Below are positions 1 through 64,000 of a DNA stretch of 64,000 bases, piece after piece. How positions within the stretch are numbered: the stretch's first letter is position 1; every line of letters starts with the position of its first letter. The DNA is from Gammaproteobacteria bacterium. Lineage in GTDB: Bacteria; Pseudomonadota; Gammaproteobacteria; Eutrophobiales; Eutrophobiaceae. The stretch is taken from the NCBI GenBank assembly GCA_965248145.1, contig OZ252091.1:2626649-2690648 (forward strand). Direction: 5' to 3'. Both the position numbers and the translations under genes were made by a program. Below the pieces are notes generated by a model. That model saw only the letters and a program-made list of their open reading frames with translations. It did no database searches and had not been told where the DNA came from.

Positions 1-111
1 AGCGTTACATCCAGGCCCGCTGCCGCATAAAAACCGTAGCGTTTGGCGACAAAATGGCAAAGCAGTTCGTGTATATCAAATGCTTTGATGCCGCATTGAA
101 CAGCATTCATT
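1..111 (-). CDS. Partial ORF, N-terminus only (MNAVQCGIKAFDIHELLCHFVAKRYGFYAAAGLDVT...). It runs off the window start. Possibly an NMT1/THI5-like substrate-binding domain protein.
   Basis: Reverse strand from ATG at 109-111 stays open to position 1. Weak resemblance to SsuA/NMT1-type N-termini. Not in the ORF track because it is shorter than 60 aa. Confidence 0.2.
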
Positions 112-203
112 GATAAAAGAGTGAACGATGATCCGGGCAAGCTGCAGAAGCAGCATTTACGCCCGGATCAAAACTTGCATTTCAGATATTTACCGGCGCC
201 TGC

Positions 204-2339
204 TCAGGCTGCACGCTCAACCTGCACCAGGCTGTCAAATACCCTGGGGGCGTGCCCCATGTCGGCAAAATCCGCGGACGATACGACGTTGGCGGTACCA
301 TTGTTCAATTGCCGCCAGTAGCCCAGGGATGACACCACCAGACCCGAATTGACGTCGTCAGTCACTTTGGCAACCACCACGAAGGCGCCCCGGTCATTAA
401 AAACGCGTACCTGGTCTCCTTCACTGATACCCCGTGCCTCGGCATCCGCTTCACTGATCATCACGAACTGGTCGCCCTGCCTCTTGATCTTGTTATCCAT
501 ATTTGCATAACAGGAATTCAGGAAAGCGTGACTCTTGGGAGCGATAATATTCAGAGGGTATTTCTCTGCCAGTTCCGGATTGGTCTCGGGCGCTTCTTTT
601 GACGGCACATAATCAGGCAGGCTGTCTAACGGTTCGCTATTGCCCGGTTGCATATCCTCGTACATCTGCCGGAACGGCGCGATGACAAAATTACCGTTGG
701 ACGCGGTTTCCGAGAAAAATTCACACTTGCCTGATGGCGTCGGGAAATTGCCCTCCTTATGCGGCGCCCGTACATCCGGCTCGCCGATCTTGATGCGTGC
801 ATAACCGTGATCGCGCAGGTAATCCACATTGATGCCCTCACAGGCCGGCGAATCCCAGTCAACAAAATGCTCCAGGCACTCGCTGTCAGACCACTTGAAG
901 CGGTCTTCCTCAAAGCCCATGCGCGCGGCCAGGCGGTTGAAAATATCGTTATTGGACAAAACCTCGCCGGGCGGTTCGGCACACTTGGTATTGTAGGTAA
1001 GATAGTTGTGCCCCCAGGACAGGATGATATCCTCCATTTCCGCCCCCATGGCGGCAGGCAGAACGATATCTGCGTAGGCCGCCGTATCGGAGATAAAGTG
1101 CTCAGCGGAGACCATGAACAAGTCTTCCCGTTCCAGGCCCTTGACGATCTTGTCTGCTTCAGGCGCCTGGGTGACCGGGTTGGAGTTCCAGCACATCATG
1201 GACATGATCGGCGGATCCAGGTCCATCTCGCCGGTAAGCGCCCGGCCGATCTGCAGGTTATTGATGACCCGCGTGCCTTTCGGAATAAGCTGAGGTTGCG
1301 ATATCACGTCCAGCTTGTAGGGATGTTCCCAGAACGTCATCTGGTAAATGCCGCCACCCACTTCGCGCCAGGCGCCGGTCAGGGACGGCAGACAACTGAT
1401 GGCGCGTATCGCCTGACCACCGCCCCAGTTTCTTTCCACGGCAACGCCAATGCGAATAGCGGCCGGGTTGTTGGCTGCATATTCACGCGCCAGGGTACGG
1501 ATATCATTGGCACTGATACCGGTGATCCCGGCAGCCCACTCGGGCGTACGCGTGCTGGCCCTATCTGCCAGTTCCTTAAAGCCGACGGTGTAGTTATCCA
1601 CGTAATCCTGATCAAGCAGGTTCTCTTCAATAATGGTATTGATCATCGCCATGGCCAGGGCGCCGTCAGTACCGGGACGTATTGTTATGTGCCAGTCGGC
1701 CTGTCTGGCGGTGCGTGAACGGTAGGGATCAATCACGATCAGTTTGGCCCCTCTGTCCTTGGCATCTTTAACAAAATGCCAGGCGTGCAGGTTGGTGCTG
1801 ACGCTGTTGCAACCCCATAGAATAATGTATTTGGAATGGGCAAAACTTTCCGGGTCAACGCCGCTGGTGGGGCCGTTGGTCAATACCCAGGCCGTTGCCG
1901 ATCCCTCGCCACAGAAAGTACGCTCACACACCGTAGCGCCCAGCTTGTTGAAAAAGGCGTCTCCGCCGTTCAAGCCATGTATCAGCCCCTGGTGCCCCAG
2001 GTAGCTGTAGGGAGCTATAGCCTGTGTACCATACTCATCGATGATGTCTTTCCAGCGACTGATCACTTCGTTGAGCGCCTCATCCCAGGAGATACGTTCG
2101 AATTGCTTGCTGCCCTTCGGGCCGGTCCGGCGCAAGGGGTGGAGAACGCGATCAGGATGGTAATGGCGTTTCTCATAATCATCGAGCTTTACACACAAAC
2201 CCCCGCGCGTCATGGGATGATCCGGGTTTCCGTGTACTCCGGTTAGTTTTCCGTCCTCAACCTCAAAAACCATGGAACAGGTATCGGGACAATCATGCGG
2301 GCAACCGCCATAATAAGTTTCTTTTAATTGTGCAGACAT
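204..2339 (-). CDS. Molybdopterin-dependent oxidoreductase of the DMSO-reductase / bis-MGD superfamily, with an N-terminal 4Fe-4S cysteine motif.
   Basis: Start placed at MSAQLKETYYGGCPHDCPDTC (a Cx3Cx3C...C Fe-S motif). The following MTRGGLCVK motif, the overall length (~710 aa) and the C-terminal molybdopterin-dinucleotide-binding-like region fit COG0243-type enzymes. Confidence 0.8.
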   Translation of the reverse strand: MSAQLKETYYGGCPHDCPDTCSMVFEVEDGKLTGVHGNPDHPMTRGGLCVKLDDYEKRHYHPDRVLHPLRRTGPKGSKQFERISWDEALNEVISRWKDIIDEYGTQAIAPYSYLGHQGLIHGLNGGDAFFNKLGATVCERTFCGEGSATAWVLTNGPTSGVDPESFAHSKYIILWGCNSVSTNLHAWHFVKDAKDRGAKLIVIDPYRSRTARQADWHITIRPGTDGALAMAMINTIIEENLLDQDYVDNYTVGFKELADRASTRTPEWAAGITGISANDIRTLAREYAANNPAAIRIGVAVERNWGGGQAIRAISCLPSLTGAWREVGGGIYQMTFWEHPYKLDVISQPQLIPKGTRVINNLQIGRALTGEMDLDPPIMSMMCWNSNPVTQAPEADKIVKGLEREDLFMVSAEHFISDTAAYADIVLPAAMGAEMEDIILSWGHNYLTYNTKCAEPPGEVLSNNDIFNRLAARMGFEEDRFKWSDSECLEHFVDWDSPACEGINVDYLRDHGYARIKIGEPDVRAPHKEGNFPTPSGKCEFFSETASNGNFVIAPFRQMYEDMQPGNSEPLDSLPDYVPSKEAPETNPELAEKYPLNIIAPKSHAFLNSCYANMDNKIKRQGDQFVMISEADAEARGISEGDQVRVFNDRGAFVVVAKVTDDVNSGLVVSSLGYWRQLNNGTANVVSSADFADMGHAPRVFDSLVQVERAA

Positions 2340-2506
2340 GGCACTACGCCTCCCCTCGGGACAGTAAGTATTAACACCAAGAGTATAGTACAAGAATTGA
2401 AAAATAAAGGTCAAAAATGCATCAATCGGCAAAATTTTATGGTCTTGCAGGTCGAGCCTCGTAATATATTTGATTTTACCGGGGTTTTGTGAGTACTCTA
2501 ACCTGC

Positions 2507-3076
2507 ATGAAACGAATTATTGTCGGTATGTCCGGCGCCAGCGGCCTGCCCTACGGTATTCGCCTGGTGGAAGTACTGGCCGAGTTGCCGGACATTGAAA
2601 CCCACTTGGTCATGACCAACGCGGCCAAGCTTAATATCGGTATTGAAACGGAACACAGCGTTACCGACATCGAAGCAAAAGCCGACGTGGTCCATAACGT
2701 AAAAGACGTTGCGGCCAACATCTCCAGCGGTTCTTTCAGGACCGAAGGCATGATTGTCGCCCCCTGCTCCATGCGGACACTGTCGGCGATTACTCACTCT
2801 TATGCCGAGAACCTGCTGGTACGGGCTGCCGACGTGGTCCTCAAAGAGCGCCGGCGCCTGGTGATCATGCCCCGCGAGACCCCGTTACACACGGGGCACT
2901 GTAAATTATTCTACGAAGCCTCGCTCCTGGGAGCGATCATGGCGCCGCCTACTCCGGCGTTTTATAATCGCCCCCAAAGCATCGATGATATAGTCAACAC
3001 CAGTATCGGACGGGTACTGGACCTGTTTGATATCGAAACCGGCATCGTAAAGCGCTGGTCAGGCATGAATAACTAG
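2507..3076 (+). CDS. ubiX: Flavin prenyltransferase UbiX / Pad1 family (prFMN synthase).
   Basis: The MKRIIVGMSGASGLPYGIRLVEVL N-terminus is the hallmark flavoprotein fold of UbiX. Length is about 190 aa. It is the partner of the nearby UbiD-family decarboxylase. Confidence 0.85.
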   Translation: MKRIIVGMSGASGLPYGIRLVEVLAELPDIETHLVMTNAAKLNIGIETEHSVTDIEAKADVVHNVKDVAANISSGSFRTEGMIVAPCSMRTLSAITHSYAENLLVRAADVVLKERRRLVIMPRETPLHTGHCKLFYEASLLGAIMAPPTPAFYNRPQSIDDIVNTSIGRVLDLFDIETGIVKRWSGMNN

Positions 3077-3080
3077 ATAT

Positions 3081-3160
3081 TTGGGGTCAGAGTAAAAATA
3101 CGGCTGATTTGGTAGAGGACGCGGGCTTATTGTTGAGTATTTTTACTCTGACCCCAAATA
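3081..3160. repeat. Palindromic hairpin element (type B): TTGGGGTCAGAGTAAAAATA ... TATTTTTACTCTGACCCCAAA.
   Basis: An ~20-bp perfect inverted repeat separated by about 40 bp. A second copy lies at 18896-18978. It sits immediately after the ubiX stop, between convergent genes, so it could act as a bidirectional terminator. Confidence 0.7.
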
Positions 3161-3176
3161 TGAAATCGTCAGTTAA

Positions 3177-3300
3177 GCCACAGAGGACACAGAGATCACA
3201 GAGTAAATCGAGAATCATTTTGAATCATGGGTAACCTTTATGTTTATCGATTTATCTTATCCATTATTCATTTTGTTTTTATCTCTGTGTCCTCTGTGGC
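3177..3300. mobile_element. MITE-like intergenic repeat (type A), full copy.
   Basis: Termini are GCCACAGAGGACACAGAGATCACAGAGT ... TCTCTGTGTCCTCTGTGGC. The same ~125-135 bp element with inverted ends recurs at 4789-4920, 9467-9649 and 40192-40323. Confidence 0.75.
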
Positions 3301-3320
3301 AAGAAAAAAAGCAGGGTTAA

Positions 3321-4754
3321 TCAGGCAAACAGGTTGCCGGGGTCCAGCGCCTGTTTGAGCCTTGTGCGTAATTCGCTCATTCCGGCGTTATCATAGCTTG
3401 CCAATGCCCTGTCCAGGTGGCCGGTGCTGATGTGGCTCACCCCGAATCCCCTGTCCGTCATCGTATCTATCAGCGCGTCAAGACAGGCGATAGCCCTGTC
3501 CTGGGCCGCGTCCTGATACGTGAGGTAAACCCGTTGAATAATGGAGCGCCAACCAACCGCATATTCCGTCAGGTAATCAAATCCTCTTTTTTGCAGCGTG
3601 TCGGTGACCAGTTTATTCATCTTCAATACCTGCCGGCCGTCAACAGGCGCGACAAAACCGGCGTACAAGTGTGAATGACCGGACCAGTTCCCCGGGTTAT
3701 TGAACTCGGTCGATGGTTGCCCGCGCATCATCCTCTCCCGGTTGGAAAACACCGGGTTTGTGGCCTGCGTCTTTAAATCGATGACCCTGGCTCCGCCAAT
3801 GCCGGCAAAAGCGCCCTGCACCATGGGCCATAACACATCGACGTTGGGGGGAGTGTTATACAGCGCGCCGTACAGGGTCCAAAGTCCCAGGCCATAATCC
3901 GTCTTCAGCCTTTCCATATCAACAGTATTACCGTCGGCATAATCCTGCCGGGACCTGAAAGGACTCACGTCGAGAAGCGGATTACTGATAACAACGGTGT
4001 TCGGTATGATCACGTTGACTTTAAATGATCGCAATATCTCAACGGCCTGTGCCATGTCACTGACAGCTTCCAGGGTGACTGCGAAAGGTTGATAAGCAGG
4101 CGGCGCCGGCATCAACCAGACCCCCATTTTGGTCACCACCCCGAGGTTGGATTGCGTAAACAAGCCATCCAGGTAGGGGCCGTAGGCATATTTCGCCAAT
4201 TGCCAGGTATTGCTGTTCGGCATGGCGCCCATACCCAGCCTGACCAACCCGCCGTCTGCCAGCATGACTTCCATCCCACACTGCATCATCGTATGATCGC
4301 CATACGCGGTATAACCAAACTCCCGGGCAGTGATACTGCCGGCAACGGAATTCAATCCATTCCTGTCACAGTCCACCCACAGACCGGTCTTGTTTTCCTC
4401 CAGGTACTCGTTCAGTTGCGCATAACTCACGCCCGGTTCCACCAGGGCATAAGCGCCTTTGGTGTTTACCTCCACGATGTTATTCATCCGGGATTGGTCC
4501 ACAACCAGGACATCCTTATCCGTTGAGGCATTGACCACACCCCCGTTAGCGGCAAGATTGGGCAGTATCCAGAGTGAAACACCTCTTTTGGCAGCGGCCG
4601 ACAATACTGTCCTCAACTGTTCAACGTCTTTGGGAAGAACCGCGCCGACAGGCGTTTTGCCGAAGCTCCCGTAACGCTCGCTGACAACCGAGCCTGACAA
4701 CACGGCGGTTTTACCCAGTTTACGCCTCAGTTCAGTGACTATCCGGTTTGCCAT
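3321..4754 (-). CDS. VAO/PCMH-family FAD-linked oxidase (vanillyl-alcohol oxidase / 4-cresol dehydrogenase flavoprotein-like), with no signal peptide.
   Basis: A 477-aa paralogue of the ORF at 7051-8691, showing the same block order (…GAYALVEPGVSY…, …MPAPPAYQPF…) typical of PCMH-type FAD-binding domains. Confidence 0.75.
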   Translation of the reverse strand: MANRIVTELRRKLGKTAVLSGSVVSERYGSFGKTPVGAVLPKDVEQLRTVLSAAAKRGVSLWILPNLAANGGVVNASTDKDVLVVDQSRMNNIVEVNTKGAYALVEPGVSYAQLNEYLEENKTGLWVDCDRNGLNSVAGSITAREFGYTAYGDHTMMQCGMEVMLADGGLVRLGMGAMPNSNTWQLAKYAYGPYLDGLFTQSNLGVVTKMGVWLMPAPPAYQPFAVTLEAVSDMAQAVEILRSFKVNVIIPNTVVISNPLLDVSPFRSRQDYADGNTVDMERLKTDYGLGLWTLYGALYNTPPNVDVLWPMVQGAFAGIGGARVIDLKTQATNPVFSNRERMMRGQPSTEFNNPGNWSGHSHLYAGFVAPVDGRQVLKMNKLVTDTLQKRGFDYLTEYAVGWRSIIQRVYLTYQDAAQDRAIACLDALIDTMTDRGFGVSHISTGHLDRALASYDNAGMSELRTRLKQALDPGNLFA

Positions 4755-4788
4755 CTACACTCATCCTGTCAGGAAACGGAATTTGTTT

Positions 4789-4920
4789 GCCACAGAGGAC
4801 ACAGAGATCACAGAGTGAATCGAGATTCTTTTTGATACTTGGGCAACCAGAATGGTTAGCAATTTATCTTGATCATCATTCATATTATTTTTTCTCTGTG
4901 TCCTCTGTGTCCTCTGTGGC
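4789..4920. mobile_element. MITE-like intergenic repeat (type A), full copy.
   Basis: Same terminal sequences as 3177-3300, with the 3' end duplicated (TGTCCTCTGTGTCCTCTGTGGC). Confidence 0.75.
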
Positions 4921-4935
4921 GTAAATGTTTAATTT

Positions 4936-5178
4936 TTAATGCACTTCGTCCGTTTTCGCGGGAGGAATATTGTGTTTGTATTCTTCAGGGTGATCCGGGT
5001 CTGCCCGGAACCAGGCTTCCCGTTTCGCATAGTCCGTGGATTCATCGGGCTCGCTGTCGCGCCAGGTAAACGAACAACGCCGGCAGTGAAAAACGGTCCA
5101 GACGATTTCATCCCCTTCCCTGCCCTGGTATTCGACGCGCAGGTGTTCTTCGGCTGAGCGGCAGCGGGGGCAACTCAT
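4936..5178 (-). CDS. Small zinc-ribbon subunit D of a VdcBCD/BsdBCD-type phenolic acid decarboxylase.
   Basis: 80 aa, with the CPRC...WTVFHCRRCSFTWRDSEP pattern characteristic of VdcD/BsdD/EcdD-like subunits. It overlaps the upstream UbiD-family gene by 4 nt. Confidence 0.65.
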   Translation of the reverse strand: MSCPRCRSAEEHLRVEYQGREGDEIVWTVFHCRRCSFTWRDSEPDESTDYAKREAWFRADPDHPEEYKHNIPPAKTDEVH

Positions 5179-6659
5179 TGGCTTTCCGCCTCTTTTTGCA
5201 GTTGTTGGATATATTTTGCCAGGTCATCAATTTCGACGCCCCTGGGTGGCGATACAATCTTCGCGTCACCGCCGATGGGGTCGGGAGGCATGAAACTGGT
5301 GGCGTCAATGATTAAACGATGGCCCTTGCCCGGAATTTCCGCGGCCGGGTCAATGATTACCAGAGGCATATTCGGTATGACGATAATATCGTTGGCGCGA
5401 GTGCGGGTGGACAAGGCCCACATCACCTGGTTGAGGTCAAAGGGATCGACGTCATCATCCACCAGGATAAGATTTTTCAGGTACATCAGGCCATGGGGCG
5501 TTCCCAGGGCGCGCATGGCCACTGACTTGGCAAAACCGGCAAACCGATTCTTCACTGAAATAATCCCGGTCAGGCCATGCTGGTACAAGGCATTCACCGC
5601 GACAACCTCAGGGAAGTTTTCCTTTAACTGGGAATAGATGGGCGCACTAGTGCTCAGCCCGATCAGCGTATCGTGTTCGGTCCAACCTTTGCCGATATAA
5701 ATATTTTCAAAGATCGGGTCGGTACGGTGGGAAACGGCGGTGACCTGGAATAAGGGGACATGCCGGATACCGCTGTAACTGCCCGGAAATTCTCCGAACG
5801 GCCCCTCCAGGCAACGCCGGTTATTCAGCAACTGCGCTTCTATTACCATCTCCGCGCCGGCGAGAATGTCCAGACCGTTGCCGGAGCGGGTCAATTCAAT
5901 GGGACTGCCCATCATCTGCGAGGCATAGGCAAATTCCGATTCATCGTAATTGACGGGCGTGGCGGCAAACATGGCCATGGCCGGGTGGTTGCCGAGCATC
6001 ACGGCGATTTTCAGCGGGACATCATCCTCTTCCGCCATGCGGATCTGTTGCGCCATATCGTGGGACGGGACGGACAACAAGGTGAACTTATCCGGACCTT
6101 GTACCTGGATGCGATAAATTCCCACGTTCTGTTTGGAAAAATTATCCGGGTCACGGGGATCGCGACTGACGATATTGGCCTTGGCAATATAAAAACCACC
6201 GTCCAGGGCATTGATACGATACAGGGGCAGCAGGTCATACAGGTTGACATCGGTCTTGATCCTGTTCTCATTCACCGGTGCGTCTTCCGGTTTCACCCTG
6301 TCTATCAACGGCCGGTCGGAACCCCAGCGACCCGTCAGTTCGTAGAATAATTCCCTGATAGTGGTCCCTTTCTGCCGACCCAGCAGCAAGGCAATATTGG
6401 AAAAACTGCCATGCACCCCTACCACGAGCCGTTTCCCCGGATAGCCGCGGATCTTGTCGAACAGGATGGCCGGCCCGGTCATCGCGTCGCGACCCGCCGC
6501 AACAACAACCTTACGGATATCGGGTTCAGGCATCACGACATCCGGCCAGGTAATACACTGTCCGTGCTCGGCCAGTAATTCGAGATAATCCCTCAAACAG
6601 CGGACCCGTTCGGCTACGGCCCGGGCCTCGGTCGATAAGCTGGAGGTTTCCATATCCAT
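5175..6659 (-). CDS. UbiD-family prFMN-dependent (de)carboxylase (VdcC/BsdC-like hydroxyarylic acid decarboxylase).
   Basis: 494 aa, with UbiD-family conserved blocks. Its start overlaps the stop of the preceding cytochrome c gene, and it is followed by a D-subunit gene with ubiX nearby. Confidence 0.85.
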   Translation of the reverse strand: MDMETSSLSTEARAVAERVRCLRDYLELLAEHGQCITWPDVVMPEPDIRKVVVAAGRDAMTGPAILFDKIRGYPGKRLVVGVHGSFSNIALLLGRQKGTTIRELFYELTGRWGSDRPLIDRVKPEDAPVNENRIKTDVNLYDLLPLYRINALDGGFYIAKANIVSRDPRDPDNFSKQNVGIYRIQVQGPDKFTLLSVPSHDMAQQIRMAEEDDVPLKIAVMLGNHPAMAMFAATPVNYDESEFAYASQMMGSPIELTRSGNGLDILAGAEMVIEAQLLNNRRCLEGPFGEFPGSYSGIRHVPLFQVTAVSHRTDPIFENIYIGKGWTEHDTLIGLSTSAPIYSQLKENFPEVVAVNALYQHGLTGIISVKNRFAGFAKSVAMRALGTPHGLMYLKNLILVDDDVDPFDLNQVMWALSTRTRANDIIVIPNMPLVIIDPAAEIPGKGHRLIIDATSFMPPDPIGGDAKIVSPPRGVEIDDLAKYIQQLQKEAESQ

Positions 6660-7045
6660 CAGTTTACTTCATCCGTAATATAGCTTGCCAGCGCGTCCAA
6701 CTGGCGGTCGGTAATTTCGGTGGGGCGAAACGGCGGCATCAGCTTGAAACCCTCTCTCACTACGGTCTTGATATAGTCGGGCGGTAATTCATCCCGGTTG
6801 AGCAGGACCGCTTGCTGCTCACCCAGTCTTTCCTGTAAGCGCATGGTCCCCGGATGACCCGGCCCCGCGCCATGACAGGCTATGCAATATAACTCAAATA
6901 ACGCTTTTCCGTCATGCGTGCCTGCCATTGCACCGGTCGGTTCAGTTACCTGCCCGGCTTTGCCTGCCCCGGCAGACTGGTCGTCTCCACAGCCCGCCAG
7001 CAAAAACAGGGCTGACAGGAGAACGACACCTCGATAATTCGTCAT
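6659..7045 (-). CDS. Mono-haem cytochrome c lipoprotein, PchC-like subunit of a p-cresol methylhydroxylase-type flavocytochrome.
   Basis: Lipobox LLAGCG and a single CIACH haem motif. It lies immediately downstream of the Tat-exported PCMH-like flavoprotein. Confidence 0.7.
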   Translation of the reverse strand: MTNYRGVVLLSALFLLAGCGDDQSAGAGKAGQVTEPTGAMAGTHDGKALFELYCIACHGAGPGHPGTMRLQERLGEQQAVLLNRDELPPDYIKTVVREGFKLMPPFRPTEITDRQLDALASYITDEVN

Positions 7046-7050
7046 AGCCG

Positions 7051-8691
7051 CTAACCCGGCCAGATACCACTTTTGCCCGGAGATAAAATACCGTCCGGGT
7101 CCAGTGCCTGTTTCAGTCTATGGTGTAATTTCCACAGCGCCCCGTCATTCCAGTTGTAGGTGCCGGCGATCTCGTCCATAAAATCAAGGTGGGTGCGATA
7201 CTCGCCATAACCCTGTTCGGCAAAATCGTTGACAAGGTGGCCAAAACACTCGTGGGCGCGCCGCCGTTCGTCATCATTCAGGCGGTCAAACACGAGTTGG
7301 AAGATATTCAGCAGCTCCCGCCACCCCACCAGAAACTCACCGATATAATCGAAACCATATTCGTTGGCGCGGTCCCTTATCAGCGTGAATTGTTTCATGG
7401 AGTCTTCGCCGGTTACCGGTGAACGCGGCGAGAAATCAATGTGCGCCCCACTGCCTACCCAGTTCATTAAACTGAATTCGGTCATATTCGGCACGCCTTT
7501 CATGAGTTTCACCCGGTAGCGCCAGGCCGGGTCGTTGGGTCGGTCTCCCTCAAAGAAAAACCGGGCGCCGGGTATGCTGCGAAAAGCCTCTTCCAATACT
7601 TTCCAGTTGTTATCCATGATCGGTTCGGGCCCATACAGGGCGCCGTAAAAATTCCACATGCCGATGTCCAGGTCATCCGCCATCTTCCGGCGATGGCGCA
7701 TGGGCATGGGACCTTTACCGCCGTAATACTGCTTTCTTGTCGCTCTCGGGGCCGCTTCCCAGATCAGGCCTACCGTCGTCGCGGCATTGGGTATCAGCAT
7801 ATTAAGCCGCAAGGGACCGACAACTTCCGTGATCTGGTAGAGATCTTCCTCCCGCGGGAAAGTCACCAGGTACGGCCGGTAACCCGGCGGCTCCGGCATC
7901 AACCAGATGCCCACTTTCGTAATAACGCCGAAATTTGACTGGGTAAACATGCCCTCGACCCAGGGACCGCAACCATACTTGTACAGGCCGGACGTAGCGG
8001 AGTTCGATAAAGCGCCCATACCGGTATCGACGACGGTGCCGTCGGCAAGCACCACCTGCATTCCGCAATTCATCAACAGGTGATCGCCATAGGGAGTATA
8101 TCCGGCGCCATGCTCCGACAGGTTGCCCAGTACACTGCCCCAACCCGGCGCCGCGGGATCTATCCATAATTTGCTGCCGCGTTTTTGTAAATAGTTATAC
8201 AACTCAAAATAGCTGACGCCTGGCTCAACCACCGCATAACCGTGGTCTTCATTGACTTCGATGATACGCTTCATACGGTTCAAATCGAGGACAAAATAAC
8301 CGGGTTTTATCGGCGCCGGACCGCCATAGGCAAAGTTCTTGCCGGTGGAAATAGTCCACAGGGGAATCCGGTAACTGCGGGCAATTCTCAGGATTGCCTG
8401 GATTTCTTCAACGGTCCCGGGGGCTACCGCGGCAGCCGGCATGTGCGCCTCGTCCGGCAGCGTGGCATATACGTCCCGATAAGTCCTTACTTCCTGATCA
8501 TCGGTAAATACCCACTTGTCACCAACGGCCTGACGCAGTTCAGCGACGGCATGGTTAAACTGACCGGGAGTCAATGTATCCGGCAGCGGTCGCTCCGGTG
8601 AACTGTCAGGTAATACCTGGCCGGCATGGCTGATGAGGGGCGCGCCCGCCGCCGCAGCTGATGATTTCAGAAATGTTCTTCTTGTTACCAT
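7051..8691 (-). CDS. Tat-exported PCMH/VAO-family flavoprotein (4-cresol dehydrogenase / eugenol hydroxylase flavoprotein-subunit-like).
   Basis: Twin-arginine signal MVTRRTFLKSSAAAAGAPL and an FAD-binding PCMH-type domain. Length (546 aa) and the downstream cytochrome c partner fit PchF or EhyB-type enzymes. Confidence 0.8.
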   Translation of the reverse strand: MVTRRTFLKSSAAAAGAPLISHAGQVLPDSSPERPLPDTLTPGQFNHAVAELRQAVGDKWVFTDDQEVRTYRDVYATLPDEAHMPAAAVAPGTVEEIQAILRIARSYRIPLWTISTGKNFAYGGPAPIKPGYFVLDLNRMKRIIEVNEDHGYAVVEPGVSYFELYNYLQKRGSKLWIDPAAPGWGSVLGNLSEHGAGYTPYGDHLLMNCGMQVVLADGTVVDTGMGALSNSATSGLYKYGCGPWVEGMFTQSNFGVITKVGIWLMPEPPGYRPYLVTFPREEDLYQITEVVGPLRLNMLIPNAATTVGLIWEAAPRATRKQYYGGKGPMPMRHRRKMADDLDIGMWNFYGALYGPEPIMDNNWKVLEEAFRSIPGARFFFEGDRPNDPAWRYRVKLMKGVPNMTEFSLMNWVGSGAHIDFSPRSPVTGEDSMKQFTLIRDRANEYGFDYIGEFLVGWRELLNIFQLVFDRLNDDERRRAHECFGHLVNDFAEQGYGEYRTHLDFMDEIAGTYNWNDGALWKLHHRLKQALDPDGILSPGKSGIWPG

Positions 8692-8702
8692 GACTCAGGA
8701 TT

Positions 8703-9446
8703 CTAGCCCTGGTTGAGTTTCAGATGTGATCCGTCACACCAGGGTTTGGTTTTTGAATACTTGCAACCACACAGCGCCACATGCTGGAATTCCTCCAGTT
8801 TAAATTCCAACGGTACACGCTTTGTTTCCTTATGGGAACCATCACAAAACGGTTGATTGCGGGAGCGACCACAGGCGCACCAGTAATAATCGCCCTTCTC
8901 CAGGTTCATCAAATAAGGGGAATTACGGCTGCCATCCGGGAATTTAGCCTTCACCCAGCCTTCTTTGTATGGACTGACCATATTCAATTTTAATTCCATG
9001 GATTGAAAATACCAGCGTCCGTCCTGTTTTACACATTGGCAGTCATAAGTACCGCCTATCCAGTGGGATTCCGCCTCGTCCGTGTGCGGGTTGGGCACGG
9101 TCGCCGATTCCCACAGGTACCAGAATAGCGTTGCCGTGCTGCCATCCGGAGCAATATCGATAAGTGGGGAGATCATGTAATGCAGCGACCACCAGATCTT
9201 CTCGCCGGCAATCCCATGCAGTCCTTTTGCCAGTTTATCCCGGCCATAATATTTTCCAAACCCCTTGCATTCCCAGGTGGCATCCTCGGCAAAACAGGGA
9301 CCGATAACTTCAGGGTCGTTGCCGCGATCGCAGCCCCTGGCATAGGTAACAATCAGGCGCTGTATCGCATCTACGTCTTCGAGGCGACTCAACTTGGCGT
9401 CCAGTTTTTCCAGCAGTCCCTTTATTTCCTTGAGTTCATTATTCAT
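8703..9446 (-). CDS. Fusion protein: an N-terminal NTF2/SnoaL-like domain (ring-hydroxylating-dioxygenase beta-subunit-like) joined to two C-terminal CDGSH iron-sulfur domains.
   Basis: The N-terminal ~150 aa resemble SnoaL_4 / RHO beta subunits (IQRLIVTYARGCDRGND...). The C-terminus carries two CDGSH motifs (C-x-C-x9-CDGSH twice: CACGRSRNQPFCDGSH and CGCKYSKTKPWCDGSH). Confidence 0.7.
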   Translation of the reverse strand: MNNELKEIKGLLEKLDAKLSRLEDVDAIQRLIVTYARGCDRGNDPEVIGPCFAEDATWECKGFGKYYGRDKLAKGLHGIAGEKIWWSLHYMISPLIDIAPDGSTATLFWYLWESATVPNPHTDEAESHWIGGTYDCQCVKQDGRWYFQSMELKLNMVSPYKEGWVKAKFPDGSRNSPYLMNLEKGDYYWCACGRSRNQPFCDGSHKETKRVPLEFKLEEFQHVALCGCKYSKTKPWCDGSHLKLNQG

Positions 9447-9466
9447 ATCGTTACCTTTATAAATCA

Positions 9467-9649
9467 GCCACAGAGGACACAGAGATCACAGAATCAGGGA
9501 AGAAGCAGGTTGGGATGGCCTTTTTAAGACCGTCGCCAGCCAGGGATGGCTGGCGATGAGCGTACAGGGACGTATTCACAGCGTGTCTTAAAAAGGCCAT
9601 GCCAACCTGCTGGAGTTATTATATTGAATGACTCTGTGTCCTCTGTGGC
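9467..9649. mobile_element. MITE-like repeat (type A ends) with a different internal core containing nested palindromes.
   Basis: It has the same GCCACAGAGGACACAGAGATCACAGA / CTCTGTGTCCTCTGTGGC termini. The interior carries the inverted repeats AGGTTGGGATGGCCTTTTTAAGAC / GTCTTAAAAAGGCCATGCCAACCT and CGCCAGCC-AGGG-ATGGCTGGCG. Confidence 0.7.
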
Positions 9650-9660
9650 TGTTCACTTTG

Positions 9661-10905
9661 TCAGGCCACTCGTTTCGATTTTTGTTTACGCCCTTGAAGC
9701 TCTGCCGCATAGGCCTTGTAACGGGTTATCAACCAGCGGTTGAATTGCGGCAACGTTGCCTCTTTCGGCGCATAACGCCCACGGGGCGCAAAACGCGAGC
9801 GCAGTCCCCTGTGAACGTTGGTATTTGCACCGGTATCCTGATCATTCAGCGTTTCCAGGCCCATGACAACGGCTTTGAATATGATATCGAAATTATCCAT
9901 CCGCAGGGTTGAGTTGGGATAGACAAACCCAACCCGGATGGTCATGGCGTTGGCGCCCTGGGGCAGGATGCAATAATAAAAACAACCGTCCGGAACACAG
10001 CCGAAAAACAGGTTGGGCAGGGCACAGGCGAACATCACCCGCTTGCGTTCTTTTTCAGTCAGACCCTCAATCACCGGGAACAGGCAACTGAAGGCGGAGG
10101 TAAAATTACCGTCCAGTTCCAGGAATCCGGTAGGGTGAAATATGGCGCCGTCATCGAAATCGTCCCATTCGGCAAATGTGGCCAACTTGGAAGGGGCAAA
10201 ATCGTGAGGGCCTTTATGCAGGTACCAGGTGTGATGGGGCTCAATAGCATTCTCGTGCATAAACTTCCAGTTCCATGGACTGGGACCCCAATCCACAGTA
10301 GGAACGGCTCCCATCTCCGCAAGTTTATGATTTTCAATTTCTTTTCCCAGGCGTTTCAAGCGAGGCGCAAGCGGTTTTGCCCTGCCGTCCATGTTAACGA
10401 AGATGAAGCCATTCCATACTTCCGTACGTAATACGGGCAGACAGTATTTCTCCTGCAATTCCTTCAGGCCGGCGTGGGCGTCCATCTCCGGGGCGCTGAT
10501 CAGATTACCCGTTTCATCATAGGACCAGCCATGGAAGGGGCAGGTAAAAACCCGGGTATTTCCTTTTTCCCCACCCAGTATGTGACCGCGATGCCGGCAA
10601 ACCGCGGACATGACGCGCACGCCGCCATCGTCTTTTCGCTGCACCAGCAGCGGGTCTTCATTGATCGTGATGGACACGTAATCACCCGGGTTTGGTATCG
10701 TACCCTGGTGGCCCACGCAGACCCATTCCCGGTCCCAGACTGCTCGCTTCTCAAATTCAAACCAGTCCTCGGAGGTATAGACAGCTGGAGGCATTGAGAT
10801 ACATTCCTCCAATTCAGCATTGGACTCGTCGAGTTGTTCCAGGATTTCAAGGTGACGTTCCGTCAGTGTGACATCAGGTAACGCGTGTGTGACAAAATCA
10901 ATCAT
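9661..10905 (-). CDS. Rieske [2Fe-2S] non-haem iron oxygenase, alpha (catalytic) subunit.
   Basis: Rieske motif CRHRGHILGG...CPFHGW. The catalytic-domain motif NWKFMHENAIEPHHTWYLH (H-x4-H) fits mononuclear-iron ligands. Length is 414 aa. Confidence 0.85.
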   Translation of the reverse strand: MIDFVTHALPDVTLTERHLEILEQLDESNAELEECISMPPAVYTSEDWFEFEKRAVWDREWVCVGHQGTIPNPGDYVSITINEDPLLVQRKDDGGVRVMSAVCRHRGHILGGEKGNTRVFTCPFHGWSYDETGNLISAPEMDAHAGLKELQEKYCLPVLRTEVWNGFIFVNMDGRAKPLAPRLKRLGKEIENHKLAEMGAVPTVDWGPSPWNWKFMHENAIEPHHTWYLHKGPHDFAPSKLATFAEWDDFDDGAIFHPTGFLELDGNFTSAFSCLFPVIEGLTEKERKRVMFACALPNLFFGCVPDGCFYYCILPQGANAMTIRVGFVYPNSTLRMDNFDIIFKAVVMGLETLNDQDTGANTNVHRGLRSRFAPRGRYAPKEATLPQFNRWLITRYKAYAAELQGRKQKSKRVA

Positions 10906-11069
10906 AATAACTCCCCCAGGCTTTATAATAAGAAGTAAAGTGATTTAATTGTACGTTTGATCCTTTTTCCTTGCCAATTTTACATTAAAAAAAATAGTAT
11001 GAAAGAGAACAGCATGATTAAATTTGAACGCCCCCCTGCCCTCTTTCAACCACTCACCTGGAGAAAACC

Positions 11070-11297
11070 ATGACCAGTACGGCGGAAAAGAAAAAAATCA
11101 TCAGCGATTTCATCAGCAGGTGTAATGACTATGCAGACGGCCAAATCAGGAAATACCAGGTCCGACTGGCAGACGTTGACGCCATGGAAGCCCTGGATAT
11201 CGAGACAAAAATCTATCACTGGAAGATTTACCGGGCATTCAACGTCTATACCATTGAAGAACTCAAAACCAACGAACTGGATCCCTGGTTTGATTAG
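11070..11297 (+). CDS. Small hypothetical protein (75 aa).
   Basis: An ORF only. It is divergent from the Rieske oxygenase gene, and I recognise no family. Confidence 0.3.
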   Translation: MTSTAEKKKIISDFISRCNDYADGQIRKYQVRLADVDAMEALDIETKIYHWKIYRAFNVYTIEELKTNELDPWFD

Positions 11298-11368
11298 CTA
11301 CAAAAGACACAGAGATTAGAGCGTCGCCTCCGGCGACACCTTATCACACGCGCAAGCGGGGTCAGGTT

Positions 11369-11920
11369 TTAGTGAAACACCCTGGGTCGAAAGTCTGCCT
11401 CGTTGACGATACTGGCGCTGCTGCCGGTCGCCCGGATGACGTACAAGCCCTGGCGTTGTGCCTGGAGTACCACGTTAGAATCTGCCTTCAGGTATGCCAC
11501 GGCGCCCAGTATCCTGTTCCCCTTGTAGCGCCGTACCCACCCGGTGAAGCGCTCCAGCTTCGACAGAAAATGGGTCACGTCCTCAAGCCGTAACGTGGTC
11601 TTTACTTCCACCACCACTTCCTCGCCGTTCACGGCCAGAATATCAAACTCGTAATGCCGGCCCTCCTGTCCGCCCTTCACATTGGTTGAGGTTTCCTCCA
11701 CCGCAATCCCCTGCGCTTGTAACAGGGGCACCAGGTCACCTTCCACCAGACTCTCCATCAGCTTGCCCCAGCGACTGTTAAATTGCGCATCCGTCTTTTT
11801 TAACTGCCGGTCGGTTTCCTTTATCTGCCGGGATAATTCTTTTTGTTCCTCAGCAATGTCGCGCAGGATGTTCCAGATTTCCTCGGGGGTGGCGGGGGCT
11901 CGTTGTGGTTGGTTTTCCAT
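11369..11920 (-). CDS. Hypothetical protein with an N-terminal coiled coil and a C-terminal PD-(D/E)XK-like nuclease fold.
   Basis: Start chosen at MENQPQR, which is preceded by AAGGAG. The EFDILAVNGEEVVVEVKT segment resembles a D...E-x-K restriction-endonuclease-like core. No specific family recognised. Confidence 0.45.
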   Translation of the reverse strand: MENQPQRAPATPEEIWNILRDIAEEQKELSRQIKETDRQLKKTDAQFNSRWGKLMESLVEGDLVPLLQAQGIAVEETSTNVKGGQEGRHYEFDILAVNGEEVVVEVKTTLRLEDVTHFLSKLERFTGWVRRYKGNRILGAVAYLKADSNVVLQAQRQGLYVIRATGSSASIVNEADFRPRVFH

Positions 11921-12426
11921 GGTGACTTTCTCCTTTTTCATGTTGATGTTGCTAAATAGTAAAAGAGTAACGGGAGCATGTCAAAGTTAACAGTATGTCG
12001 CCAGGAGCGACTTATTGCACACGCAGAGGTTTGTCACACTCATTATCTTTGCGTGTGCAATGTGCGACCTGTCCCCCGTGTCCCCCGGACCCCACTGTCC
12101 CCCGATACGGGACCGTACACATTATATGTTACAGATACTGACAGTTTATCTATTCCTAACATTGATCTATACTGTTCCATACCATATATGATACGCTGTT
12201 TTATAAATACATAACATGCCCGTTTTCGTATCAGCGTACCGGGCAAGCTCTATCATGCCCGGTTTTGGCAGACGCGATGAGACGGGCAGATCATTAGAGG
12301 AGATAACGCGAATGAGATTTGAAAAAGCCTATTATGGTTGGACAGCGCGGCGCTTAACCCGGGAGGCTGCGGCGACAGTTGAGCAACCGGTTTCACACAC
12401 TATCTTCGCGAACCGCTAACAAAGGC

Positions 12427-12456
12427 TTGACATTCCTGATTTTTACTCACTAATAA
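12427..12456 (+). promoter_or_regulatory. Sigma70-like promoter (TTGACA - 17 nt - TAATAA) directly upstream of, and overlapping, the ATG that precedes the heptanucleotide repeat.
   Basis: Read directly: TTGACAttcctgatttttactcacTAATAATG. It marks the sharp boundary between AT-normal DNA and the GC-rich island. Confidence 0.35.
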
Positions 12457-13883
12457 TGTTCGACCGAGAGCCGAGAGCCGAGAGCCGAGAGCCGAGAGCC
12501 GAGAGCCGAGAGCCGAGAGCCGAGAGCCGAGAGCCGAGAGCCGAGAGCCGAGAGCCGAGAGCCGAGAGCCGAGAGCCGAGAGCCGAGAGCCGAGAGCCGA
12601 GAGCCGAGAGCCGAGAGCCGAGAGCCGAGAGCCGAGAGCCGAGAGCCGAGAGCCGAGAGCCGAGAGCCGAGAGCCGAGAGCCGAGAGCCGAGAGCCGAGA
12701 GCCGAGAGCCGAGAGCCGAGAGCCGAGAGCCGAGAGCCGAGAGCCGAGAGCCGAGAGCCGAGAGCCGAGTTGTGTCCGCAATTCGCCGGGGCGCGCCATG
12801 CCCCGGCTGGACGCAGCGTCACGAAGCGCGCCGCCTGAGCCTTCCCGGGCCGCGCGCTTCTTCCGCCCTGCCGATTGTTTCCTCCGCGTCGGGGCGGGGC
12901 TTGCGCGGGCGGGACGCCGTGGCCTCCCGGCGGGGCTGCTTGCAATCGTGTTGCTGGTCTTTCCGGTCGCTGCCGGAGCCGGGGCCGGCAATGCCACCGG
13001 CAGGCCGAGTTTTTCGGGGCAACCGATCCAAACCGGGGTGATTACCGCCATCACCAGCGGGATCGGGGATCCCGACGGGGTGGACACCGGCACTTTCGCA
13101 TACGAATGGCTTCGCTGTGACTCGACCGGCAACAACTGCAATACCACTGCCGGGACGGCCTCGACCTATACGCTGACCAATGCCGATATCGGCTTCAGGT
13201 TCAGGCTGCGGGTGAACTTCGAGGACAGCGATGGCAATGCCGAGTCGCGCACCAGCTTTCCATGGCCATCACGCTCCGGGAATGCGATCTACGCGTACCC
13301 GGCCTGCGCCGAGTCGGACTTGACGAGTCTCGACAGTATGAACCGAACGGCAATCTGGACCGGGACGCTGACGGTGGGGTTCTTCAAACAAGACAACACT
13401 TCCTTCTATGGGCGGGGACGGAGAGCTGGAACTTGGTACGGTCAACTCACCGATTCAGTGTTCTCTATCGATTCGAAAAACTACAGATTGCGCCTCCTCA
13501 ATTCGGAAGACGGCGGGACGGGGGACGGTGACCTTAACGTCGTATTCTACACCGCAACAAATGAAGCCTTGGGAAGCGCACACTACGCCGCACACCGCGC
13601 CGCTCTTGAGGAATATGCTCAAGTGCACATCTGCGACAAGGCGTTTGTCATAAGCGAAGCATCAAATTCGAACAGAAGTACGTATGTTTTTCTCGCTGCT
13701 TTTGAGCCCTTTCTGAGCGGGAGCACCCGGACGATACGCGTGAGCGTGCCGAATTCACTCTTGAACGCCGCACCGGAATCGATGGACAACAGCGTGGCGA
13801 CCAACGAGGACGAGGCCTACACCTTCCAGGTAAGCGACTTCCACTTCACCGACCCCGACATGGGGGCGCGCTCGCGAGCGTGA
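12456..13883 (+). CDS. 5' part of a giant GC-rich surface adhesin-like gene: heptamer repeat, signal/TM-like segment, cadherin/VCBS-like repeat. It is interrupted by a frameshift at about 13862-13866.
   Basis: Hydrophobic LLAIVLLVFPVAAGAGAG segment. Repeat module GVITAITSGIGDPDGVDTGTFAYEWLRCDSTG...YTLTNADIGFRFRLRVNFEDSDGNAES. The C-terminal domain (...YTFQVSDFHFTDPD) continues in the next ORF in another frame. Confidence 0.6.
   Translation: MFDREPRAESREPRAESREPRAESREPRAESREPRAESREPRAESREPRAESREPRAESREPRAESREPRAESREPRAESREPRAESREPRAESREPRAESREPSCVRNSPGRAMPRLDAASRSAPPEPSRAARFFRPADCFLRVGAGLARAGRRGLPAGLLAIVLLVFPVAAGAGAGNATGRPSFSGQPIQTGVITAITSGIGDPDGVDTGTFAYEWLRCDSTGNNCNTTAGTASTYTLTNADIGFRFRLRVNFEDSDGNAESRTSFPWPSRSGNAIYAYPACAESDLTSLDSMNRTAIWTGTLTVGFFKQDNTSFYGRGRRAGTWYGQLTDSVFSIDSKNYRLRLLNSEDGGTGDGDLNVVFYTATNEALGSAHYAAHRAALEEYAQVHICDKAFVISEASNSNRSTYVFLAAFEPFLSGSTRTIRVSVPNSLLNAAPESMDNSVATNEDEAYTFQVSDFHFTDPDMGARSRA
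12464..12769. repeat. Heptanucleotide simple sequence repeat, (CCGAGAG)n equivalent to (GAGAGCC)n, about 43 perfect copies.
   Basis: Perfect 7-bp periodicity over ~305 bp starting 6 nt after ATG 12456. Translated it gives (REPRAES)n in all three frames. Unit length is not a multiple of 3, so copy number sets the reading frame. Confidence 0.95.
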
Positions 13884-16800
13884 AGCTGGTGTCCCTGCCG
13901 GCGAAGGACACGCTCAAGCTCTTAACCGTGGCGGTGACGGCGAACCAGGTGGTGCCGGCGGGCGAGATCGGCAACCTGACCTACACCCCGGCCGAGAACG
14001 GGAACGGACCGGGCTACGACAGCTTCACCTTCAAGGTCAACGACGGCACCGACGATAGCGCGACGCCCAACACCATGACCATCGACGTGGCCTCGGTGAA
14101 CGACGAGCCGACGGGCCTGCCGACCATCACCGGCACGCTGACCGTCGGCCAGACGCTGACGGCGGACACCAGCGCCATCATGGACGTGGACGGGCTGACG
14201 AGCCCCGGCTACGGCTACGAGTGGATGCGGGCGGACCCGGGCCCTGTGAACCAGGAACCCATCGCCGGCGCGACCATGAAGACCTACACCCTGACCGACG
14301 CCGAAGCGGGCAAGGTGATCGCGGTGTCGGTGGCCTTCACCGACGACGGGGGCAGCAAACGGAGGCTGACCAGCGACTACTATCCGACAAGCGACACGGT
14401 GGCGGCCATCGCCCCCGGCAAGCCGAACGAACTCTTGGCGACGCCGGGCAACGCCCAGGTGACGCTGGATTGGATGGAGCCGACGAGCGACGGCGGGGCG
14501 GACATCACGGGCTACGAGTACCGCTGGTCGGAGGGCTCGACGGTGCCGGATAGCACGGCCTGGACCGCGGTGGCGGGCGGCGGCGTGCGGACGGTCGTCG
14601 TGACCGGCCTCGTCAACGACACGCAATACGCCTTCGAGGTGCGCGCGGTGAACAGCGCCGGCCCCGGCCCGGCGTCCGGCCCGGCGACCGCGACGCCGAC
14701 GGTGCAGTGGCGGCTGGTCAACGGGGCCGTGGCGCATGAGGGGCGGCTGGAGCTGCTCCACAACGGCGCGTGGGGGACGGTCTGCGACGACTACTGGACC
14801 GATGTCGAGGCGGACGTGGCGTGCCGGGCGGTGGGCTACTCAGGGGGCGCGGAGCGCTCGGAGCCGGGCGCGGAGCAGTTCCGGCGAGCCTATTTCGGCC
14901 AGGGCACGGGCGCCATCTGGCTCGACGACGTGAACTGTGTGGGCGACGAGGCGAGCCCGCTGATGTGTCTGCACGGGGGGGTCGGGGTGAACAACTGCGA
15001 CCACCGGGAGGATGTCGGGGTGCGGTGCAGGACGACCACGACGCCGCGGGTGGAGTCCATCGAGGTGAGCCCTGCGCCCGGGGGGAACGGGCGCTACGAC
15101 GCGGGCGAGACGCTGGCGGTGACGCTGGTGTGGAGCGAGCCGGTGACGGTGGCGACCCCGGCAGGCGCCCTGGCGCCGAAGGTGTGGGTCGCGTACGGCG
15201 TGGGCGTGGAGGCCAGGGCGGAGTATGCGAGCGGGTCGGGGACGGCGCGCACGGTGTTCGCGCACACGCTGACGCAAGCCGACAAGTTGGTGGATGACGG
15301 CGGACCGGTGTCGTACGAGGAGGTGCAGGTGTACCGCAACAGCCTGCGGCTGCGCGGCGGCGCCATCACGTCGGTGGCGGCCGGGGTGGCGGCGGCGCTC
15401 GGGCACGACGGGTACCCGGACGCGGCGCGCCAGCTCGAGGCGGCGGTGGTGGTGGGGCCGCCCGGCCTGAGCGCGGCGGGCGCCGACGGGGTCTGGGGTG
15501 CGGGCGAGACGGTGGAGGTGACGCTCGCCTTCAGCCGCGCGGTGACGGTGGACACGGCGGGCGGCACGCCGACGGTGGGTCTGCGGCTCGGCGGCTCGGC
15601 CGGGCGCAGCGCCGCCTACCTGCGCGGCAGCGGGACGACGGTGCTGGTGTTCGGTTACACGCTCGCCGGCGACGACGGCGCGCACACTGCGCTGCTGGTG
15701 CCGGAGAACAGCCTGGCGCTGAACGGCGGCGCCATCCGGGGCCGGCTGGCGGGGCTCGACGCGGCGCTCGGCCACGACGGCGCGGGCGAGGTGGTGGCGC
15801 CGCCGCCGCCGGGTGGGGCGTCCGGTCCGACGGCGCGCTTCGAGGGGCTGCCCGCGGCCCACGAGGGATCGGGCGCGTTTTCGTTCGAATTGCACTTCAG
15901 CGAAGAGCCCGAGGGCTTGAGCTACACGACGGTGGGCGGCGGGCTGCTCACGCTGAGCGGCGGCGCGGTGAGCGGCGCGCGGCGCCTCGCGCAGGGCAGC
16001 GATGCGGGCTGGGCGGTGAGCGTCGAGCCGGCCGGGGACGGCGACGTGATCATTAGCCTGCCGGCGCGGGCGTGCGGCGAGACGCACGCGATGTGCTTCG
16101 CCGGGCGGCCGCTGGCGGAAGCGGTCTCGGCGACGGTGCCGGGAGCGTCTTCGACGGCGACGGTGCCGCGGACGCCGTTCACGGCGTCGTTCTCCGGCGT
16201 GCCGCCGGAGCATGACGGCGCGGGCGCGTTCACCCTCACCCTCGCCTTCGGCGCGGAGCCGGCGGGGCTGAGCTACCGGACGGTGCGGGACAGCCTGTTC
16301 ACGGTGACCGGCGGCGCGGTGACGAAGGCGCGGCGGCTCAGCCCCCCATCGAACCGGCGCTACGAGCTCACCGTCGAGCCCGCCGGCGACGCGGCGGTGA
16401 GGCTTGCGCTGGCGGCGCTGCCGGCCTGTGGTGTGGCGGGTTCGGTGTGCACGGCGGACGGACGCGCGCTCTCGGGAGCGCTCTCGGCGACGGTGCCGGG
16501 TCCGGCGGCGCTCTCGGTTGCGGATGCGAACGTGCGCGAGGGGCCGGGGGCGGTGCTGGCGTTCCGGGTCACCCTCGACCGGACGCGCCATGCCGCGGTG
16601 ACGGTGGACTACGACACCTCGGACGGGGCCGGGACCAAGCCCGCGAACGCGGGTACGGACTATACCGCGAAGAGCGGCACGCTTACCTTCGCCAGCGGGG
16701 AGAGCAGCAAGACAGTCTCAGTCGTTGTGCTTGATGACAGCCACGACGAGGGTGCGGAGACAATGTCCTTGACGTTGTCGAACCCGTCCGGCGCCAGCAT

Positions 16801-17305
16801 CGCTGATGCCACGGCAACGGGGACTATCAACAACACCGATGCCATGCCGCTGGCCTGGCTGTCCCGCTTTGGCCGCACCGTAGGGACGCATGTAATGACC
16901 ATGGTGGACGAGCGTATGCTGGCGGCCTCGCAGCAGGCGTCCCACCTGACGTTGAATGGCCGACAGATGCAGTGGGGTACGCCGGGGTCGGCAGATACCA
17001 GTCTGTCCGAACGCACCCGCGCCCTGCTTGGCAACTGGACCCGGGACCGGCAGTCACTGGAGAGCCTGCTGAGCGGCAACGTGGGAGCAAGCCCGCGCGC
17101 AGTCCTGTCCCGCAGTTCGTTCTATTGGACCAATATGCCCGCGGACGGGTCGGATACAGGACAAGGAGTCGCCTCCGGCGACACCTTATTTGATTGGACT
17201 CCGGGTCAAGCCCGGAGTAATGACGGTCGGGGCAGGAATGACAACGGAGGCAACACCGTCACCCCGGGCTTGACCCGGGGTCCAGTTGATAATGTGTCGC
17301 CGTAG
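13880..17305 (+). CDS. 3' part of the giant adhesin-like gene, carrying a cadherin/VCBS-like repeat, a fibronectin type III domain, an SRCR domain, repeated Ala/Gly-rich beta modules and a Calx-beta domain.
   Basis: FN3 at ~14411-14700 (PGKPNELLATPGNAQVTLDWMEPTSDGGADITGYEYRW...). SRCR at ~14707-15030 (WRLVNGAVAHEGRLELLHNGAWGTVCDDYW...CVGDEASPLMCLHGG...VGVRCR). Calx-beta at ~16507-16840 (…DYDTSDGAGTKPANAGTDYTAKSGTLTFASGESSKTVSVVVLDDSHDEGAE…). The GTG 'start' is really the continuation of the upstream ORF. Confidence 0.6.
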   Translation: MKLVSLPAKDTLKLLTVAVTANQVVPAGEIGNLTYTPAENGNGPGYDSFTFKVNDGTDDSATPNTMTIDVASVNDEPTGLPTITGTLTVGQTLTADTSAIMDVDGLTSPGYGYEWMRADPGPVNQEPIAGATMKTYTLTDAEAGKVIAVSVAFTDDGGSKRRLTSDYYPTSDTVAAIAPGKPNELLATPGNAQVTLDWMEPTSDGGADITGYEYRWSEGSTVPDSTAWTAVAGGGVRTVVVTGLVNDTQYAFEVRAVNSAGPGPASGPATATPTVQWRLVNGAVAHEGRLELLHNGAWGTVCDDYWTDVEADVACRAVGYSGGAERSEPGAEQFRRAYFGQGTGAIWLDDVNCVGDEASPLMCLHGGVGVNNCDHREDVGVRCRTTTTPRVESIEVSPAPGGNGRYDAGETLAVTLVWSEPVTVATPAGALAPKVWVAYGVGVEARAEYASGSGTARTVFAHTLTQADKLVDDGGPVSYEEVQVYRNSLRLRGGAITSVAAGVAAALGHDGYPDAARQLEAAVVVGPPGLSAAGADGVWGAGETVEVTLAFSRAVTVDTAGGTPTVGLRLGGSAGRSAAYLRGSGTTVLVFGYTLAGDDGAHTALLVPENSLALNGGAIRGRLAGLDAALGHDGAGEVVAPPPPGGASGPTARFEGLPAAHEGSGAFSFELHFSEEPEGLSYTTVGGGLLTLSGGAVSGARRLAQGSDAGWAVSVEPAGDGDVIISLPARACGETHAMCFAGRPLAEAVSATVPGASSTATVPRTPFTASFSGVPPEHDGAGAFTLTLAFGAEPAGLSYRTVRDSLFTVTGGAVTKARRLSPPSNRRYELTVEPAGDAAVRLALAALPACGVAGSVCTADGRALSGALSATVPGPAALSVADANVREGPGAVLAFRVTLDRTRHAAVTVDYDTSDGAGTKPANAGTDYTAKSGTLTFASGESSKTVSVVVLDDSHDEGAETMSLTLSNPSGASIADATATGTINNTDAMPLAWLSRFGRTVGTHVMTMVDERMLAASQQASHLTLNGRQMQWGTPGSADTSLSERTRALLGNWTRDRQSLESLLSGNVGASPRAVLSRSSFYWTNMPADGSDTGQGVASGDTLFDWTPGQARSNDGRGRNDNGGNTVTPGLTRGPVDNVSP

Positions 17306-17319
17306 GCGACTGCAACGAG

Positions 17320-18744
17320 TTATAACGGTTTTGACAGGAAATCCCAGAAGACTATAAAAAAGATCGTCGACAGCGCCAGCGTCAGAAGCATAACCGGCAG
17401 GCCCTTCCTGAACCAGAGTCCGGGCGTGATGCGCAGGCTCGGATCATTCTCGTTTCTTGCCAAGCGCTCTGAAATCGTCACGATGAACACGTTTGCAGTG
17501 GACCCGATATGAGTCCCGTTGCCGCCCATACCAACCCCTACGGCCAATCCCCACCACAGCGGAGTGACATTAATCCCTGCCGATTCCATACTCAAAATGA
17601 TGGGTATCATCGCTGCCGTAAAAGGAATATTATCGATGGCCGCGGACAGGGCAGCCCCCGCCCACATCAATACGATGGTTGCCATCAGCAGGTCCTGTTG
17701 CACAAACGGTGTAATAAACTGGCCGAGATACATAAGAAACTGGCTGTGTTCCACACCGCCTACCAGCATGAATAATGAAATAAAGAACACCAGCAAGGTG
17801 ATTTCCACGTGTTCAAACGTGTTGTCCATGATGATTTTGCGGGAGGCATACATCAGCGCCACCATTCCTACCGCCGCGACAAACCAGGGCTCCCAGTGCA
17901 GGAGATGATGGAACATGAACAGAACCACCATGATCCCAAGGATGATTAAGGAAGCGTTCCATACTCTCTTGTTTTTCAACTCTACCGAGTAATCAGATAC
18001 GTCTTCAGGGATCTGGGCAAGTTCCTGTTTGAACAGGAATTTCAGCAGGACCAGCACGCCTATCCAGGCGATGAATACCGGTGGGACCATATGGATGGCA
18101 AAATCATTAAACGAGATATTTGCCGCCGAACCTATCATCAGGTTGGGAGGGTCGCCTACCAGGGTGGCAACGCCGCCCGTATCAGACAACAAGGCGGCAG
18201 CCAACAGGTAAGGGATCGGCGTAATCTTTTGCGCCCGGGCAATCAGGATGATAAGAGGGCCGAAAATGACCACTGTCGTGACATTATCCAGCAACAATGA
18301 TAAGACCGTAACGCAGCTGCCTATCAAGGCCAGTAATAAATATAACCGGCCTTTGCTGAAATTGGCGATCCGGTAAGCCAGCATATCGAAACCACCGGTG
18401 GGGATCATGATGGCAACCACGGTCATCATGGCGCCCAACAGGAAAACAACGTTCCAGTCCACGGCCTCTACTGCCAGTTCCGGTGAGTAAAAACCATAAA
18501 TCTGCCCCACAATCACCATGGTGACAGCGCCCCCTGCCGCTATCTTCATCCGTTCCAGACCGTGCAGCATTTCAGTAAAAATGCCGACAAAGGTGAGGGC
18601 CAGTATGATTGCCGACACCAGCATCGCTTCACTAAATACCAACGGGCCATCCACCGTCATTGCCTGTTCCTGCCCGGATACGGCAAGAGCCAGGGCGGGG
18701 AATAATACGGTTGCTAAAATCGTGAAGATAATTCTTATTATCAT
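17320..18744 (-). CDS. ArsB/NhaD-superfamily permease (anion or Na+/H+-type transporter).
   Basis: 474 aa, polytopic, with the LDNVTTVVIFGPLI and GDPPNLMIGS motifs typical of the ArsB/NhaD permease superfamily. Confidence 0.55.
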   Translation of the reverse strand: MIIRIIFTILATVLFPALALAVSGQEQAMTVDGPLVFSEAMLVSAIILALTFVGIFTEMLHGLERMKIAAGGAVTMVIVGQIYGFYSPELAVEAVDWNVVFLLGAMMTVVAIMIPTGGFDMLAYRIANFSKGRLYLLLALIGSCVTVLSLLLDNVTTVVIFGPLIILIARAQKITPIPYLLAAALLSDTGGVATLVGDPPNLMIGSAANISFNDFAIHMVPPVFIAWIGVLVLLKFLFKQELAQIPEDVSDYSVELKNKRVWNASLIILGIMVVLFMFHHLLHWEPWFVAAVGMVALMYASRKIIMDNTFEHVEITLLVFFISLFMLVGGVEHSQFLMYLGQFITPFVQQDLLMATIVLMWAGAALSAAIDNIPFTAAMIPIILSMESAGINVTPLWWGLAVGVGMGGNGTHIGSTANVFIVTISERLARNENDPSLRITPGLWFRKGLPVMLLTLALSTIFFIVFWDFLSKPL

Positions 18745-18895
18745 TATAAGTTCCTGATTTTTAATAAAAATAAACCGGCAATAAATTCAGCCATACTTCC
18801 AGTTAAAGCCAAACCTCGGATTATATCGGAAATAACTTTTGAAGTTTAGATAATCAACGTTACGTTTTTTTTACGTTGTGTCCTCTGTGGACTTG

Positions 18896-18978
18896 ACATT
18901 TGGGGTCAGAGTAAAAATACTCAACAATAAACCAATACCACCTGCCAATATGGCTGTATTTTTACTCTGACCCCAAAT
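18896..18978. repeat. Palindromic hairpin element (type B), second copy, with an adjacent half-site of the type A repeat at ~18877-18890.
   Basis: CATTTGGGGTCAGAGTAAAAATA ... TATTTTTACTCTGACCCCAAATG, preceded by TGTGTCCTCTGTGG. Confidence 0.7.
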
Positions 18979-19027
18979 GTATTTGTCTCCCTGAACCAGG
19001 GACGCCGATAGAGTATAATCGCTGATC

Positions 19028-19864
19028 ATGATGATGTGGGAAACAGTCAATGCAGGCATACAGTTTATCCTGCCTCACCGCCTGCTTTCAAAATTAATGT
19101 TCAAGGCGGCTCGTTGTTCCTGGCGTCCCTTGAAAAACACGTTGATTCGATTATTTATCCGTAAATATAAGGTTGATATGAGCCTGGCAGAGAGGTCTTC
19201 ACCGGAAGAGTTTCAGAGCTTCAACGATTTTTTTACCCGGGGATTGAAACCCGAAGTCCGGCCCATAGCATCCAGCGGTAACGGACTGATCTCTCCCGTT
19301 GACGCTACTATCAGCGCCGTGGGAACGATCGAGGATAACCGGATTTTCCAGGCAAAAGGTAAACAATACTCACTTGAAGGACTGCTTAACGGCGACAGGG
19401 AGCAAATCTCGTATTATCGGGACGGCAACTTCATCACCCTGTATCTCTCCCCCCGGGATTATCATCGAATACATATACCCGCGGATGGAGAGTTGCAATA
19501 CATGGCATACGTCCCTGGTCGATTATTTTCAGTCAACCCGGCAACAACAAATACAATCAATAACTTATTTGCCCGAAATGAACGCGTTATCACCACCTTC
19601 AGTTCACCCGTCGGCATGTTTTCAGTCATACTCGTAGGCGCAATTTTCGTAGGCTCCATGGAAACGGTGTGGCACGGGCAAATCACCCCCGCGGGTAAAC
19701 GGAAATACCACAGATGGCATTATGAACCCGGTACTGTGTTCAAACAGGGAGATGAAATCGGACGGTTTAATATGGGGTCAACGGTGATCATGCTCACACA
19801 GTCGAATAAAATCAATTGGGATATCACCGGGAACTGTGTGACCATGGGGCAGCGGATAGCCTAG
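19028..19864 (+). CDS. psd: Phosphatidylserine decarboxylase proenzyme.
   Basis: The FNMGSTV (LGST-type) self-cleavage motif near the C-terminus, a length of ~278 aa and overall Psd block order. Confidence 0.85.
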   Translation: MMMWETVNAGIQFILPHRLLSKLMFKAARCSWRPLKNTLIRLFIRKYKVDMSLAERSSPEEFQSFNDFFTRGLKPEVRPIASSGNGLISPVDATISAVGTIEDNRIFQAKGKQYSLEGLLNGDREQISYYRDGNFITLYLSPRDYHRIHIPADGELQYMAYVPGRLFSVNPATTNTINNLFARNERVITTFSSPVGMFSVILVGAIFVGSMETVWHGQITPAGKRKYHRWHYEPGTVFKQGDEIGRFNMGSTVIMLTQSNKINWDITGNCVTMGQRIA

Positions 19865-19943
19865 AGACAGATTGTTGCACTTATGACTTGAAACCGCCAG
19901 ACTTAATCTGAGGTTCGTTAAATCATTTTACAGATCTTAAAAT

Positions 19944-20588
19944 ATGTTGAGTTTAAAACCGTATGTATCAGAAATATCTGCCTTATCTCCCGGCACAGCT
20001 ATTCATCCCAAGGGCAAGCAACGCGTACAGGAAATTCTTAACGTTGCTACTGAAGTACTGGCGTTTGATGGTTATAGCGCATTCACAATGCGTAATATTG
20101 CGTCCAAACTGAATATCTCTCTTAGAAATCTCCAATATTATTTCCGAACAAAAAACAGCCTGTTTCAGGCAGTTGTTGAACGTATGATAAACCTTGAATT
20201 GAAAAGCGCTCAAGCAGCCGTAGATCAGCCAGGATTAACCCCTGAGGAACGGTTTAATTCATTTATTGATTACAGTATTCGAGATAATGAAACTCCCCTG
20301 ATACGAGGGTTCCAATTTGAATTGTGGGCGATGGCAACCCGAGATCAGTTTGCAGAAAAATGTCGAGATAATACGACATCTGCCTATTGCGACTTTATAT
20401 TTGATCTAATAAAACCACTTACACCAAATCTTTCGGCCAAAGAGAGAAGTGGAAAATCTGCCATTATTCTTGCGATGCTTCAGGGTATACCGTTAATCCA
20501 TGGCAAAGGTGTCAGCAAAACTCTCAAAATGAAGGGCATAGAGAAGCGAGTCAAGAAAGAAGCCCTGGCAATTTTAAAATCGGACTAA
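19944..20588 (+). CDS. TetR/AcrR-family transcriptional regulator.
   Basis: N-terminal HTH FTMRNIASKLNISLRNLQYYFRTKNSLF, typical of TetR. Length 214 aa. Confidence 0.8.
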   Translation: MLSLKPYVSEISALSPGTAIHPKGKQRVQEILNVATEVLAFDGYSAFTMRNIASKLNISLRNLQYYFRTKNSLFQAVVERMINLELKSAQAAVDQPGLTPEERFNSFIDYSIRDNETPLIRGFQFELWAMATRDQFAEKCRDNTTSAYCDFIFDLIKPLTPNLSAKERSGKSAIILAMLQGIPLIHGKGVSKTLKMKGIEKRVKKEALAILKSD

Positions 20589-20643
20589 ATGAGACTGTCT
20601 TGAGTTGCATTGCGATTGATTTTGTTATCTGTGATGTCGTTAT

Positions 20644-22125
20644 TTAAAAATAAGAATGAAACAGATTGTCCGGGTCGTATTTAGATGACAGCTCATTCAG
20701 CTTAATCCAGCTAGTATCAGAAAATGACTTCATCCTTCTCACAGGATTGGCCACATAGTTACTCTCATTTATATAGTGCCCTTTTGTGTACGGTTCCAAG
20801 AGCTGCATGGTCTTCTTCACCCAGGAATTATTTGTCGCGTCTTCATCGGGATTAGCCCAGATTGCATAGCAGGCCAAATATACATCACCTATCATAGAGA
20901 ATGCCGCATTCGGTAATTCTCCGGTATGTGGCTTCAAGAGCAATAAGATAGAAGAGTATACAGAAGGCATTTCTTTCACGTGAGAAATCAGTTCTGTAAC
21001 CAGTTTACCCACTCCATCATCCGACCAGAGGGCATCGACGTCCCACCGCAATCGCGGATATGCCGTCTCATCCCACATATAAAGGTCGGAAATGGGTGTG
21101 GGAGCATATTCATTTTTTTGCAGATATCCTGCAGGCGTATCTGTACCTGAGAGCGGGCTCAAGGCTGAACGAGCGGTTTCCAAAGTATCTGTAAATGCCG
21201 ATACCTGAGCAATACAAACCTTATCGACTTGTTTTCTCTGTTCAACATCCGGGTTTTCAGCCAGTATCAATAATGCTTCAACGTAAACCGGCATGGATCT
21301 GACTTTGATCTCCAACCAGTCAGCAATCTCTGTTGCGCGATCTACATGCCATATTAATGTCGTCGTCAATATGACTCCCGGATTCTTATATAAATCGAGG
21401 GTATACTGCGTGACAATGCCGAAGAAATCAGGACCTGCGCCCCTCGCAGCCCAGTAATAATCTGCGTTCTGGTTTTCATTTGCGCTGATCAGTTCGCCAT
21501 TTGCAGTAACAACCTCAACCTCGCGAATATTAAAGCAGGAGATACCCCCCCATGCCTCTCCATTCCAGCCCAACCCTCCACCCAGCAAAAACCCACCTAA
21601 TGGGACATTACCACAGTGAGCTGCGGGAAAGCTGAAACCGAATTTCGCAATTTCCGCGATGAAATCCTGTGCACGAATGGCCGGCTGTACCTTCGCCAGT
21701 CTGTTTTCTTTATCAACACTAATATCTTGTAGTAGCGACAGATCCAGCATGATCATGCCATCCTGCAAAAATGAAGAGTAATAACTGTGTCCGCCACAAC
21801 GTATAGATATTTTTTTGTTATTTCCCCTTGCAAACATTACTGTTTCGATCACATCATTGACTGAGCTGGCCTGAACCATTAGCGAAGGGTATTGTTTTGG
21901 TTTGACTTGTTGCCAGACAGAGCCTAATCTCTGAATTTCATAATCCGAGTCGGTTTTTACAATAGCCTTACCTGATATCAAGGTCTTGAATGTCTCTATG
22001 GTGGGTTGTTTGGTGGTCTTGGCCAGCAGGCGCAGCGGCGACAACAGAGCACCGGCAAACAGGCCCTGTAAAATGGTAATCAATCGGTTTAGCAGGTCTC
22101 TCCTTGACAGCCTGAACTTATTCAT
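20644..22125 (-). CDS. Tat-exported FAD-binding oxidoreductase (berberine-bridge-enzyme-like / FAD-linked oxidase).
   Basis: Start chosen at MNKFRLSRRDLL (twin-arginine motif). It carries an FAD-binding PCMH-type domain and a BBE-like C-terminal region. Confidence 0.7.
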   Translation of the reverse strand: MNKFRLSRRDLLNRLITILQGLFAGALLSPLRLLAKTTKQPTIETFKTLISGKAIVKTDSDYEIQRLGSVWQQVKPKQYPSLMVQASSVNDVIETVMFARGNNKKISIRCGGHSYYSSFLQDGMIMLDLSLLQDISVDKENRLAKVQPAIRAQDFIAEIAKFGFSFPAAHCGNVPLGGFLLGGGLGWNGEAWGGISCFNIREVEVVTANGELISANENQNADYYWAARGAGPDFFGIVTQYTLDLYKNPGVILTTTLIWHVDRATEIADWLEIKVRSMPVYVEALLILAENPDVEQRKQVDKVCIAQVSAFTDTLETARSALSPLSGTDTPAGYLQKNEYAPTPISDLYMWDETAYPRLRWDVDALWSDDGVGKLVTELISHVKEMPSVYSSILLLLKPHTGELPNAAFSMIGDVYLACYAIWANPDEDATNNSWVKKTMQLLEPYTKGHYINESNYVANPVRRMKSFSDTSWIKLNELSSKYDPDNLFHSYF

Positions 22126-22651
22126 CGGAAGAAAATGCAGAAACCAAGGCCGCAGTATCGATAAACTCTTCAAACGCGATCACCTGGCCCCCGGCCAGCG
22201 TATACATGTGGATCCAATTTGATTGATATTCCTTACCGGTATTCTTGACCTGCATGTGCTCATAACCTACAACAAGCACTTTGTCGCCACTGGCCTCAAA
22301 GGAAAAGATTTTTTGCTCCAGCACATCTATACGTGCAAAGGCAGTTTCAAAAAATTGAACCACACCTGCCTTACCCTCAAATTTGCCTGCAAAAGGAATT
22401 TGTTCCGAATCCCCTGGATGCAGCCAGACAATGTCTTCATTCATACTATCGAGAATGGCCTTCATATCTCCTGCCGCAAAACCTTTATATATTGCTTCCA
22501 CAATCTCAAGGTTATTCATCTTGCTCATTGTTTCATTCCCATTATTACTGCATCCAGACTGAGAATGTACAAGGAATAAAATAACGATACTGACTGAAAT
22601 CAACTTGTTCAATGAATAAAATCCTGGTCTTGTTGTAATGAAAACGAACAT
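22118..22651 (-). CDS. NTF2/SnoaL-like lipoprotein.
   Basis: Lipobox ...LVHSQSGC followed by a ketosteroid-isomerase-like (NTF2-fold) domain. The start is ambiguous. Confidence 0.45.
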   Translation of the reverse strand: MFVFITTRPGFYSLNKLISVSIVILFLVHSQSGCSNNGNETMSKMNNLEIVEAIYKGFAAGDMKAILDSMNEDIVWLHPGDSEQIPFAGKFEGKAGVVQFFETAFARIDVLEQKIFSFEASGDKVLVVGYEHMQVKNTGKEYQSNWIHMYTLAGGQVIAFEEFIDTAALVSAFSSDE

Positions 22652-22754
22652 GCCAATTACGACAGTCAGCATTAATGATATCAACAACCCGATCCTGCTG
22701 TGCTCTACTTTGCCGCCAGTAGTAGTCAAGATTGACGTCGCCATTGCCTTCCCG

Positions 22755-23897
22755 TCAATGCTGGGTCGTCAGATGATGTCCGTAGGGTTCGGATACCGTA
22801 ACGGGTTCGCGGGCCTTTTGTACCAGTTTACCGTCCTCCACGTTGAAGTATTCCTCCTTGGGTTCCTCCAGGGCGTCCCGGTTCTCCTCCCGGTCCACAC
22901 TGTAGATATCTCCGTTGGGACCTGTGCTTTCGGCCAGGATGACATTGATTTGCTCGTAGTCTTCCTCATCCAGTGAAAAATCGAACACCCTCAGGTTCTC
23001 CTGCATATGCCGGGTATGGCGTGCTCCTACTATGACCGCACCTACCTGTTCCTGCCCCAGCACATAACGTACAGCGACGTTGCCTGTGCTTACGCCGTGT
23101 TTACCACTGATGTCTTTCAAAGTCTGCAGGAGACGCTGGAATAGTGCCCAGCCGCCGAAGTCACAGACGATGCGGTAGTACTTGTCCAGAGATACGTTCT
23201 CGAAGGCCGGCTTGCCCGGATCCGGGACCCCCAACCACTTGTCGCTGAAAAGGCCTCCCCCGAGAGCGCCGTAACACAGGAGTTTCATATCATGGTTTGC
23301 ACAGAGTTCCACCATCCCATTTTCAGGCCGACGGTCCGTCATCGAGTATTGCACCGTATTGGAGACCAGGTCCACACCTGCATCCAGGATTTCTTTTGTG
23401 TGTTTTACATCGTAATTGGTGACAGCCAGCTTGTCTATCTTACCCGCCTGCTGCAGTTTCTGCAGATACAGCGCCATGTCCACGTGGCCCGGGATGGCGA
23501 ATTCCCACCAGTGCATCTGTATAAGGTCGATGCATTCCTGTCCAAGCCGATCCAGGGAACGGTCTATAATCTTCTCAACGTCAGCATAAGTGTGGTTCCT
23601 GAGGTTTTCCCCTTCAAGAAAGTACGGCACATAGGTTGTGAAGACCTTGATACTACCGGCTGCCTCTTCACCGTAGCGGTCTTTATATATCTGGCGGAAT
23701 TTACCCAGCTTTGCCTCCACGCCGGCATAGATATCACCACAGACATAAGTGGTCATGCCGGCTTCGGCAAAGGTGATAAGATCTTCCATCAATTCATTTT
23801 CATCGAACTCCTTGTCACTGTGGTCTTCCGCTATCTGCCAGTTGCCTTTCAACAGGCGGGGAATAGTATAACCAGGTCTTAGTTCTACGGTTTCCAT
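22755..23897 (-). CDS. Aldo/keto reductase family oxidoreductase.
   Basis: AKR signature blocks (…LDTAxxYG-type N-terminus, GxGxxxxxxxLG-like C-terminus). Length 380 aa. Confidence 0.75.
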   Translation of the reverse strand: METVELRPGYTIPRLLKGNWQIAEDHSDKEFDENELMEDLITFAEAGMTTYVCGDIYAGVEAKLGKFRQIYKDRYGEEAAGSIKVFTTYVPYFLEGENLRNHTYADVEKIIDRSLDRLGQECIDLIQMHWWEFAIPGHVDMALYLQKLQQAGKIDKLAVTNYDVKHTKEILDAGVDLVSNTVQYSMTDRRPENGMVELCANHDMKLLCYGALGGGLFSDKWLGVPDPGKPAFENVSLDKYYRIVCDFGGWALFQRLLQTLKDISGKHGVSTGNVAVRYVLGQEQVGAVIVGARHTRHMQENLRVFDFSLDEEDYEQINVILAESTGPNGDIYSVDREENRDALEEPKEEYFNVEDGKLVQKAREPVTVSEPYGHHLTTQH

Positions 23898-23915
23898 ATT
23901 CTGCTTCTTTTATCG

Positions 23916-24272
23916 TTAATCTTCAGGTGTGGGAGTCAGGGTATTCTCACTGTGACGGTAGACGCGTTTCTCACCACGAGTGATGAGAAAGCGTCCACCG
24001 CAGTTGGGGTCCGGGCAAGCAATGATGGCATCGGTACTCATCCAGTCGTATTTTTGTGTTTCACGTTGTTTTGCAGGCAGTAACGGTAATATTGCCGCAA
24101 GGGAATACATGGGGAAACGCACACCTGGAGGGAATTCGATTAGATCATCATCAGTAACGGTGAAATAGTCACCCTCTTTGTGCTGGCAAACCATGGGCTT
24201 GCCAGCATCACCGGCAATCACTTCTACCTTCAAATCATATAACTCGTACTCATCGCTCATAGAATTACCCAT
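23916..24272 (-). CDS. Small conserved protein, TIGR04076-like.
   Basis: About 118 aa with the YELYDLKVEVI...CPDP...FLITR pattern. Weak family recall. Confidence 0.35.
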   Translation of the reverse strand: MGNSMSDEYELYDLKVEVIAGDAGKPMVCQHKEGDYFTVTDDDLIEFPPGVRFPMYSLAAILPLLPAKQRETQKYDWMSTDAIIACPDPNCGGRFLITRGEKRVYRHSENTLTPTPED

Positions 24273-24323
24273 CGAAAAGCAGATATAAAAAAGAGAGAGC
24301 TTTATGCGCTCCTCATGGTAGCC

Positions 24324-26615
24324 TTACCATCGATAACCTACGGTACCGCCAAACCAGCGTGGTGCGGCCACCACAGGCTGCGTTACACCGGTGATTGTTG
24401 TTATGTCAAAATTAGTGTGAAAGTATTCCTCATCGTTAAAATTTTTCACCCATAGTTTTAGTAACCAATGCTCATCCCCGGACATCCATTGTATATGGGC
24501 GTTGGCAACCGTATAGGATTCACCGACCAAAGCGGGGTCGCCAATGGCATTCAGCGGGCGGTCATCCACGTAGTTCATATCGATCTGGGCCGCCATGCGG
24601 CCACCAAAAGCGGCCCATTCATAACGACCCAAGGCATTAAAGCTGACATCCGGCGCATTAGGCATCTGCCGATCAATGACTCCTCCCGCCCCGGCCAGAT
24701 TCTTCTGTTCCGCATCCAGTAGAGACAGGCCAAACAGAAAATCCCAACCTTCCCAAGGGTTCACAGTCAATTCTATTTCAGAACCTAATACTTCCGCATC
24801 CACATTGAACAGAATCAGACTGGGCCCCTGCTGGGTGAAGGTCTGAAAATCGTTGTAATCAGTATAGAAAACTGAAGCGTTCAAACGGGCCTTGCCGTCA
24901 AACAATTCTGACTTGAAACCACCTTCATAGGTTATCGGCAGTTCAGCGTCATAAGTAATATCACTGGCAAGGAAGAAGGAAATTATGCCGCCATTAAAGC
25001 CGCCCGCCTTGTGGCCGCGAGCAATCTTGCCATAAACCAATAAATCCTCATTCACATGCCAGTCCAGCTCCACGTGGCCGGACCAGTCGCCTTCCGTTCG
25101 TTCAGTTTCAGGGAGACCCGTAGCCTGGATAAAAGGATCGAGCACCAGACAGTCGGCAGCATTTAAACCGGCCAAGTCGGGAAGGAAAGTACATCGTGGC
25201 GTAATGGAGAAGTCCTTCTCATCTTCAGTCCAGCGGAATCCGACAATACCGGTTATGCTGTCGTTCAAGTCATATTCACCCTGGCCGAAAAAAGCGTAGG
25301 TGGTGGTCTCAAGAGACCAAAGGTTATCCAGAGCTATTCCCAGGGACCCCGTAGCTTCAACGCCTGTGCGGCCATTACCGTCTATATCCAGGTAGTAAGC
25401 GCCAAGTACCCAACGCACGCGATCCGTCTCGCCGGCCAATCGCAATTCCTGTGAAAACTGATTACTCTCCATATCCTGGAAGAAGTGAAACAGGGTCGCT
25501 GGTGAGCTATCCGAATCTTCGTTATAGCGCTTTTTAAAGTCCTGCCAATCAGTAATAGAGGTAATAATGCCAAAGTCCGTTTCGTATTCAATGGTGCCAG
25601 TAATACCATAGTGATCGCGCTCAAAATACGAATCAAAATTGGTAGAAGCCCGAAATGGGCCGTCACTATTAAAGTTGCCAAAACAGTCAGCAGCGCCCAG
25701 TGCAGGAGTGATAAAGCCCGGTGGCAAACCATTCACTACCGGCAATACATTGGAACAATAATCAAAATGCGAGGTTGGATTGGCCAGTTTGACATAACCA
25801 TCACCGGGCAAACCGGCTATCCCACCGAAGTCCGTTACAGCAGGACGGATATCATAGATATCGGCATTGGTGTCATCCGTCGCCCAACGTCCGGCAACGA
25901 GTACTGATAATCTGTCATTGGGTTCAAACAGCAATTGTGCACGACCGCTGTAGTTGCCCACGTCATGGGAATCAGGCCCGGTGCTGTTCTCAATATAGCC
26001 ATCCGTGTCCTCATGATACATCGACAACCGACCTTTGAGTGATTCTGCCAATGGGCCACTGATAGCACCTTCCGCCTTAATCTGCCCGTATTCCCCTCCG
26101 GTCAGTTCGATATAGCCTTCCTGTTCATCCGTCGGCTTGGCCGAGATAATATGCACCAGGCCAGCGGTTGCATTGCGGCCAAATAATGTACCTTGTGATC
26201 CTCTCAGCACTTCGATACGTTCGAGATCATAGAAGTTAAAACCAACTCCTGCCAGGTAGCTGTTATATGCGCCATCTATGTACACAGCAACCGGACCTTC
26301 CTGTTGATCGTTAAAATCCAGCTGGCCGGCGCCACGCATGGTAAATGCTGTAGTTGTACCGCCTCCAAAATCGGTAACAATCAATCCGGGGGTTTGATTA
26401 TCGATACCCTGTGTGGAGGAAATGCCCAAAGCCTTCATTTGCTCGCCTGTAAACGCGGTAACCGAAATCCCGACATCAGACAGGTTTTGTTCCCTTTTTT
26501 GTGCAGTAACTATCACTTCTTCAAGGACTTGTGCATTGAGACTTGTCGCGATAAACAATACGGACAACAGGAAAAAAATATAAAATTTCAGGTAATAAAA
26601 GTCATATCTTTTCAT
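24324..26615 (-). CDS. TonB-dependent outer-membrane receptor.
   Basis: Signal peptide, plug-domain motifs (EEVIVTAQKREQNL, RGSQGTLFGRNATAG) and a 22-strand barrel length (763 aa). Confidence 0.85.
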   Translation of the reverse strand: MKRYDFYYLKFYIFFLLSVLFIATSLNAQVLEEVIVTAQKREQNLSDVGISVTAFTGEQMKALGISSTQGIDNQTPGLIVTDFGGGTTTAFTMRGAGQLDFNDQQEGPVAVYIDGAYNSYLAGVGFNFYDLERIEVLRGSQGTLFGRNATAGLVHIISAKPTDEQEGYIELTGGEYGQIKAEGAISGPLAESLKGRLSMYHEDTDGYIENSTGPDSHDVGNYSGRAQLLFEPNDRLSVLVAGRWATDDTNADIYDIRPAVTDFGGIAGLPGDGYVKLANPTSHFDYCSNVLPVVNGLPPGFITPALGAADCFGNFNSDGPFRASTNFDSYFERDHYGITGTIEYETDFGIITSITDWQDFKKRYNEDSDSSPATLFHFFQDMESNQFSQELRLAGETDRVRWVLGAYYLDIDGNGRTGVEATGSLGIALDNLWSLETTTYAFFGQGEYDLNDSITGIVGFRWTEDEKDFSITPRCTFLPDLAGLNAADCLVLDPFIQATGLPETERTEGDWSGHVELDWHVNEDLLVYGKIARGHKAGGFNGGIISFFLASDITYDAELPITYEGGFKSELFDGKARLNASVFYTDYNDFQTFTQQGPSLILFNVDAEVLGSEIELTVNPWEGWDFLFGLSLLDAEQKNLAGAGGVIDRQMPNAPDVSFNALGRYEWAAFGGRMAAQIDMNYVDDRPLNAIGDPALVGESYTVANAHIQWMSGDEHWLLKLWVKNFNDEEYFHTNFDITTITGVTQPVVAAPRWFGGTVGYRW

Positions 26616-26935
26616 TTTTCACACTCCCAAAAAATCAGCCGCCGCTACATCCACAAAATTCTTTTATGGATCATTACAATGCTTAAGAAACTCTGATTTA
26701 ATCAGAGTTTCCTGCGACACGTCCTTGTGTTATTACAATTATACGTCAATTGACTAAGTTTAGTCGTATGACGTATTTTTTTGCAAGTAATAATCATAAA
26801 ATAGTTTCCTTAAACAGGCAAAACGCTTCATTCCCGAGGATGAGTTGCGGGCAGGATTCTTTTCAGATTGACTGGACGGGGATCTTAAACGATTATCCGT
26901 AACCAGACGAGATAGCCTGCGGACATCAGCAGGAG

Positions 26936-28384
26936 TTATAAACCCAGTACTCTTGTACAGATTTGGATGAGATCGCCCGGCATAAAGCCAAGCAGCAACA
27001 GGGCCAGTCCATTGAGGCTTATTGCTATTTTCATCGGCCTGTTCGCGTCAAGCGCCGCGCCGGGTTCCGGTTGGTCAAAGTACATGAGTTTGACTATGCG
27101 CAAATAGTAATAAGCGCCGACCACGGAGAAGGTAACAGCCAATACCGCCAGCCAGGTATAGCCGATTGCCACCACTTCCTTGATCACAAACCATTTGGCC
27201 CAGAAACCCAGGAACGGGGGGACGCCCGCCATGGAGAACATGAACACCAGCATGATGAAAGCAAACCAGGGGCTGTACTCGGCATATCCCTTGAAGTCGT
27301 CCAGCCGGTCTGCTTCATAACCCTTGCGTCCCGACAGTATGATAAAGCCGAATGCGCCCATGCTCATGATTACGTAGGCGATGACGTAGAAAAGTGCGCC
27401 GGCATACGTATAGCCCTGGGTTAACTGCAACCCGGGCAAAATACCGAGAATTAAAAACCCGGCGTGGGCGATGGCGGAGTAAGCCAGCATGCGTTTTATG
27501 TTGGTCTGGGATATGGCGATAATGTTCCCTGCCGCCATTGATAATACCGACAGGATGATCAGCATCCCCTGCCAGTCGACGTGCAGGGGTTCCATACCGT
27601 CAATCAGCAAACGGATCGCCATTGCAAAGGCGGCCACCTTCGGCGCCGTAGCCAGGAACAGGGTTACCGCTGTCGGAGAGCCTTCATATACGTCCGGCAG
27701 CCACATGTGAAAAGGAACGGCGCCAAGCTTGAAAGCGATACCGACAACGACGAAGACGACTCCGAAGACGAACATTATGCCGGTTTCAGCCTGTGACGCG
27801 ATGTGCGTGGCAAGTTCAGGCAATATCAAGGTGCCTGAGGCGCCATATAAAATCGAAATCCCGTATAACAACAGGCCTGACGCCAGCGCGCCCAGGACAA
27901 AATACTTCATGGCCGCCTCGGATGCCGTTTCGGATTCCTTATTCATCGCTACCATGGCGTATAGAGATAACGACATGAGTTCCAGGCCCAGGTATATGGT
28001 TAACATGCTATGCGCGGATGCCATGACCAGCATACCCAGCACGGCAAATAACCCGAGCACGAAATATTCACCTTGCAGCAACCCGCGCGCCTTGAAGTAA
28101 TGGTATGAGTAAAAGAACGCCATGATGGACGCGGCGCAAACGGTCACTTTGAGTACGGCGCTCAGCGGGTCCAGGATAAAGTGTTGATGAAACACTGAAA
28201 CGGCGCCATCCGGCGCCAGGTAAATTACGAGAAGCATCACCGCAACCAGAGAAAACTGGGCCAGCAGATAGGTCAGCAACCTGTCCGGATCAGTTGAAAA
28301 CGCATCACACAGCAGGACCAGGCAAGCGAGTATCAATAACGCCAGTTCCGGGATGAGAAATACGATTTCAGCAGTGATTGACAT
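26936..28384 (-). CDS. nuoN: NADH-quinone oxidoreductase subunit N.
   Basis: Last gene of a syntenic nuoA-N operon. Polytopic antiporter-like subunit. Confidence 0.85.
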   Translation of the reverse strand: MSITAEIVFLIPELALLILACLVLLCDAFSTDPDRLLTYLLAQFSLVAVMLLVIYLAPDGAVSVFHQHFILDPLSAVLKVTVCAASIMAFFYSYHYFKARGLLQGEYFVLGLFAVLGMLVMASAHSMLTIYLGLELMSLSLYAMVAMNKESETASEAAMKYFVLGALASGLLLYGISILYGASGTLILPELATHIASQAETGIMFVFGVVFVVVGIAFKLGAVPFHMWLPDVYEGSPTAVTLFLATAPKVAAFAMAIRLLIDGMEPLHVDWQGMLIILSVLSMAAGNIIAISQTNIKRMLAYSAIAHAGFLILGILPGLQLTQGYTYAGALFYVIAYVIMSMGAFGFIILSGRKGYEADRLDDFKGYAEYSPWFAFIMLVFMFSMAGVPPFLGFWAKWFVIKEVVAIGYTWLAVLAVTFSVVGAYYYLRIVKLMYFDQPEPGAALDANRPMKIAISLNGLALLLLGFMPGDLIQICTRVLGL

Positions 28385-28386
28385 GA

Positions 28387-29907
28387 CTATCCGATTTTAG
28401 ATTGTGAAATGTGCTCCACCAGGTGATTGATCGTGGTATCCATAATTTCAAATAACGGCGCCGGCCAGAGGCCCAGGAACAATACGGCGACGGCAAGCAG
28501 GGACAGGAACGCGACTTCACGCCCGGAAATATCCTGCAACTCAGCCACGCGTTCATTGGCTACGTCGCCAAAAATCACCCGTTTATACATCCATAAGGTG
28601 TAAGCGGCGCCCAAAATCAGTACGGTGGCGGCCAAAACGGCAATCCAGACATTAGCCTGGAAACTGCCCAGGATGACCAGAAATTCACCAACAAACCCGG
28701 AGGTGCCGGGCAATCCGGCATTTGCCATGGCAAACAACATCAGAAATGACGCAAATACCGGCATGGTATTCGCTACGCCGCCGTAATCGGCGATTTCCCG
28801 GCTGTGGAGCCGGTCGTACATAACACCGACACACAGGAACAAGGCAGCCGAGATAAGCCCATGCGATATCATCTGCATCATGCCGCCGGCCAATCCCATT
28901 ACCGCGCCATCGACTGCCCCTGTCGAGTTTATGCTGGAAAACACAATAAAGAATCCCAGCGTAACAAACCCCATGTGGGAAACGGATGAGTAGGCAATCA
29001 GTTTTTTCATGTCCTGCTGCACCAGGGCGACAAAGCCGATATAGACGATGGCAATCAATGACAAGATGATCATAAAACCCGCCAGGGCCGCGCTTGCATC
29101 CGGTACTATGGGCAGACTGAAACGGATGAAACCGTACCCCCCCATCTTCAACAGGATCGCCGCCAGGATCACGGAACCGCCCGTCGGCGCCTCAACGTGC
29201 GCGTCCGGCAACCAGGTATGTACGGGCCACATGGGAATTTTCACTGCAAAGGCGAGCAGGAAAGCGATAAATATCCATTTCTGCGCGCTGAGTGACAGCG
29301 GCAACTTGTGCAGGTCGAGGATATAAAAACTACCCATTTTCGAGTACAGGTACAGCAAGGCCACCAGCATGAATACCGACCCCAGGAAGGTATAAAGAAA
29401 AAACTTGATCGTGGCATAAACGCGCTTCGGACCCCCCCATACACCGATGATCAGGAACATGGGTATCAACATGGCTTCCCAGAAAAAATAAAACAAAATG
29501 GCGTCCAGCGATGCAAACACCCCGTTCATTAACCCTTCCAGGATCAGAAAGGACGCCATGTATTGAGAAAGCCTGGTTTTTATCACTTCCCAACCGGCTA
29601 TCACCACCAGGACCGTCGTAAACGTCGTCAACAGGATCAGGGGAACGGAAATACCGTCAACGCCCAGGTGATAATTTATATTGAACGTTTCAATCCACCC
29701 GTCGTATTCGACGAACTGCATCAGGGGGGTTGACGTATCGAACCGGACGTATAACAGGGTTGACAATAAAAAGACCAGAATCGATATGGTCAACGAGAAT
29801 GATTTTACTACCTGCTTTTGCTTGTCTCCGGCATATAAAACAAGCAAGCCGCCCAGGATGGGCGTCCAGATCAATAAGCTCAGAACAGGTAGGGTTTGAT
29901 AATCCAT
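28387..29907 (-). CDS. nuoM: NADH-quinone oxidoreductase subunit M.
   Basis: Position within the operon, length of 506 aa and Mrp-antiporter-like blocks. Confidence 0.85.
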   Translation of the reverse strand: MDYQTLPVLSLLIWTPILGGLLVLYAGDKQKQVVKSFSLTISILVFLLSTLLYVRFDTSTPLMQFVEYDGWIETFNINYHLGVDGISVPLILLTTFTTVLVVIAGWEVIKTRLSQYMASFLILEGLMNGVFASLDAILFYFFWEAMLIPMFLIIGVWGGPKRVYATIKFFLYTFLGSVFMLVALLYLYSKMGSFYILDLHKLPLSLSAQKWIFIAFLLAFAVKIPMWPVHTWLPDAHVEAPTGGSVILAAILLKMGGYGFIRFSLPIVPDASAALAGFMIILSLIAIVYIGFVALVQQDMKKLIAYSSVSHMGFVTLGFFIVFSSINSTGAVDGAVMGLAGGMMQMISHGLISAALFLCVGVMYDRLHSREIADYGGVANTMPVFASFLMLFAMANAGLPGTSGFVGEFLVILGSFQANVWIAVLAATVLILGAAYTLWMYKRVIFGDVANERVAELQDISGREVAFLSLLAVAVLFLGLWPAPLFEIMDTTINHLVEHISQSKIG

Positions 29908-29918
29908 TTATTGCCGGG

Positions 29919-31880
29919 TTAAACGAGATGATGGACAAAAACAGCCAGGAGTAACAACAGGCCGATAATCATGGCAAAGGCATAGTGATACAGGTAACCG
30001 GTTTGCACGGTCCTGATGACACCCGAAAACCAGCGCACTGCACGCGCGGTACCATTTACCAGTACGCCGTCTATTACCTGCACGTCTCCCCATTGCCAGA
30101 GCAGTTTGCCGGCGCCGCGCGCGCCGCCGGCAAAAACAGCCTGGTAAACTTCATCAAAATAGTATTTCCTGACTAGGTACTGGTAGGGATAAGCAAACAA
30201 TCCTGCAATTTTGGCCGGCCAGTGAGGAAACCTGATGTAACACAGCCAGGCGACAAAAATACCCGCAAAAGCCAGCCAGACGGGTGCGTGTCTGAACGCG
30301 CCCAGGGTGAAACCGAACACGCCCGTATAATGTGAAGCCATTTCATTCAGACCGCCGGCATGCTCGGCGGATACGCGGATGGCGCTCATATAATAATCAC
30401 CGAATACCATGGGGCCAACCAGAAAACCGCCGATAACCAGGGATGGAACTGCCAGAATAAGCAGTGGCATGGTGACAACCGCCGGTGATTCTTTTATGCG
30501 CTCCCAGGTATGTTGATCCATCCGCTCTTTGCCATGGAACGTCAGGAAAAACAATCGGAACGAATAGAGCGCCGTAATAAACACGCCGCACAGCACGGCC
30601 AGATAAGCGATACCCGCACCGGGCAGTTGTGAATAATGTACCGCCTCGATAATGGAATCCTTCGAATAAAACCCGGATGTAAACGGAAAGCCGATAAGGG
30701 CGAGTGAACCAATCAGGGCTGTAAACCACGTAACCGGCATGTAACGATACAAACCACCCATCTTGCGCATGTCCTGTTCATGGTGTAACGCGATAATCAC
30801 GGAACCCGCCGCCAGGAACAGCAAGGCTTTAAAAAAGGCATGAGTCACCAGGTGAAAGATCGCCACCGAGTATGCGGACGCGCCAAGCGCCACCGTCATA
30901 TACCCCAACTGGGACAAGGTCGAATAGGCTATGACCCGCTTGATGTCATGCTGGACAACCCCCAGAAGCCCCATGAAAAACGCCGTTACTGCGCCAACCA
31001 GTAAAATACTGCTGAGGGCGACATCAGACAGTTCATATAACGGTGACATGCGCGCCACCATGAAAATACCAGCCGTGACCATGGTCGCCGCGTGAATTAA
31101 CGCTGAAATCGGTGTCGGGCCTTCCATGGAATCGGGCAACCAGACGTGTAAGGGAACCTGCGCGGATTTTCCCATGGCGCCGATAAACAGGCAGATGCAG
31201 ATAAAGGTCAGCGCGGACCATTCAAGGCCGGGGATGAGGGTGATGGTTGAACCCGCCAGTGCCTCCGCCTGGTCGAATACCTGTGCATAATCCAGCGAAT
31301 TGAAATACAGCAGGACTGCGGCAATGCCAATCAGGAAGCCGAAATCACCCACACGATTCACGATAAAAGCCTTCAGGCTGGCGAAAATCGCGGATTCCCG
31401 TTTAAACCAGAAGCCGATCAGCAGGTAAGATACCAGCCCGACGGCCTCCCAGCCGAAAAACAACTGCACGAAGTTATTGGACATCACCAGCATCAGCATG
31501 GCAAAGGTAAACAGGGAAATATAACTGAAAAAACGCTGGTAGCCCGGGTCATCCCGCATGTAGCCGATGGTATAAATATGGATCAGCCAGGAAACAAAAC
31601 TGACAACCACCATCATGGTCACGGTTAGCTGGTCCACCAGGAAACCCATCGTAAAACTCAGCTCTCCCGCCGTGAGCCAGGTATAAACCGTGGCGTTATA
31701 AACTTCACCACCATCAAACATCAGATGTTTGTACGCCACCAGTGAAAGAGCGGTAGAAATGCCCACACCGATAATCGTTACCCAATGCGCCCCGCTCCTG
31801 CCGATGATACGCCCGAACAGACCGGCGATGATCGCCCCGAGCAAAGGAGACAGTGCGACAGTGAGATAGATATATTCCAT
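29919..31880 (-). CDS. nuoL: NADH-quinone oxidoreductase subunit L.
   Basis: Position within the operon and length of ~650 aa. Start chosen at MEYIYLTV. Confidence 0.85.
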   Translation of the reverse strand: MEYIYLTVALSPLLGAIIAGLFGRIIGRSGAHWVTIIGVGISTALSLVAYKHLMFDGGEVYNATVYTWLTAGELSFTMGFLVDQLTVTMMVVVSFVSWLIHIYTIGYMRDDPGYQRFFSYISLFTFAMLMLVMSNNFVQLFFGWEAVGLVSYLLIGFWFKRESAIFASLKAFIVNRVGDFGFLIGIAAVLLYFNSLDYAQVFDQAEALAGSTITLIPGLEWSALTFICICLFIGAMGKSAQVPLHVWLPDSMEGPTPISALIHAATMVTAGIFMVARMSPLYELSDVALSSILLVGAVTAFFMGLLGVVQHDIKRVIAYSTLSQLGYMTVALGASAYSVAIFHLVTHAFFKALLFLAAGSVIIALHHEQDMRKMGGLYRYMPVTWFTALIGSLALIGFPFTSGFYSKDSIIEAVHYSQLPGAGIAYLAVLCGVFITALYSFRLFFLTFHGKERMDQHTWERIKESPAVVTMPLLILAVPSLVIGGFLVGPMVFGDYYMSAIRVSAEHAGGLNEMASHYTGVFGFTLGAFRHAPVWLAFAGIFVAWLCYIRFPHWPAKIAGLFAYPYQYLVRKYYFDEVYQAVFAGGARGAGKLLWQWGDVQVIDGVLVNGTARAVRWFSGVIRTVQTGYLYHYAFAMIIGLLLLLAVFVHHLV

Positions 31881-31894
31881 ATCGGCAGCCATTC

Positions 31895-32200
31895 TCATCC
31901 CCGCATACTGTCAAGGTCCGCCACGTTGATGGTATTCCGGTTGCGAAACAGGACGACCAGGATAGCCAGGCCGATAGCTGATTCGGCCGCGGCGACCGTC
32001 AGGATGAAGAAGACAAAAACCTGGCCATGGATATCACCGAGGAAGTGGGAAAACGCAATAAAGTTCAAATTCACCGACAACAGCATCAGTTCGATGCACA
32101 TCAACAAAATAATGACGTTTTTCCTGTTAATGAAAATGCCTGCCACGCTGATACAGAACAGAGTCGCGGCCAATATCAGGACTTCGGTAAGCTCAATCAC
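31895..32200 (-). CDS. nuoK: NADH-quinone oxidoreductase subunit K.
   Basis: 101 aa with 3 TM segments, at the expected operon position. Confidence 0.85.
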
Positions 32201-32814
32201 TGCTGTTCCCCGTTTTGTCCATCCTGCTTCTCACTCTCCATGTTGACAAGACGCACCCGCGTATCAGGTGTTACGACAACCTGTTTTTCCGGTTTCGGCG
32301 TGCGTTGCGCCCGCGGTTTACGCATGGTCAGACTGATCGCGGCGATAATGGCGACCAGCAGGATTGCGCCGGCGATCTCAAAGGGATAAAGATAGTCGGT
32401 AAACAACGCCTTTCCGAGTAACCGGGTATTATCGGCAGTGGCCGGGAGTTGGCCGGCGGCAGTTGACGTGTCCGGCAGGTCGGAACCGACAATCAATCCC
32501 ATGGAAACCAGCATCAAGATGGCAACCAATATGCCGACGGGTAAAAATCGGGCAAAGCCTTCCCGTATCCGGGCCATGTTGATGTCCAGCATCATCACCA
32601 CGAACAGGAATAACACCATCACCGCACCGACGTAAACCAGCACCAGCAAGATGGCCAGGAACTCCGCCCGTAATAACAACCAGATAGCCGCGCTGCAGAA
32701 GAATGATAAAACAAGAAAAAGTGCGGCGTGTACGGGGTTCCGCGCCGTGATGACCATCCCGGCCGATATCACCAGCAACGTGGCGAAAATATAGAAGATA
32801 GACTGCTCAAGCAT
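32197..32814 (-). CDS. nuoJ: NADH-quinone oxidoreductase subunit J.
   Basis: Operon position. Start chosen at [10 protein letters not shown] to avoid a long overlap with nuoI. Confidence 0.8.
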
Positions 32815-32851
32815 TTTTATTGTAGTTATTCGCTTCCGGTTTGCGCTTTTT

Positions 32852-33337
32852 TTATCTGTATATGGCTTCCGTTGCCCGGTCTTGCGCAATCTGTTCTTCC
32901 GCCAGGTCTCCCACCTCCAATAACCTTTCCTTTGTCATCAGCAGGTCGTCGCGCTGTTCACCGTGATATTCGAATATGCGCGTCTCAACAATGGCATCCA
33001 CCGGGCATGATTCTTCACAAAACCCGCAAAAAATACACTTCGCCAAATCTATATCGTAACGGGTAGTCCGGCGCGTGCCGTCTTCCCGCTGCTCCGAGTC
33101 GATGGTGATAGCCACGGCAGGGCAAACCGCCTCGCATAATTTACAGGCAATACAACGTTCTTCCCCATTCGGATAACGACGCAACGCATGAAGACCCCGA
33201 AAGCGGGGGGACTGGGGCGTCTTCTCCTCCGGATACTGCACGGTGATCTTGCGCTTGAACAGGTAACGCCCGGTCAAACGCAGCCCTTTCAACAATTCCC
33301 ACAACAAAAAAGTCTGAAAATATTTTTTCATATTCAT
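32852..33337 (-). CDS. nuoI: NADH-quinone oxidoreductase subunit I (2x[4Fe-4S] ferredoxin-like).
   Basis: Two CxxCxxCxxxCP motifs ([12 protein letters not shown] and [12 protein letters not shown]). Confidence 0.9.
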
Positions 33338-33352
33338 ATTAACCGTTTGTTT

Positions 33353-34474
33353 TTAAAGACTATCGAACCAGGGTGGCAGCTGTGCGACCACCATGCCGGA
33401 AATCACGACGATCCAGACGATGGTAATAGGCAGGAACACCTTCCAGCCGAGGCGCATGATCTGGTCGTACCTGTAACGGGGGAACGTTGCCCTGAACCAC
33501 AGAAACAGGAATAAAAACGCAGAAGTCTTGATTAACAGCCATATTATATTCGGTTCACTGATGTAAGGCAGGCCACCGAGCAGCGGCAAGCCCTGAAAGG
33601 GGGACAACCAGCCGCCACAGAACAGCACTGCCGTCAGGACGGAAATAAGGACCATATTGGCGTATTCCGCCATAAAGAAAATGGAAAACGCCATACCACC
33701 GTACTCTACGTGGAAACCCGCGACGATTTCGGACTCACCCTCGGCCACGTCAAACGGCGCCCGGTTGGTCTCTGCCACGCCTGAAATAAAATAAACAAAA
33801 AATATCGGCAACAGGGGCAGCCAGAACCAGTGCAGGATGCTACCGTTTTGTGATGTGATAATCTGGCCCAGGTTTAAACTGCCGGCGGCAATCAGCACAC
33901 ACACCAGCGCAAAACCCATGGCAATCTCGTAAGCTACGATTTGTGCGACGGAACGCATGGCGCCCAGGAACGCATACTTGGAATTTGACGCCCAGCCGGC
34001 GATGATAATGCCGTAAATAGCCAGGGACGTCAGGGCCAGGATGTATAACAACCCGGCATTGATGTCGGCCAGCACCATGGTGTCATCAAACGGTATCACG
34101 GCCCACGCGGCCAGGGATGGCGCGATAGCCAACACGGGCGCGATCACGAACAGGCGTTTATTCGCGCCTGTAGGAATAATGATTTCCTTGAAGAGGAGTT
34201 TAGCCGCATCGGCGATTGGTTGACCCAGGCCCCAGAAGCGCATACCAAAAAACCCGACTCTGTTCGGACCAATCCGGCATTGGATATAGCCGATGATTTT
34301 GCGTTCTGCGTAAGTCATATAGGCGACAACGAGCAACAGGGGAAGCAATATGGCAAGGATTTTTACCAGTATTTCGAGGGTGTAAAGCGTGTAATCCACG
34401 TAACCGGCGGGCGCCAGGGCAGCAAGTGGCGCAAGAACAGTATCGCTGATGATATTAAATATGGTTTCGAACAC
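33353..34474 (-). CDS. nuoH: NADH-quinone oxidoreductase subunit H.
   Basis: The ...[20 protein letters not shown] motif characteristic of NuoH/ND1. Confidence 0.9.
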
Positions 34475-34476
34475 GG

Positions 34477-36903
34477 TTAAACCCTGCTAATCGATACCAC
34501 GCCTGATAATGGCCCCAGACTGCCGGTATCGGCGTGCGCGCCATGCACCAGTACGCAATCATCCGCAACAGAGTCATCAAGATGCAACGGCAGTTGCGCA
34601 ACGGCATCCTGGCTTGCAACCCTGACGCTCTCCTGCCCGGCAACGCCCAGTCTGGCCGCCGTGGCTGAGTTGATATGAACGACCCCGTCAGCAACGTCCC
34701 CGGTCTGCTGCAATGCCGGGGCATGACGCACCAGCGCGTCGACGGAATTCATGGGAATGTACCCTATACGCTGCAGGCCATCGGCAGGCGCTATTGTTTC
34801 CGGCGCCGGTATTGTTTCAGTCTCCTGCCAGGCCCCCATATTATCTGCTTGGGTATTTCCAAGAATTTCGGCTAACACGGTTTGAACATCTCCGATCTCC
34901 CGGTAACCGGACTCGGGAAACCTGAATTTATTTACTAGGTTGAATCTATTAGTCCGGCTGAATTTACTTGCCAGGGAGCTGAATATTTTCCAGGCAGGGC
35001 GCGCTTCCCCGGGCGGCGATACCACTGAGTTAAAACATTGTTGCCGGCCTTCCATATTCAGGTATGTACCTGTGTTCTCCGCATACAATGCCATGGGCAA
35101 TAGCACGTCGGCATAGTCATCTGCCGCTTTAGTCTTGTAGCCCGTGATGGCGACTACACAGCTTGCCCTGGAGACCGCATCCCGCGCCAGCCTGCCGTCA
35201 AAACAATCAAGTTCCGGTTCCACGTCCAGCAACAGGTAAGCCGACATTTGTTGCGCCACCATGTCATAAGCATTCAACCCGCCAACACCGGCATTTTCTG
35301 CGTCCGGAGTCCTGTGCGGCACGGCGCCGGCCAGCCAGGCCCCGGCGTTGTTTGCCCCGTCCTCCAAATAACCAAAACTGCCGCCGGCATATTCCGCCAG
35401 GGTCCCGGACAGGTATCGAAGCAAGGATAATTGCGGGTGAGAAATACCCAGGCTGCCGATGAATACGGCTGTTTTATCGGCCTGGATCAGTGAAGCGCCA
35501 ATATTTCTGTGAAGCTTCCCCGGTTTGATTGCCGCCAACAACCGGCTTATGTTCGTACCTCTACCCCTCCTGCCAATGACCACTTTCAAAACGGCCGCCA
35601 ATTCATGTACAAGTTTTGTTGATGAGACAATACGCTTATGGGCAACTGTATAGTTAAAGTCAAAATCGACCGGATTAATCATCGTTACTTTGGCGCCGTT
35701 CAGGACTGCTTTGCGTAACCGGTGATTGATGATGGGTTGGTCCTTGCGGGGGAACCCTCCGATTATCAATGCCGCATCGACCTGCTCGATCTCGGAGATG
35801 GGCATTCCCAGCCCCGGGTATGCCGGCGCCGTATCCTGATCGCTGAAATCCGATTGCCGTAAACGGTGATCGATGTTATTGGAACCCAATCCCCGGATAA
35901 ACTTTTGCGCCAGGTAAAGCTCTTCCGTAGTGGCTGAAGGTGAAACCAGCGCGCCGATTTTATCTGCTCCGTACTGGGTAACCACAGTGCCCAGCTTATC
36001 CGTTACATAGCTGAATGCCGTATCCCAGCCGACTTCCCGCCAGCCGCTGTTATCCCTTATCATAGGCGTGGTAAGACGTTCAGCGGCATACAGTCCTGCA
36101 TAACTGAACCGGTCCCGGTCGGACAGCCAGATCTCGTTGATTGCCTCATTTTCCGCAGGGACCACACGTTTTACCCGATCATCTTTAACATGGAAGTGGA
36201 TATTCGATCCCACGGCATCATGGGCCGCTATACCCGGGTGTTGGGTCATCTCCCAGGTGCGCGCGGAATACCGGAACGGTTTTGAGGTCAGGGCGCCGAC
36301 CGGACACAGGTCGATCACGTTGCCGGACAACTCGGAAGTCATGCTCTTTTCTATATAGGTGCCGATCTCCATGAATTCACTGCGGCCGGTTGCCCCCAGT
36401 TCGCGTAAACCTGCAATTTCCTCACCAAACCGCACGCATCGGGTACAGTGTATACAACGGGTCATGTCCGTCTGTACCAGGGGGCCGATGTTTTTGTCCT
36501 TTACGACCCGTTTCTTTTCCTGGTAGCGGGATACGTCCCTGCCGTAACCCATCGCCAGATCCTGCAATTCGCATTCTCCTCCCTGGTCGCAGATAGGACA
36601 ATCCAGGGGATGGTTGATCAGCAAAAATTCCATGACGGATTTTTGCGCTTCCAGGGCCAGTTCGGATTTCGTATGGACCTTCATGCCGTCCATGACCGGC
36701 GTGGCGCACGCGGGCAAAGGCTTGGGCGCCTTTTCCACCTCCACCAGGCACATCCGGCAATTAGCGGCAACAGACAGTTTATCGTGGTAACAGAACCGCG
36801 GCACGTAGTTGCCGATCCGGTCAGTCACTTCAATCAGCATCTGACCCGGCCTGGCCTCTACCTCTGCGCCGTCAACTTCAATTGTTATGGAATTATCAGA
36901 CAT
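34477..36903 (-). CDS. nuoG: NADH-quinone oxidoreductase subunit G.
   Basis: N-terminal 2Fe-2S and 4Fe-4S cysteine clusters (CRMCLVEV..., [20 protein letters not shown]) plus a molybdopterin-like domain. Confidence 0.9.
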
Positions 36904-38197
36904 TTGCGGCATTAATCATACTGCGGCCCTGGTTTTCTATCATGTACTCAAATTCATGGCGGTAATGTTTGATAAAGCTCTGTACCGGCCATGCCGCGGC
37001 ATCACCGAGCGCGCAGATGGTCCGCCCTTCAATCTTGTTGGCCACGTCAACCAGTTTGTCCAGGTCTTCCAACCGGCCCTGGCCGTCAATGATGCGGGAT
37101 AACATGCGATATAACCAGCCCGTTCCCTCACGGCACGGGGTACACTGGCCACAGGACTCGGCAAAATAAAACCGGGAAATACGCCTCAGCATCCTTACCA
37201 TGCAGGTGGTCTCATCCATCACCACCACGGCGCCGGTACCAACGGATGATCCCACAGCCTGCAAGGAATCGTAATCCATATCGGTTCGCATCATGATCTC
37301 GCCCGGCACCACCTGCACCGATGATCCACCGGGGATCACTGCTTTTAATCCCCGGCCTTTCCACACACCACCGGCCATTTCCAATAAATCTTTAAATGGT
37401 ATGCCCATGGGGACTTCAAAATTACCCGGTTTTTCCACGTGACCGCTCACGGAAAAACACTTGGCGCCGCCACTGTTCCCAACACCGAGGTCGGCAAACC
37501 AGCGCGCCCCTTTCAGTATGATTGTCGGCGCCGAGCAAAAACTTTCCGTGTTGTTAACGGTGGTGGGTTTGCCGTACAAACCGTATTGTGCGGGAAACGG
37601 AGGTTTGAACCGTGGTTTGCCTGTTTTGCCTTCAAGGGATTCCAACAGGGCTGTTTCTTCACCACAGATATAAGCGCCGGCTCCCAGGGTGGCATAAATA
37701 TCGATGTCTATGCCTGAACCGAGAATATTCCCGCCCAGTAAACCCTCATCATAGGCTTCTTTCAAGGCATCTTCAAAACGCCTGTAAGGTTCATCCATGA
37801 ACTCGCCGCGGATATAGTTGTAACCCACCGATGCGCCCATGGCATAACAGGCGATGGCCATGCCTTCAACCAGGGAGTGCGGATTAAAGCGGAGGATGTC
37901 ACGGTCTTTACAGGTGCCCGGTTCACTTTCATCGGAATTGCAGACGACGTATTTCGGATTGGGCACATCGGGGTTCATGAAACTCCATTTCAATCCCATG
38001 GGGAATCCGGCGCCGCCGCGACCCCGCAGACCTGAGCCTTTTATTTCCTCCGTCACGTCTCTCGGTAATATTTTTTCACTGAGGATTTTTTTCCAGGCCT
38101 GGTAGCCATCAACCCGATAATAATTCTCCAGGGTCCAGGGCTGCTCATATTTGAGCGTGGCGAAACAGACCGAATTAATGGCGTCCCGATCCATCAC
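36896..38197 (-). CDS. nuoF: NADH-quinone oxidoreductase subunit F (NADH- and FMN-binding).
   Basis: [13 protein letters not shown] and ...[10 protein letters not shown] motifs. Confidence 0.9.
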
Positions 38198-38691
38198 TTC
38201 AGCCCGTCCAGTACTTTGTCCACTAACTCAAGTGTCAGGTTCTCATAGTATTTATGATCGACCATCATCATGGGCGCCCCGCAGCAGGCGGCCAGGCATT
38301 CTTCTTCCTCCTTCAGGTAAATACGGTCATCCCGGGTGGACTCGCCGGTTTTCACCCCCAGTTTTTTTTCTATATGAGCGACAATATCATCCGCGCCCCG
38401 CAACATACATGAGATATTGGTGCATACGGACACGCTGTGACGACCACAAGGCTCGGTCTCCAACATGGAATAAAAGCTGGCGACTTCATAAACGGCGATA
38501 CGCGGCATCTCCAGGTAGTCGGCCACCGCGTTCATGAGTTCCGTAGTCAGGTAACCCCGATTCACATACTGTACTTCGCGCAAAGCCGCCAGTACGGCAG
38601 ACTGCTTCCAGTCCGCCGGATATTTCGTCAGCCAGACATTGATTTCTTTCCTGACGTGAGTCGATAATTTTTGTTTAGTTAAATTATTCAT
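38194..38691 (-). CDS. nuoE: NADH-quinone oxidoreductase subunit E.
   Basis: Thioredoxin-like 2Fe-2S subunit with the [14 protein letters not shown]...ACCGAP pattern. Confidence 0.85.
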
Positions 38692-38727
38692 GGTGAAAAC
38701 TATACCAGTCACGAAGGACACCGGCAT

Positions 38728-38923
38728 CCGTCATTCCGGGCTTGACCCGGAATCCAGTCAAATAAACCTTCCTTATAAGGAATCATTTAATCCACTGGAT
38801 TCTGGCATTCGCCAGAATGACGGCAGGGGAAAGACGGATGTTTTTGACGCCAGAGCGAGTCGTGCATTGTCTGCCTTATCTGAGTCTGTATTAATCTTTT
38901 TTCTCTGTGTTCTCTGTGGCTGA
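38728..38923. repeat. Intergenic inverted-repeat element between nuoE and nuoD, ending in a half-site of the type A MITE terminus (TTTTCTCTGTGTTCTCTGTGGC).
   Basis: Inverted repeats CCGGCATCCGTCATTCCGGGCTTGACCCGGAATCCAGTC / GACTGGATTCTGGCATTCGCCAGAATGACGGCAGG. Related motifs (CGGGCTTGACCCGG, AATGACGG) recur at 17225-17280. Confidence 0.5.
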
Positions 38924-40177
38924 TCACCTGTCGATCTCGCCGAAAACAATGTCCTGCGTGCCGATCACCGCGACCACGTCGGCCAGCATGTGCCCCTGCA
39001 CCATTTCGTTCATGGCCGATAGGTGGACAAAACCCGGCGGCCGTATCTTCAGGCGATAAGGTTTATTGGCGCCGTCTGAGACCAGGTAAATGCCAAACTC
39101 CCCTTTCGGGTGCTCCACGGCCGCGTATACCTCCCCTTCCGGTATACAGTAACCTTCGGTGAACAGCTTGAAGTGATGTATCAGCGACTCCATGTCGTCT
39201 TTCATCACTTCTCTCCGGGGCGGAACCAGTTTGTAATCATCAATAATGACCGGGCCCGGATTATTTCGCAGCCAATCCACGCATTGTATAATAATGGCAT
39301 TTGACTGGCGCATCTCCTCGACGCGGACCAGGTAGCGATCATAACAGTCTCCGCTGCTGCCCACGGGTATAGCGAAATCCAGTTGTTCATAGACTTCGTA
39401 GGGCTGCTTCCTGCGCAGGTCCCACTCCACGCCCGAGCCGCGCAACATGGGGCCGGTAAAGCCCAGCTCCACCGCTCTTTCCGGGCTGACTACGCCTATC
39501 CCTACCGTACGCTGTTTCCAGATCCGGTTATCGGTCAGCAGGGTTTCATATTCGTCAACGCAGCCGGGGAAGCGTTCCGTAAAATCCTCGATAAAATCCA
39601 GCAATGAACCCTGCCGGGTATCATTTAATTTTCTCACCTCTTTATCCGAACGGTTTACGGTCACCGTGTATTGCGGCATCTGTGCGGGCAAATCACGATA
39701 GACGCCGCCCGGGCGGTAATAGGTTGCGTGCATCCTCGTACCGGATACCGCTTCGTAACAATCAATCAGGTCTTCCCGTTCACGGAAGCAATACAGGAAC
39801 ATGGTCATGGCGCCGATATCCAGGCCATGGGCGCCCAGCCACATGAGGTGGTTAAGGACGCGGGTAATCTCATCGAACATCACCCGTATGTAGCGGGCCC
39901 GAATGGGCGGGGTGACACCCAGTAATCTTTCAATGGCCAGCACGTAAGCGTGTTCATTACACATCATGGACACATAATCGAGCCGGTCCATGTAACCGAT
40001 ACTCTGGTTATAGGGTTTGCTCTCTGCCAGTTTTTCCGTAGCGCGATGCAATAACCCGATGTGCGGGTCGGCGCGTTCAATCACCTCCCCTTCCATCTCC
40101 AGCACCAGGCGCAATACCCCATGAGCCGCCGGGTGTTGCGGACCGAAGTTCATGGTCATGTTCCTGATTTCAGGCAT
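38924..40177 (-). CDS. nuoD: NADH-quinone oxidoreductase subunit D.
   Basis: 49-kDa subunit blocks. Length 417 aa. It is a separate gene from nuoC. Confidence 0.9.
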
Positions 40178-40191
40178 AAATGAAAAAACCT

Positions 40192-40323
40192 GCCACAGAG
40201 GGCACAGAGATCACAGAGTGGATCGAGAATCTTTTTAGTACCTGGATAACCTTCATGTTTATCAATTTATCTTGTCCATTATTCATTTTGTTTCTTCTCT
40301 GTGATCTCTGTGTCCTCTGTGGC
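40192..40323. mobile_element. MITE-like repeat (type A), full copy, inserted in the nuoC-nuoD intergenic region.
   Basis: GCCACAGAGGGCACAGAGATCACAGAGT ... TCTCTGTGATCTCTGTGTCCTCTGTGGC. It abuts the nuoC stop codon at 40324-40326. Confidence 0.75.
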
Positions 40324-41004
40324 TTATATTTTTTTCTCGGGTGCGGCATAACGATTATCGTGCCTGATCGTCTTGGGCACCAGTACGCGGTTTTTGATCG
40401 TGACCGGCTGGTACACGACCCGGCCCTGTTCCGGGTCATAGCGGACTTCCACGTTGCCTTCCAGGGGAAAATCCTTACGGAAAGGGTGTCCGACAAAACC
40501 ATAGTCCGTCAGGATGCGCCGCATGTCCGGATGTTCCGTGAAGAGGATGCCAAACAGGTCAAAGGCCTCCCGTTCAAACCAGTTGGCGCCGGCCCAGATG
40601 GGTGTCACCGAGGCAATCTTGGCCGGTTGGCCGGAGATAAAACTGCGCAGCCTTAAACGCTGGTTGCGTTTTATTGACAACAGGTGATAGACCACTGCAA
40701 ACCGGTCTTCAATATCCTGTGTGTCGATATATACACCCTGGCTGACCCCGCGACTGAAACCCGTCCTGGTCGTCACCTCGGTTTCCCAGTCCGCCTTGCC
40801 GTAGGTCAGGTAATCGACACCGCATAAGTCGGATAATTGCTTGAACGCCAGGGTCTCATCGTCTCGCAGGATCAGGCACACGTCCGTTATATCCTCAGGC
40901 TTGATTTCGATGGTAACCTGGCCTGTCTCCAGCTTGTCCGTGATTATCTTTGCGCCGAGACGCTCGCGCAGGTCTTTGAGAAGCGTAGCCGGGGACGGTG
41001 TCAT
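40324..41004 (-). CDS. nuoC: NADH-quinone oxidoreductase subunit C.
   Basis: 30-kDa subunit blocks, at the expected operon position. Confidence 0.85.
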
Positions 41005-41021
41005 CGTGAGGTAAGGCAGTC

Positions 41022-41507
41022 CTATCTTTTAATTATATTGGCGCTGGTCCGTTTTATCTTTTTTTGTAATTGAATCACTCCGAACAACAGGGCCTCCGCC
41101 GTGGGGGGACAACCCGGCACGTAGATATCCACGGGAACAATCCGGTCACAACCCCGGACAACGGAATAAGAATAATGGTAATAGCCTCCCCCGTTTGCGC
41201 ATGAACCCATGGAGATGACCCACTTGGGTTCCGGCATCTGGTCATACACCTTGCGCAGCGCCGGCGCCATCTTGTTTACCAGCGTACCCGCAACGATCAT
41301 GACATCGGATTGTCTGGGGCTGGCGCGGAATATGACGCCAAACCGGTCCAGGTCATATCGCGAAGCGCCGGCGTGCATCATTTCGACCGCACAACAGGCA
41401 AGGCCGAACGTCATCGGCCACAGGGAACCCGTACGCGCCCAATTCACCAGGTTATCCACGGTGGTAGTGACAATACCCTGGTGGTGTATTTGTTCTTCGG
41501 GATTCAT
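41022..41507 (-). CDS. nuoB: NADH-quinone oxidoreductase subunit B.
   Basis: Conserved cysteines CCAVEMM...GSCANGGG...CPP (N2 cluster). Start ambiguous between 41507, 41522 and 41543. Confidence 0.85.
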
Positions 41508-41512
41508 CTCAG

Positions 41513-41869
41513 TTACTCCCATTCCAGCGCACCTTTCCGCCATTCATAAATGAATCCGACGACCAGGACAGCCAGAAACAGCATCATGGCCCAGAATCCG
41601 ACCATCCCTATCTCCCGCAATGCAACCGCCCAGGGAAAGAAAAAGGCGATTTCAAGATCAAAAATGATAAACAGGATGGCAATAAGATAATAACGCACGT
41701 CGAATTGCATCCTGGCGTCATCAAATGCCTCAAAACCGCATTCATAAGGCGACTGTTTCTCACTGTCAGGCTGCTTCGGACCAAGAAGATAACCGAGGGC
41801 AAATAGTATGACCCCAAACCCCAGCCCGACAACCAGAAAGATCAGTATTGGCAGATAGTTTTCTAACAT
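41513..41869 (-). CDS. nuoA: NADH-quinone oxidoreductase subunit A.
   Basis: About 118 aa with 3 TM segments and the ...YECGF...FDVRYYL... blocks. Start chosen at MLENYLPIL. Confidence 0.8.
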
Positions 41870-42244
41870 GGGGGGCATTATACTCGTATTACTGCACAAA
41901 AAAAGTGCAGACCCTGACTTAATCCATTTACAAGTTATTGTCATTTTATGTCCGGACTGTTACACATCAAACATGCGGCTATTTTCGCACTGCTTATGAG
42001 CGCCTTCTTGTTTGTGTCTCAAGGCTTATATGCAAGCAGCACAAAGCTCAGCGAGGCTGAGACCCAGGCCGTAGAGAAAGCGGCGGTGGATTCGGAAGAG
42101 CAGAAAAAGCAACGGGAAGCCATCGCGGTTTAGCCCGGAGATACAATTATGGCAGGAAGCTGAATATCTGGGCATCTGCATTGGCCGGAGAAAATAGCCT
42201 GTGATGACAGGGAGCGGATTCGATTGATTTAGTGGCTAACTCCT

Positions 42245-42511
42245 TCAAAAAAGATCGGCATGGGTTCCCGTCCGTCGCAGAATCAAGCACTTGTCATCGA
42301 TCTCATAGATCAGAACCCAGTCTGGGCCAACATGCGCGTCCCAAGTATGATCATACTTCCCGGACAATTTGTGGGGTCGGGCTCCCGGTGGCAGCGGCTG
42401 ATCACTGGCCAGCCTCTCGATGAATGCCTCCAGCTTTTGAATATCCCAGCCTCGTTTTTTGATCTGCCTGTAGTCCTTGAGAAAGCGGTTGGTATAAGAA
42501 ATCTCTCGCAT
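42245..42511 (-). CDS. yafQ: Type II toxin YafQ/RelE family (mRNA interferase).
   Basis: 88 aa, with the FLKDYRQIKKRGWDI...HKLSGKYDHTWDAHVGPDWVLIY pattern. It lies immediately downstream of a DinJ-like gene. Confidence 0.75.
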   Translation of the reverse strand: MREISYTNRFLKDYRQIKKRGWDIQKLEAFIERLASDQPLPPGARPHKLSGKYDHTWDAHVGPDWVLIYEIDDKCLILRRTGTHADLF

Positions 42512-42513
42512 TC

Positions 42514-42783
42514 CTACGCTGCGTGACTCCGCGCCTCAAGATCGGCGAAAAGCTCCTTGGTGGAATCAAACCGTCTCAGGCTTTCCGCGGGTTCTTCCAG
42601 GGCTGCGATGGTGTCAGCATTGGGTATGCAAACATCAAATGGCAACCCCTTACGCAGGACCAATTGACTTAGCGCCATACGGATAAACTCTGTGGGTTTC
42701 AGTCCAAGTTGAGAGAGCACGGCTTCGGCTTGGGCTTTCAGTTCCGGTTCGACTCGGATTTGCATCTGTCTGGTTCTGGTCAT
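42514..42783 (-). CDS. dinJ: Type II antitoxin DinJ/RelB family.
   Basis: 89 aa, with a ribbon-helix-helix N-terminus MQIRVEPELKAQAEAVLSQLGL. It is 2 nt from the toxin gene. Confidence 0.75.
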   Translation of the reverse strand: MTRTRQMQIRVEPELKAQAEAVLSQLGLKPTEFIRMALSQLVLRKGLPFDVCIPNADTIAALEEPAESLRRFDSTKELFADLEARSHAA

Positions 42784-42892
42784 AGTGATACCTTGTCTTG
42801 TTTTTGTCTGATTATAGTCTGAACGATTTTGCTACCATTTGCAATACATATTGTCATAAGGTTCTCCCGCGTCCGGCAAAAATAGTATCTTT

Positions 42893-43010
42893 ATTGTTTT
42901 ACCCAGCAAAGAAGGCGATTATTCGCTGGCATGGCATAATCGTGTTGTATATACAGGCCTACTGCATTTGCCAATTGCTCAACGTCTTCAAAGTTCCTGA
43001 TGCCACTTTC
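42893..43010 (-). pseudogene. Duplicated 3'-terminal fragment (~118 bp) of the DUF938 methyltransferase gene.
   Basis: Nearly identical to 44683-44800, which is the real 3' end of CDS 44663-45277. It is flanked by REP sequences. Confidence 0.6.
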
Positions 43011-43323
43011 GGGATGGAGTTCTAGGCACGAGTTCCAGGGACACAATATTTAATTTTGCTATTCTGTCAGTATGATCATCCTGGCATTGAGAGGGCGTTG
43101 GGCCGAGTGGTGATAAAGAAAAAATAGGCGCAATAAAACGAATTAAGTATTGTGTCCCTGGAATTCCGGACCGTTACAGATCGAAGATGTGGTTGTTTCC
43201 GCGTTGCTGTTAAGCGCTTTCGTCGGTTTGGTATTTTATGTACGGTAAGATATTATTGATATATTTGATATATAAGATATCAAATGCTATAATCTTTCCC
43301 AAGTGATATCAGGAGGATGGCTT

Positions 43324-43560
43324 ATGACCGATATTCTAATTCGAAACATTGATAATCAATTAGACAAGGCATTAAAAATCAGGGCAATACAACATGGCCG
43401 AACCCGTGAAGCCGAAATCAAGTTTATCTTGAAGGCCACGGTTTCCCGGAGGCCTGAAAAACGCTCACTGGCTGAGGTCTTAATGGATATTCCCAAGCTG
43501 GATGTCGATGTAGACAATTTGTTTAAACGACCTGCCGGTTCCTCCCGCAATATGGATTAG
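43324..43560 (+). CDS. Ribbon-helix-helix antitoxin (FitA/VapB-like).
   Basis: MTDILIRNIDNQLDKALKIRAIQHGRTREAEI is a typical RHH N-terminus. It lies upstream of, and 7 nt from, a PIN toxin gene. Confidence 0.6.
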   Translation: MTDILIRNIDNQLDKALKIRAIQHGRTREAEIKFILKATVSRRPEKRSLAEVLMDIPKLDVDVDNLFKRPAGSSRNMD

Positions 43561-43567
43561 GTATGCC

Positions 43568-43993
43568 GTGTATTTGTTGGATACCAATGTAATATCGCAA
43601 TTCACCAAACGACAGCCAAATCCCGGCGTCACGGCATTTATAAAGGAAGCTGATGATGCAGAATCTTCTCTCTATTTATCCGTTATAACCATCGGCGAGA
43701 TTAACAAGGGCATTGTCAGGCTGACTCGTTATAACGACCTCCAACAAGCAGAAAAGCTAAGACAATGGTATAAGCAGTTGAAGATCGATTTTGCAGATTT
43801 TTTATTACCGATAGACGTGGACACAACGGTGATATGGGGAGAGGTTCTGGCTGCAACAGACGATACCAATGCTATCGACAAGCTCATTGCGGCAACGGCT
43901 TTACAATATGGTTTAACATTGGTTACACGCAATATTGATCACCTGATTGGTACGGGCGCCAAGTGTGTCAACCCATTTATCCCGGCAGAATAA
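43568..43993 (+). CDS. vapC: PIN-domain ribonuclease toxin (VapC/FitB-like).
   Basis: MYLLDTNVIS...D...TRN blocks of the PIN domain. GTG start. Confidence 0.8.
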   Translation: MYLLDTNVISQFTKRQPNPGVTAFIKEADDAESSLYLSVITIGEINKGIVRLTRYNDLQQAEKLRQWYKQLKIDFADFLLPIDVDTTVIWGEVLAATDDTNAIDKLIAATALQYGLTLVTRNIDHLIGTGAKCVNPFIPAE

Positions 43994-44143
43994 AAGACGC
44001 AGAAACAAAACTCCTTGATATAAAAGAGACTTCTTCTATCTCATTACACGCAATGATTTAACTACCATGAAATACCTCCGTATGCTACCTTCATCTTTGG
44101 AAAAATAACACGCGCATCAATTCACATTATAGGAGTTGGAATC

Positions 44144-44518
44144 ATGAGCAACATACCCGCAGATACAAGTGATAATGACCTGATTGAAAAGACTGTTCAG
44201 TTCTATATTGATGGAGCAAAATCCGGGAAGGGTGATGGTATGAAACCGGCGTTCCACACAGACGCGACGATCTTTGGATACATTGGTGATGACTTATTTG
44301 CCGGACCGATACAGAAACTTTTTGACTGGAACGATGAAAATGGAGCAGCAACAGGACTCGAAGCAAGAATAGCCAACATTGATATAGTTGGCACAGTCGC
44401 AACGGTCCGTCTTGAACTCGACAACTGGACCGGTCATAAATTTACTGACCTCTTTACATTGCTGAAAGTCGATGGTGATTGGAAGATTATGAATAAAGTT
44501 TTTTATCTCCATGCTTAG
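44144..44518 (+). CDS. NTF2-like / putative lumazine-binding family small protein.
   Basis: 124 aa with an NTF2-fold pattern (…TVQFYIDGAKSGKGDGMKPAFHTDATIFGY…GDWKIMNKVFY). Confidence 0.45.
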   Translation: MSNIPADTSDNDLIEKTVQFYIDGAKSGKGDGMKPAFHTDATIFGYIGDDLFAGPIQKLFDWNDENGAATGLEARIANIDIVGTVATVRLELDNWTGHKFTDLFTLLKVDGDWKIMNKVFYLHA

Positions 44519-44662
44519 GGAAACTTTGATTTATTCAGAGTTTCCTACGGTACAAGGAGGTACCGTCAAAATCGATTGGGAGTTCTGGGGAGACAATACT
44601 TAATTCTGTAAATCAATGGAGGCAGACTTGCTAGAATTAAGTATTGTCTCCCCAGGAACTCA

Positions 44663-45277
44663 TCAATTTCGTCGTTTTTGTTTTACCCAGCAAAGAAGGC
44701 GATTATTCGCCGGCATGGCATAATCGTGTTGTATATACAGGCCTGCTGCATTTGCCAGTAGTTCAACGTCTTCAAAGTTCCTGATGCCGCTTTCAGGATT
44801 ACTTTGTTTCAGCCATATATCAAATCTCGCATTGCTGTCGCTGGTATAGGCATTGTTGTAATTGAACGGGCCATAAAGCACGAGCAAACCATTATCGGGT
44901 AGCAGCTGCCCTACTCCGGCGATCATGGCCTTGACTGAGTCCCACCCCATAATATGTATCGCATTGGCGGAAAACACGGCATCTACTTTTAACTTTGACC
45001 AATACGCCTGGGTAACATCCAGTATGAGGGGTAGAGGCGTATTGGCTAAGTTTGCCTCACTCAACCATAATTCGATTCCTGCATGATTCTCCTGCAGGTC
45101 ACTGCTGTGCCAGATCAGGTGCGGTAATTTCTCTGCGAAATAAACAGCGTGCTGCCCGGTACCGCTGCCTATCTCCAGAACTGCCTTACTGCCAGCGAAC
45201 AATACTTCAATAATCTCAAGAATCGGTTGCCGATTGTTATCACAGGCAACGGAATACGGTTTGTTTGACATAAACAA
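44663..45277 (-). CDS. Class I SAM-dependent methyltransferase, DUF938 family.
   Basis: VLEIGSGTGQHAVYFAEKLP glycine-rich SAM motif. Length 204 aa. Confidence 0.7.
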   Translation of the reverse strand: MFMSNKPYSVACDNNRQPILEIIEVLFAGSKAVLEIGSGTGQHAVYFAEKLPHLIWHSSDLQENHAGIELWLSEANLANTPLPLILDVTQAYWSKLKVDAVFSANAIHIMGWDSVKAMIAGVGQLLPDNGLLVLYGPFNYNNAYTSDSNARFDIWLKQSNPESGIRNFEDVELLANAAGLYIQHDYAMPANNRLLCWVKQKRRN

Positions 45278-45309
45278 GCAAAATTGACAGAAGCCGTTTA
45301 GTGCGTGAC

Positions 45310-45705
45310 TTACTCTACCGGCACAGTGGGCGGCGCCTCACTTTCCTTAATAAATAAAACCAGTATTTTCGCGGGCTCGGTATCACTGGCATTTCTTGAG
45401 ACACTATGGATGTCATCCGGATTTTCGTAGAAGGTCTGTCCTGCTGACAAGGTTACCGCTTCGCCTCCCCTGACCTGCATAACGACACTACCTTCAAGAA
45501 CATAGACAAAGGTGTGCGCGTAATGACGATGTTGTCCGGATGCCTCTCCCGGTGCATACGTCACGGTAAGCATCCGGCCTGACTTGCCCGGGATATCCTG
45601 TAATTGCTTATCGAATAAAACATCCACTTCCATCGCCTGTACGCCCAGGGAAAACAGAAAAAACATAGCAAATAGAATTAAGTGTTGTTTCAAAATATTG
45701 CTCAT
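45310..45705 (-). CDS. Secreted cupin-domain protein.
   Basis: Signal peptide plus a cupin two-His motif (GQHRHYAHTFVYVLEG...SAGQTFYENPDDIH). Confidence 0.6.
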   Translation of the reverse strand: MSNILKQHLILFAMFFLFSLGVQAMEVDVLFDKQLQDIPGKSGRMLTVTYAPGEASGQHRHYAHTFVYVLEGSVVMQVRGGEAVTLSAGQTFYENPDDIHSVSRNASDTEPAKILVLFIKESEAPPTVPVE

Positions 45706-45757
45706 ATCTTTCCCCTCTTGTTTATGAGTCATAGAGAGTCATAATAATCCATAATGG

Positions 45758-48088
45758 TTAAAATGAAAGGCGCACGCCGAATATACCGGAACGTCCCGGT
45801 AACGGCGCCAGTTCTTTTACAAAAGACGTATGCCGGCGTATCTCTTCATCAAGCAGGTTGCTGGCGCTGGCAAACAGGGTAACATTATTGCCGGCCTGAC
45901 TTAGTCGGTAGCTGGCATAGAGGTTCAACAAGTCATAACCATCGGTAGGCGTTTCAAACAGCGCGGTGTCATTCTGTTTATTTACACGGGTATAACTCAG
46001 GGTCGCATACCAGGGACCCTGAAAATAAGTCAAGCCGGCGCCAAACCGCCAGGGAGTAATACGCGGCAGGTTGACATTATCAGAACGCTTACCTTCCACA
46101 TAATCTGCCCATAAACGTATATCCAGCGAGCCACTTTCGCCTTCCAGGGCATGTACGACTCCTTCCAGCTCAAAACCCATGAACTCCGCATCGTCCTGGA
46201 CCTGGGCAACGAGCAAGTGGACGCCATCCTCGTCCGGGTCCCGGATACCGGCCAGGTCGCCGGCGAAATCATCATGCACCCAGTCAGCGATGCCATCCTC
46301 GTTCAGGTCCTGCTCCTTCAGGAATATGAAATCATCAATCCGGTTATAGAATAAATTGACCGTGAGGGTGAGCCTCCCCGTCGCTTTCCGCCAGTAGAAA
46401 TCAATATTAGTAGACTTTTCCTTGCTCAGCTCAGTATCGCCATACTCAAACGTCGTTGTCGCGAGATGCGGACCTGCAGTATACAACTCCTCCAGAGACG
46501 GCGCCCGTTGCGCATGGGTGGCGACAAGACCCAGTTCATAACCGTCGCGGTAGTCCCAGTTCAGGCCGCCGGAGATGCTGAACAGGTCATGGCTGGTTTC
46601 CCCGCCGTTATCAGCGCTGGTGTCCTGATATTCATATCTGGCGCCGAATTCCATGTGCCAGTTCCCCATGTCACCTTTTTCCAACAAGAACGCGGCAATG
46701 GACTCCAACTCTGAGGGCGGGACAAAGTCTTCTTCGCCTATCGCGGCAAAATCCTTGTAGTGATACTGCAGACCGACGGCCCCTTGCCAGCCACCGAGGG
46801 GGTGATGCACAATCTCGACGCGGGCTTCCATCTCATTATTGTCAAAGGCCACACCTACGTTGCCGTCGGCTTCCACTTCATCATGATGATAGTCGTTGTA
46901 TGACGAGCGCGTTTTGATCCGGTGTATGCCGATAAAAGGATCATATAAGGACGCCTCGAAGTCATAACGTGTCTGCCCCATGTCTATCCGTGGGCGGCCT
47001 TCTCCTCCATGCCCCCCTTCTTCCTCGTGATGTCCCTCTTCCTCATCATGCCCTTCTTCCTCATGATGTTCCTCTTCATCATCATGATCTTCTCCCTCAT
47101 GGAAATCAATTCCATCCAGCAGATCTGTTTCATCATCATGATGGTGGTCTCCCAGAATGCCATAGTTGTTGTCAAGTCGGCTCACGGAAAAGCCGATGAA
47201 CCCGCGTTCACCGATCCAGGATGCCCCTGCTGCCACACTTTCCGTTTCGATACTGCTGTTTTCCAGTACGCCTTTCTCCATCTCATCATCCGGGTCCCTG
47301 TCCAATTCGGCGAACCCGGGAATTTTGTAGTCGTCGGTATGACGTTTCATACCGTCGATGTGAAAGGCGAAATTCCCTGCTCCGACGCTGAAGCTTCCGC
47401 CGCCGTTCACACCATCGTTGACGGTTTCATATTGTAGCGATATATCGGCCTGCAGGTCTTCCGGGACATATTTGGGAATGCGATCATTAACGACGTTGAC
47501 CACGCCGCCACTGGCGCCACTGCCAAAAAGCAACGTGGCAGGGCCACGAAAAATCTCAATCTGCCGGGCAAACGCAGGCTCCGTAGGTACTGCATGGTCA
47601 GCGCCTATATTGGCCACGTCCATGGTACTGATGCCATTTTCGAGCACGCTTACCCGACTGCCGGCCAGACCGCGAATGACGGGACGTCCTACCGCTGCAC
47701 CGAAATCACCGGAGCTCACGCCCAGCTCATTGGCAACCGCCTCTCCAATATTATGGATGCTACGGCTTTCGAGTTGTTTTTTTGTCAATACCTGGGCAGG
47801 TCGCGCCATGTGTTCATCTATATCACCCAATGGGTCGGCAGTGACGATTATCTCTTCCATATACTCATGACCAGCCGATGTGTGGGTATGACCCCCCGGT
47901 GTAAGCGAACGCTTGGGCGGTGTATGGGTATGACTGGCCGGTGTGTGGGCGTGCTCATCCTCCGCAGGCACGCTGGCAGCCGGGTCGTGCGCATCGCCGG
48001 CAACTTCATCGGCAAATGAAAACGATGCATGGATAACCACGACGATGGTCAACGAGGCTATACCTATTAATCGTAATGAATCAGGCAT
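45758..48088 (-). CDS. TonB-dependent receptor with His-rich N-terminal extension and a His/Glu/Asp-rich surface loop (ZnuD-like metal-uptake receptor).
   Basis: Plug and barrel blocks. N-terminal HAHTPASHTHTPP...GGHTHTSAGHE, and an internal loop HHHDDETDLLDGIDFHEGEDHDDEEEHHEEEGHDEEEGHHEEEGGHGGEG. Confidence 0.8.
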   Translation of the reverse strand: MPDSLRLIGIASLTIVVVIHASFSFADEVAGDAHDPAASVPAEDEHAHTPASHTHTPPKRSLTPGGHTHTSAGHEYMEEIIVTADPLGDIDEHMARPAQVLTKKQLESRSIHNIGEAVANELGVSSGDFGAAVGRPVIRGLAGSRVSVLENGISTMDVANIGADHAVPTEPAFARQIEIFRGPATLLFGSGASGGVVNVVNDRIPKYVPEDLQADISLQYETVNDGVNGGGSFSVGAGNFAFHIDGMKRHTDDYKIPGFAELDRDPDDEMEKGVLENSSIETESVAAGASWIGERGFIGFSVSRLDNNYGILGDHHHDDETDLLDGIDFHEGEDHDDEEEHHEEEGHDEEEGHHEEEGGHGGEGRPRIDMGQTRYDFEASLYDPFIGIHRIKTRSSYNDYHHDEVEADGNVGVAFDNNEMEARVEIVHHPLGGWQGAVGLQYHYKDFAAIGEEDFVPPSELESIAAFLLEKGDMGNWHMEFGARYEYQDTSADNGGETSHDLFSISGGLNWDYRDGYELGLVATHAQRAPSLEELYTAGPHLATTTFEYGDTELSKEKSTNIDFYWRKATGRLTLTVNLFYNRIDDFIFLKEQDLNEDGIADWVHDDFAGDLAGIRDPDEDGVHLLVAQVQDDAEFMGFELEGVVHALEGESGSLDIRLWADYVEGKRSDNVNLPRITPWRFGAGLTYFQGPWYATLSYTRVNKQNDTALFETPTDGYDLLNLYASYRLSQAGNNVTLFASASNLLDEEIRRHTSFVKELAPLPGRSGIFGVRLSF

Positions 48089-48160
48089 TGAACAAAATCC
48101 TCGTCAGTCGAGCGGAGAGATAGTCGAATTTATCTTCTCACAAGCACAAATAGCACGAAT

Positions 48161-49135
48161 TCAGTCGGTCGAGCGCACAGGGGCGACCAGGTGAGCAAAA
48201 TGGTGATCTTCAGTGCATCCCTCCAGTGACTTTTCCACCTGAAGGGTAATATGGCCGATACCGAAATCATGGGAAACAATCTCCCGCAGGCGCAAACGCA
48301 GGTCTTCCATGTCATCCGGGTAGTCCGGATCGATGAGGACGTGCGCGGTGAGCGCCTCGTTGCCTGGAGAGAGTGTCCAGACGTGGATGTCATGGACGAG
48401 GGTGACGCCTTCCACCGCTTCCAGTTTGCTGCAAAGATCATACACGTCAATATGTTCGGGCGTACCCTCGAGCAATACGTGAACGACCTTTGCCAGCAGG
48501 CGCCAACTGCTGATAAGTATGAGAAGAGCAATGATCACACTGGCAATGGGGTCGGCAAGCGTCCAGCCGAAAACCAGGATAAGAGTACCTGAAACAACGA
48601 CGCCCACCGACCCCAGCAGGTCCGCGATAACATGCATAAAGGCACCCTCAACATTGAGGTTATGCTCGGAAGAACCATGGAGGATCCAGGCTGCGGCGAT
48701 ATTGACGCCAAGACCGATGATGCCTATGCTCAGCATCAACTCGCCTTTTACCTCAGGTACGGATGTGAAGCGGTCATAGGCCTCGACTATCACCCAGGCC
48801 GCGATTAGCCAGAGGGCCAGTGCATTCAGCAAGGCTGCCAGTATCTCAAGCCGGTGATAACCAAAGGTGCGTTGCACGGAGAAAGGTCGCTCGGCAAACA
48901 GCATGGCGACCAGGGCCAGTGCAATGGTTGCCGCGTCGGTAAGCATGTGTCCCGCATCAGCGAGCAGCGCCAGACTGCCGGACAGCACACCGCCGATAAC
49001 CTCAACGAACATAAAACCGGCGATCAAAATAAAGGCAGCGATCAGGCTCCGCTTGCCGGCATTGCGCAACTCATGGGAATGATCATGTTTGCCCGGACCA
49101 TGGTGACCATGGTGGCTGTGACTATGACCTTTCAT
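48161..49135 (-). CDS. Cation diffusion facilitator family divalent-metal efflux transporter (CzcD/ZitB-like).
   Basis: His-rich N-terminus MKGHSHSHHGHHG, six TM segments with the CDF signature, and a C-terminal cytoplasmic domain. Confidence 0.85.
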   Translation of the reverse strand: MKGHSHSHHGHHGPGKHDHSHELRNAGKRSLIAAFILIAGFMFVEVIGGVLSGSLALLADAGHMLTDAATIALALVAMLFAERPFSVQRTFGYHRLEILAALLNALALWLIAAWVIVEAYDRFTSVPEVKGELMLSIGIIGLGVNIAAAWILHGSSEHNLNVEGAFMHVIADLLGSVGVVVSGTLILVFGWTLADPIASVIIALLILISSWRLLAKVVHVLLEGTPEHIDVYDLCSKLEAVEGVTLVHDIHVWTLSPGNEALTAHVLIDPDYPDDMEDLRLRLREIVSHDFGIGHITLQVEKSLEGCTEDHHFAHLVAPVRSTD

Positions 49136-49983
49136 ACCCAGATCCCAATCGCTGCCATACTGGCCAGGCCAACGAATATCAGCGCGAACTTGAATATGCG
49201 ATCCGTATCATGCGAAGGCATTGCCACGTCATCGTCCCCGAGTAACGAACTCCGTACGAAATGCGCAATGCGGTCATCGATCCTGGACATCTCAGCATTG
49301 ATGATATCCAGGATGGCTATGTAAATAAAGGTCCCTGCAGCCAGCGCGTTGAAACTCCCTTCGATCAACAACGCGGCTCGCCCTTCAAAAAAGCCGGAGG
49401 CCACCGTACCGAGCACGATCCCCAACGGCGTCATCAGGACAAAGATAGTCAAGACTGTCCATAAGCGTTTCCTGTCAGCGCCTGAGGCATGCACGCTGAC
49501 CATCAGGGCAAAGGCAGCTGATCCCTTGTGGAACAGGATGGCTAGCATGACCAGCAAGGAAGCAGCCACTTCAGCCTCAAGCCCAAGGGCGATGCCGGCG
49601 ATAATGGAGTGGATAGACAGTACCACAAGCAGAATTAAAGGGTAGATGGGCTGGTGAGTCTCCTCGCCCTGCCCCGGATCGAGCGTACGGTTGGTTTCGA
49701 ACAGAACACGGTCGATAAGCAGCAGCACGAGCACGCCGACTGCCGCCAACAACGGCGCAAGCGGGTAGTCGATCAACTCCTCAAGCGCTTCGCCGGCTTC
49801 AGGTAGCAGGTGAATGAACCCGGCGCCGAGAAAGATACCGCCTGCCAGGGCATTGCCCATCGACATAAAGCGGCGGCTTGTGTCGTGACGGGCAACCAGG
49901 AGCGGGATGATACCTCCGACGATACCCATAACGAGAATCGCTAAAGCGGCAACGACCTTGATCGCAAATAATGACGTGATCAT
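49132..49983 (-). CDS. ZIP-family metal cation transporter (ZupT/GufA-like).
   Basis: Eight TM segments with the HSIIAGIALG...HKGSAAFAL ZIP motifs. It overlaps the CDF gene by 4 nt. Confidence 0.7.
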   Translation of the reverse strand: MITSLFAIKVVAALAILVMGIVGGIIPLLVARHDTSRRFMSMGNALAGGIFLGAGFIHLLPEAGEALEELIDYPLAPLLAAVGVLVLLLIDRVLFETNRTLDPGQGEETHQPIYPLILLVVLSIHSIIAGIALGLEAEVAASLLVMLAILFHKGSAAFALMVSVHASGADRKRLWTVLTIFVLMTPLGIVLGTVASGFFEGRAALLIEGSFNALAAGTFIYIAILDIINAEMSRIDDRIAHFVRSSLLGDDDVAMPSHDTDRIFKFALIFVGLASMAAIGIWV

Positions 49984-50049
49984 AGCTACTTCCTAGACAT
50001 CATCTGTGTATTGTATCAGAGTAATTACAGCGGCGCTCTTCTACCCGTA

Positions 50050-50225
50050 TCCGACGCCGCTCGTTAGTTCTGGGTAGTTCTGGGGACACGGGGTAGTTCT
50101 GGGGACACTAGTTCTGGGGACACAATACTTGGGTAGTTCTGGGGACACAATACTTAATTTCCAATTAGTTCTGGGGACACAATACTTAATTTCCAATTAG
50201 TTCTGGGGACACAATACTTAATTTC
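50050..50225. repeat. Array of 6 direct REP-like units (TAGTTCTGGGGACAC[AATACTTAATTTCCAAT]) immediately upstream of the RAYT gene.
   Basis: Direct reading. The same REP consensus (GTTCTGGGGACACAATACTTAATT) occurs singly or in inverted pairs at about 43030, 43140, 44585, 44640, 50910, 51800-51920, 52365, 56000 and 56130. Confidence 0.75.
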
Positions 50226-50239
50226 GGTATACTGTTAAT

Positions 50240-50908
50240 ATGGCAAGACTGACAAGGATCGTTCTACCCGGTTATCCCCACCATGTGACCCAGCGGGGCA
50301 ACCGTCGCCAGGATGTATTTTTTTGTGACGGCGATTTGCAGGCTTATCTGACTCTACTCAAGCAATGGTGCGCCAGGGAGTCGGTGCAGGTCTGGGCGTA
50401 CTGTCTGATGACCAACCACGTCCATCTGATTGTCAAACCGGAAGAAGGTTCCAACCTTAGCCGGGCCATCGGGGAGACACACAGGCGTTACACAAGGATG
50501 ATAAATTTTCGGGAACAATGGCGCGGCTATTTGTGGCAGGGTCGGTTTGCTTCCTTTGTGCTGGATGAACCGTGGTTGCTGCAGGCGGTTGCGTATGTGG
50601 AATATAATCCGGTGGCGGCGGGGATGGTAGCTCGGCCCTGGGATTATCGTTGGAGTAGCGTCCATGCCCATTTGGCTGGGGAGGACTCTCTGGGGATAGT
50701 GGAGGTAGCTCCGTTACTTGATTTAGTTGGGGGCGACTGGCAGGCCTACTTGAGTTCGTACAAGGTAGATGGGGACGGGAACTTTGCAACCCATGAGCGC
50801 ACGGGCAGACCTTTGGGGGATGAGGGATTTATTGACAGGATTGAGAGTGCGTTGAGCCGGGTGGTGAGAAAGAAAAAACCGGGGCCAAAACAACGGCAGG
50901 ATAATTAA
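50240..50908 (+). CDS. REP-associated tyrosine transposase (RAYT, IS200/IS605 Y1 HUH family).
   Basis: The HUH motif MTNHVHLIV and a downstream catalytic-Tyr region. Length 222 aa. It is flanked by REP arrays. Confidence 0.8.
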   Translation: MARLTRIVLPGYPHHVTQRGNRRQDVFFCDGDLQAYLTLLKQWCARESVQVWAYCLMTNHVHLIVKPEEGSNLSRAIGETHRRYTRMINFREQWRGYLWQGRFASFVLDEPWLLQAVAYVEYNPVAAGMVARPWDYRWSSVHAHLAGEDSLGIVEVAPLLDLVGGDWQAYLSSYKVDGDGNFATHERTGRPLGDEGFIDRIESALSRVVRKKKPGPKQRQDN

Positions 50909-50999
50909 GTATTGTGTCCCCTGAATTAATTAAAACTATAGTACCTGATAATACAGAATTTTCTTGAAATTATAACACCTAGTATTATATATTGATTGT

Positions 51000-51416
51000 A
51001 TGAGTAATGGCATGGAAAGCCCAAAAACCAGGATTTTCAAGAACAAGCGGTTTTGTCGCTTCGCCCGGAAGGAGGGAATTGAGGACGCTGACGTGTGTGA
51101 GGCGATCAGCAATGCCGATAAAGGGCTGATAGATGCCGACCTCGGTGGTGGCCTGATCAAGCAAAGGATCGCGGGATCTAACAAAGGAAAGTCAGGTGGA
51201 TACAGGTCGATTATCCTGTTTCGCTCCAGCGATAAGGCTTTCTTCGTGTACGGTTTCGCGAAGAGCGAGCGAGACAACATTAAGAAAGATGAACTGATAG
51301 GCTTCAAGGATCTGGCGGATGAAATGTTTGGTTATGGCGAGTCCGCACTTGCCAAGGCCCTGAAGAGCGGAGCAATCGTAGAGGTAAAATGCAATGAAAA
51401 AGAATTATCGAAGTGA
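51000..51416 (+). CDS. Type II toxin, RelE/HigB-like (toxin-first module).
   Basis: 138 aa with the ...KSGGYRSIILFRSSDKAFFVYGFAKSERDNI... core typical of HigB-2/RelE-fold toxins. It is followed by an overlapping HTH antitoxin gene. Confidence 0.5.
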   Translation: MSNGMESPKTRIFKNKRFCRFARKEGIEDADVCEAISNADKGLIDADLGGGLIKQRIAGSNKGKSGGYRSIILFRSSDKAFFVYGFAKSERDNIKKDELIGFKDLADEMFGYGESALAKALKSGAIVEVKCNEKELSK

Positions 51417-51711
51417 CGTCCTCGGTGCGATCCATGAGACTGCCTTGGATCTCCATGACGCTGGCGTCATGGACAAGCGCACGCTACGTAAATTCGACAA
51501 TATGTGCCTGACCCCGGTGCGTACAATGAATCCGGAGGAAATTCGTGCGCTTCGCAGGCGTGAGCATGTGAGTCAAGCCGTCTTTGCGATATACCTGAAC
51601 GTTTCCAAGGGAGTGGTCAGCCAGTGGGAGCGCGGTGAGAAGCATCCTGCCGGAGCGTCTCTCAAGCTCCTGTCCCTGGTTCAGGAGAAGGGGTTGGATG
51701 CTATCGCATGA
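51394..51711 (+). CDS. HTH XRE-family antitoxin (HigA/NadS-like).
   Basis: 105 aa. The C-terminal HTH VSQAVFAIYLNVSKGVVSQWERGEK is classic for COG2944-type antitoxins. It overlaps the toxin gene by 23 nt. Confidence 0.65.
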   Translation: MKKNYRSDVLGAIHETALDLHDAGVMDKRTLRKFDNMCLTPVRTMNPEEIRALRRREHVSQAVFAIYLNVSKGVVSQWERGEKHPAGASLKLLSLVQEKGLDAIA

Positions 51712-51754
51712 CCTGCCCCCCTACGCTGTTGACGGGCCAATTTACGGGGAGGAG

Positions 51755-51930
51755 GTCACGGGTGGTGAGAAAGAAAAAACCTGGGCCAATACAACGGCAG
51801 GATAATTAAGTATTGTGTCCCCATAATTTTTGCATAATTTTTGACGGCAGGATAATTAAGTATTGTGTCCCCATAATTTTTGGTGTCCCCATAATTGCCA
51901 GTATTGTGTCCCCAGAATTGTTCCAGAATT
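51755..51930. repeat. Degenerate copies of the RAYT 3'-end plus REP units.
   Basis: CGGGTGGTGAGAAAGAAAAAACCTGGGCCAATACAACGGCAGGATAATTAAGTATTGTGTCCCC matches the end of the RAYT CDS (50860-50925) and is then repeated. Confidence 0.6.
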
Positions 51931-52006
51931 GATTTATATCGGCTTCTTAAAACGTATTAACCAAGCCGATTTTTGATGGCTGAGTTCATAGTGCTATTAT
52001 GCAGAT

Positions 52007-52333
52007 ATGTCCGAAATCCTGAAGAATCTACCCGTGGGTAGCTATGCTGTAGTATTCCCGTCGATTAGCAGCGGCGTCGATGAAGGGGGACACGAAAAAA
52101 TGCTTGCTGAATTGTACGGTCGTGTCCAGGATATAGAGGGTTTCCTGGGTCTGGAAGCTGCCTCAGACAGTCCATTCAAACTTGCTGTTGCATATTTTGA
52201 TTCTCTTGAGTCCATAAATACCTGGAGACAAAATAGCGAGCATATTGCTGCCAAGAACAAAGCCCGTTCCACCTGGCTGGAAGACTGGCAGATAAGAATT
52301 TGCAAAATTGAGAATATCTACGGAAAATCGTAA
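52007..52333 (+). CDS. Small ferredoxin-fold protein, possibly antibiotic-biosynthesis-monooxygenase (ABM)-like.
   Basis: 108 aa. Weak similarity to ABM/Dabb-fold stress proteins. Confidence 0.35.
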   Translation: MSEILKNLPVGSYAVVFPSISSGVDEGGHEKMLAELYGRVQDIEGFLGLEAASDSPFKLAVAYFDSLESINTWRQNSEHIAAKNKARSTWLEDWQIRICKIENIYGKS

Positions 52334-52403
52334 CTGTTTTCTGCTCAAGTCGGAGTTTTGGAGTTCTGGGGGAGTTCTGGGGACACAATTATTCATTTCC
52401 AGA

Positions 52404-54671
52404 TCAAAACCTGAATGTATGTCCCAACCTGATTATCGCTTGTGTCCTGTCCGGATCAAAATCACCTGGAAAACTGCTGCTTTCCAGATCTGCAGTTTGA
52501 TCCACGGCCACGAAGATTTCGGTTTGTGGTTGGGGAAACCAGCGAAACCTGCTTGAAAAGGAAAACCTCTCTGAAATATTATCGTACTGCATCTGCGTAT
52601 CAATTTGCATGTCAGGACTGAAATTAATACTACTGTCCAGCGAACCAATGTGAACTGTCAGGTCCCCGGTCGGCAAGTCAAACTTTTCCATGTCATAACC
52701 GGCCGTTAACCGGAGATGTTTTGAAATCCTGAATTCCAGGGAAGAATTCAAGGCAAGATAGTCTCCATCGTATATGCTGCAGCACACCACTCCAAGCTCT
52801 GCAATTACTTTTCTTGAGTCTGTAGAAATCAGCGATGCGTCAAATTGGTTGAAATGGTAATCACCTACAGGTACAGGAAGCTTTCCGGCTATCAGGAAAG
52901 GCTGATTGATTACCTCCCGTAAATTGCTGGCTTTAATTTTAAACTCATCTCCAATTTGATTCTCAAGCGTACTGACTAAAGTCAATTTATGGCTTTCCAT
53001 GTCATTATCCAGATCAGTTATAACATTGCCTATAACGCCGGCTTCCCACCATCGAACCCAGCTGTCTTCAAACCGCTTTCTTCTAATATAATCCCCATGG
53101 TAATCGCGAATGTTGCGACGATTGACAAAACCCAGGGCAGGGTCAAAATGATTTCCTATCTCCTTCCCACTGATAAACCAGCGTAATAAATCATTGGGAT
53201 AACCCACAATAAAACCGAACATATCATCATCTTTTCCTGCAGCAGGACCGTTGAGATCGTCAGAAAAGCTACGTTGGTAGAACACGTCGGCAAGCAAACG
53301 ACCCCCGAAGTAAGGTATATTGGAATTCCTGTACTTGAAGTCAAACCCTGCTACGGTGTTTTTTCCACTCCCATCCGGGTCGCCATTCGTTAATATTGCT
53401 CCCAGGCGCGACTCTTCCAGTACGTCTGCAGATACCCTGGCAACGCTGAGTGTCTTCCCACCGATATTGTCCGTTTTATCCATTCTTACGCTCAGTGCAC
53501 CTACATTCAGGTTCCCGATTCGACCGGACAATTTTCCACCCGCGATGAGATCCACAACCCCCTCATTTACGATACCGATTCTACGGGTAAAGAACGGCAA
53601 TCCATTTGCAACTGTGTTTGGCGGGGTGAGCGCCGCACCGCCAAATTCAAAAATTACTCTATCCTGCAGAAAGAAATCCCTTGTCTCCGGAAAAAACAGT
53701 GAAAATCGACCCGTATTGACCTGCCGTTCATCGAGTGGAGAATCTGAAAAATCCGTATTAAGCGTTACAGTTCCCGTGAGGGATGGCGTTATTTTGTAGA
53801 ATACATTTCCGCTGACCTCCGGAGTAAAACTGTCATCCCGAGGTCGCTGCATCCAGTCTCTCTCATATCTCATCTTTCCAAACGCCTGCACATCCAGACC
53901 AAGGCCCCGATGGGTATCTCGTATTCCGGTCATTAAACCTATTTCTGAAACGTTGAGGGGGTTAAGGGATTGATCAATCTGAGACCATCTTACTGTTTCG
54001 TTTTTGTGCCGGATTTGTCGCATGATCTCGAAACCCCATTCATCGGCTTCAGGATCAAAAGATATACTGCGAAACGGAATTGCCATCTCCGCTACCCAAC
54101 CATCATCCGTACGCCTTGCTTCAACGTCCCAGATTGTGTCCCACTCCGGATAATAGTTGCTGTTATTTTCTAAAAGAACGTCCATTTGTGTACCCAGGGA
54201 ATTGACAATAAACATGAATGCATCCCTGGTGCTGTTGTACGGATCCAGATAAACACGAATATTGTCGTCCTGCCATAATTCGCGGTCCCGTTGCATAACG
54301 GTGGCTAAAACTTGATCAGGTTGAGAATCCTGGCAGTAAAATCCGAAATAAAGATTAGTTTCGTCATACGCCATATAGGCAATGGTGAGTTCGGAAGGCT
54401 GTGCGCCTTCAACTGGTTCCACCTGGTAAAAAGTGTCTATCCTGGTCGCCTTCGACCAGACATGATCGGAAAGATCACCATCAATTGTTGGTGCTTCTTC
54501 CTTGTCTATTCTTGTTATTTCAACCCTGGGCTCATAATTCTGAAGATTGATCGATATATCTTCCGCCATCAAAGGCAGACTTATAAATGCTATGGAAACT
54601 ACGAAATGCCTATTGAGAAGAGAGCTTAAGAACATAATTCGCTTCCGGGTGCTGTCGTTTACCGACAACAT
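52404..54671 (-). CDS. DUF5916-family outer-membrane protein with N-terminal carbohydrate-binding-module-9-like domain.
   Basis: Signal peptide. N-terminal CBM9-like block (…DGDLSDHVWSKATRIDTFYQVEPVEGAQPSELTIAYMAYDETNLYFGF…) followed by ~500 aa of barrel-like sequence. Confidence 0.55.
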   Translation of the reverse strand: MLSVNDSTRKRIMFLSSLLNRHFVVSIAFISLPLMAEDISINLQNYEPRVEITRIDKEEAPTIDGDLSDHVWSKATRIDTFYQVEPVEGAQPSELTIAYMAYDETNLYFGFYCQDSQPDQVLATVMQRDRELWQDDNIRVYLDPYNSTRDAFMFIVNSLGTQMDVLLENNSNYYPEWDTIWDVEARRTDDGWVAEMAIPFRSISFDPEADEWGFEIMRQIRHKNETVRWSQIDQSLNPLNVSEIGLMTGIRDTHRGLGLDVQAFGKMRYERDWMQRPRDDSFTPEVSGNVFYKITPSLTGTVTLNTDFSDSPLDERQVNTGRFSLFFPETRDFFLQDRVIFEFGGAALTPPNTVANGLPFFTRRIGIVNEGVVDLIAGGKLSGRIGNLNVGALSVRMDKTDNIGGKTLSVARVSADVLEESRLGAILTNGDPDGSGKNTVAGFDFKYRNSNIPYFGGRLLADVFYQRSFSDDLNGPAAGKDDDMFGFIVGYPNDLLRWFISGKEIGNHFDPALGFVNRRNIRDYHGDYIRRKRFEDSWVRWWEAGVIGNVITDLDNDMESHKLTLVSTLENQIGDEFKIKASNLREVINQPFLIAGKLPVPVGDYHFNQFDASLISTDSRKVIAELGVVCCSIYDGDYLALNSSLEFRISKHLRLTAGYDMEKFDLPTGDLTVHIGSLDSSINFSPDMQIDTQMQYDNISERFSFSSRFRWFPQPQTEIFVAVDQTADLESSSFPGDFDPDRTQAIIRLGHTFRF

Positions 54672-55028
54672 TTAAGCTTAAGAAGCTATAAGAATATATT
54701 AAAATAGAAAATAGTGCCTGGCTGGAGTAAAATACGTTATGTAACCTACTGATTTTAATCAAATAACCTTTTTGATTATTTTATTTCTCTACGATTTTAC
54801 TAAGGTAATTTTATCGATCAGTAATTGGCTACTTTCCAACCACCGTTGGGCGAGCATACAACCCAGGAGTGGCCCGAAAAATGCGGTGTAGTAATTGATA
54901 AAAGCAACAAAATTTGCACCCTTCGTAATTCAGAACAAAATTAAGTGCAAGCCGTACACCGTTCGACCAGGCTAGGTCCGGCGGGTTTGCACCATAACCA
55001 ATCAAGTCTCTTTCTGACGAGTAAACCA

Positions 55029-55553
55029 TTATGGATCCATCTGCTTATGCTGCTCTGCCGTGTCAGTGGGCAGCACAACTTCAAACGGCGCGTCAATATC
55101 AAGAAACTCTTCGTCACCGCTGCTACCATCGCACCACATTAAAACAGCCATCTCGGTTGTCTCATCGAGTACCGTCATGCCGTGGTGCCAGATACCGCGC
55201 CGATATGTAATACCCTGGTCACCCTCAGCCACAAAGGCCCTGACCCTGGCCAGATCCGGGCTACCATCGCCATTATCCGGTGCGACAACGACAAAATACC
55301 TGGAGGCCTTTAATGGTAAAAACGTCTGGCTTGAAAATGGGTGGCGTTCCATCACAGTCGCATGCAGGGGCAGCTTGTCAACAGGTTTTATCGTGGCGAT
55401 GGAAAGATCAACCCGTGCACCTGTGCGGGCGTTTTCGAGCAGATCATTAAAGAAATGACGGTTGCCTTCCGGCGGACTCTGAATTACTTCTCCAAATTCA
55501 GAAAAAGTGTCCGAATTCAAGGGCTCGGCAATGATTTGCGGTATACCGGTCAT
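55029..55553 (-). CDS. allA: Ureidoglycolate lyase (AllA).
   Basis: 174 aa. Block-by-block similarity to AllA, including ...HATVMERHPFSSQTFLP...FVVVVAP...GITYRRGIWHH.... Confidence 0.7.
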   Translation of the reverse strand: MTGIPQIIAEPLNSDTFSEFGEVIQSPPEGNRHFFNDLLENARTGARVDLSIATIKPVDKLPLHATVMERHPFSSQTFLPLKASRYFVVVAPDNGDGSPDLARVRAFVAEGDQGITYRRGIWHHGMTVLDETTEMAVLMWCDGSSGDEEFLDIDAPFEVVLPTDTAEQHKQMDP

Positions 55554-55562
55554 TTTATGGAT

Positions 55563-55958
55563 TTAGCCTGCCGTACCTCGAATACACTTTGTCTGATCGA
55601 TATCCAGCGTATCCATCGCCGTTATCACCACACCGTATTTATCCTGTGCCTCGCTACGGGAAATATAGCCATCCAGATAATCGTCCAGGACGCGGCTCGC
55701 AGCGCGCTCATAAGGATTACCATAACCGCCACCCGCGCCACCTATAGCAGTGTATCTATCCCCTGCCAATGCAGGCCGTGTTTGTAACATTGATGGTAAG
55801 TCTATTTGTTCGTCGTTTTTTCGTTTCAGGATCAACGCTGATGATACGCCATCGCTTCCACCAGCCCTGCTGGGAATGACCGTCACCTTCGGCGCTGACC
55901 GAGCCATCCAACGGTGTATAAGCCCTGTTAACTGTAAACCATGAATACTGTAGCGCAT
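55563..55958 (-). pseudogene. C-terminal remnant of a hydantoinase B / 5-oxoprolinase (HyuB-type) gene.
   Basis: Contains only the C-terminal signature ...AIGGAGGGYGNPYERAASRVLDDYLDGYISRSEAQDKYGVVI. It has no N-terminal ~450 aa, and the upstream side is replaced by REP / RAYT-3'-end remnants (55990-56100). Confidence 0.5.
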
Positions 55959-56278
55959 TCGGGGCGTAAGCTGAAGTTGAATCCACCTTCATTTATGATA
56001 ATTCATCGAATTCTGGGCGAATTCTGGGGACATAATACTTAATTCGTTTTTCGAGCCTATTTTTTCTTTCTCACACCCGACCCAACGCTCTCTCAAGACC
56101 AGGATGACCATACTGACAGAATGGCAAAATTAAATATTGTGTTCCTAGAACTCTAAAACTACATTAAAACACAATATAATCTATTTTTCTTTCCTTTTTA
56201 TGCTTTTCTTAGTAGTACTATATTAAAATTCATGATATTCTCTAAAAACGTTATCAATCTGAATTTTGATATAGTTAG

Positions 56279-57073
56279 ATGAGTAATCAGCCTTCAAAAA
56301 GACAACAGCGATTAGCGGCACTATTACGCGCAACATCCGGCACAATCCGAGTATCTGATGCTATGCGGATTCTGGGTGCTGACCGGCAACATGCATCCAG
56401 ATTGCTGGCGGGATGGCATAAACAAGGAGTTATCCGGCGCGTTGCACACGGTTTGTACGTTCCTGTCCAGCCATCTGCGCTAGGGCAAACCCAGGTGCTT
56501 GAAGACCCATGGGTGCTGGTGCCGGAGTTATACACGCCAGGCTACATCGGTGGTTGGAGTGCCTTGGAACACTGGGAGCTGACGGAGCAGCTTTTCAGGT
56601 CAATCTGTGTACTTACCAATAAGCGGGTCGCCTATGGTGCAACCACACATCAAGGTGTTAACTTTTTTATCAAATATGTTGCTGAAAGGCATTTGTTTGG
56701 CACAAAAACCATATGGCGAGAAAATGCGAAGATACAGATTTCAGACCCATATAAAACACTGTTAGATTGTATCGATCATTTGGACTTGGGTGCAGGTTTG
56801 CAACATGTAACAGATTGCTTGATCGAATTTACACGGGTGTTCGACAAACCTGGCGATCTTGATGCTTTGCTGAACTACGCTATTCAATTCAATAATGGTG
56901 CGTTGTTTAAAAAACTGGGTTATCTGGCTGAAACGCTTGAGTTCAATCCTTCTTTTATCAATGCATGCCGAGAACGCATAACATCGGGTTATGCCACTCT
57001 CGATAAAAAAGCTGAGAATAATCGATTGGTTACAAGGTGGAATTTATGGGTGCCAGGAGATAGGACGAAATGA
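56279..57073 (+). CDS. Type IV TA antitoxin, AbiEi family (transcriptional regulator).
   Basis: 264 aa with an AbiEi_4-type N-terminal wHTH (...IRVSDAMRILGADRQHASRLLAGWHKQGVIRRVAHGLY...). Confidence 0.65.
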   Translation: MSNQPSKRQQRLAALLRATSGTIRVSDAMRILGADRQHASRLLAGWHKQGVIRRVAHGLYVPVQPSALGQTQVLEDPWVLVPELYTPGYIGGWSALEHWELTEQLFRSICVLTNKRVAYGATTHQGVNFFIKYVAERHLFGTKTIWRENAKIQISDPYKTLLDCIDHLDLGAGLQHVTDCLIEFTRVFDKPGDLDALLNYAIQFNNGALFKKLGYLAETLEFNPSFINACRERITSGYATLDKKAENNRLVTRWNLWVPGDRTK

Positions 57074-57108
57074 TTGGAAAGGATGAAATTCTGGCATTTG
57101 CCGATGAG
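57071..57108 (+). pseudogene. AbiEii-type nucleotidyltransferase toxin gene, first ~13 codons (MIGKDEILAFADE), interrupted by the IS21-family insertion. It resumes at 59710 (TGLTPNVAEKD...) and is then truncated.
   Basis: Joining the two flanks across the IS gives MIGKDEILAFADETGLTPNVAEKD, a typical AbiEii N-terminus. The frame then diverges and runs into the convergent SRAP gene. Confidence 0.45.
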
Positions 57109-57288
57109 TGCATATTCCAGATGAAACCTGCCACTAATTCCATAGCAAGCCTGCCACCCATTCCACGCGAAAGCTGCCACCCATTCCAGAGCAAGTCTGC
57201 CACCCTGTAAAGCAGGATTAGGGAGACCTGTCGACGCAGGATAACATCACGGTATCCTGAGCTTTTCTCAACCAGGGGAGGAGTTCAG

Positions 57289-58830
57289 ATGCCAGCTAAG
57301 AGGTTATCCATGCGCAAGATAAAAGAAGTACTTCGCCTGAAATGGGCAAACCATTGCAGTAACCGCCAGATCGCCAGGATCTGCAGTATCAGCCGTCCCA
57401 CCGTGGCTGAATATTTACTACGGGCACAAACGGCCCAGCTTGGCTGGCCACTAGCGCCAGAGCTGGATGATGGTGAGTTGGAACAACGCTTATTCCCCGC
57501 GACACCCAACCTGCCTGCCAGTGCACGCGGGGTGCCGGATTGGCCCGGCGTCTATCAAGACATGAGAGGCAAGAGCGTCACCCTGTTCCTGTTGTGGCAG
57601 GAGTATCGGGCAGGGTACCCGCAAGGGTATCAGTACAGTTGGTTCTGTCAGCACTATCGCGACTGGTTGAACAAACGGGACCCGGTGATGCGTCAGCACC
57701 ATCGCGCCGGTGAGAAGTTGTTCGTGGACTATGCCGGCCAAACCATCGGCGTGGTTGACAGCAGCACCGGTGAAATCCGTGATGCCCAGGTCTTTGTGGC
57801 CACGCTGGGCGCCTCCAACTATACCTATGCGGAAGCGACCTGGACGCAGACATTACCGGATTGGATAGCTTCCCATCAACGGGCCTTTCAGTTTATTGCG
57901 GGCGTGACCGAGGTCGTGGTCCCCGATAATTTACGCGCCGGGGTATCCAAAGCCCACCGTTACGAGCCGGACATCAATCCGACTTACCAGGACATGGCTG
58001 CGCATTACAACGTCGCCGTGGTACCTGCCCGTGTCAGGCGGCCCAGGGACAAAGCCAAGGTCGAAGTTGCCGTACAGGTAGTGGAACGTTGGATCCTGGC
58101 GGCGCTTCGCCGGCATACATTCTTCTCACTCGGTGAACTCAACCAGTGTATTGGACAACTGCTGACAGAGTTCAATGAACGGCCCTTCCAGAAATTACCG
58201 GGTTGTAGAAAAAGCGTGTTTGAAGCAGTGGATAAACCCGCACTGAAACCACTACCGACCAAACCCTACCAATACGCCGAGTGGAAAAAGGTGCGGGTCC
58301 ACATTGACTACCATGTCGAGGTCGATGGCCATTACTACTCGGTACCTTATACGCTGATCAAACAACAACTCGAGGCACGTATGACCCACTGTACGATTGA
58401 ATGCTTCCATAAAGGCCAGCGGGTGGCCAGTCATCCTCGCTCCCGGATAAAAGGGCGGCATACCACGGTGAACGAACATATGCCGACAACGCACCGGCAA
58501 TATGGTGACTGGTCGCCGCAACGTTTGACTGCCTGGGCAGAGAAGATGGGACCGGCCACTGTCAACGTGGTGACCCACATCCTTTCGGCCAGAGTACACC
58601 CGCAACAGGGTTACCGCGCCTGCTTAGGGATCTTACGTCTGGGTAAGGCCTATGGTGAGGCACGATTGGAAGCCGCCTGCCAACGGGCCGGACAACTCGG
58701 CACCTACCGCTATAGAAGTATTGAATCGATCTTGAAACACCGTCTGGAGAACCAACCCCTCCCGGCACAACAAGAACAGAACCTACCCCAGGACCACGGC
58801 AATATCCGTGGTGCTGATTATTATCAATAA
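57289..58830 (+). CDS. istA: IS21-family transposase IstA.
   Basis: 513 aa with an N-terminal HTH (MRKIKEVLRLKW...) and a DDE integrase core. Confidence 0.9.
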   Translation: MPAKRLSMRKIKEVLRLKWANHCSNRQIARICSISRPTVAEYLLRAQTAQLGWPLAPELDDGELEQRLFPATPNLPASARGVPDWPGVYQDMRGKSVTLFLLWQEYRAGYPQGYQYSWFCQHYRDWLNKRDPVMRQHHRAGEKLFVDYAGQTIGVVDSSTGEIRDAQVFVATLGASNYTYAEATWTQTLPDWIASHQRAFQFIAGVTEVVVPDNLRAGVSKAHRYEPDINPTYQDMAAHYNVAVVPARVRRPRDKAKVEVAVQVVERWILAALRRHTFFSLGELNQCIGQLLTEFNERPFQKLPGCRKSVFEAVDKPALKPLPTKPYQYAEWKKVRVHIDYHVEVDGHYYSVPYTLIKQQLEARMTHCTIECFHKGQRVASHPRSRIKGRHTTVNEHMPTTHRQYGDWSPQRLTAWAEKMGPATVNVVTHILSARVHPQQGYRACLGILRLGKAYGEARLEAACQRAGQLGTYRYRSIESILKHRLENQPLPAQQEQNLPQDHGNIRGADYYQ

Positions 58831-58847
58831 ACCTGAAGGAGAGCGCG

Positions 58848-59579
58848 ATGTTACACCATCCCACCCTGGAGAAATTAACCACCCTGAAATTCACCGGCAT
58901 GGTCAAAGCCCTGACGGAGCAAACAGCCTTACCCGACATTGAGCAACTGAGCTTTGAGGAGCGGTTAGGATTGCTGGTTGACCGGGAACTCACCGAGCGG
59001 TATGACCGCCGCTTGCAGACCCGCTTGCGCAAAGCCCGGTTAAAACAACAGGCCTGCATTGAAGATATTGACTACCGCCATCGCCGCGGTCTGGATAAAT
59101 CACTCTTCACTCGCTTGAGTCAGTGCCAGTGGGTGAAAGAGCGCCTCAATATCCTCATCACCGGTCCGACCGGTGTCGGCAAGACCTGGTTGGCCTGTGC
59201 CCTGGCACAAAAGGCCTGCCGGGAAGGTCATACGGCGCTCTACCTGCGCCTGCCACGCTTACTGCAGGAACTCCCCATTGCCAAAGGTGATGGTAGTTAC
59301 TCTAAACGGATGGCCGCACTGGCCAAAACCGACGTCGTGGTACTGGATGACTGGGGCCTGGCCAAACTTATTCCAGAACAACAGCGTGATTTACTCGAGC
59401 TACTGGAAGACCGACATGGCACCCGCTCTACTTTGGTCACCAGTCAATTACCTGTCGATAAATGGTACGATATCATCGGCGACCCCACCTTGGCAGATGC
59501 CATCATGGACCGACTGATCCATAACGCATACAAAATCAATTTGAAAGGAGAATCCATGCGAAAACAAAAATTAAGTTGA
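58848..59579 (+). CDS. istB: IS21-family helper ATPase IstB.
   Basis: Walker A GPTGVGKTWLA and Walker B VVVLDDWG. Length 243 aa. Confidence 0.9.
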   Translation: MLHHPTLEKLTTLKFTGMVKALTEQTALPDIEQLSFEERLGLLVDRELTERYDRRLQTRLRKARLKQQACIEDIDYRHRRGLDKSLFTRLSQCQWVKERLNILITGPTGVGKTWLACALAQKACREGHTALYLRLPRLLQELPIAKGDGSYSKRMAALAKTDVVVLDDWGLAKLIPEQQRDLLELLEDRHGTRSTLVTSQLPVDKWYDIIGDPTLADAIMDRLIHNAYKINLKGESMRKQKLS

Positions 59580-59763
59580 CGATGAGGACTGAAAGCGAGT
59601 AAAAGTAAAAAACACCCTGCGTCGCTGCGCTCCGATAGGTGGCAGCTTTGCCTTGGTTCAGGTGGCAGGCTTCACGTGGTTTGGGTGGCAGACTTCGCTG
59701 GAATATGCACCGATGAGACGGGTTTAACGCCGAATGTCGCAGAGAAAGACAGGGAAAGCAAAA

Positions 59764-60396
59764 TCAGGAAAGAGGTTGAATTAACCCCTCCCCCTGATGG
59801 CGGGGATTGTTCACCTGATTGCTGACGGGATACGCCGCCATGTCGCCTGCATAGGGTTTGAGCAGCTTCTCACCGCCTTTATGTAGCCATGTATCATAGG
59901 CATCCGGGGCGATAATCACCGGCATTCTGTTATGTATCCCGGTCAGGTAAGAAGTTGCGGCCGTCGTGATGATTGCACAGCTTTCGACTGTTTTGTCCGA
60001 ACCATGCCAGTACGACCAGATCCCTGCAAACGAAAACAGGTCCGTATCAGTCAACCGGATGAAATAAGGCTGCTTCCTGCCGTTCACAACCTGCCATTCG
60101 TAGTAACCGTTTGCGGGGATCAGACACCTGCGCTGCTTGAAGGCTTCCCGAAACCAGGGTTTTTCAGTGATGCTCTCGGCCCGGGCATTAATTGGCTTCA
60201 ACTTGGTATCTTTGGCCCAGTGGGGTATCAGTTCCCAATGACAACTGGCTAAATCTCTGACACCGCGACTGCGGACAATCGGAATATAGCTGGATGGGGC
60301 AATATTGTAGCTATTGCTGACAGCAGGGACATCGGATAATCCGTAATGTGTTGATATCCTGTCTTTACTGTTCCATAAGGCAAACCGGCCGCACAT
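59764..60396 (-). CDS. SOS-response-associated peptidase (SRAP / YedK / HMCES family).
   Basis: N-terminal MCGRF with catalytic Cys2. Length 210 aa. Confidence 0.85.
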   Translation of the reverse strand: MCGRFALWNSKDRISTHYGLSDVPAVSNSYNIAPSSYIPIVRSRGVRDLASCHWELIPHWAKDTKLKPINARAESITEKPWFREAFKQRRCLIPANGYYEWQVVNGRKQPYFIRLTDTDLFSFAGIWSYWHGSDKTVESCAIITTAATSYLTGIHNRMPVIIAPDAYDTWLHKGGEKLLKPYAGDMAAYPVSNQVNNPRHQGEGLIQPLS

Positions 60397-60433
60397 GAGG
60401 ACAGCTCAACGCCTTGCCGGTATCATAGTCCCC

Positions 60434-60850
60434 TCAATCCATCAGACCGATATGATGCGCATGAAACGGATTATCGATTAGAGTTTTCCATGTGCCGTCT
60501 GGTTGCCGTTTGACCACGTTACCGTCATATGACGATACATTAATCTCCTCGCCTTCCGGCGATGTACCCTTTATTTCCCATTTCAAAGTAAAGAATGCCA
60601 CATCATCAACCTCTATGAACTGCAATACTTCCACCTTCAATTTTGGTTTGATTGCCTGAAATTCTTCGATTGCCTTACGAATGTTATCCAGACCGGTTAT
60701 TACCGGTTCACCGGGGGCCTGTACGAAAACGGCATTTTCAGCGTACAAAGACATTGCCTTATCAAGATCACATTCGTTCATCGCCTCCTGAAATATTTCG
60801 TCAACGCGGCGTGCCGTCAGCGGTTTTTCATAGTTGTTTTTTTCGCTCAT
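60434..60850 (-). CDS. NTF2/SnoaL-like small protein.
   Basis: 138 aa with an NTF2-fold pattern. Confidence 0.45.
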   Translation of the reverse strand: MSEKNNYEKPLTARRVDEIFQEAMNECDLDKAMSLYAENAVFVQAPGEPVITGLDNIRKAIEEFQAIKPKLKVEVLQFIEVDDVAFFTLKWEIKGTSPEGEEINVSSYDGNVVKRQPDGTWKTLIDNPFHAHHIGLMD

Positions 60851-60870
60851 AACTCATCTTCAATTTAAAG

Positions 60871-61761
60871 TTATAGCTTCCATGCATGATTCGAAGCCCA
60901 CTCAGAAAAAGTGGTCAATTTGTCGACAGGCAGTTGTTTAAGCACCTTGTCTATGTCGGTCACAAACCCGGGGTCATAGTCCTTATTTTCTATCCACCAT
61001 TGATTAAGTGCTTTTATTTCACGGGCAGGACGTTTACCGGCAAAATTCTCTATGTATCCTGCAAAATTATCGATATCTGCCTGCTCATATCTCAATTCTA
61101 TTCCTGTAATCCCAGAAATTCGCTCCGCTATCTCATTACCATCCAACTGCTCCGGTCCTCCCACGTCAATAAAGGAACCGGCAAGCTCGGGATGTTCCAA
61201 CGCGGAAACACAAAATTTTGCCATATCCCAGGCACTTATCCAGGATACTTTTCGATCTGCCGGATGGACGTATGTGACAACTTGCCTTTGAGAAAGAGGT
61301 TCCATAGTCCAGGGGCCTAACAGATTTTCCATGTAGAAAGTCGGGCGAACGACAATAAACGGCACATCACTCTGTAACAGCCGCCCTTCCATTTTTCGTT
61401 TTAGTTCAAACGGCCATATATTTGTAGGCATTGCCGGTACGCGTGTACTGGAATTAAAAACCAGTAATTTGATTTTCGCCTTTTCTGCCGCATACAGTAC
61501 ATTTTGAAAATAGGGCATAATCAACTCTTCATCATATACAAGCGGCAGCATCAAAAATACTGCGTCCATGCCGGCTGATGCAAAACTCAGGCTGTCGGAG
61601 TCAAGCAGGTCACCGGTGACTACGTCACAGCCTTGTTTCCGAAACTCAGCAACTCTGTTCGGGTCCCTTAAGATGACTCGCACATAATGGTTACTTCGCA
61701 GCAATTGGACAGGCACTGGCGCTCCCTGCACGCCCGTTGCTCCATAACACAATACTTTCAT
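60871..61761 (-). CDS. NmrA-family NAD(P)-binding protein.
   Basis: N-terminal Rossmann motif VLCYGATGVQG. Start chosen at MKVLCYGATG. Confidence 0.7.
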   Translation of the reverse strand: MKVLCYGATGVQGAPVPVQLLRSNHYVRVILRDPNRVAEFRKQGCDVVTGDLLDSDSLSFASAGMDAVFLMLPLVYDEELIMPYFQNVLYAAEKAKIKLLVFNSSTRVPAMPTNIWPFELKRKMEGRLLQSDVPFIVVRPTFYMENLLGPWTMEPLSQRQVVTYVHPADRKVSWISAWDMAKFCVSALEHPELAGSFIDVGGPEQLDGNEIAERISGITGIELRYEQADIDNFAGYIENFAGKRPAREIKALNQWWIENKDYDPGFVTDIDKVLKQLPVDKLTTFSEWASNHAWKL

Positions 61762-61782
61762 TAACAAGATCCCTTGGTAAGA

Positions 61783-62847
61783 CTACTTCACGGTTATTTT
61801 AGGGCGGATGTTGTCAGTAAAATTGCGCATCCCTTCTATATAGTCTTCAAAACAAAACATAAAACCCTCTACTTCGCTTGACTCAGCTATTTCATCGATT
61901 TTTTGTGCAATGGTATCATTTGAACCATAGATAACGGGGAATCCCATAAATATGGTATTCCCATCTTCAGCGGGATTGTTGACGCCTTCGCGAAAGTACT
62001 TTGCAGAGCCCTGGCTGGCCTTATTCTGCATCTGGATTTCAACCATGCGGTCAATGGCTTGCTTATCCGATTTCAGTAGTATTTCTTCAACTCTGTCTTT
62101 AGCATGCTCATCAGTTTCCCCGGGAATTATGTGGAATAAGGCCAGAGTTTCCACTTTACGCTGATGCGAAGCGGCTAAATCCTTGAGCGACTCCGCATGT
62201 TGTAGTAATCGTTGGGGAGCGGCAAAAACAAAGCTGTAATCACAATATTGTGCGGTAAACTCTCTACCGGCCGGTGATGAGCCTGCGTTTACCAACGGTA
62301 TATGATGTTCGGGTTTCATGGGCGCCTGGCAGTCATCCAAAGACCATAAAGGGCTTTCGTAAGAGCAACTTCCCCGTTCCCATAATTCATTAAGGATATG
62401 AACATAGTGTGCTGCGTGTTCGTATCGCTCTGAATAATATGCGTCCCCAGGCCAGGCGCCGAATTGGGTATATTCCGGTTTCCAGCCACCGGTAACGATA
62501 TTCAGGCCTATCCGACCGTCGCTCACATCGTCAATCATTGCCATCATTCTTGCGGCAAATTGTGGGTGAACACTTAATATTCCTGCTGTCGCAAATAACA
62601 TAATCCTGTCAGTGGATTCAGCCAATGCAGACATGAGTGTAAAACTCTCACTGTAGTAGTCCCAGAATTCCGTACTTCCGCCAAATCCCCTGTACTTGAC
62701 CATGGATAATGCAAAATCATAATCCAGCTTTTCCGCTTCCTGCGTTATGGATTTTTGAATTTCATAAGTGGGCAGGTATTGAGGCGCCGCTTCGGAAACA
62801 ATATAACCGTTATTAGCATTAGGTAAAAAAACGCCATATTTTGTCAT
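61783..62847 (-). CDS. LLM-class (luciferase-like) flavin-dependent oxidoreductase.
   Basis: 354 aa with TIM-barrel luciferase-like blocks (…RIGLNIVTGGW…). Confidence 0.7.
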   Translation of the reverse strand: MTKYGVFLPNANNGYIVSEAAPQYLPTYEIQKSITQEAEKLDYDFALSMVKYRGFGGSTEFWDYYSESFTLMSALAESTDRIMLFATAGILSVHPQFAARMMAMIDDVSDGRIGLNIVTGGWKPEYTQFGAWPGDAYYSERYEHAAHYVHILNELWERGSCSYESPLWSLDDCQAPMKPEHHIPLVNAGSSPAGREFTAQYCDYSFVFAAPQRLLQHAESLKDLAASHQRKVETLALFHIIPGETDEHAKDRVEEILLKSDKQAIDRMVEIQMQNKASQGSAKYFREGVNNPAEDGNTIFMGFPVIYGSNDTIAQKIDEIAESSEVEGFMFCFEDYIEGMRNFTDNIRPKITVK

Positions 62848-62874
62848 GGCTATATTCCCTGTTCCCTATATCAA

Positions 62875-63315
62875 CTATGAAGAGGTCTCAATTAAATGTC
62901 GAAGTCGATATACTTCCGTTTGATGAGTCGCGCAAAGCAAGCGCCAGTCATCGTCAGCCCACTCTGCATTACGCCAGGCCATTAAAGACAGCAGGGACGT
63001 TTCGGGATTTCTTCCTATCACCGGCCCTGGAGTTACCCGGATCACGATCCACGGTTGCAATTCTCCCCCGAGGTATCCCACCTCATAATCTATTTGATGT
63101 ATCTGTTCCAGTACCCGAATCCTGAATATGGTTTCCCCACCATCGTAAAGGCTCCTTCCTTTGTAAACGCCATCTTCTAACGGAGTTATTGGTGCCCATG
63201 CTCCGAATGCCCAATCACCTGTTCTTTCTTGATCTTGCAGGAAAGTCATTATTTCCTGTGGAGATGCATTGATAAGAATGCTTGCCGTATAGCAATGTTC
63301 ATCAATCAGATTCAT
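62875..63315 (-). CDS. SRPBCC-superfamily (polyketide-cyclase / START-like) protein.
   Basis: 146 aa. Weak fold-level similarity. Confidence 0.4.
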   Translation of the reverse strand: MNLIDEHCYTASILINASPQEIMTFLQDQERTGDWAFGAWAPITPLEDGVYKGRSLYDGGETIFRIRVLEQIHQIDYEVGYLGGELQPWIVIRVTPGPVIGRNPETSLLSLMAWRNAEWADDDWRLLCATHQTEVYRLRHLIETSS

Positions 63316-63425
63316 GCGCTAATAACCTTCAGTTAAGAGGCGCCGCGTACAACGACCAGCCCCATCGTTATGCTATAGAGTAACGTTCAAAGATTCCTGC
63401 TATCAGGGAGTCTGATGGTTTATGC

Positions 63426-64000
63426 TCAAAAACTGTAATTCAAATTTACATACCACTGACGCCCACGATCAAATACCTCAAGGTACTGCCCGAAGCCGGC
63501 CTGGTAACTACCGGTTATCCGATAATTTTTATCACCAATATTGTCCACACCACCGGCCACGGAAACTCCCGTATTCCTGAAATCCCAGCGTGCGCTGATA
63601 TTGACAAGGTGGTAATCATCCTGAAAAAGCTCCGGTACATTGAAGTTATTATCATTAGTGAAATAATCGGATCGATAAATCCATTCCACTCTTGGTGTCA
63701 GAGTACCCCATTCACCGAGAAAGATATCTTTTTGCACCTGGGCATTTCCTGTCCACTCCGAGATATGCTCAAAACGGCTATCGAGCGTAATATTCGGGAC
63801 GCGGGGGGTACCATCCGGGTTTACCGCCAGTTCTGTAAATTCGGGATCGATATATCCCGCGCTGGCTGTTATCAGCCAACCGTCAGCAGGCCTGGCGGAA
63901 AGCTCCATTTCAAGACCCTTAATTTCAGCTTCACCGGCAGTCTCTATGAATGCGCCGATACGCGGTGGCCCTGACACAAGTAACTGCAGGTCCGTATAAT
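63426..64000 (-). CDS. TonB-dependent receptor, C-terminal part (gene continues beyond the window end).
   Basis: The C-terminal barrel strand ends in ...YVNLNYSF (terminal Phe). The N-terminus lies outside the window. Confidence 0.6.
   Translation of the reverse strand, partial: YTDLQLLVSGPPRIGAFIETAGEAEIKGLEMELSARPADGWLITASAGYIDPEFTELAVNPDGTPRVPNITLDSRFEHISEWTGNAQVQKDIFLGEWGTLTPRVEWIYRSDYFTNDNNFNVPELFQDDYHLVNISARWDFRNTGVSVAGGVDNIGDKNYRITGSYQAGFGQYLEVFDRGRQWYVNLNYSF

What the first reader, a model, noticed from the sequence alone, without database searches (positions are those of the whole stretch)
12456..12769. About 43 copies of a GAGAGCC heptanucleotide repeat between a sigma70-like promoter and the body of the adhesin gene: candidate slipped-strand phase-variation switch
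The repeat unit is 7 bp, which is not a multiple of 3, so gain or loss of a single unit shifts the frame. With 43 units (43x7 = 301; 301 mod 3 = 1) the ATG at 12456 is in frame with the ~1,600-codon downstream ORF. With 42 or 44 units it would not be. The repeat begins 6 nt after an ATG that itself overlaps a near-consensus -10 element, so copy number could also alter promoter-to-start spacing or 5'-leader structure. Long perfect SSRs at the 5' end of surface-protein genes are the classic signature of contingency loci.
Basis: partly seen in the sequence, partly recalled or inferred. Interest (0 to 1): 0.8.

Follow-up and report, generated by a model that had tools for sequence, protein, structure and literature searches.

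The report
Hypervariable heptamer repeat before adhesin gene
A perfect 43-copy run of the 7-base unit GAGAGCC lies between a promoter-like site and a gene for a large secreted protein. The same repeat-plus-leader module recurs in many uncultured bacteria, and its length runs from about 1 to 183 copies between near-identical strains, so it is most likely a mutable expression dial in the untranslated leader, not a reading-frame switch.

Summary
The repeat is real: 43 perfect GAGAGCC units (12466-12766; TRF 12464-12769, 43.7 copies, 100% identity). The frame claim is only partly right. ATG 12456 is in frame with a 475-codon ORF, not about 1,600 codons. The remaining 1,141 codons are in another frame because of a 1-nt deficit in a G5 run (13862-13866).

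The tract belongs to a family. At least 55 ORFs from metagenome assemblies, and DNA from about 10 independent loci, show the same order:
- an AT-rich, -10-like box;
- (GAGAGCC)n on the sense strand;
- a conserved GC-rich hairpin leader;
- a signal peptide;
- a large fn3/cadherin/Calx-beta/SRCR protein.

One locus with flanks at least 98.7% identical carries 7, 21, 336 or 1,283 nt of repeat in four assemblies. The orthologous locus in a related strain carries (GACAGCC)5, and about 14 units in a further assembly.

The leader is read in different frames at different loci, and its ATG is not conserved, so repeat and leader are most likely untranslated.

Best reading: a hypermutable SSR in the transcribed 5' leader that tunes expression, analogous to (ATCTTTC)n of Haemophilus influenzae hmw1A/2A. 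Hypervariability is shown. The transcription start and any effect on expression are inferred.

The parts
12427..12457 (+). Promoter-like site: TTGACA (12427-12432), 19-nt spacer, AATAAT (12452-12457). It predicts a transcription start at about 12462-12468, in the first repeat unit.
   Evidence: Sequence read. The scan tool did not call it because the spacer is 19 nt. The same arrangement is called by the tool at the related locus L124 (TTGACG-17-TACAAT, ending 4 nt before the partial unit GAGCC that leads into the repeat) and at L252 (TTAACA-18-TATGAT, overlapping TGaTATAAT). An AT-rich box lies in the 16 nt before the tract at 11 of the 12 loci listed.
12456..12458 (+). Upstream ATG used by the gene caller. 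Probably not the real start codon.
   Evidence: It has no SD in the preceding 16 nt and overlaps the -10-like hexamer. Upstream 'starts' at related loci are not conserved.
12464..12769 (+). (GAGAGCC)43 heptanucleotide SSR. The purine-rich strand is the sense strand.
   Evidence: It is the longest of the tracts found in the truncated genome-contig scan. As RNA it is essentially unstructured: the centroid has no pairs and z = -0.62.
12770..12935 (+). GC-rich leader between the repeat and the hydrophobic core of the signal peptide. It starts GAGTTGTGTCC, as in L252, L109 and L046.
   Evidence: Alignment A1. BLAST finds window 12724-12808 85% identical to the ortholog L252, while the neighbouring sequence is unalignable.
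12785..12807 (+). Conserved hairpin GCCGGGGCG-CGCCA-UGCCCCGGC (9 bp, -19.6 kcal/mol). It buries the in-frame ATG 12798-12800.
   Evidence: the same hairpin lies 10-20 nt after the repeat in L124, L249, L250, L125, L126, L127, L128 and L252, at -11 to -21 kcal/mol. In alignment A3, 95% of cells are paired and one pair shows G-C, G-U, C-G and A-U, but covariation is not significant (106 of 500 shuffles).
12798..13865 (+). First part of the secreted-protein gene. ATG 12798 is the most likely start and the only canonical in-frame start after the repeat. The hydrophobic signal-peptide core LLAIVLLVFPVAAGAG lies at 12936-12983, followed by an Ig-like N-terminal region.
   Evidence: Weak IG_AIR9 match.
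13862..13866 (+). G5 run where the reading frame changes by -1, equivalent to one missing G. Either a pseudogene or a homopolymer error in the assembly.
13865..17305 (+). Remainder of the gene: cadherin-like/Big_9, fn3, SRCR and Calx-beta domains.
   Evidence: Pfam matches: SRCR 9.4e-25, Calx-beta 1e-15, fn3 2.3e-11.
11345..17218 (.). Variable island between conserved flanks. It holds a different adhesin allele in the related strain, and its GC is 60-77% against about 50% in the flanks.
   Evidence: BLAST against L252: flanks 94-98% identical; within the island only the leader (85%) and part of the C-terminus (about 70-75%) align. Composition.

Best explanation
The tract is a hypermutable heptanucleotide simple-sequence repeat. 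It lies in the transcribed but untranslated 5' leader of a gene for a large secreted protein with eukaryote-like domains.

Proposed mechanism:
1. Transcription starts at a sigma70-type promoter whose -10 box ends a few bases before the first unit.
2. The mRNA therefore begins with (GAGAGCC)n, followed by a conserved GC-rich hairpin and then the coding region.
3. Strand slippage, possibly helped by transcription or R-loops on the purine-rich sense strand, changes n over a very wide range.
4. Changing n alters the length, and probably the stability or processivity, of the leader. Expression of the surface protein then varies between cells and strains as a graded dial, not as a 3-periodic frame switch.

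Shown here: the anatomy, the recurrence of the module, and extreme copy-number polymorphism at orthologous loci.
Inferred: the transcription start, the untranslated status of the repeat, and any effect of n on expression, including its direction.
For: 1. Purity and length: 43 perfect units.

2. Hypervariability at one locus: four assemblies share flanks 98.7-99.9% identical over 2.5 and 4 kb, yet carry 7, 21, 336 and 1,283 nt of repeat.

3. The window's own locus: a related strain has (GCCGACA)5 in the same place. A further assembly has about 14 units there.

4. Other loci: protein pairs with the same flanking peptides differ in tract length. P0026/P0033 have about 33 and 21 units, P0007/P0050 about 51 and 18, P0031/P0105 about 31 and 27, and P0037/P0052 about 14 and 11.

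5. Recurrent module: at least 55 ORFs from ENA assemblies (those with a tract of at least about 10 units) carry the tract, with lengths up to 184 units. DNA loci L124-L128, L046, L059, L109 and L048 have the same order of parts.

6. Promoter directly upstream. No promoter-like site lies between the repeat and the gene in the window.

7. The leader is not consistently coding. Called ORFs read it in all three frames. Its frame relative to the signal peptide differs between L128 and the window. Its ATG is CAC in L126-L128.

8. Precedent: the heptameric (ATCTTTC)n of H. influenzae hmw1A is transcribed in the 5'-UTR, and expression is inversely proportional to its length (PMC12721329).
Against: - There are no transcript or read-level data, so the transcription start and within-population heterogeneity of the window's own tract are untested.
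- The window's -35/-10 spacer is 19 nt, which is suboptimal.
- The only canonical in-frame start after the repeat (ATG 12798) has no clear SD, is buried in a -19.6 kcal/mol hairpin, and lies 46 codons before the hydrophobic core.
- The gene is frameshifted at 13862-13866, so this copy may be decaying and its tract may be unconstrained.
- Covariation support for the hairpin is not significant.
- There is no sign of an hmw-like long hairpin between the repeats and a complementary arm (z = 0.46).
- No effect of n on expression is shown for any member.
Confidence: 0.6

Rival explanations
1. Translational frame switch. Translation starts at ATG 12456 and the repeat encodes (ESREPRA)n. Gain or loss of one unit throws the downstream ORF out of frame, giving ON/OFF phase variation.
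For: The unit length is not a multiple of 3. With 43 units, ATG 12456 is in frame with ORF 12456..13883. The other two frames end by 13041 and 13120. Gene callers extend many family members through the tract.
Against: - The tract has no T, so it is open in all frames. Any downstream ORF extends through it whatever n is, and being in frame is uninformative.
- ATG 12456 lacks an SD and overlaps the -10-like box. In L124 the upstream start (GTG) lies inside the promoter spacer.
- Alleles with 336 and 1,283 nt (0 and 2 mod 3) both give through-ORFs, using unrelated upstream starts.
- The leader is read in different frames at different loci, and L252 has an in-frame stop before the signal peptide.
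- A signal peptide about 160 residues from the N-terminus would be unusual.
- ATG 12456 is in frame with only 475 of about 1,600 codons.
Confidence: 0.12
2. Neutral or selfish microsatellite. A slippage-prone motif in a shared leader expands and contracts without regulatory consequence. In the window it sits in front of a decaying, frameshifted gene.
For: The gene is frameshifted. Allele sizes span 1-183 units with no obvious optimum. The unit itself can mutate (GACAGCC in L252). No functional data exist.
Against: - The same unit, in the same orientation and the same position between -10 box and leader hairpin, recurs at dozens of loci in front of apparently intact secreted-protein genes.
- Tracts stay perfectly pure at 37-171 units.
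- The variant unit GACAGCC is rare and short in the database.
- A 0.3-1.3 kb insertion between promoter and start codon is unlikely to leave expression unchanged. This last point is inference.
Confidence: 0.2
3. The repeat encodes a genuine N-terminal low-complexity domain (ESREPRA)n of the protein, and its length variation is ordinary protein-repeat polymorphism.
For: ORFs with the heptad are called in many assemblies. ESREPRA-like heptads also occur inside housekeeping proteins of other phyla (P0040, P0061 and others).
Against: - Alleles differ by numbers of nucleotides that are not multiples of 3 or 21 (7, 21, 336, 1,283 nt).
- The domain would precede the signal peptide.
- Upstream start codons are not conserved.
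- Alleles with 1-3 units lack the domain altogether.
Confidence: 0.03
4. Assembly artefact: a spurious expansion produced by the assembler.
For: Some related contigs have only 2-8x coverage.
Against: The window contig has 98x coverage by its name. The tract appears independently in many assemblies and samples, always with the same anatomy.
Confidence: 0.02

Closest known systems
Haemophilus influenzae hmw1A/hmw2A heptameric (ATCTTTC)n SSR in the 5'-UTR (PMC12721329, PMC8262952)
   Same: - The unit is 7 nt.
- The tract lies between the promoter and the start codon of a large adhesin gene with strong allelic diversity.
- In hmw it is transcribed as part of the leader; here that is predicted.
- The natural range of copy number is wide (11-63 in hmw).
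- It acts as a graded 'rheostat', not a frame switch.
   Different: - The unit, leader and protein are unrelated in sequence; Pfam finds no two-partner-secretion domain.
- No long hairpin between the repeats and a complementary downstream arm is detectable.
- A short 9-bp GC hairpin follows the tract instead.
- Alleles range from about 1 to 183 units.
- The module occurs in MAGs labelled Gamma- and Alphaproteobacteria, and in front of different protein families. A tract-plus-secreted-protein arrangement without the leader also occurs in an Acidobacteriota MAG.
- The effect on expression is untested.
Coding-region SSR switches of Neisseria and Haemophilus (for example opa CTCTT and lic1 CAAT; from general knowledge and the introduction of PMC12721329)
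   Same: A pure SSR whose unit is not a multiple of 3, at the 5' end of a surface-protein gene, and hypermutable.
   Different: In those systems the tract lies after a defined start codon and inside the signal-peptide or N-terminal coding region. Here no conserved start precedes the tract, and the leader is not read in a constant frame.
Moraxella catarrhalis uspA2 (AGAT)n 5'-UTR repeat (from memory, not checked here)
   Same: An SSR in the untranslated leader of an adhesin gene that affects mRNA level.
   Different: It is a tetranucleotide with a narrow copy-number range in a single species.
Cyanobacterial STRR heptanucleotide repeats (from memory, not checked here)
   Same: Tandem 7-nt repeats in non-coding DNA, recurring at many loci.
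   Different: Different sequences and taxa. STRRs are not tied to a promoter-leader position in front of secreted-protein genes.

Membership tests
SSR contingency locus (phase or rheostat variation) | A long, pure simple-sequence repeat | tested here: met
   43.7 copies at 100% identity; 42 matches against 0.29 expected by chance.
SSR contingency locus (phase or rheostat variation) | Copy number differs between closely related strains or populations at the same locus | tested here: met
   For a family member: 7, 21, 336 and 1,283 nt between flanks 98.7-99.9% identical. For the window's own locus: the related strain has 5 units, and about 14 in another assembly, of a one-base variant unit. Heterogeneity within the window's own population could not be tested because no reads were available.
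SSR contingency locus (phase or rheostat variation) | The tract is positioned so that its length can affect expression, that is, inside or just upstream of the gene | tested here: met
   It lies between the -10-like box and the only downstream start codon, and no promoter-like site lies after it.
SSR contingency locus (phase or rheostat variation) | Copy number changes expression, reversibly and at high frequency | not testable with these tools
   This needs reporter assays, metatranscriptomes or per-read counts.
SSR contingency locus (phase or rheostat variation) | The controlled gene encodes a surface or host-interaction protein | tested here: inconclusive
   There is a signal-peptide-like N-terminus plus SRCR, fn3, Calx-beta and cadherin-like domains. 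Adhesin function is an inference, and the gene is frameshifted.
Translational (frameshift) SSR switch | The tract lies downstream of a functional, conserved start codon with a ribosome-binding site | tested here: not met
   ATG 12456 has no SD and overlaps the -10-like box. Upstream starts differ or lie inside the promoter at related loci.
Translational (frameshift) SSR switch | Unit length is not a multiple of 3 | tested here: met
   The unit is 7 nt.
Translational (frameshift) SSR switch | The sequence between tract and mature protein is read in one conserved frame | tested here: not met
   The leader is read in three frames among called ORFs. The frame relative to the signal peptide differs between L128 and the window, and the leader ATG is absent in L126-L128.
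hmw-type 5'-UTR heptameric SSR | Heptameric SSR between promoter and adhesin start codon, transcribed in the 5'-UTR | tested here: inconclusive
   The position is met. Transcription is inferred from promoter-like sites only.
hmw-type 5'-UTR heptameric SSR | A long RNA hairpin formed by about 10 repeats and a complementary downstream arm, processed by RNase III | tested here: not met
   The fold of 11 units plus the leader is no better than shuffles (z = 0.46). The tract alone is unstructured. This is prediction only.
hmw-type 5'-UTR heptameric SSR | Homology to hmw promoter, leader or HMW adhesin | tested here: not met
   The unit is different (GAGAGCC against ATCTTTC). Pfam domains are SRCR, fn3, Calx-beta and cadherin-like, with no TPS/haemagglutination domain. 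Rfam has no match.

The most novel reading that the evidence does not exclude
The promoter-(GAGAGCC)n-hairpin leader is a horizontally shared expression cassette. It moves, with or without its cargo gene, among phylogenetically distant members of one host-associated (probably marine-invertebrate or sponge) microbiome. It places many different surface proteins with eukaryote-like domains under a common, hypermutable dial. Expansion to more than 1 kb suggests a transcription- or R-loop-driven expansion process beyond simple replication slippage.
Probability: 0.3. Interest if true: 0.8.

Novelty: new variant of a known kind. Interest (0 to 1): 0.62.

Why it matters
SSR contingency loci are known almost entirely from cultured pathogens and commensals. 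This one is a heptamer SSR module seen only in uncultured bacteria from metagenome assemblies. It sits in front of large secreted proteins with eukaryote-like domains (SRCR, fn3, cadherin, Calx-beta), the class thought to mediate contact between symbiont and host.

If tract length tunes expression, these symbionts vary their host-facing surface stochastically, as pathogens do. The question is directly testable with data that already exist: each HiFi read spanning a tract gives a copy number, so in-situ switching can be measured without cultivation.

There is also a practical point. Gene callers turn these leaders into false N-terminal '(ESREPRA)n' protein extensions. At least 55 such ORFs are in the database.

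I found no paper containing the repeat string, and none on SSR contingency loci in sponge symbionts.

Tried and rejected
- **Metagenome-contig scan with the leader pattern** GCCNCGGCTGARCCGATGC: 120 hits, none next to a GAGAGCC repeat, so they are chance matches in GC-rich DNA. The scan was wasted.
- **Protein search with a profile of the leader peptide (A4):** nothing at E <= 1, because the profile is too short.
- **Rfam:** no family in the whole window at gathering scores, or in 12300-13100 at E <= 1.
- **Viral contigs:** no tract of 5 or more units.
- **hmw-like long hairpin:** not supported.
- **Covariation test of the leader hairpin:** 95% paired, but not significant with 7 sequences.
- **Transposase remnant:** I suspected the small ORF 12312-12419 was one. 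Neither Pfam nor NCBIfam supports this, so the idea is dropped.
- **Most GTDB loci with 3-6 units** (Gemmatimonadaceae, Methylomirabilota, Streptomyces and others) are not this module. They lack the leader and the downstream signal peptide.
- **One listing of cluster members was lost** to wrong minus-strand coordinates.
- **Sample accessions** were not found in any paper. The host or environment is therefore inferred, not shown.
- **Assembly artefact:** rejected, because the tract appears independently in many assemblies.
Full report
**1. The observation**

The window holds one outstanding tandem array at 12464-12769: period 7, 43.7 copies, 100% identity and no indels. It comprises 43 complete GAGAGCC units at 12466-12766. 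The 14-mer occurs 42 times against 0.29 expected by chance.

Just upstream lie TTGACA (12427-12432) and AATAAT (12452-12457). The AATAAT overlaps ATG 12456. The spacer between the two hexamers is 19 nt, so the consensus scan did not call a promoter there.

ATG 12456 opens an ORF that runs through the repeat, but it ends at 13883 after 475 codons. The 1,141-codon ORF 13880..17305 is in another frame. A peptide joined across the G5 run 13862-13866 gives full-length Big_9 and Cadherin_5 matches. This is therefore one gene with a 1-nt deficit: either a pseudogene or a homopolymer error of the assembler.

The repeat is confirmed. The claim that the ATG is in frame with about 1,600 codons is not.

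**2. The gene and its setting**

The gene product has these parts:
- a hydrophobic, signal-peptide-like core (LLAIVLLVFPVAAGAG, 12936-12983);
- an Ig-like region;
- cadherin-like/Big_9, fn3, SRCR and Calx-beta domains.

The gene's GC content is 60-77%, against about 50% in the flanks. The source is a 3.77-Mb contig of an ENA metagenome assembly (ERZ25766727, ctg362337_98x_c). Neighbouring proteins cluster at 90% identity or more with proteins named 'Gammaproteobacteria bacterium'.

**3. The tract is one member of a family**

A protein search with the 475-aa ORF returned dozens of ORFs from ENA assemblies that carry (ESREPRA)n. At least 55 of them have tracts of about 10 to 184 units.

DNA was recovered for about ten independent loci: L124/L249/L250/L251 (one locus), L125, L126, L127, L128, L046, L059, L109 and L048. 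Two loci share the window's anatomy on all four points below: the L124 locus (L124, L249, L250, L251) and L125. L126-L128 share points 2 to 4. The remaining loci share only some, as stated under each point.
1. An AT-rich, -10-like box ends 0-9 nt before the first unit. For L124 the tool calls TTGACG-17-TACAAT, 10 of 12 matches. L252 has TGaTATAAT. L125 has only a weak -10-like box, L126-L128 have none that is clearly canonical, and the L059 spacer is too long. One search gives the AT content of the 16 nt before the tract at 12 loci.
2. The tract has its purine-rich strand as the sense strand.
3. A GC-rich leader follows. Its first 10-20 nt lead into a 9-bp hairpin, GCCG(N)GGCG...(Y)GCC(N)CGGC, of -11 to -21 kcal/mol. 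This hairpin was found in the window, L124, L249, L250, L125, L126, L127, L128 and L252. It was not found in L046, L109 or L251. L059 and L048 were not tested, and the L059 leader is unrelated in sequence. L046, L109 and L048 share only the first bases of the leader (GAG-TG-GTCC-like).
4. A signal peptide and a large secreted protein come next. The proteins belong to different families (N-termini '..WSTTMTVGE..', 'TLVSNxGQ..', 'VPxDWSLKP..') and carry fn3, cadherin-like, Calx-beta and SWM-repeat domains. L109 and L048 showed no signal-peptide-like stretch in the crude test.

L125 comes from the same metagenome as the window but from a different contig with about 70% GC. Its 24-nt hairpin block matches the window's at 22 of 24 positions.

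Taxon labels are available for L046 and L109 (Alphaproteobacteria), L048 (Gammaproteobacteria) and L059 (Ca. Versatilivoraceae, Acidobacteriota). Most other genome-contig hits with 3-6 units are not this module.

**4. Hypervariability is shown directly**

| Locus or pair | Tract | Flank identity |
|---|---|---|
| L124 | 336 nt (48 units) | reference |
| L249 | 1,283 nt (171 + 12 units) | 99.8-99.9% to L124 |
| L250 | 21 nt (3 units) | about 98-99% to L124 |
| L251 | 7 nt | about 99% to L124 |
| L252 / P0156 | 5 / about 14 units of GACAGCC | same locus, two assemblies |
| P0026 / P0033 | about 33 / 21 units | same flanking peptides |
| P0007 / P0050 | about 51 / 18 units | same flanking peptides |
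| P0031 / P0105 | about 31 / 27 units | same flanking peptides |
| P0037 / P0052 | about 14 / 11 units | same flanking peptides |

The first four rows are one locus with the same gene neighbours in four assemblies. L249 and L251 come from the same sample.

The window's own locus also exists in a related strain (L252), whose flanks are 94-98% identical to the window. There the island carries a different adhesin allele: only the leader (85%) and part of the C-terminus (about 70-75%) align. At the same position, after TGaTATAAT, it has (GCCGACA)5, a one-base variant of the unit.

A database search for long tracts of the variant unit found few, and all were short. GAGAGCC is therefore the predominant expanding unit.

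**5. Coding or leader?**

GAGAGCC has no T. The sense strand of the tract is open in all three frames and gives the same heptad in each. Whatever frame the downstream gene uses, its ORF extends through the tract until it meets a stop in the AT-rich promoter. Gene callers then pick any start they find there. An in-frame upstream ATG is therefore not evidence for translation of the repeat.

Several observations argue against translation:
- ATG 12456 has no SD and overlaps the -10-like box.
- In L124 the called start (GTG) lies inside the promoter spacer.
- The 336-nt and 1,283-nt alleles (0 and 2 mod 3) both give through-ORFs, using unrelated upstream starts.
- Called ORFs read the conserved leader in all three frames: 'CPPGRVMPRLSRC', 'ARHASAEP' and 'RRGASCLG*'.
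- The frame of the leader relative to the signal peptide differs between L128 and the window.
- The hairpin ATG is CAC in L126-L128.
- L252 has an in-frame stop between leader and signal peptide. That assembly may contain indel errors.

No promoter-like site lies between the repeat and the gene, so any transcript of the gene must include the tract. The repeat is thus most likely part of the 5'-UTR.

The true start codon stays uncertain. In the window, ATG 12798 is the only canonical in-frame candidate. It is buried in the hairpin and lies 46 codons before the hydrophobic core.

**6. Mechanism**

The best-supported reading is a hypermutable SSR in a transcribed leader that modulates expression through its length.

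The closest precedent is the heptameric (ATCTTTC)n of H. influenzae hmw1A/2A. That tract is transcribed in the 5'-UTR, ranges from 11 to 63 copies in nature, and lowers expression as it lengthens (PMC12721329).

The hmw mechanism relies on a long hairpin between the repeats and a complementary arm, processed by RNase III. No such hairpin is detectable here. The fold of 11 units plus the leader gives z = 0.46, and the tract alone is unstructured. A short GC hairpin follows the tract instead. It is conserved in sequence, but its covariation is not significant with 7 sequences.

How length would act is speculation. Candidates are R-loop formation on a purine-rich transcript, RNA decay, or premature termination.

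The main rival is that the expansions are neutral, the more so because the window's gene copy is frameshifted.

**7. Novelty**

No paper in the library contains the repeat string. I found none on SSR contingency loci in sponge or other uncultured symbionts. Rfam has no match.

In kind this is a known phenomenon: an SSR-controlled surface-protein gene with a heptamer in the leader. What appears to be new:
- the unit and the leader;
- the recurrence in front of many different secreted-protein genes, in MAGs labelled Gamma- and Alphaproteobacteria, with the tract alone also in front of a secreted-protein gene in an Acidobacteriota MAG;
- the compositionally foreign island;
- the allele range of 1 to 183 units.

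That the samples come from a sponge or similar host is my inference. It rests on the protein domain types and the style of the record names, and it is not shown.

**8. Verdict**

- Observation: partly confirmed.
- Interpretation: partly supported. The tract is a hypermutable contingency-type SSR, but most likely a leader rheostat and not a frame switch.
- Confidence: about 0.9 that the tract is hypervariable, about 0.7 that it is untranslated leader, and about 0.5-0.6 that its length tunes expression.

Noticed in passing
window 13862-13866: The adhesin-like gene is split into two ORFs by a 1-nt deficit in a G5 run. The stop of ORF1 overlaps a GTG (GTGA) at 13880-13883. A fused peptide restores complete Big_9 and Cadherin_5 domains. 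Either a real pseudogene or a homopolymer error of the assembler.
   Followed up: yes
window 11345-17218, compared with L252 11619-18067: A variable island lies between flanks 94-98% identical. The two strains carry different adhesin alleles with different N-terminal domains, both with 60-77% GC in a genome of about 50% GC. This points to allele replacement by horizontal transfer.
   Followed up: partly
window 3179-3203, 4791-4815, 4894-4918, 9469-9492, 38901-38918, 40194-40218, 40296-40321: Short tandem 9-mers (CACAGAGAA or its complement, 2-3 copies) recur in intergenic positions and bracket the genes 3321-4754 and 38924-40177. The copy at 9467-9492 is conserved in L252. Possibly a REP-like intergenic element.
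   Followed up: no
window 50065-50225, 52360-52382, 56007-56028: A perfect 32-bp tandem repeat of 2.9 copies (TAGTTCTGGGGACACAATACTTAATTTCCAAT) lies just upstream of ORF 50240-50908. Related 'GTTCTGGG' repeats occur nearby and at two other sites. Possibly iterons or regulator-binding sites.
   Followed up: no
window 47015-47101: Imperfect 18/36-bp repeats lie inside the 776-aa ORF 45758-48088 on the minus strand, giving a repetitive coding stretch.
   Followed up: no
L009, L019, L034, L050, L057, L067 (genome contigs); L005, L008, L013, L036 (Poribacteria): Other heptanucleotide SSRs (AAAGCCG, AAGAGCC, AGAGCCC, GGCTGCG; CAGTCAG- and ATCAGCC-type in Poribacteria) sit next to short GAGAGCC tracts. 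Compound heptamer microsatellites seem common in several uncultured lineages. Some Gemmatimonadaceae and Methylomirabilota MAGs have many loci with 3-6 units.
   Followed up: no
P0040, P0046, P0061, P0080 and others: Housekeeping proteins of other phyla carry ESREPRA-like heptads, for example hydroxymethylbilane synthase, the E2 subunit of 2-oxo acid dehydrogenase, and RNA 3'-phosphate cyclase in NC10 and related groups. The same DNA heptamer apparently expands inside coding regions there.
   Followed up: no
P0151, P0169, P0173: Mannheimia DNA methylase (N-4/N-6) ORFs contain (RQPTADS)5, that is, an (ACAGCCG)n heptamer tract near the 5' end. This looks like a coding-region SSR in a restriction-modification methylase.
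   Followed up: no
L126, L127, L128 (about 100 nt upstream of each tract): Three loci in different genomic contexts share about 100 nt of nearly identical sequence upstream of the repeat as well as the leader downstream. The conserved module therefore extends beyond the repeat. P0025 combines the upstream part of P0007 with the downstream part of P0019, which hints at recombination through the tract.
   Followed up: partly
L010 5911-6015 (Vibrio sp. CK2-1); L086 (Acidobacteriota): The same heptamer occurs independently elsewhere. In a Vibrio, 14-15 units lie in an intergenic gap just after a stop codon. In a soil Acidobacteriota MAG, 5 units lie about 25 nt before the SD and ATG of a signal-peptide protein.
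   Followed up: no

Follow-up and report, generated by a model that had tools for sequence, protein, structure and literature searches.

In the 64,000-nucleotide stretch of gammaproteobacterial DNA analysed here (the window), two overlapping open reading frames on the forward strand span 12456 to 17305. The first, ORF1 (12456-13883), ends in ...FTDPDMGARSRA*, and the second, ORF2 (13880-17305), starts with VKLVSLPAKDTLKLL; translation finds both where the initial annotation had placed them, and a direct reading of the sequence likewise locates a GGGGG run at 13862-13866, shortly before the first frame closes. The two ORFs are the halves of one ancestral gene for a large, presumably secreted, multi-domain surface protein, and the features of the locus are as follows.

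12464-12769, forward strand: perfect heptanucleotide tandem repeat, (CCGAGAG) x43.7 (Tandem Repeats Finder, period 7, 100% matches)
12798-13883, forward strand: 5' half in frame 0, with the putative start MPRLDAAS... (translation and Pfam)
12936-12989, forward strand: hydrophobic signal-like segment LLAIVLLVFPVAAGAGAG, 46 residues past ATG 12798
13083-13214, forward strand: IG_AIR9-like domain (Pfam)
13764-14089, forward strand: Big_9 domain (weakly Cadherin_5), the only one in the gene (Pfam on the protein repaired by one added base, residues 323-431)
13860-13870, forward strand: lesion interval, a base shorter than in the in-frame ancestor, with the G5 run 13862-13866 inside it
13880-17305, forward strand: 3' part in frame 2 (translation and Pfam)
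14447-14692, forward strand: fn3 domain (Pfam)
14717-15031, forward strand: SRCR domain (Pfam)
16514-16828, forward strand: Calx-beta domain (Pfam)
16754-17146, forward strand: what is left of the C-terminal module: the last part of Calx-beta, the motif AMPLAWLSRFGR at the junction, a predicted helix and a linker reaching SSFYWT
17147-17305, forward strand: non-homologous read-through tail to the first stop, with GC down to host level
17320-18744, minus strand: convergent CitMHS/ArsB-type transporter gene, 14 bp beyond the read-through tail

The CCGAGAG repeat sits between the annotated ATG at 12456, with which it is in frame, and the more plausible start at ATG 12798, from which the product would carry a putative signal peptide. 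This repeat is presumably the 'first' slippage-prone tract implied by the initial annotation. A search for a sigma-70 promoter upstream of the repeat found TTGACA at about 12429 with no acceptable -10 box at a spacing of 16-18 nt, and Rfam gave no matches in the window. The 5' half also includes a region of approximately 180 residues without homologues. In the 3' part, Big_9 is completed and followed by a second A9-like module, fn3, SRCR, unnamed repeat modules and Calx-beta. If this part were translated by itself from GTG 13880, the product would begin in the middle of a domain and lack a signal peptide. The length of the open frame of ORF2 (1141 codons) is evidence neither way at 72% GC.

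The codons of ORF1 start at 0 mod 3 and those of ORF2 at 2 mod 3, and hence the two frames can be joined solely by adding one base or removing two. The initial annotation proposed that deleting one G from the run would merge them; this deletion yields ...DPDMGRAREREAGVPAGEG..., which runs on in the third frame rather than in that of ORF2, and the peptide printed in its support, DMGALASVKL, is obtained when two bases are removed (G3, giving DPDMGALASVKL). One added base (G6) gives DPDMGGALASVKL, that is DMGGALASVKL, and joins the frames. The window lacks a base here instead of having one too many, and the repair had been given in the wrong direction. The stop of ORF1 (TGA 13881-13883) lies five codons past the frameshift and forms a 4-nt overlap, GTGA, with the GTG of ORF2. 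In its own frame, open from 13706 after a stop at 13703, this GTG is no more than the first start codon to occur. Runs of this length are common, as the window contains 23 G5 and 27 C5 tracts.

The frameshift falls about one third of the way into Big_9, which begins in frame 0 and ends in frame 2. In the protein repaired by one added base, Big_9 (PF17963) scores 31.6 bits against a cut-off of 23.6 (E 3e-7, profile positions 1-83 of 89, residues 323-423), and the cut-off is passed only with the two frames joined. Furthermore, the repaired domain aligns without a break across the junction to sets of 45 and 194 homologous modules; identities to such modules are 50-58%, with E values down to 1e-38. 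The domain split is thus real and not a matter of chance, and the claim that a single-nucleotide frameshift divides a conserved Ig/cadherin-like domain within one gene holds, since both Big_9 and the module alignment cross the junction. The label 'cadherin-like' proves loose: Cadherin_5 (PF17892) reaches 19.6 bits, below its cut-off of 26.5, so that a resemblance remains while Big_9 is the family above its cut-off. The statement that a module of the same type is seen upstream could not be confirmed, as self-BLAST of the gene reveals no second copy and Pfam finds one Big_9 only, which leaves the gene with a single Big_9/cadherin-like module.

Around the junction, frame 0 supplies the conserved D-x-D residues and frame 2 the conserved L-x-S-V-K. 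The simplest sites for the lesion within 13860-13870 are the run itself (G6 to G5, with a Gly codon GGC) or the position between G13866 and C13867 (loss of the A from GAC, Asp). Across the 194 homologous modules the broken codon is Asp in 154 (79%) and Gly in 7 (4%), and 153 of them (79%) have the spacing produced by the one-base repair. With Asp (GAC) as the consensus residue at this codon, the missing nucleotide could have come from outside the homopolymer, and judging from these modules it may have been the A of GAC and not a G. The initial annotation had missed this consensus.

The gene is a high-GC foreign insert. Its GC content is 70-77% with a GC3 of about 0.95, while the surrounding gammaproteobacterial metagenome-assembled genome has roughly 50% GC; between 14000 and 16699 the values are 70-77% and 0.87-0.97, respectively. 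The very high GC3 suggests a recent acquisition. The GC3 peak swaps from frame 0 (0.9; 13760-13879) to frame 2 (0.97; 13880-13999) exactly at the frameshift site, and the onset of high GC3 lies approximately 150 nt further upstream. A recombination joint at the frameshift was considered and rejected: GC3 is already high from about 150 nt upstream, and the site itself brings a change of frame and nothing else, so that the lesion is an indel within continuous foreign DNA.

At the 3' end, the full-length homologues carry a C-terminal module of about 520 residues with a predicted outer-membrane beta-barrel at its end. BLASTP and TBLASTN over the whole 64 kb match the homologues' C-terminal modules at 16754-17146 only, and the homology ends before the barrel (alignment A1). 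In the homologues the predicted barrel follows SSFYWT and comprises about 400 residues, all absent from the whole window, and 14 of 24 homologues combine more than 480 residues past the motif AMPLAWLSRFGR with an aromatic last residue. A profile search with the homologue module returned no significant Pfam match and no PDB match. Its AlphaFold (AF2) model, at the low confidence of pLDDT 57, shows a helix followed by many long strands in a barrel-like array, and the top Foldseek matches of this model are all outer-membrane barrels, of several classes, with TM scores of 0.2-0.37. This model and its matches support the barrel nature of the predicted module. An essential part of full-length homologues is thus lost from the gene and its frame is interrupted, relative to the homologues, inside a conserved domain, both as in a pseudogene. 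The loss of the whole C-terminal beta-barrel had also gone unnoticed in the initial annotation.

Searches for relatives of the gene point to a locus carried by one assembly only. The repaired full protein retrieves its own ORF2 at 100% identity, and all other matches cover parts of it, at no more than about 65% identity. Among 5.8 billion proteins there is no orthologue of the ORF1-specific region (the best match being 40% over 30% of the query), and these searches found no orthologue, intact or differently broken, that could reveal the ancestral sequence. In addition, JGI metagenome contigs gave 0 matches to the exact flanks when 3-8 arbitrary bases were allowed between them, and a cluster look-up left ORF1, ORF2 and a paralogue from the same genome without a name or accession. 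In the paralogue itself, an out-of-frame deletion lies away from any homopolymer, from which it follows that such foreign genes do decay in this genome. An RpoC comparison with GTDB genomes assigns the organism to the Gammaproteobacteria and no further: the top match, at 81% identity, belongs to a MAG labelled Gammaproteobacteria bacterium SFB_Poly_Co_19, and the scan yielded no closer relative.

The reading that we favour, with a probability of roughly 0.6, is a real deletion of one base pair in a decaying pseudogene, an ordinary finding. The ancestral gene would have encoded, in order, a signal peptide, an A9-like module, an unknown domain, Big_9, a further A9-like module, fn3, SRCR, repeat modules, Calx-beta, the junction helix and an outer-membrane beta-barrel, with a putative adhesin and type-V-like function. 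A gammaproteobacterium of roughly 50% GC would have acquired it from a high-GC donor, and one base would have been lost within 13860-13870, at or directly after the G5 run. With this base missing, ribosomes that begin in the 5' half would exit Big_9 and terminate five codons on. Separately, the whole C-terminal beta-barrel has been lost, so that even the repaired frame would lack the presumed export or anchor module. The pseudogene is favoured because the gene is also without this barrel, and with a broken frame and a 3' part devoid of a signal peptide the locus is best read as decaying, the frameshift being probably a fixed deletion with no regulatory role.

The initial annotation listed a sequencing error, a pseudogenising mutation and a slippage-prone tract; these were the right options, but they are not equally likely. 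In an assembly or sequencing artefact, the organism would be in frame (G6 or GGGGGAC) and the consensus would have dropped a base at or next to the homopolymer, leaving a single ORF of about 1500 codons with the barrel still missing. Such an error is a possibility of some weight, though we consider it less likely than a real deletion. The lesion does lie at or beside the G5 run of a contig from a metagenome assembly, the residual errors of long-read metagenome assemblies are mostly homopolymer indels (PMC11392814), and frameshift-truncated proteins are known to occur in them (PMC13087279). The foreign DNA also looks recently acquired, and the time implied by its GC3 would have been short for neutral lesions to build up, which counts against a real deletion. 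On the other side, approximately 150 other runs of at least 5 bases are in frame, a survey that bounds the error rate only at roughly 2% or less per run. They comprise 101 in 17 other large genes with end-to-end Pfam coverage, 46 in ORF2, the paralogue, an LRR gene and rpoC, and 4 in the 5' half. Among them are longer tracts of the same gene (G7 at 14975, G6 at 15080 and a C6), and 25 lie in the genome's other high-GC genes. All 17 large neighbouring genes that were checked are full length, and no other frame errors occur nearby. Moreover, if the A of GAC was lost, as the 79% Asp consensus suggests, the change would not be a homopolymer-length error. The contig name carries the label '98x' with '_c', a nominal coverage of 98x. 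The style of this name ('ctg..._98x_c') resembles an older metaMDBG header, which would imply PacBio HiFi data. On balance we infer that the base was lost in the organism and not in the assembly.

The remaining explanations are all far less probable. In a phase-variable poly-G tract, slippage between G5 and G6 would turn the protein ON and OFF, and the run would pair with the upstream heptamer repeat to form a two-tract contingency locus. The product does resemble a surface protein, the one-base repair could equal the G6 state, and the very long perfect heptamer repeat upstream belongs to a repeat class through which the adhesin gene hmw1A of H. influenzae undergoes phase variation (PMC12721329). 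However, G5 is far under the hypermutable length (PhasomeIt applies a cut-off of G>=9 to phase-variable tracts in Neisseria; PMC5953494), the longer G7 and G6 in the same ORF stay in frame, the G6 state is not conserved given that Gly occupies the codon in only 7 of 194 homologous modules, and a switch would be pointless on a gene without its C-terminal barrel. The slippage-prone tract is thus poorly supported and very improbable. The same small chance is given to the broader proposal that a horizontally acquired SRCR-containing surface protein is controlled by such a two-tract locus, with G5 and G6 subpopulations coexisting, or that a low-efficiency -1 slip on G GGG G yields some full-length protein. 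Under programmed recoding, the G5 template itself would yield full-length protein, either by -1 ribosomal frameshifting or by slippage during transcription. If tRNA-Gly slipped from GGG 13863-13865 back to 13862-13864, it would re-pair perfectly in the P site, and the resulting peptide, DMGGALASVKL, would match that of the G6 repair. Nevertheless, there is no X XXY YYZ heptamer, and the 0-frame sequence, G GGG GCG, does not allow re-pairing of the codon in the A site. A downstream structure is absent as well: the 13850-13960 region folds with an MFE of -44.2 kcal/mol against a shuffle mean of -46.9 kcal/mol (z = +0.81). Furthermore, all 194 of 194 homologous modules are encoded unbroken in one frame. 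Known transcriptional slippage uses long A or T runs, and G5 is too short for it. Programmed frameshifting was rejected on the lack of both a slippery heptamer and an RNA structure, and recoding in general is hardly credible. Equally remote are two genuinely separate, translationally coupled genes. The deposited gene calls are indeed two CDSs (475 and 1141 residues), and the two frames share the 4 nt GTGA, in which ORF1 stops and ORF2 has its GTG, but a single Big_9 is spread over the last part of ORF1 and the first part of ORF2, the second product would lack both a domain start and a signal peptide, and its GTG is simply the first start codon available. In protein searches with the repaired protein and the ORF1 region, no homologues organised as two genes split at the frameshift point were found.

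Several known systems resemble parts of this locus. Among the adhesin and autotransporter pseudogenes that arose by frameshift is yadA of Yersinia pestis, inactivated by a single-base deletion. Such pseudogenes share with the present one a single-base deletion in a large surface-protein gene, an early stop and further decay alongside, whereas here the gene is a foreign high-GC insert of an uncultured gammaproteobacterium with no intact orthologue to compare, and the deletion is a probable one. The phase-variable poly-C/G tracts of pilC in pathogenic Neisseria (PMC5953494) also place a G run in the frame of a surface-protein gene where a one-base change shifts the frame, but the run here has 5 bases against a cut-off of 9, longer runs are in frame, and the anchor domain is gone. 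The homologues are similar to type Va autotransporters (EspP, Hbp and AIDA-I) in their N-terminal signal-like segment, long modular passenger, helix, predicted C-terminal barrel and aromatic end. The barrels of all three are among the Foldseek matches of the pLDDT-57 model, where ushers, TamA and TonB-dependent receptors score equally (TM 0.2-0.37). In contrast to this group, the homologue module is without a Pfam Autotransporter (PF03797) or PDB sequence match, and the copy in the window is without any barrel. In Haemophilus influenzae, an (ATCTTTC)n heptamer repeat occupies the 5'-UTR of the adhesin genes hmw1A and hmw2A (PMC12721329, PMC2424069). This likeness concerns the upstream tract and not the G run, as both loci have a long perfect heptamer array just ahead of a large surface-protein gene, here next to its likely start codon; here, however, the unit is CCGAGAG in 44 copies, in frame with an upstream ATG and with no canonical promoter found upstream, and a role in expression is putative.

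The locus would thus be one more case of foreign, eukaryote-like surface-protein genes that are acquired and then decay in an environmental or symbiotic gammaproteobacterium, and it raises no new question. For annotation, the deposited CDSs should be joined into a single gene entry, marked as disrupted and 3'-truncated, and not counted as two proteins. More generally, the obvious repair of a homopolymer can be wrong in direction, and the lost base may lie outside the run.

A surface-protein gene that was acquired horizontally and is truncated at its 3' end carries a 1-nt frameshift in its sole Big_9 domain. The break lies in window 13855-13885, CCGACATGGGGGCGCGCTCGCGAGCGTGAAG, and direct inspection and translation confirm the run of five G at 13862-13866, an upstream ORF (12456-13883, 475 codons) that terminates in ...FTDPDMGARSRA and a stop, and a downstream ORF (13880-17305, 1141 codons) that begins VKLVSLPAKDTLKLL, all as described in the initial annotation. 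Codons start at 0 mod 3 in ORF1 and at 2 mod 3 in ORF2, the frame of ORF2 is open upstream as far as the TGA at 13703, and GTG 13880 is merely the first start codon within it. The observation itself is real, but the proposed repair was mis-stated. Deletion of one G, which had been said to restore the frame, yields the third frame (...DPDMGRAREREAGVPAGEG...), and frame arithmetic leaves no repair that fuses the ORFs other than addition of one base (G6, ...FTDPDMGGALASVKLVSLP...) or removal of two (G3, ...FTDPDMGALASVKL..., the peptide that had been printed for the one-base deletion). The window is thus one base short of an in-frame gene, and the run length that would merge the ORFs is G6, not G4 as had been proposed. 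The features concerned are as follows.

Features of the window and of a second locus in the same genome
12464-12769: perfect heptanucleotide repeat, (CCGAGAG) x43.7, just 5' of the likely start ATG 12798
13764-14089, plus strand: Pfam Big_9/Cadherin_5 match, residues 323-431
14 bp past the stop at 17305, convergent: start of an intact CitMHS/ArsB-type transporter gene
57289-58830: gene with rve and Mu-transposase C-terminal domains, downstream of 23-bp repeats
L002 5099-6058 and 6001-13164 (record 2,943,662-2,962,825): locus of the paralogue P0008 (2387 residues) and of the 303-codon ORF that overlaps it upstream

Pfam analysis of the +1-repaired protein, translated from ATG 12798, identifies a single Big_9 domain (31.6 bits, cut-off 23.6), and the frameshift falls about one third of the way into it. 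The split had been placed in a conserved cadherin-like domain; it does lie inside one domain, but Big_9 passes its cut-off whereas the weaker Cadherin_5 match does not (19.6 bits, cut-off 26.5). Nor is this a module of a type also seen upstream, as both Pfam and self-comparison find just one in the gene. The repaired 140-residue segment aligns continuously to modules of more than 30 homologous proteins (47-58% identity, E-values down to 1e-38). In an alignment of 45 modules, the conserved F-x-D-x-D comes from frame 0 and L-x-S-V-K-(V/I)-x-x-L-P comes from frame 2, which confines the lesion to approximately 13860-13870. The spacing between D and V is of the +1 repair type in 153 of 194 modules and of the -2 type in 34. 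Furthermore, high GC3 moves from frame 0 across 13760-13879 (0.9) to frame 2 across 13880-13999 (0.97), which indicates an indel within continuous sequence. A recombination joint at the frameshift was considered and rejected, since the GC3 rise starts near 13700 and only the frame switches at the site.

Among the 194 homologous modules, 154 have Asp at the broken codon and 7 have Gly. Both ATG GGG GAC GCG CTC minus its A and ATG GGG GGC GCG CTC minus one G reproduce the window sequence exactly; the family prior favours loss of the lone A, and the bias of mutation or sequencing error favours a G dropped out of a G6 run. The distinction matters because G loss alone is a homopolymer-length event.

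The two ORFs have been deposited as separate proteins of the 3,765,412-bp contig ctg362337_98x_c (ENA analysis ERZ25766727, also at NCBI). The host RpoC is gammaproteobacterial, with a best match of 81% identity in an uncultured MAG and others of at most 74%. GC content averages 52% across the window and reaches 70-77% in 14000-17000, with a GC3 of 0.87-0.97 over 14000-16699; this stretch is foreign, having come from a high-GC donor. In order, the repaired protein contains a signal-like hydrophobic stretch, an IG_AIR9-like domain, ~180 residues without homologues, Big_9, a second A9-like module, fn3, SRCR, unnamed repeat modules and Calx-beta, an architecture that suggests the label adhesin. 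The same modules are common to hundreds of large modular metagenome proteins, among which no orthologue of the repaired product was found. The SRCR domain (PF00530, 14717-15031; E 1e-24, full profile) is eukaryote-like and unusual in bacteria, and is also present in a few metagenomic homologues (proteins P0029, P0056 and P0087). In addition, GC3 is 0.5-0.65 within the homologue-free region of ORF1 (13340-13750), flanked by the A9-like domain at about 0.8 and Big_9 at 0.9 and above, a mosaic which suggests that the gene's 5' portion was put together from DNA of different origins.

The gene also lacks most of its C-terminal module. In 24 homologues the motif (A/P)MPKAWLARFGRTV follows Calx-beta, and 14 of these extend past it by more than 480 residues, the last of which is aromatic. 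The window gene aligns with the first ~130 residues of this region only, to SSFYWT at nt 17146; the remainder, to the stop at 17305, is read-through without homology, and the homology ends where GC drops to the host level. TBLASTN with seven homologue C-termini found the rest of the module nowhere else in the 64 kb. The missing part has neither a Pfam match nor a PDB sequence match. An alignment-based AlphaFold model of low confidence (pLDDT 57) places a helix ahead of many long antiparallel strands, and the leading Foldseek matches are all outer-membrane barrels (PapC, TamA, EspP, Hbp, AIDA-I and TonB-dependent receptors; TM 0.2-0.37). On these grounds it is predicted to be an outer-membrane barrel in an autotransporter-like layout, for which type Va membership is not established. 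Across the homologues, the C-terminal ~520 residues (alignment A1) consist of the motif AMPKAWLARFGRTV, a helix, a linker, a predicted beta-barrel and an aromatic end. This module is widespread, may represent an undescribed autotransporter-like translocator family, and is present in the window as its start alone (16754-17146).

The frameshift is probably a genuine pseudogenising deletion (probability roughly 0.6). With its barrel lost independently, the gene cannot make a functional surface protein at any length of the G run, which would make a fixed frameshift unremarkable. An assembly or consensus error at or near the G5 run is the less likely alternative. Homopolymer indels are indeed the main residual error of long-read metagenome assemblies (PMC11392814; PMC13087279), but the contig label suggests 98x coverage, and 17 other large window genes, the seven largest nuo genes among them, have end-to-end Pfam coverage with all 101 homopolymer runs of at least 5 bases in frame. 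Similarly, eight further in-frame runs lie in ORF2 (including G7 at 14975, G6 at 15080 and C6 at 16342), four in the 5' half besides the G5 run, and 38 in three genes of a second locus in this genome; one suspect run among ~150 puts the per-run error rate at no more than about 2%. No second version of the site was found: its flanks matched nothing in the JGI metagenome contigs, and the protein collection searched has no other version of ORF1 or ORF2. The paralogue P0008 is likewise split, in a 71-77% GC island adjoining rpoBC. There the fn3 end (GPETATP) is joined out of frame straight to EDTAYTF (~5925-5945) and Big_9 lacks its first strand, which looks like an out-of-frame deletion, not a homopolymer slip. 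P0008 retains an intact C-terminal barrel, and the 303-codon ORF upstream starts mid-domain. The 13-kb island, bordering rpoC/rpoB, also includes an LRR/cadherin-like gene (>3322 residues).

A regulatory tract at the G5 run is very unlikely. Phase variation through run length is also very unlikely; the locus resembles known homopolymer loci in nothing but the G run within a gene for a surface protein. G5 is far below the hypermutable cut-off of G>=9 used in Neisseria phasome analysis (PMC5953494), longer runs in the same gene stay in frame, and Gly is rare at the broken codon among family modules. Programmed -1 frameshifting is likewise very unlikely. Slippage in the P site on G GGG G would yield the protein of the +1 repair, yet the X XXY YYZ heptamer is absent, RNA 13850-13960 is no more stable than shuffles (z = +0.81), and none of the homologues has the arrangement. 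Independent genes coupled via the GTGA overlap are contradicted by the one domain common to both ORFs. As a pseudogenising deletion, the locus behaves in the same way as frameshift-inactivated adhesin and autotransporter pseudogenes of host-associated bacteria, an ordinary finding whose practical use is annotation correction.

The heptamer repeat is a separate matter from the G5 run. Read from the annotated ATG 12456, it is in frame and encodes (REPRAES)n. It far exceeds the phase-variation cut-off for units of 6-9 bases (>=3 copies; PMC5953494) and resembles the heptamer repeat in the 5'-UTR of H. influenzae hmw1A (PMC12721329). A sequence scan found no canonical sigma-70 promoter directly 5' of it. 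At least 120 JGI metagenome contigs contain (CCGAGAG)x5, and 80 of these loci were read (L083-L162). Nearly all have flanks of 60-80% GC, and copy number is typically 5-15, which makes the 44-copy tract of the window 3-8x longer. In some the repeat directly follows a stop codon or adjoins variant heptamers (CCGAAAG, CCGAGGG, CCGAGCG, CTGAGAG), and in a few an inverted (CTCTCGG)n lies close by.

The short motif TGTCCCCNG occurs at 13 sites in the window against 2.6 expected, a count reached in 0 of 100 shuffles. Three direct copies lie at 12070-12104, ~350 bp 5' of the heptamer repeat, six within 19- and 32-bp tandem repeats (TAGTTCTGGGGACAC...) at 50080-50211, just 5' of a gene at 50240, and single sites at 50915, 51907, 52377 and 56024; these could be operator- or iteron-like. 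Finally, four tandem copies of a 23-bp repeat, ATTCCAGACGAAACCTGCCACCC (57114-57205), precede the rve/Mu-transposase gene, which is followed by a 243-codon ORF, and the whole region (57114-59579) resembles the end of a transposon of the Tn7/Tn5053 type.

What the first reader, a model, noticed from the sequence alone, without database searches (positions are those of the whole stretch)
14707..15030. Eukaryote-type scavenger-receptor cysteine-rich (SRCR) domain embedded in a bacterial surface protein
The segment WRLVNGAVAHEGRLELLHNGAWGTVCDDYWTDVEADVACRAVGYSGGAERSEPGAEQFRRAYFGQGTGAIWLDDVNCVGDEASPLMCLHGGVGVNNCDHREDVGVRCR carries the full SRCR cysteine pattern and its hallmark motifs (RLV.G...GR.E....G.WGTVCDD.W, the W.D.V.C.G.E..L..C run, and the C.H.EDAGV.C signature ending). 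SRCR domains are overwhelmingly metazoan, and bacterial occurrences are rare. Together with the FN3 and Calx-beta domains this suggests a host-interaction protein, or domain capture from a eukaryote, inside the GC-rich island.
Basis: partly seen in the sequence, partly recalled or inferred. Interest (0 to 1): 0.6.

Follow-up and report, generated by a model that had tools for sequence, protein, structure and literature searches.

The report
Bacterial surface-protein gene carrying an SRCR domain
The animal-type SRCR domain is real, but it sits in a laterally acquired and probably broken adhesin gene of a kind that bacteria, mostly sponge symbionts, share widely among themselves, so it is not a one-off capture from an animal.

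Summary
Observation confirmed. Window 14708-15031 encodes a full SRCR domain: Pfam PF00530 at E=9e-25, six cysteines (group-A pattern), and a model that matches the SCARA5 SRCR crystal structure at TM 0.85-0.89. All six residues of the DMBT1 dual cation site are conserved.

Interpretation partly supported.
- The domain is one module of a gene of about 1,500 codons (12798-17305) for a modular surface protein. Relatives end in an autotransporter-type beta-barrel.
- Bacterial SRCRs are not rare. A two-pattern scan found 188 SRCR-encoding stretches in bacterial species genomes, mostly sponge-symbiont MAGs, spanning ten or more phylum-level groups.
- Several relatives are collinear with this protein well beyond the SRCR domain.
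- The GC-rich core (GC3 0.93, in a genome of about 50% GC) is 80-85% identical in DNA to two other contigs of the same metagenome. The immediate donor was therefore a high-GC bacterium, not an animal.

This allele looks defective. It has a 1-nt frameshift in a G5 run (13862-13866). About 1.4 kb encoding the beta-barrel is missing compared with a sister strain, which carries a different mosaic allele at the same site.

A hypervariable perfect heptamer array lies in the 5' leader. It has 44 copies here and 6-62 in relatives.

I rate it a new member of a known kind, of moderate interest.

The parts
12427..12456 (+). Promoter-like sequence directly upstream of the heptamer array: TTGACA (12427-12432), an 18-nt spacer, then TAATAA (12451-12456).
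   Evidence: Read from the sequence. The consensus scan did not call it, because its second hexamer lacks the final T. The same TTGACA-spacer-array arrangement precedes the arrays of L083 and L084, and a TATAAT precedes the array of L081. Inferred, not shown.
12464..12769 (+). Perfect heptanucleotide tandem array, (CCGAGAG)x43.7, equivalent to (GAGCCGA)n, in the 5' leader of the gene.
   Evidence: TRF gives 100% matches and score 612. Homologous genes carry arrays at the same relative place: L084 (GAGCCGA)x55.7, L083 (GAGCACC)x62.1, and sister strain L081 (CAGCCGA)x5.9.
12798..13866 (+). 5' part of the gene, up to the frameshift. It holds the conserved ATG at 12798, a signal-peptide-like N-terminus (RRGLPAGLLAIVLLVFPVAAGAGAG), an A9-type Ig-like module, an unassigned region, and the first half of a Big_9/cadherin-like module.
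   Evidence: ORF listing. The ATG context gcgcgccATGcc is conserved in L081. IG_AIR9 matches residues 96-139. The signal peptide is judged by eye only.
13862..13866 (+). G5 run holding a 1-nt frameshift that splits the gene into ORFs 12456-13883 and 13880-17305.
   Evidence: Adding one G gives a single 1,502-aa ORF. It also turns the partial Big_9 hit (profile 30-83) into a full one (profile 1-83 of 89, 31.6 bits against a cut-off of 23.6) spanning the junction. Homologues align straight through the site: L051 q321-526, P0241 q323-535, P0274 q309-535.
13880..14692 (+). Second half of the Big_9/cadherin-like module, a second A9-type Ig-like module, and an FN3 module (14447-14692).
   Evidence: Pfam hits for Cadherin_5/Big_9, IG_AIR9 and fn3 (E=2.3e-11).
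14708..15031 (+). SRCR domain of group-A type with six cysteines. All six residues equivalent to DMBT1 cation sites 2 and 3 are present.
   Evidence: Cation-site residues are taken from PMC7043408. Conservation across 125 bacterial SRCRs is.
15035..16519 (+). Four beta-sandwich (Ig-like) spacer modules, as two pairs of repeats. No Pfam family was assigned.
   Evidence: AF2 model with mean pLDDT 80.7, all-beta, four modules. Foldseek finds only generic multi-Ig/MG-domain chains. The modules are collinear with many bacterial relatives.
16514..16828 (+). Calx-beta module.
   Evidence: Pfam PF03160, E=1e-15.
16823..17215 (+). Linker that precedes the beta-barrel in relatives (motif PLAWLSRFGRTV...). 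Homology to relatives ends here.
   Evidence: tblastn of relatives' C-termini matches only 16823-17176. Window 16153-17215 is 75% identical to L081 14128-13024.
17215..17219 (.). Junction of a deletion of about 1.4 kb that removed the autotransporter-type beta-barrel coding region.
   Evidence: Window 17219-17301 equals the L081 intergenic stretch 11618-11536 (98.8%). L081 13023-11619 has no counterpart in the window. Relatives carry 470-575 aa after the AWLxRFGR motif and end in ...RW...PW or ...RF, whereas the window has 150 aa. Pfam Autotransporter or OMP_b-brl hits occur in the relatives' C-termini.
17168..17310 (.). REP/MITE-like element containing the deletion junction. It has a 22-nt repeat (17168-17189), an internal inverted repeat (17195-17284) and an inverted copy of the 22-mer (17290-17310). 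The ORF's last codons and its stop (17303-17305) are read-through of this element.
   Evidence: The 22-mer is identical to 11323-11344 at the left edge of the variable segment.

Best explanation
Window 14708-15031 encodes a genuine group-A-type SRCR domain. It is one module of a gene of about 1,500 codons (12798-17305) in an uncultured gammaproteobacterium.

Module order: signal peptide, Ig-like, Big_9/cadherin-like, Ig-like, FN3, SRCR, four Ig-like beta-sandwiches, Calx-beta, linker. Intact relatives add a C-terminal autotransporter-type beta-barrel.

Inferred mode of action of the intact protein: Sec export, insertion of the barrel into the outer membrane, and display of the passenger on the cell surface. 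There the SRCR would use its conserved acidic Ca2+ cluster to bind polyanionic ligands on host matrix or cells. It would act as an adhesin, or as a mimic of the host's own SRCR receptors.

Shown:
- The SRCR arrived here as part of a GC-rich block exchanged among bacteria of the same community, not directly from an animal.
- SRCR-bearing collinear homologues are widespread in bacterial MAGs, mostly sponge symbionts.
- The locus is hypervariable. A sister strain has a different mosaic allele at the same site, and a perfect heptamer array of very different copy number sits in the leader.

This particular allele is most likely inactive. It carries a frameshift in a G5 run, and the beta-barrel coding region is deleted.
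For: Domain identity:
- Pfam, PDB sequence search, AF2 model and Foldseek all agree.
- Six cysteines and all six cation-site residues are present. They are also conserved in 85-123 of 125 bacterial SRCRs, and the six cysteines in 125 of 125.

One gene, frameshifted.

Bacterial family:
- 188 SRCR-encoding stretches were found in bacterial species genomes.
- Multi-domain collinearity: L046 q637-1215 at 49% plus q1211-1439 at 46%; P0287 q637-1457 at 48%; P0265 q573-1388 at 48%.
- In an NJ tree of 213 SRCR domains the window falls in an all-bacterial clade of 12-16 members drawn from about 6 phyla or classes. Only 4 bacterium/eukaryote label changes are needed on the tree.

Anchor in relatives: their C-termini end in W or F and hit Pfam Autotransporter (best E=1.1e-10) and OMP_b-brl.

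Lateral origin:
- The gene has GC 0.69 and its core GC3 0.93, against host genes at GC about 0.52 and GC3 about 0.6. Relatives live in genomes of 61-73% GC.
- P0284 (88% aa identity) and P0321 (79%) are on other contigs of the same sample, ERZ25766727, next to transposases. DNA identity is 84.6% over 14675-16884 and 80.4% over 14405-16884.

Real chromosomal locus:
- The window is part of a 3.77 Mb contig at 98x coverage.
- Sister-strain contigs from other samples have flanks 94-98% identical, with a different fn3-SRCR-Calx gene plus barrel at the same site.

Barrel deletion.

Heptamer arrays.

Host taxonomy: Gammaproteobacteria.
Against: - Function is inferred. There is no expression, localisation or binding evidence.
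- The sponge origin of this sample is not documented. It is inferred from the record titles of relatives.
- SRCR-only phylogeny is weak. The window's sister taxa are bacterial in 74% of bootstraps, and an all-bacterial clade of 5 or more is recovered in only 45%.
- dN/dS between the window and the near-identical blocks is 0.7-1.2. This gives no sign of purifying selection, though a GC3 of 0.93 may depress dS.
- The signal peptide is judged by eye.
- The frameshift could in principle be a consensus error, because the reads were not available.
- Only 2 of 8 relatives' C-termini reach a Pfam Autotransporter hit. A profile search of PDB sequences found nothing.
Confidence: 0.75

Rival explanations
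1. Direct capture from the animal host. This bacterium, or its recent ancestor, picked up an SRCR exon from a sponge or other animal and fused it into a resident surface-protein gene.
For: The closest non-bacterial hits are animal SRCR exons at 50-56% identity, almost as close as the best species-genome bacterial hits at 57-60%. Single-exon SRCR units with the same six-cysteine pattern occur on the animal contigs L002 and L003.
Against: - The SRCR is embedded in a block 80-88% identical to other bacterial genes in the same sample.
- It is collinear with bacterial proteins on both sides.
- GC3 of 0.93 fits high-GC bacteria.
- The NJ tree places it in an all-bacterial clade.
Confidence: 0.04
2. 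The allele is still functional. The frameshift is an assembly error or is bypassed, and the barrel-less protein is made as a secreted or periplasmic SRCR protein, or exported by another route. Alternatively, the G5 run and the heptamer array are reversible phase-variation switches now in the OFF state.
For: - The reading frame downstream of the frameshift is open for 1,141 codons, with no further stops.
- The cysteines and cation-site residues are intact.
- The locus has the hallmarks of a contingency locus.
- Sister alleles L081 and L082 also carry a frameshift near their 3' end, so frameshifts may be part of its biology.
Against: - Loss of 1.4 kb of barrel-coding DNA is not reversible.
- All full-length relatives examined keep the barrel.
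- G5 is short for slipped-strand switching.
- dN/dS is about 1.
Confidence: 0.2
3. The SRCR modules serve bacterium-bacterium or predator-prey recognition, such as binding LPS, teichoic acids or other microbial polyanions, rather than host interaction.
For: SRCR arrays also occur in Myxococcota, Bradymonadia and Bdellovibrionales MAGs from lakes, groundwater and sludge (record titles). Some of these have 5-7 tandem SRCRs. Animal SRCRs such as DMBT1 bind bacterial surfaces through the same cation site (PMC7043408).
Against: Most of the closest relatives of this particular protein are from MAG sets that look sponge-derived, and they carry the adhesion modules (cadherin-like, FN3, Calx-beta) reported as enriched in sponge symbionts (PMC8163846). 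Neither reading has been tested.
Confidence: 0.2
4. Artefact: the GC-rich segment is a chimeric mis-assembly or host contamination inside a bacterial contig.
For: There are abrupt GC changes at both ends, and repeats lie at the edges.
Against: - The same gene neighbourhood (ArsB-type permease next to an SRCR/Calx-beta gene) appears in independent assemblies from two other samples.
- The contig has 98x coverage and is 3.77 Mb long.
- There is a continuous intron-free ORF with bacterial-type modules.
Confidence: 0.02

Closest known systems
Class A scavenger-receptor SRCR domains of animals (SCARA5, MSR1/SR-AI, MARCO; Pfam PF00530)
   Same: - About 105 residues with six cysteines in group-A spacing.
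- 44-48% identity to the SCARA5 and MSR1 SRCR domains, and TM 0.85-0.89 to SCARA5.
- All residues of the acidic dual cation site are conserved.
   Different: - It is encoded in a bacterial chromosome at GC3 0.93.
- It is flanked by FN3, Ig-like, Calx-beta and cadherin-like modules instead of collagenous or coiled-coil stalks.
- It has a 5-7 residue insertion before the FGQGTG motif.
- Ligand and function are unknown.
DMBT1/SALSA/gp340 and CD163 (group B SRCR)
   Same: Same fold and the same cation-site residues (D-D, D-D, N, E). Sequence identity is 42-47%.
   Different: It lacks the C1-C4 disulfide of group B: H13 and S/Y take the place of the two cysteines. There is a single copy here, not a tandem array, although some bacterial relatives have 5-7 copies.
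Type Va (classical) autotransporter adhesins with modular passengers
   Same: Relatives have an N-terminal signal peptide and a long beta-rich modular passenger. They also have a C-terminal domain of about 400 aa ending in an aromatic residue, which hits Pfam Autotransporter or OMP_b-brl.
   Different: - The passenger is beads-on-a-string Ig-like, SRCR and Calx-beta modules, not a beta-helix.
- The barrel is too divergent for most members to reach Pfam thresholds.
- The window allele has lost the barrel entirely.
Eukaryote-like / adhesion-domain proteins of sponge symbionts (cadherin, FN3, ankyrin, LRR and others; Robbins et al. 2021, PMC8163846)
   Same: - Animal-type extracellular domains in symbiont genomes.
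- Spread across distant phyla.
- Evidence of lateral transfer within the community.
   Different: SRCR is not among the domains those studies discuss. In the papers I could search, SRCR is always treated as a host receptor.
Haemophilus influenzae hmw1A/hmw2A adhesin loci with 7-bp repeats in the promoter/leader
   Same: A perfect heptanucleotide array lies between a promoter-like element and the start of a large adhesin gene, and its copy number differs between strains. In hmwA, more repeats correlate with less transcript (PMC2424069).
   Different: - The arrays here are longer (44-62 units against 9-28).
- They are GC-rich, and the unit sequence differs.
- No expression data exist.
- In L084 the array abuts the signal-peptide coding region, so a translational frame switch is also conceivable.

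Membership tests
SRCR domain superfamily (Pfam PF00530) | Profile-HMM score above the curated gathering threshold, over the full domain length | tested here: met
   87.3 bits against a cut-off of 26.1, E=9.4e-25, model positions 1-100 of 100.
SRCR domain superfamily (Pfam PF00530) | Conserved cysteine framework: six Cys forming three disulfides in group A | tested here: met
   C29, C42, C80, C90, C100 and C110 of the 114-aa segment align with invariant columns in 125 bacterial, 20 animal and 67 unassigned SRCRs. Disulfide formation itself was not testable.
SRCR domain superfamily (Pfam PF00530) | SRCR fold: a curved beta-sheet packed against one alpha-helix | tested here: met
   AF2 model at pLDDT 87.5. 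Foldseek gives TM 0.85/0.89 and rmsd 1.8 A to 7bzz, and all 50 listed matches are SRCR domains. This is a predicted, not a solved, structure.
SRCR domain superfamily (Pfam PF00530) | Acidic dual cation-binding site used for ligand binding (DMBT1 D1019, D1020, E1086; D1058, D1059, N1081) | tested here: met
   The window has D30, D31, E104, D76, D77 and N99 at the aligned positions. Actual Ca2+ or ligand binding is not testable here.
Group B SRCR (DMBT1/CD163/CD5/CD6 type) | Eight cysteines, including the extra C1-C4 pair | tested here: not met
   H13 sits at the C1 position and there is no Cys at C4 (VGYSGG). The domain has six Cys only.
Type Va autotransporter | C-terminal outer-membrane beta-barrel translocator | tested here: not met
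   Only 150 aa follow the AWLSRFGR motif, and tblastn finds no barrel remnant anywhere in the window. Comparison with L081 indicates a 1.4 kb deletion. Relatives do have the barrel: Pfam Autotransporter in 2 of 8 (best E=1.1e-10) and OMP_b-brl in 4 of 8.
Type Va autotransporter | N-terminal Sec signal peptide | tested here: inconclusive
   A basic stretch followed by LPAGLLAIVLLVFPVAAGAGAG lies about 40 residues after ATG 12798. No signal-peptide predictor was available. L084 has a clearer ...LLLALAALLAAPAPAQA/QTT.
Eukaryote-like proteins of sponge symbionts | Animal-type domain encoded in the genome of a sponge-associated bacterium, and enriched relative to free-living relatives | tested here: inconclusive
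   Record titles of most homologous loci look like sponge-symbiont MAG sets or taxa, for example bins prefixed RHO, IRC or COS, and Ca. Poriferihabitaceae. Sponge species with matching initials are named in PMC8163846. The nature of sample ERZ25766727 could not be looked up, and no enrichment statistic was computed.
Simple-sequence-repeat contingency locus | Perfect short tandem repeat in the promoter, leader or 5' coding region of a surface-protein gene, with copy number varying between strains | tested here: met
   43.7 perfect copies here against 5.9 in the sister strain at the same site, and 55.7 and 62.1 in homologous genes of the same sample.
Simple-sequence-repeat contingency locus | Repeat-number changes switch or tune expression | not testable with these tools
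   This needs read-level copy-number heterogeneity and expression data.

The most novel reading that the evidence does not exclude
SRCR-bearing autotransporter-type proteins are an unrecognised class of symbiosis factor. In this reading, phylogenetically distant sponge symbionts display copies of the very domain the host uses as its expanded pattern-recognition receptor. The domain would act as a decoy or mimic, or as a Ca2+-dependent anchor to host matrix. The symbionts would trade these modules as cassettes within a holobiont and tune or switch them with long heptanucleotide arrays. The gene in this window would be one decaying allele of that system.
Probability: 0.2. Interest if true: 0.75.

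Novelty: new member of a known kind. Interest (0 to 1): 0.45.

Why it matters
How filter-feeding sponges tell resident symbionts from food bacteria is an open question. Host SRCR receptors are a leading candidate for the recognition side. Here the same domain, with an intact ligand-binding site, turns up on the symbiont side. It is spread across many phyla, exchanged laterally within one community, and attached to contingency-type repeats. That gives a concrete set of proteins to test. It also shows that a 'metazoan' domain in a bacterium need not mean a local capture from the host, since the domain already circulates in a bacterial gene pool. For this specific window the practical message is more modest: the copy is probably a pseudogene.

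Tried and rejected
- A 29-sequence SRCR alignment was too diverse to seed the genome scan. A 14-sequence subset worked.
- The exact-sequence cluster look-up gave no organism names. Taxonomy therefore rests on NuoG homologues labelled 'Gammaproteobacteria bacterium' at 68% identity or less.
- A profile of the relatives' C-terminal domain found no solved structure by sequence. Pfam gave Autotransporter or OMP_b-brl hits for only some members.
- The consensus promoter scan did not call the TTGACA-N18-TAATAA site.
- A self-BLAST of the corrected protein reported no internal repeats at E below 1e-3. The repeat structure therefore rests on DNA repeats, on shared subject hits and on the model.
- The fold search of the four-module region gave only generic Ig/MG-domain strings, so no specific function is assigned.
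- Six of the eight full-text searches and four look-ups inside papers found no paper reporting SRCR domains in bacterial sponge symbionts. Absence from this library is not proof of absence.
- dN/dS was computed to test for constraint but is uninformative: values are about 1 and GC3 is extreme.
- Rejected: host-DNA contamination or chimera, and direct eukaryote capture at this locus (see the rival explanations).
Full report
**1.
The quoted peptide lies in ORF 13880-17305 (+). The stated start 14707 is one base out of frame, and the domain's first codon is at 14708. Pfam SRCR (PF00530) matches ORF residues 280-384 (window 14717-15031) across the whole model, with E=9.4e-25 and 87.3 bits against a cut-off of 26.1. 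fn3 and Calx-beta are also confirmed. A sequence search of PDB gives E=5.5e-30 to the SCARA5 SRCR domain, plus MSR1, neurotrypsin, LOXL2, DMBT1, M2BP, MARCO and CD163. An AlphaFold2 model (pLDDT 87.5) superposes on the SCARA5 SRCR crystal structure with TM 0.85/0.89 and rmsd 1.8 A. All 50 listed Foldseek matches are SRCR domains.

The domain has six cysteines. It lacks the C1-C4 pair of group B, so it is group-A-like. The residues that coordinate the two functional cations in DMBT1 SRCR8 are D1019, D1020 and E1086, and D1020, D1058, D1059 and N1081 (PMC7043408). All are present here as D30, D31, E104, D76, D77 and N99 of the 114-aa segment. They are also kept in most of 125 bacterial SRCR domains.

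**2.
ORF 12456-13883 and ORF 13880-17305 overlap in different frames, inside a Big_9/cadherin-like module. Adding one G to the G5 run at 13862-13866 gives a single 1,502-aa product starting at ATG 12798. The correction turns a half Big_9 hit into a full-length one. Homologues align straight across the junction.

The module order is as follows.
- signal-peptide-like N-terminus
- A9-type Ig
- an unassigned region
- Big_9/cadherin-like
- A9-type Ig
- FN3
- SRCR
- four Ig-like beta-sandwiches (AF2 pLDDT 80.7, with generic Ig/MG matches only)
- Calx-beta
- a linker with the motif PLAWLSRFGRTV

**3. Relatives are bacterial, numerous, and anchored by a beta-barrel.**
A scan of one genome per bacterial or archaeal species, using only two SRCR peptide patterns, found 188 SRCR-encoding stretches. 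The best 80 share 41-60% identity with this domain. By record title they come from Gamma- and Alphaproteobacteria, Acidobacteria, Binatia, Spirochaetia, Chloroflexota/Dehalococcoidia, Acidimicrobiales, Gemmatimonadetes, Nitrospinota, Myxococcota/Bradymonadia and Bdellovibrionales. Many titles look like sponge-symbiont MAG sets or taxa (bins prefixed RHO, IRC or COS; Ca. Poriferihabitaceae). The seven sponge species of one such study are named in PMC8163846. Some loci hold 5-7 tandem SRCRs.

Homology extends far beyond the SRCR.
- L046 (Alphaproteobacteria) matches corrected-protein residues 637-1215 at 49% and 1211-1439 at 46%.
- L047 and L048 (Paracoccaceae), L051 (Binatia), L012, L007 and L004 are similarly collinear.
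- P0287 and P0265 align over more than 800 residues.

Full-length relatives continue for 470-575 residues after the AWLxRFGR motif and end in ...RW...PW or ...RF. Of eight such C-termini, two hit Pfam Autotransporter (best E=1.1e-10) and four hit OMP_b-brl. The family therefore looks like autotransporter-type surface proteins with a beads-on-a-string passenger.

**4. The window's copy has lost the barrel.**
Only 150 residues follow the motif, and no barrel remnant exists anywhere in the window. A sister-strain contig (L081, another sample) has flanks 94-98% identical to the window. At the same site, next to the ArsB-type permease gene, it carries a different mosaic gene of 1,651 codons (fn3, SRCR, Calx-beta) with a barrel. 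Window 16153-17215 is 75% identical to L081 14128-13024. Window 17219-17301 then equals the L081 intergenic stretch 11618-11536 at 98.8%. So about 1.4 kb of barrel-coding DNA is missing here.

The junction lies in a REP/MITE-like element. Its 22-nt core, GTCGCCTCCGGCGACACCTTAT, also sits at 11323-11344, exactly where similarity to the sister strain ends on the left. Together with the frameshift, this makes a working surface protein in this genome unlikely. The loss of the barrel is structural and cannot be a base-calling error.

**5. Origin of the GC-rich island.**
The host is an uncultured gammaproteobacterium. It has a standard nuo operon and TonB-dependent receptors, and the best named NuoG relatives are 'MAG: Gammaproteobacteria bacterium' at 68% identity or less. 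The window belongs to a 3.77 Mb contig at 98x coverage. Host genes have GC of about 0.52 and GC3 of about 0.6. The gene has GC 0.69, and its core (13880-16822) has GC3 0.93. Collinear relatives sit in genomes of 61-73% GC, where such a gene is compositionally at home.

The closest homologues of all are P0284 (88% identity over SRCR plus two Ig modules) and P0321 (79% over FN3, SRCR and Ig). Both lie on other contigs of the same sample, next to transposases and with flanks of about 0.61 GC. DNA identity is 84.6% over 14675-16884 and 80.4% over 14405-16884. The island is therefore a block exchanged among bacteria of one community.

The top 'metagenome' hits to the domain alone are animal exons. 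They lie on contigs with EGF, Sushi and LDLa exons and many SRCR exons. At 50-56% identity they are no closer than the bacterial hits.

In an NJ tree of 213 domains the window falls in an all-bacterial clade of 12-16 sequences, made up of the collinear relatives. Only 4 bacterium/eukaryote label changes are needed on the tree. Bootstrap support is modest: the sister taxa are bacterial in 74% of replicates, and an all-bacterial clade of 5 or more appears in 45%. An ancient inter-domain transfer is plausible, but its direction and date are not resolved here.

**6. Regulation.**
A perfect (CCGAGAG)x43.7 array (12464-12769) starts a few bases after TTGACA-N18-TAATAA. It ends 28 nt before the conserved ATG. 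The consensus scan does not call this promoter, so it remains an inference.

The same arrangement recurs in related genes.
- L084 has (GAGCCGA)x55.7.
- L083 has (GAGCACC)x62.1.
- The sister strain L081 has (CAGCCGA)x5.9.

Each array is preceded by a TTGACA or TATAAT element. The closest precedent is the 7-bp repeat array upstream of the H. influenzae hmw1A and hmw2A adhesin genes, where more repeats go with less transcript (PMC2424069). In L084 the array abuts the signal-peptide coding region, so a translational frame switch is also conceivable.

**7. How it most likely works.**
Shown:
- domain identity
- modular architecture
- bacterial gene-pool origin
- locus hypervariability
- the two lesions in this allele

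Inferred for intact family members: Sec export, barrel insertion and surface display. Ca2+-bridged binding of polyanionic ligands by the SRCR would then serve adhesion to host matrix or cells, or mimicry of host SRCR receptors.

Alternatives are binding of other microbes (SRCR arrays also occur in predatory lineages) and a residual secreted function for this truncated allele. dN/dS against the near-identical blocks is 0.7-1.2. That fits relaxed or diversifying selection, but it is unreliable at GC3 0.93.

**8. Novelty.**
Searches of the paper library found SRCR discussed only as a host receptor in sponge holobionts. Cadherin and FN3 are the reported symbiont adhesion domains, and these are reported as laterally transferred. 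Database annotations already flag PF00530 in many of the bacterial proteins. I therefore file this as a new member of a known kind: eukaryote-like, modular, autotransporter-type adhesins of host-associated bacteria. The under-reported points are the SRCR module, its cassette-like exchange, and the heptamer arrays. Interest is moderate. The specific copy is probably a pseudogene.

Noticed in passing
window 12464-12769; L084 2027-2414; L083 2681-3115; L081 17318-17358: Long perfect heptanucleotide arrays lie at the 5' end of homologous SRCR genes in four genomes or contigs. Units are GAGCCGA, GAGCACC and CAGCCGA, with 5.9-62 copies. Each array is directly preceded by a TTGACA or TATAAT promoter-like element. 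The arrays have no start or stop codon in any sense frame. In L084 the array abuts the signal-peptide coding region.
   Followed up: partly
window 11323-11344, 17168-17189, 17290-17310; L081 12886, 13051, 17600, 18069: A 22-nt repeat, GTCGCCTCCGGCGACACCTTAT, is part of a REP/MITE-like palindromic element and brackets the strain-variable segment. It also contains the junction of the barrel deletion. In the sister strain two copies lie inside the coding linker and are translated (...QRVASGDTLFDWMPGQARHD).
   Followed up: partly
window 11345-12400: This segment is absent from the sister strain L081. It holds a 190-aa ORF (11369-11941, minus strand) with only sub-threshold Pfam hits (Hjc resolvase, DUF3782), and short C-rich repeats (gtcccccg) around 12070-12105.
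   Followed up: partly
L081 11672-16923; L082 5208-9281: The sister-strain allele at the same site is a different mosaic: its SRCR is only about 29% identical, and the module order differs. It is itself split by a frameshift near the end of the barrel, leaving a 110-aa ORF ending ...GSMPW. L082, from a third sample, has the same 110-aa ORF.
   Followed up: partly
L008, L033, L031, L017, L052: Bacterial proteins with 5-7 tandem SRCR domains occur in Binatia, Bdellovibrionales and a groundwater 'Deltaproteobacteria' MAG. This resembles animal DMBT1/CD163-type arrays, but with six-cysteine domains.
   Followed up: partly
L086 4023-4616 (protein P0110): A small bacterial gene encoding a signal peptide plus a single SRCR sits between identical IS66 copies. 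Its 3' end is overlapped by the adjacent IS66 transposase gene (4604-6268), which may have truncated it.
   Followed up: no
L002, L003, L085: The best 'metagenome' hits to the SRCR domain lie on animal-like contigs from similarly named ENA assemblies. The ORFs are exon-sized and carry EGF_CA, Sushi, LDLa and up to 12 SRCR units, all with six cysteines.
   Followed up: partly
window 57289-59579: An IS21-family element is present: IstA transposase at 57289-58830 and the IstB ATPase at 58848-59579.
   Followed up: no
window 50134-50225 and 47015-47101: There is a perfect 32-nt x2.9 tandem repeat in an intergenic region. A separate 18/36-nt repeat lies inside the ZnuD-like TonB-dependent receptor gene (45758-48088).
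   Followed up: no
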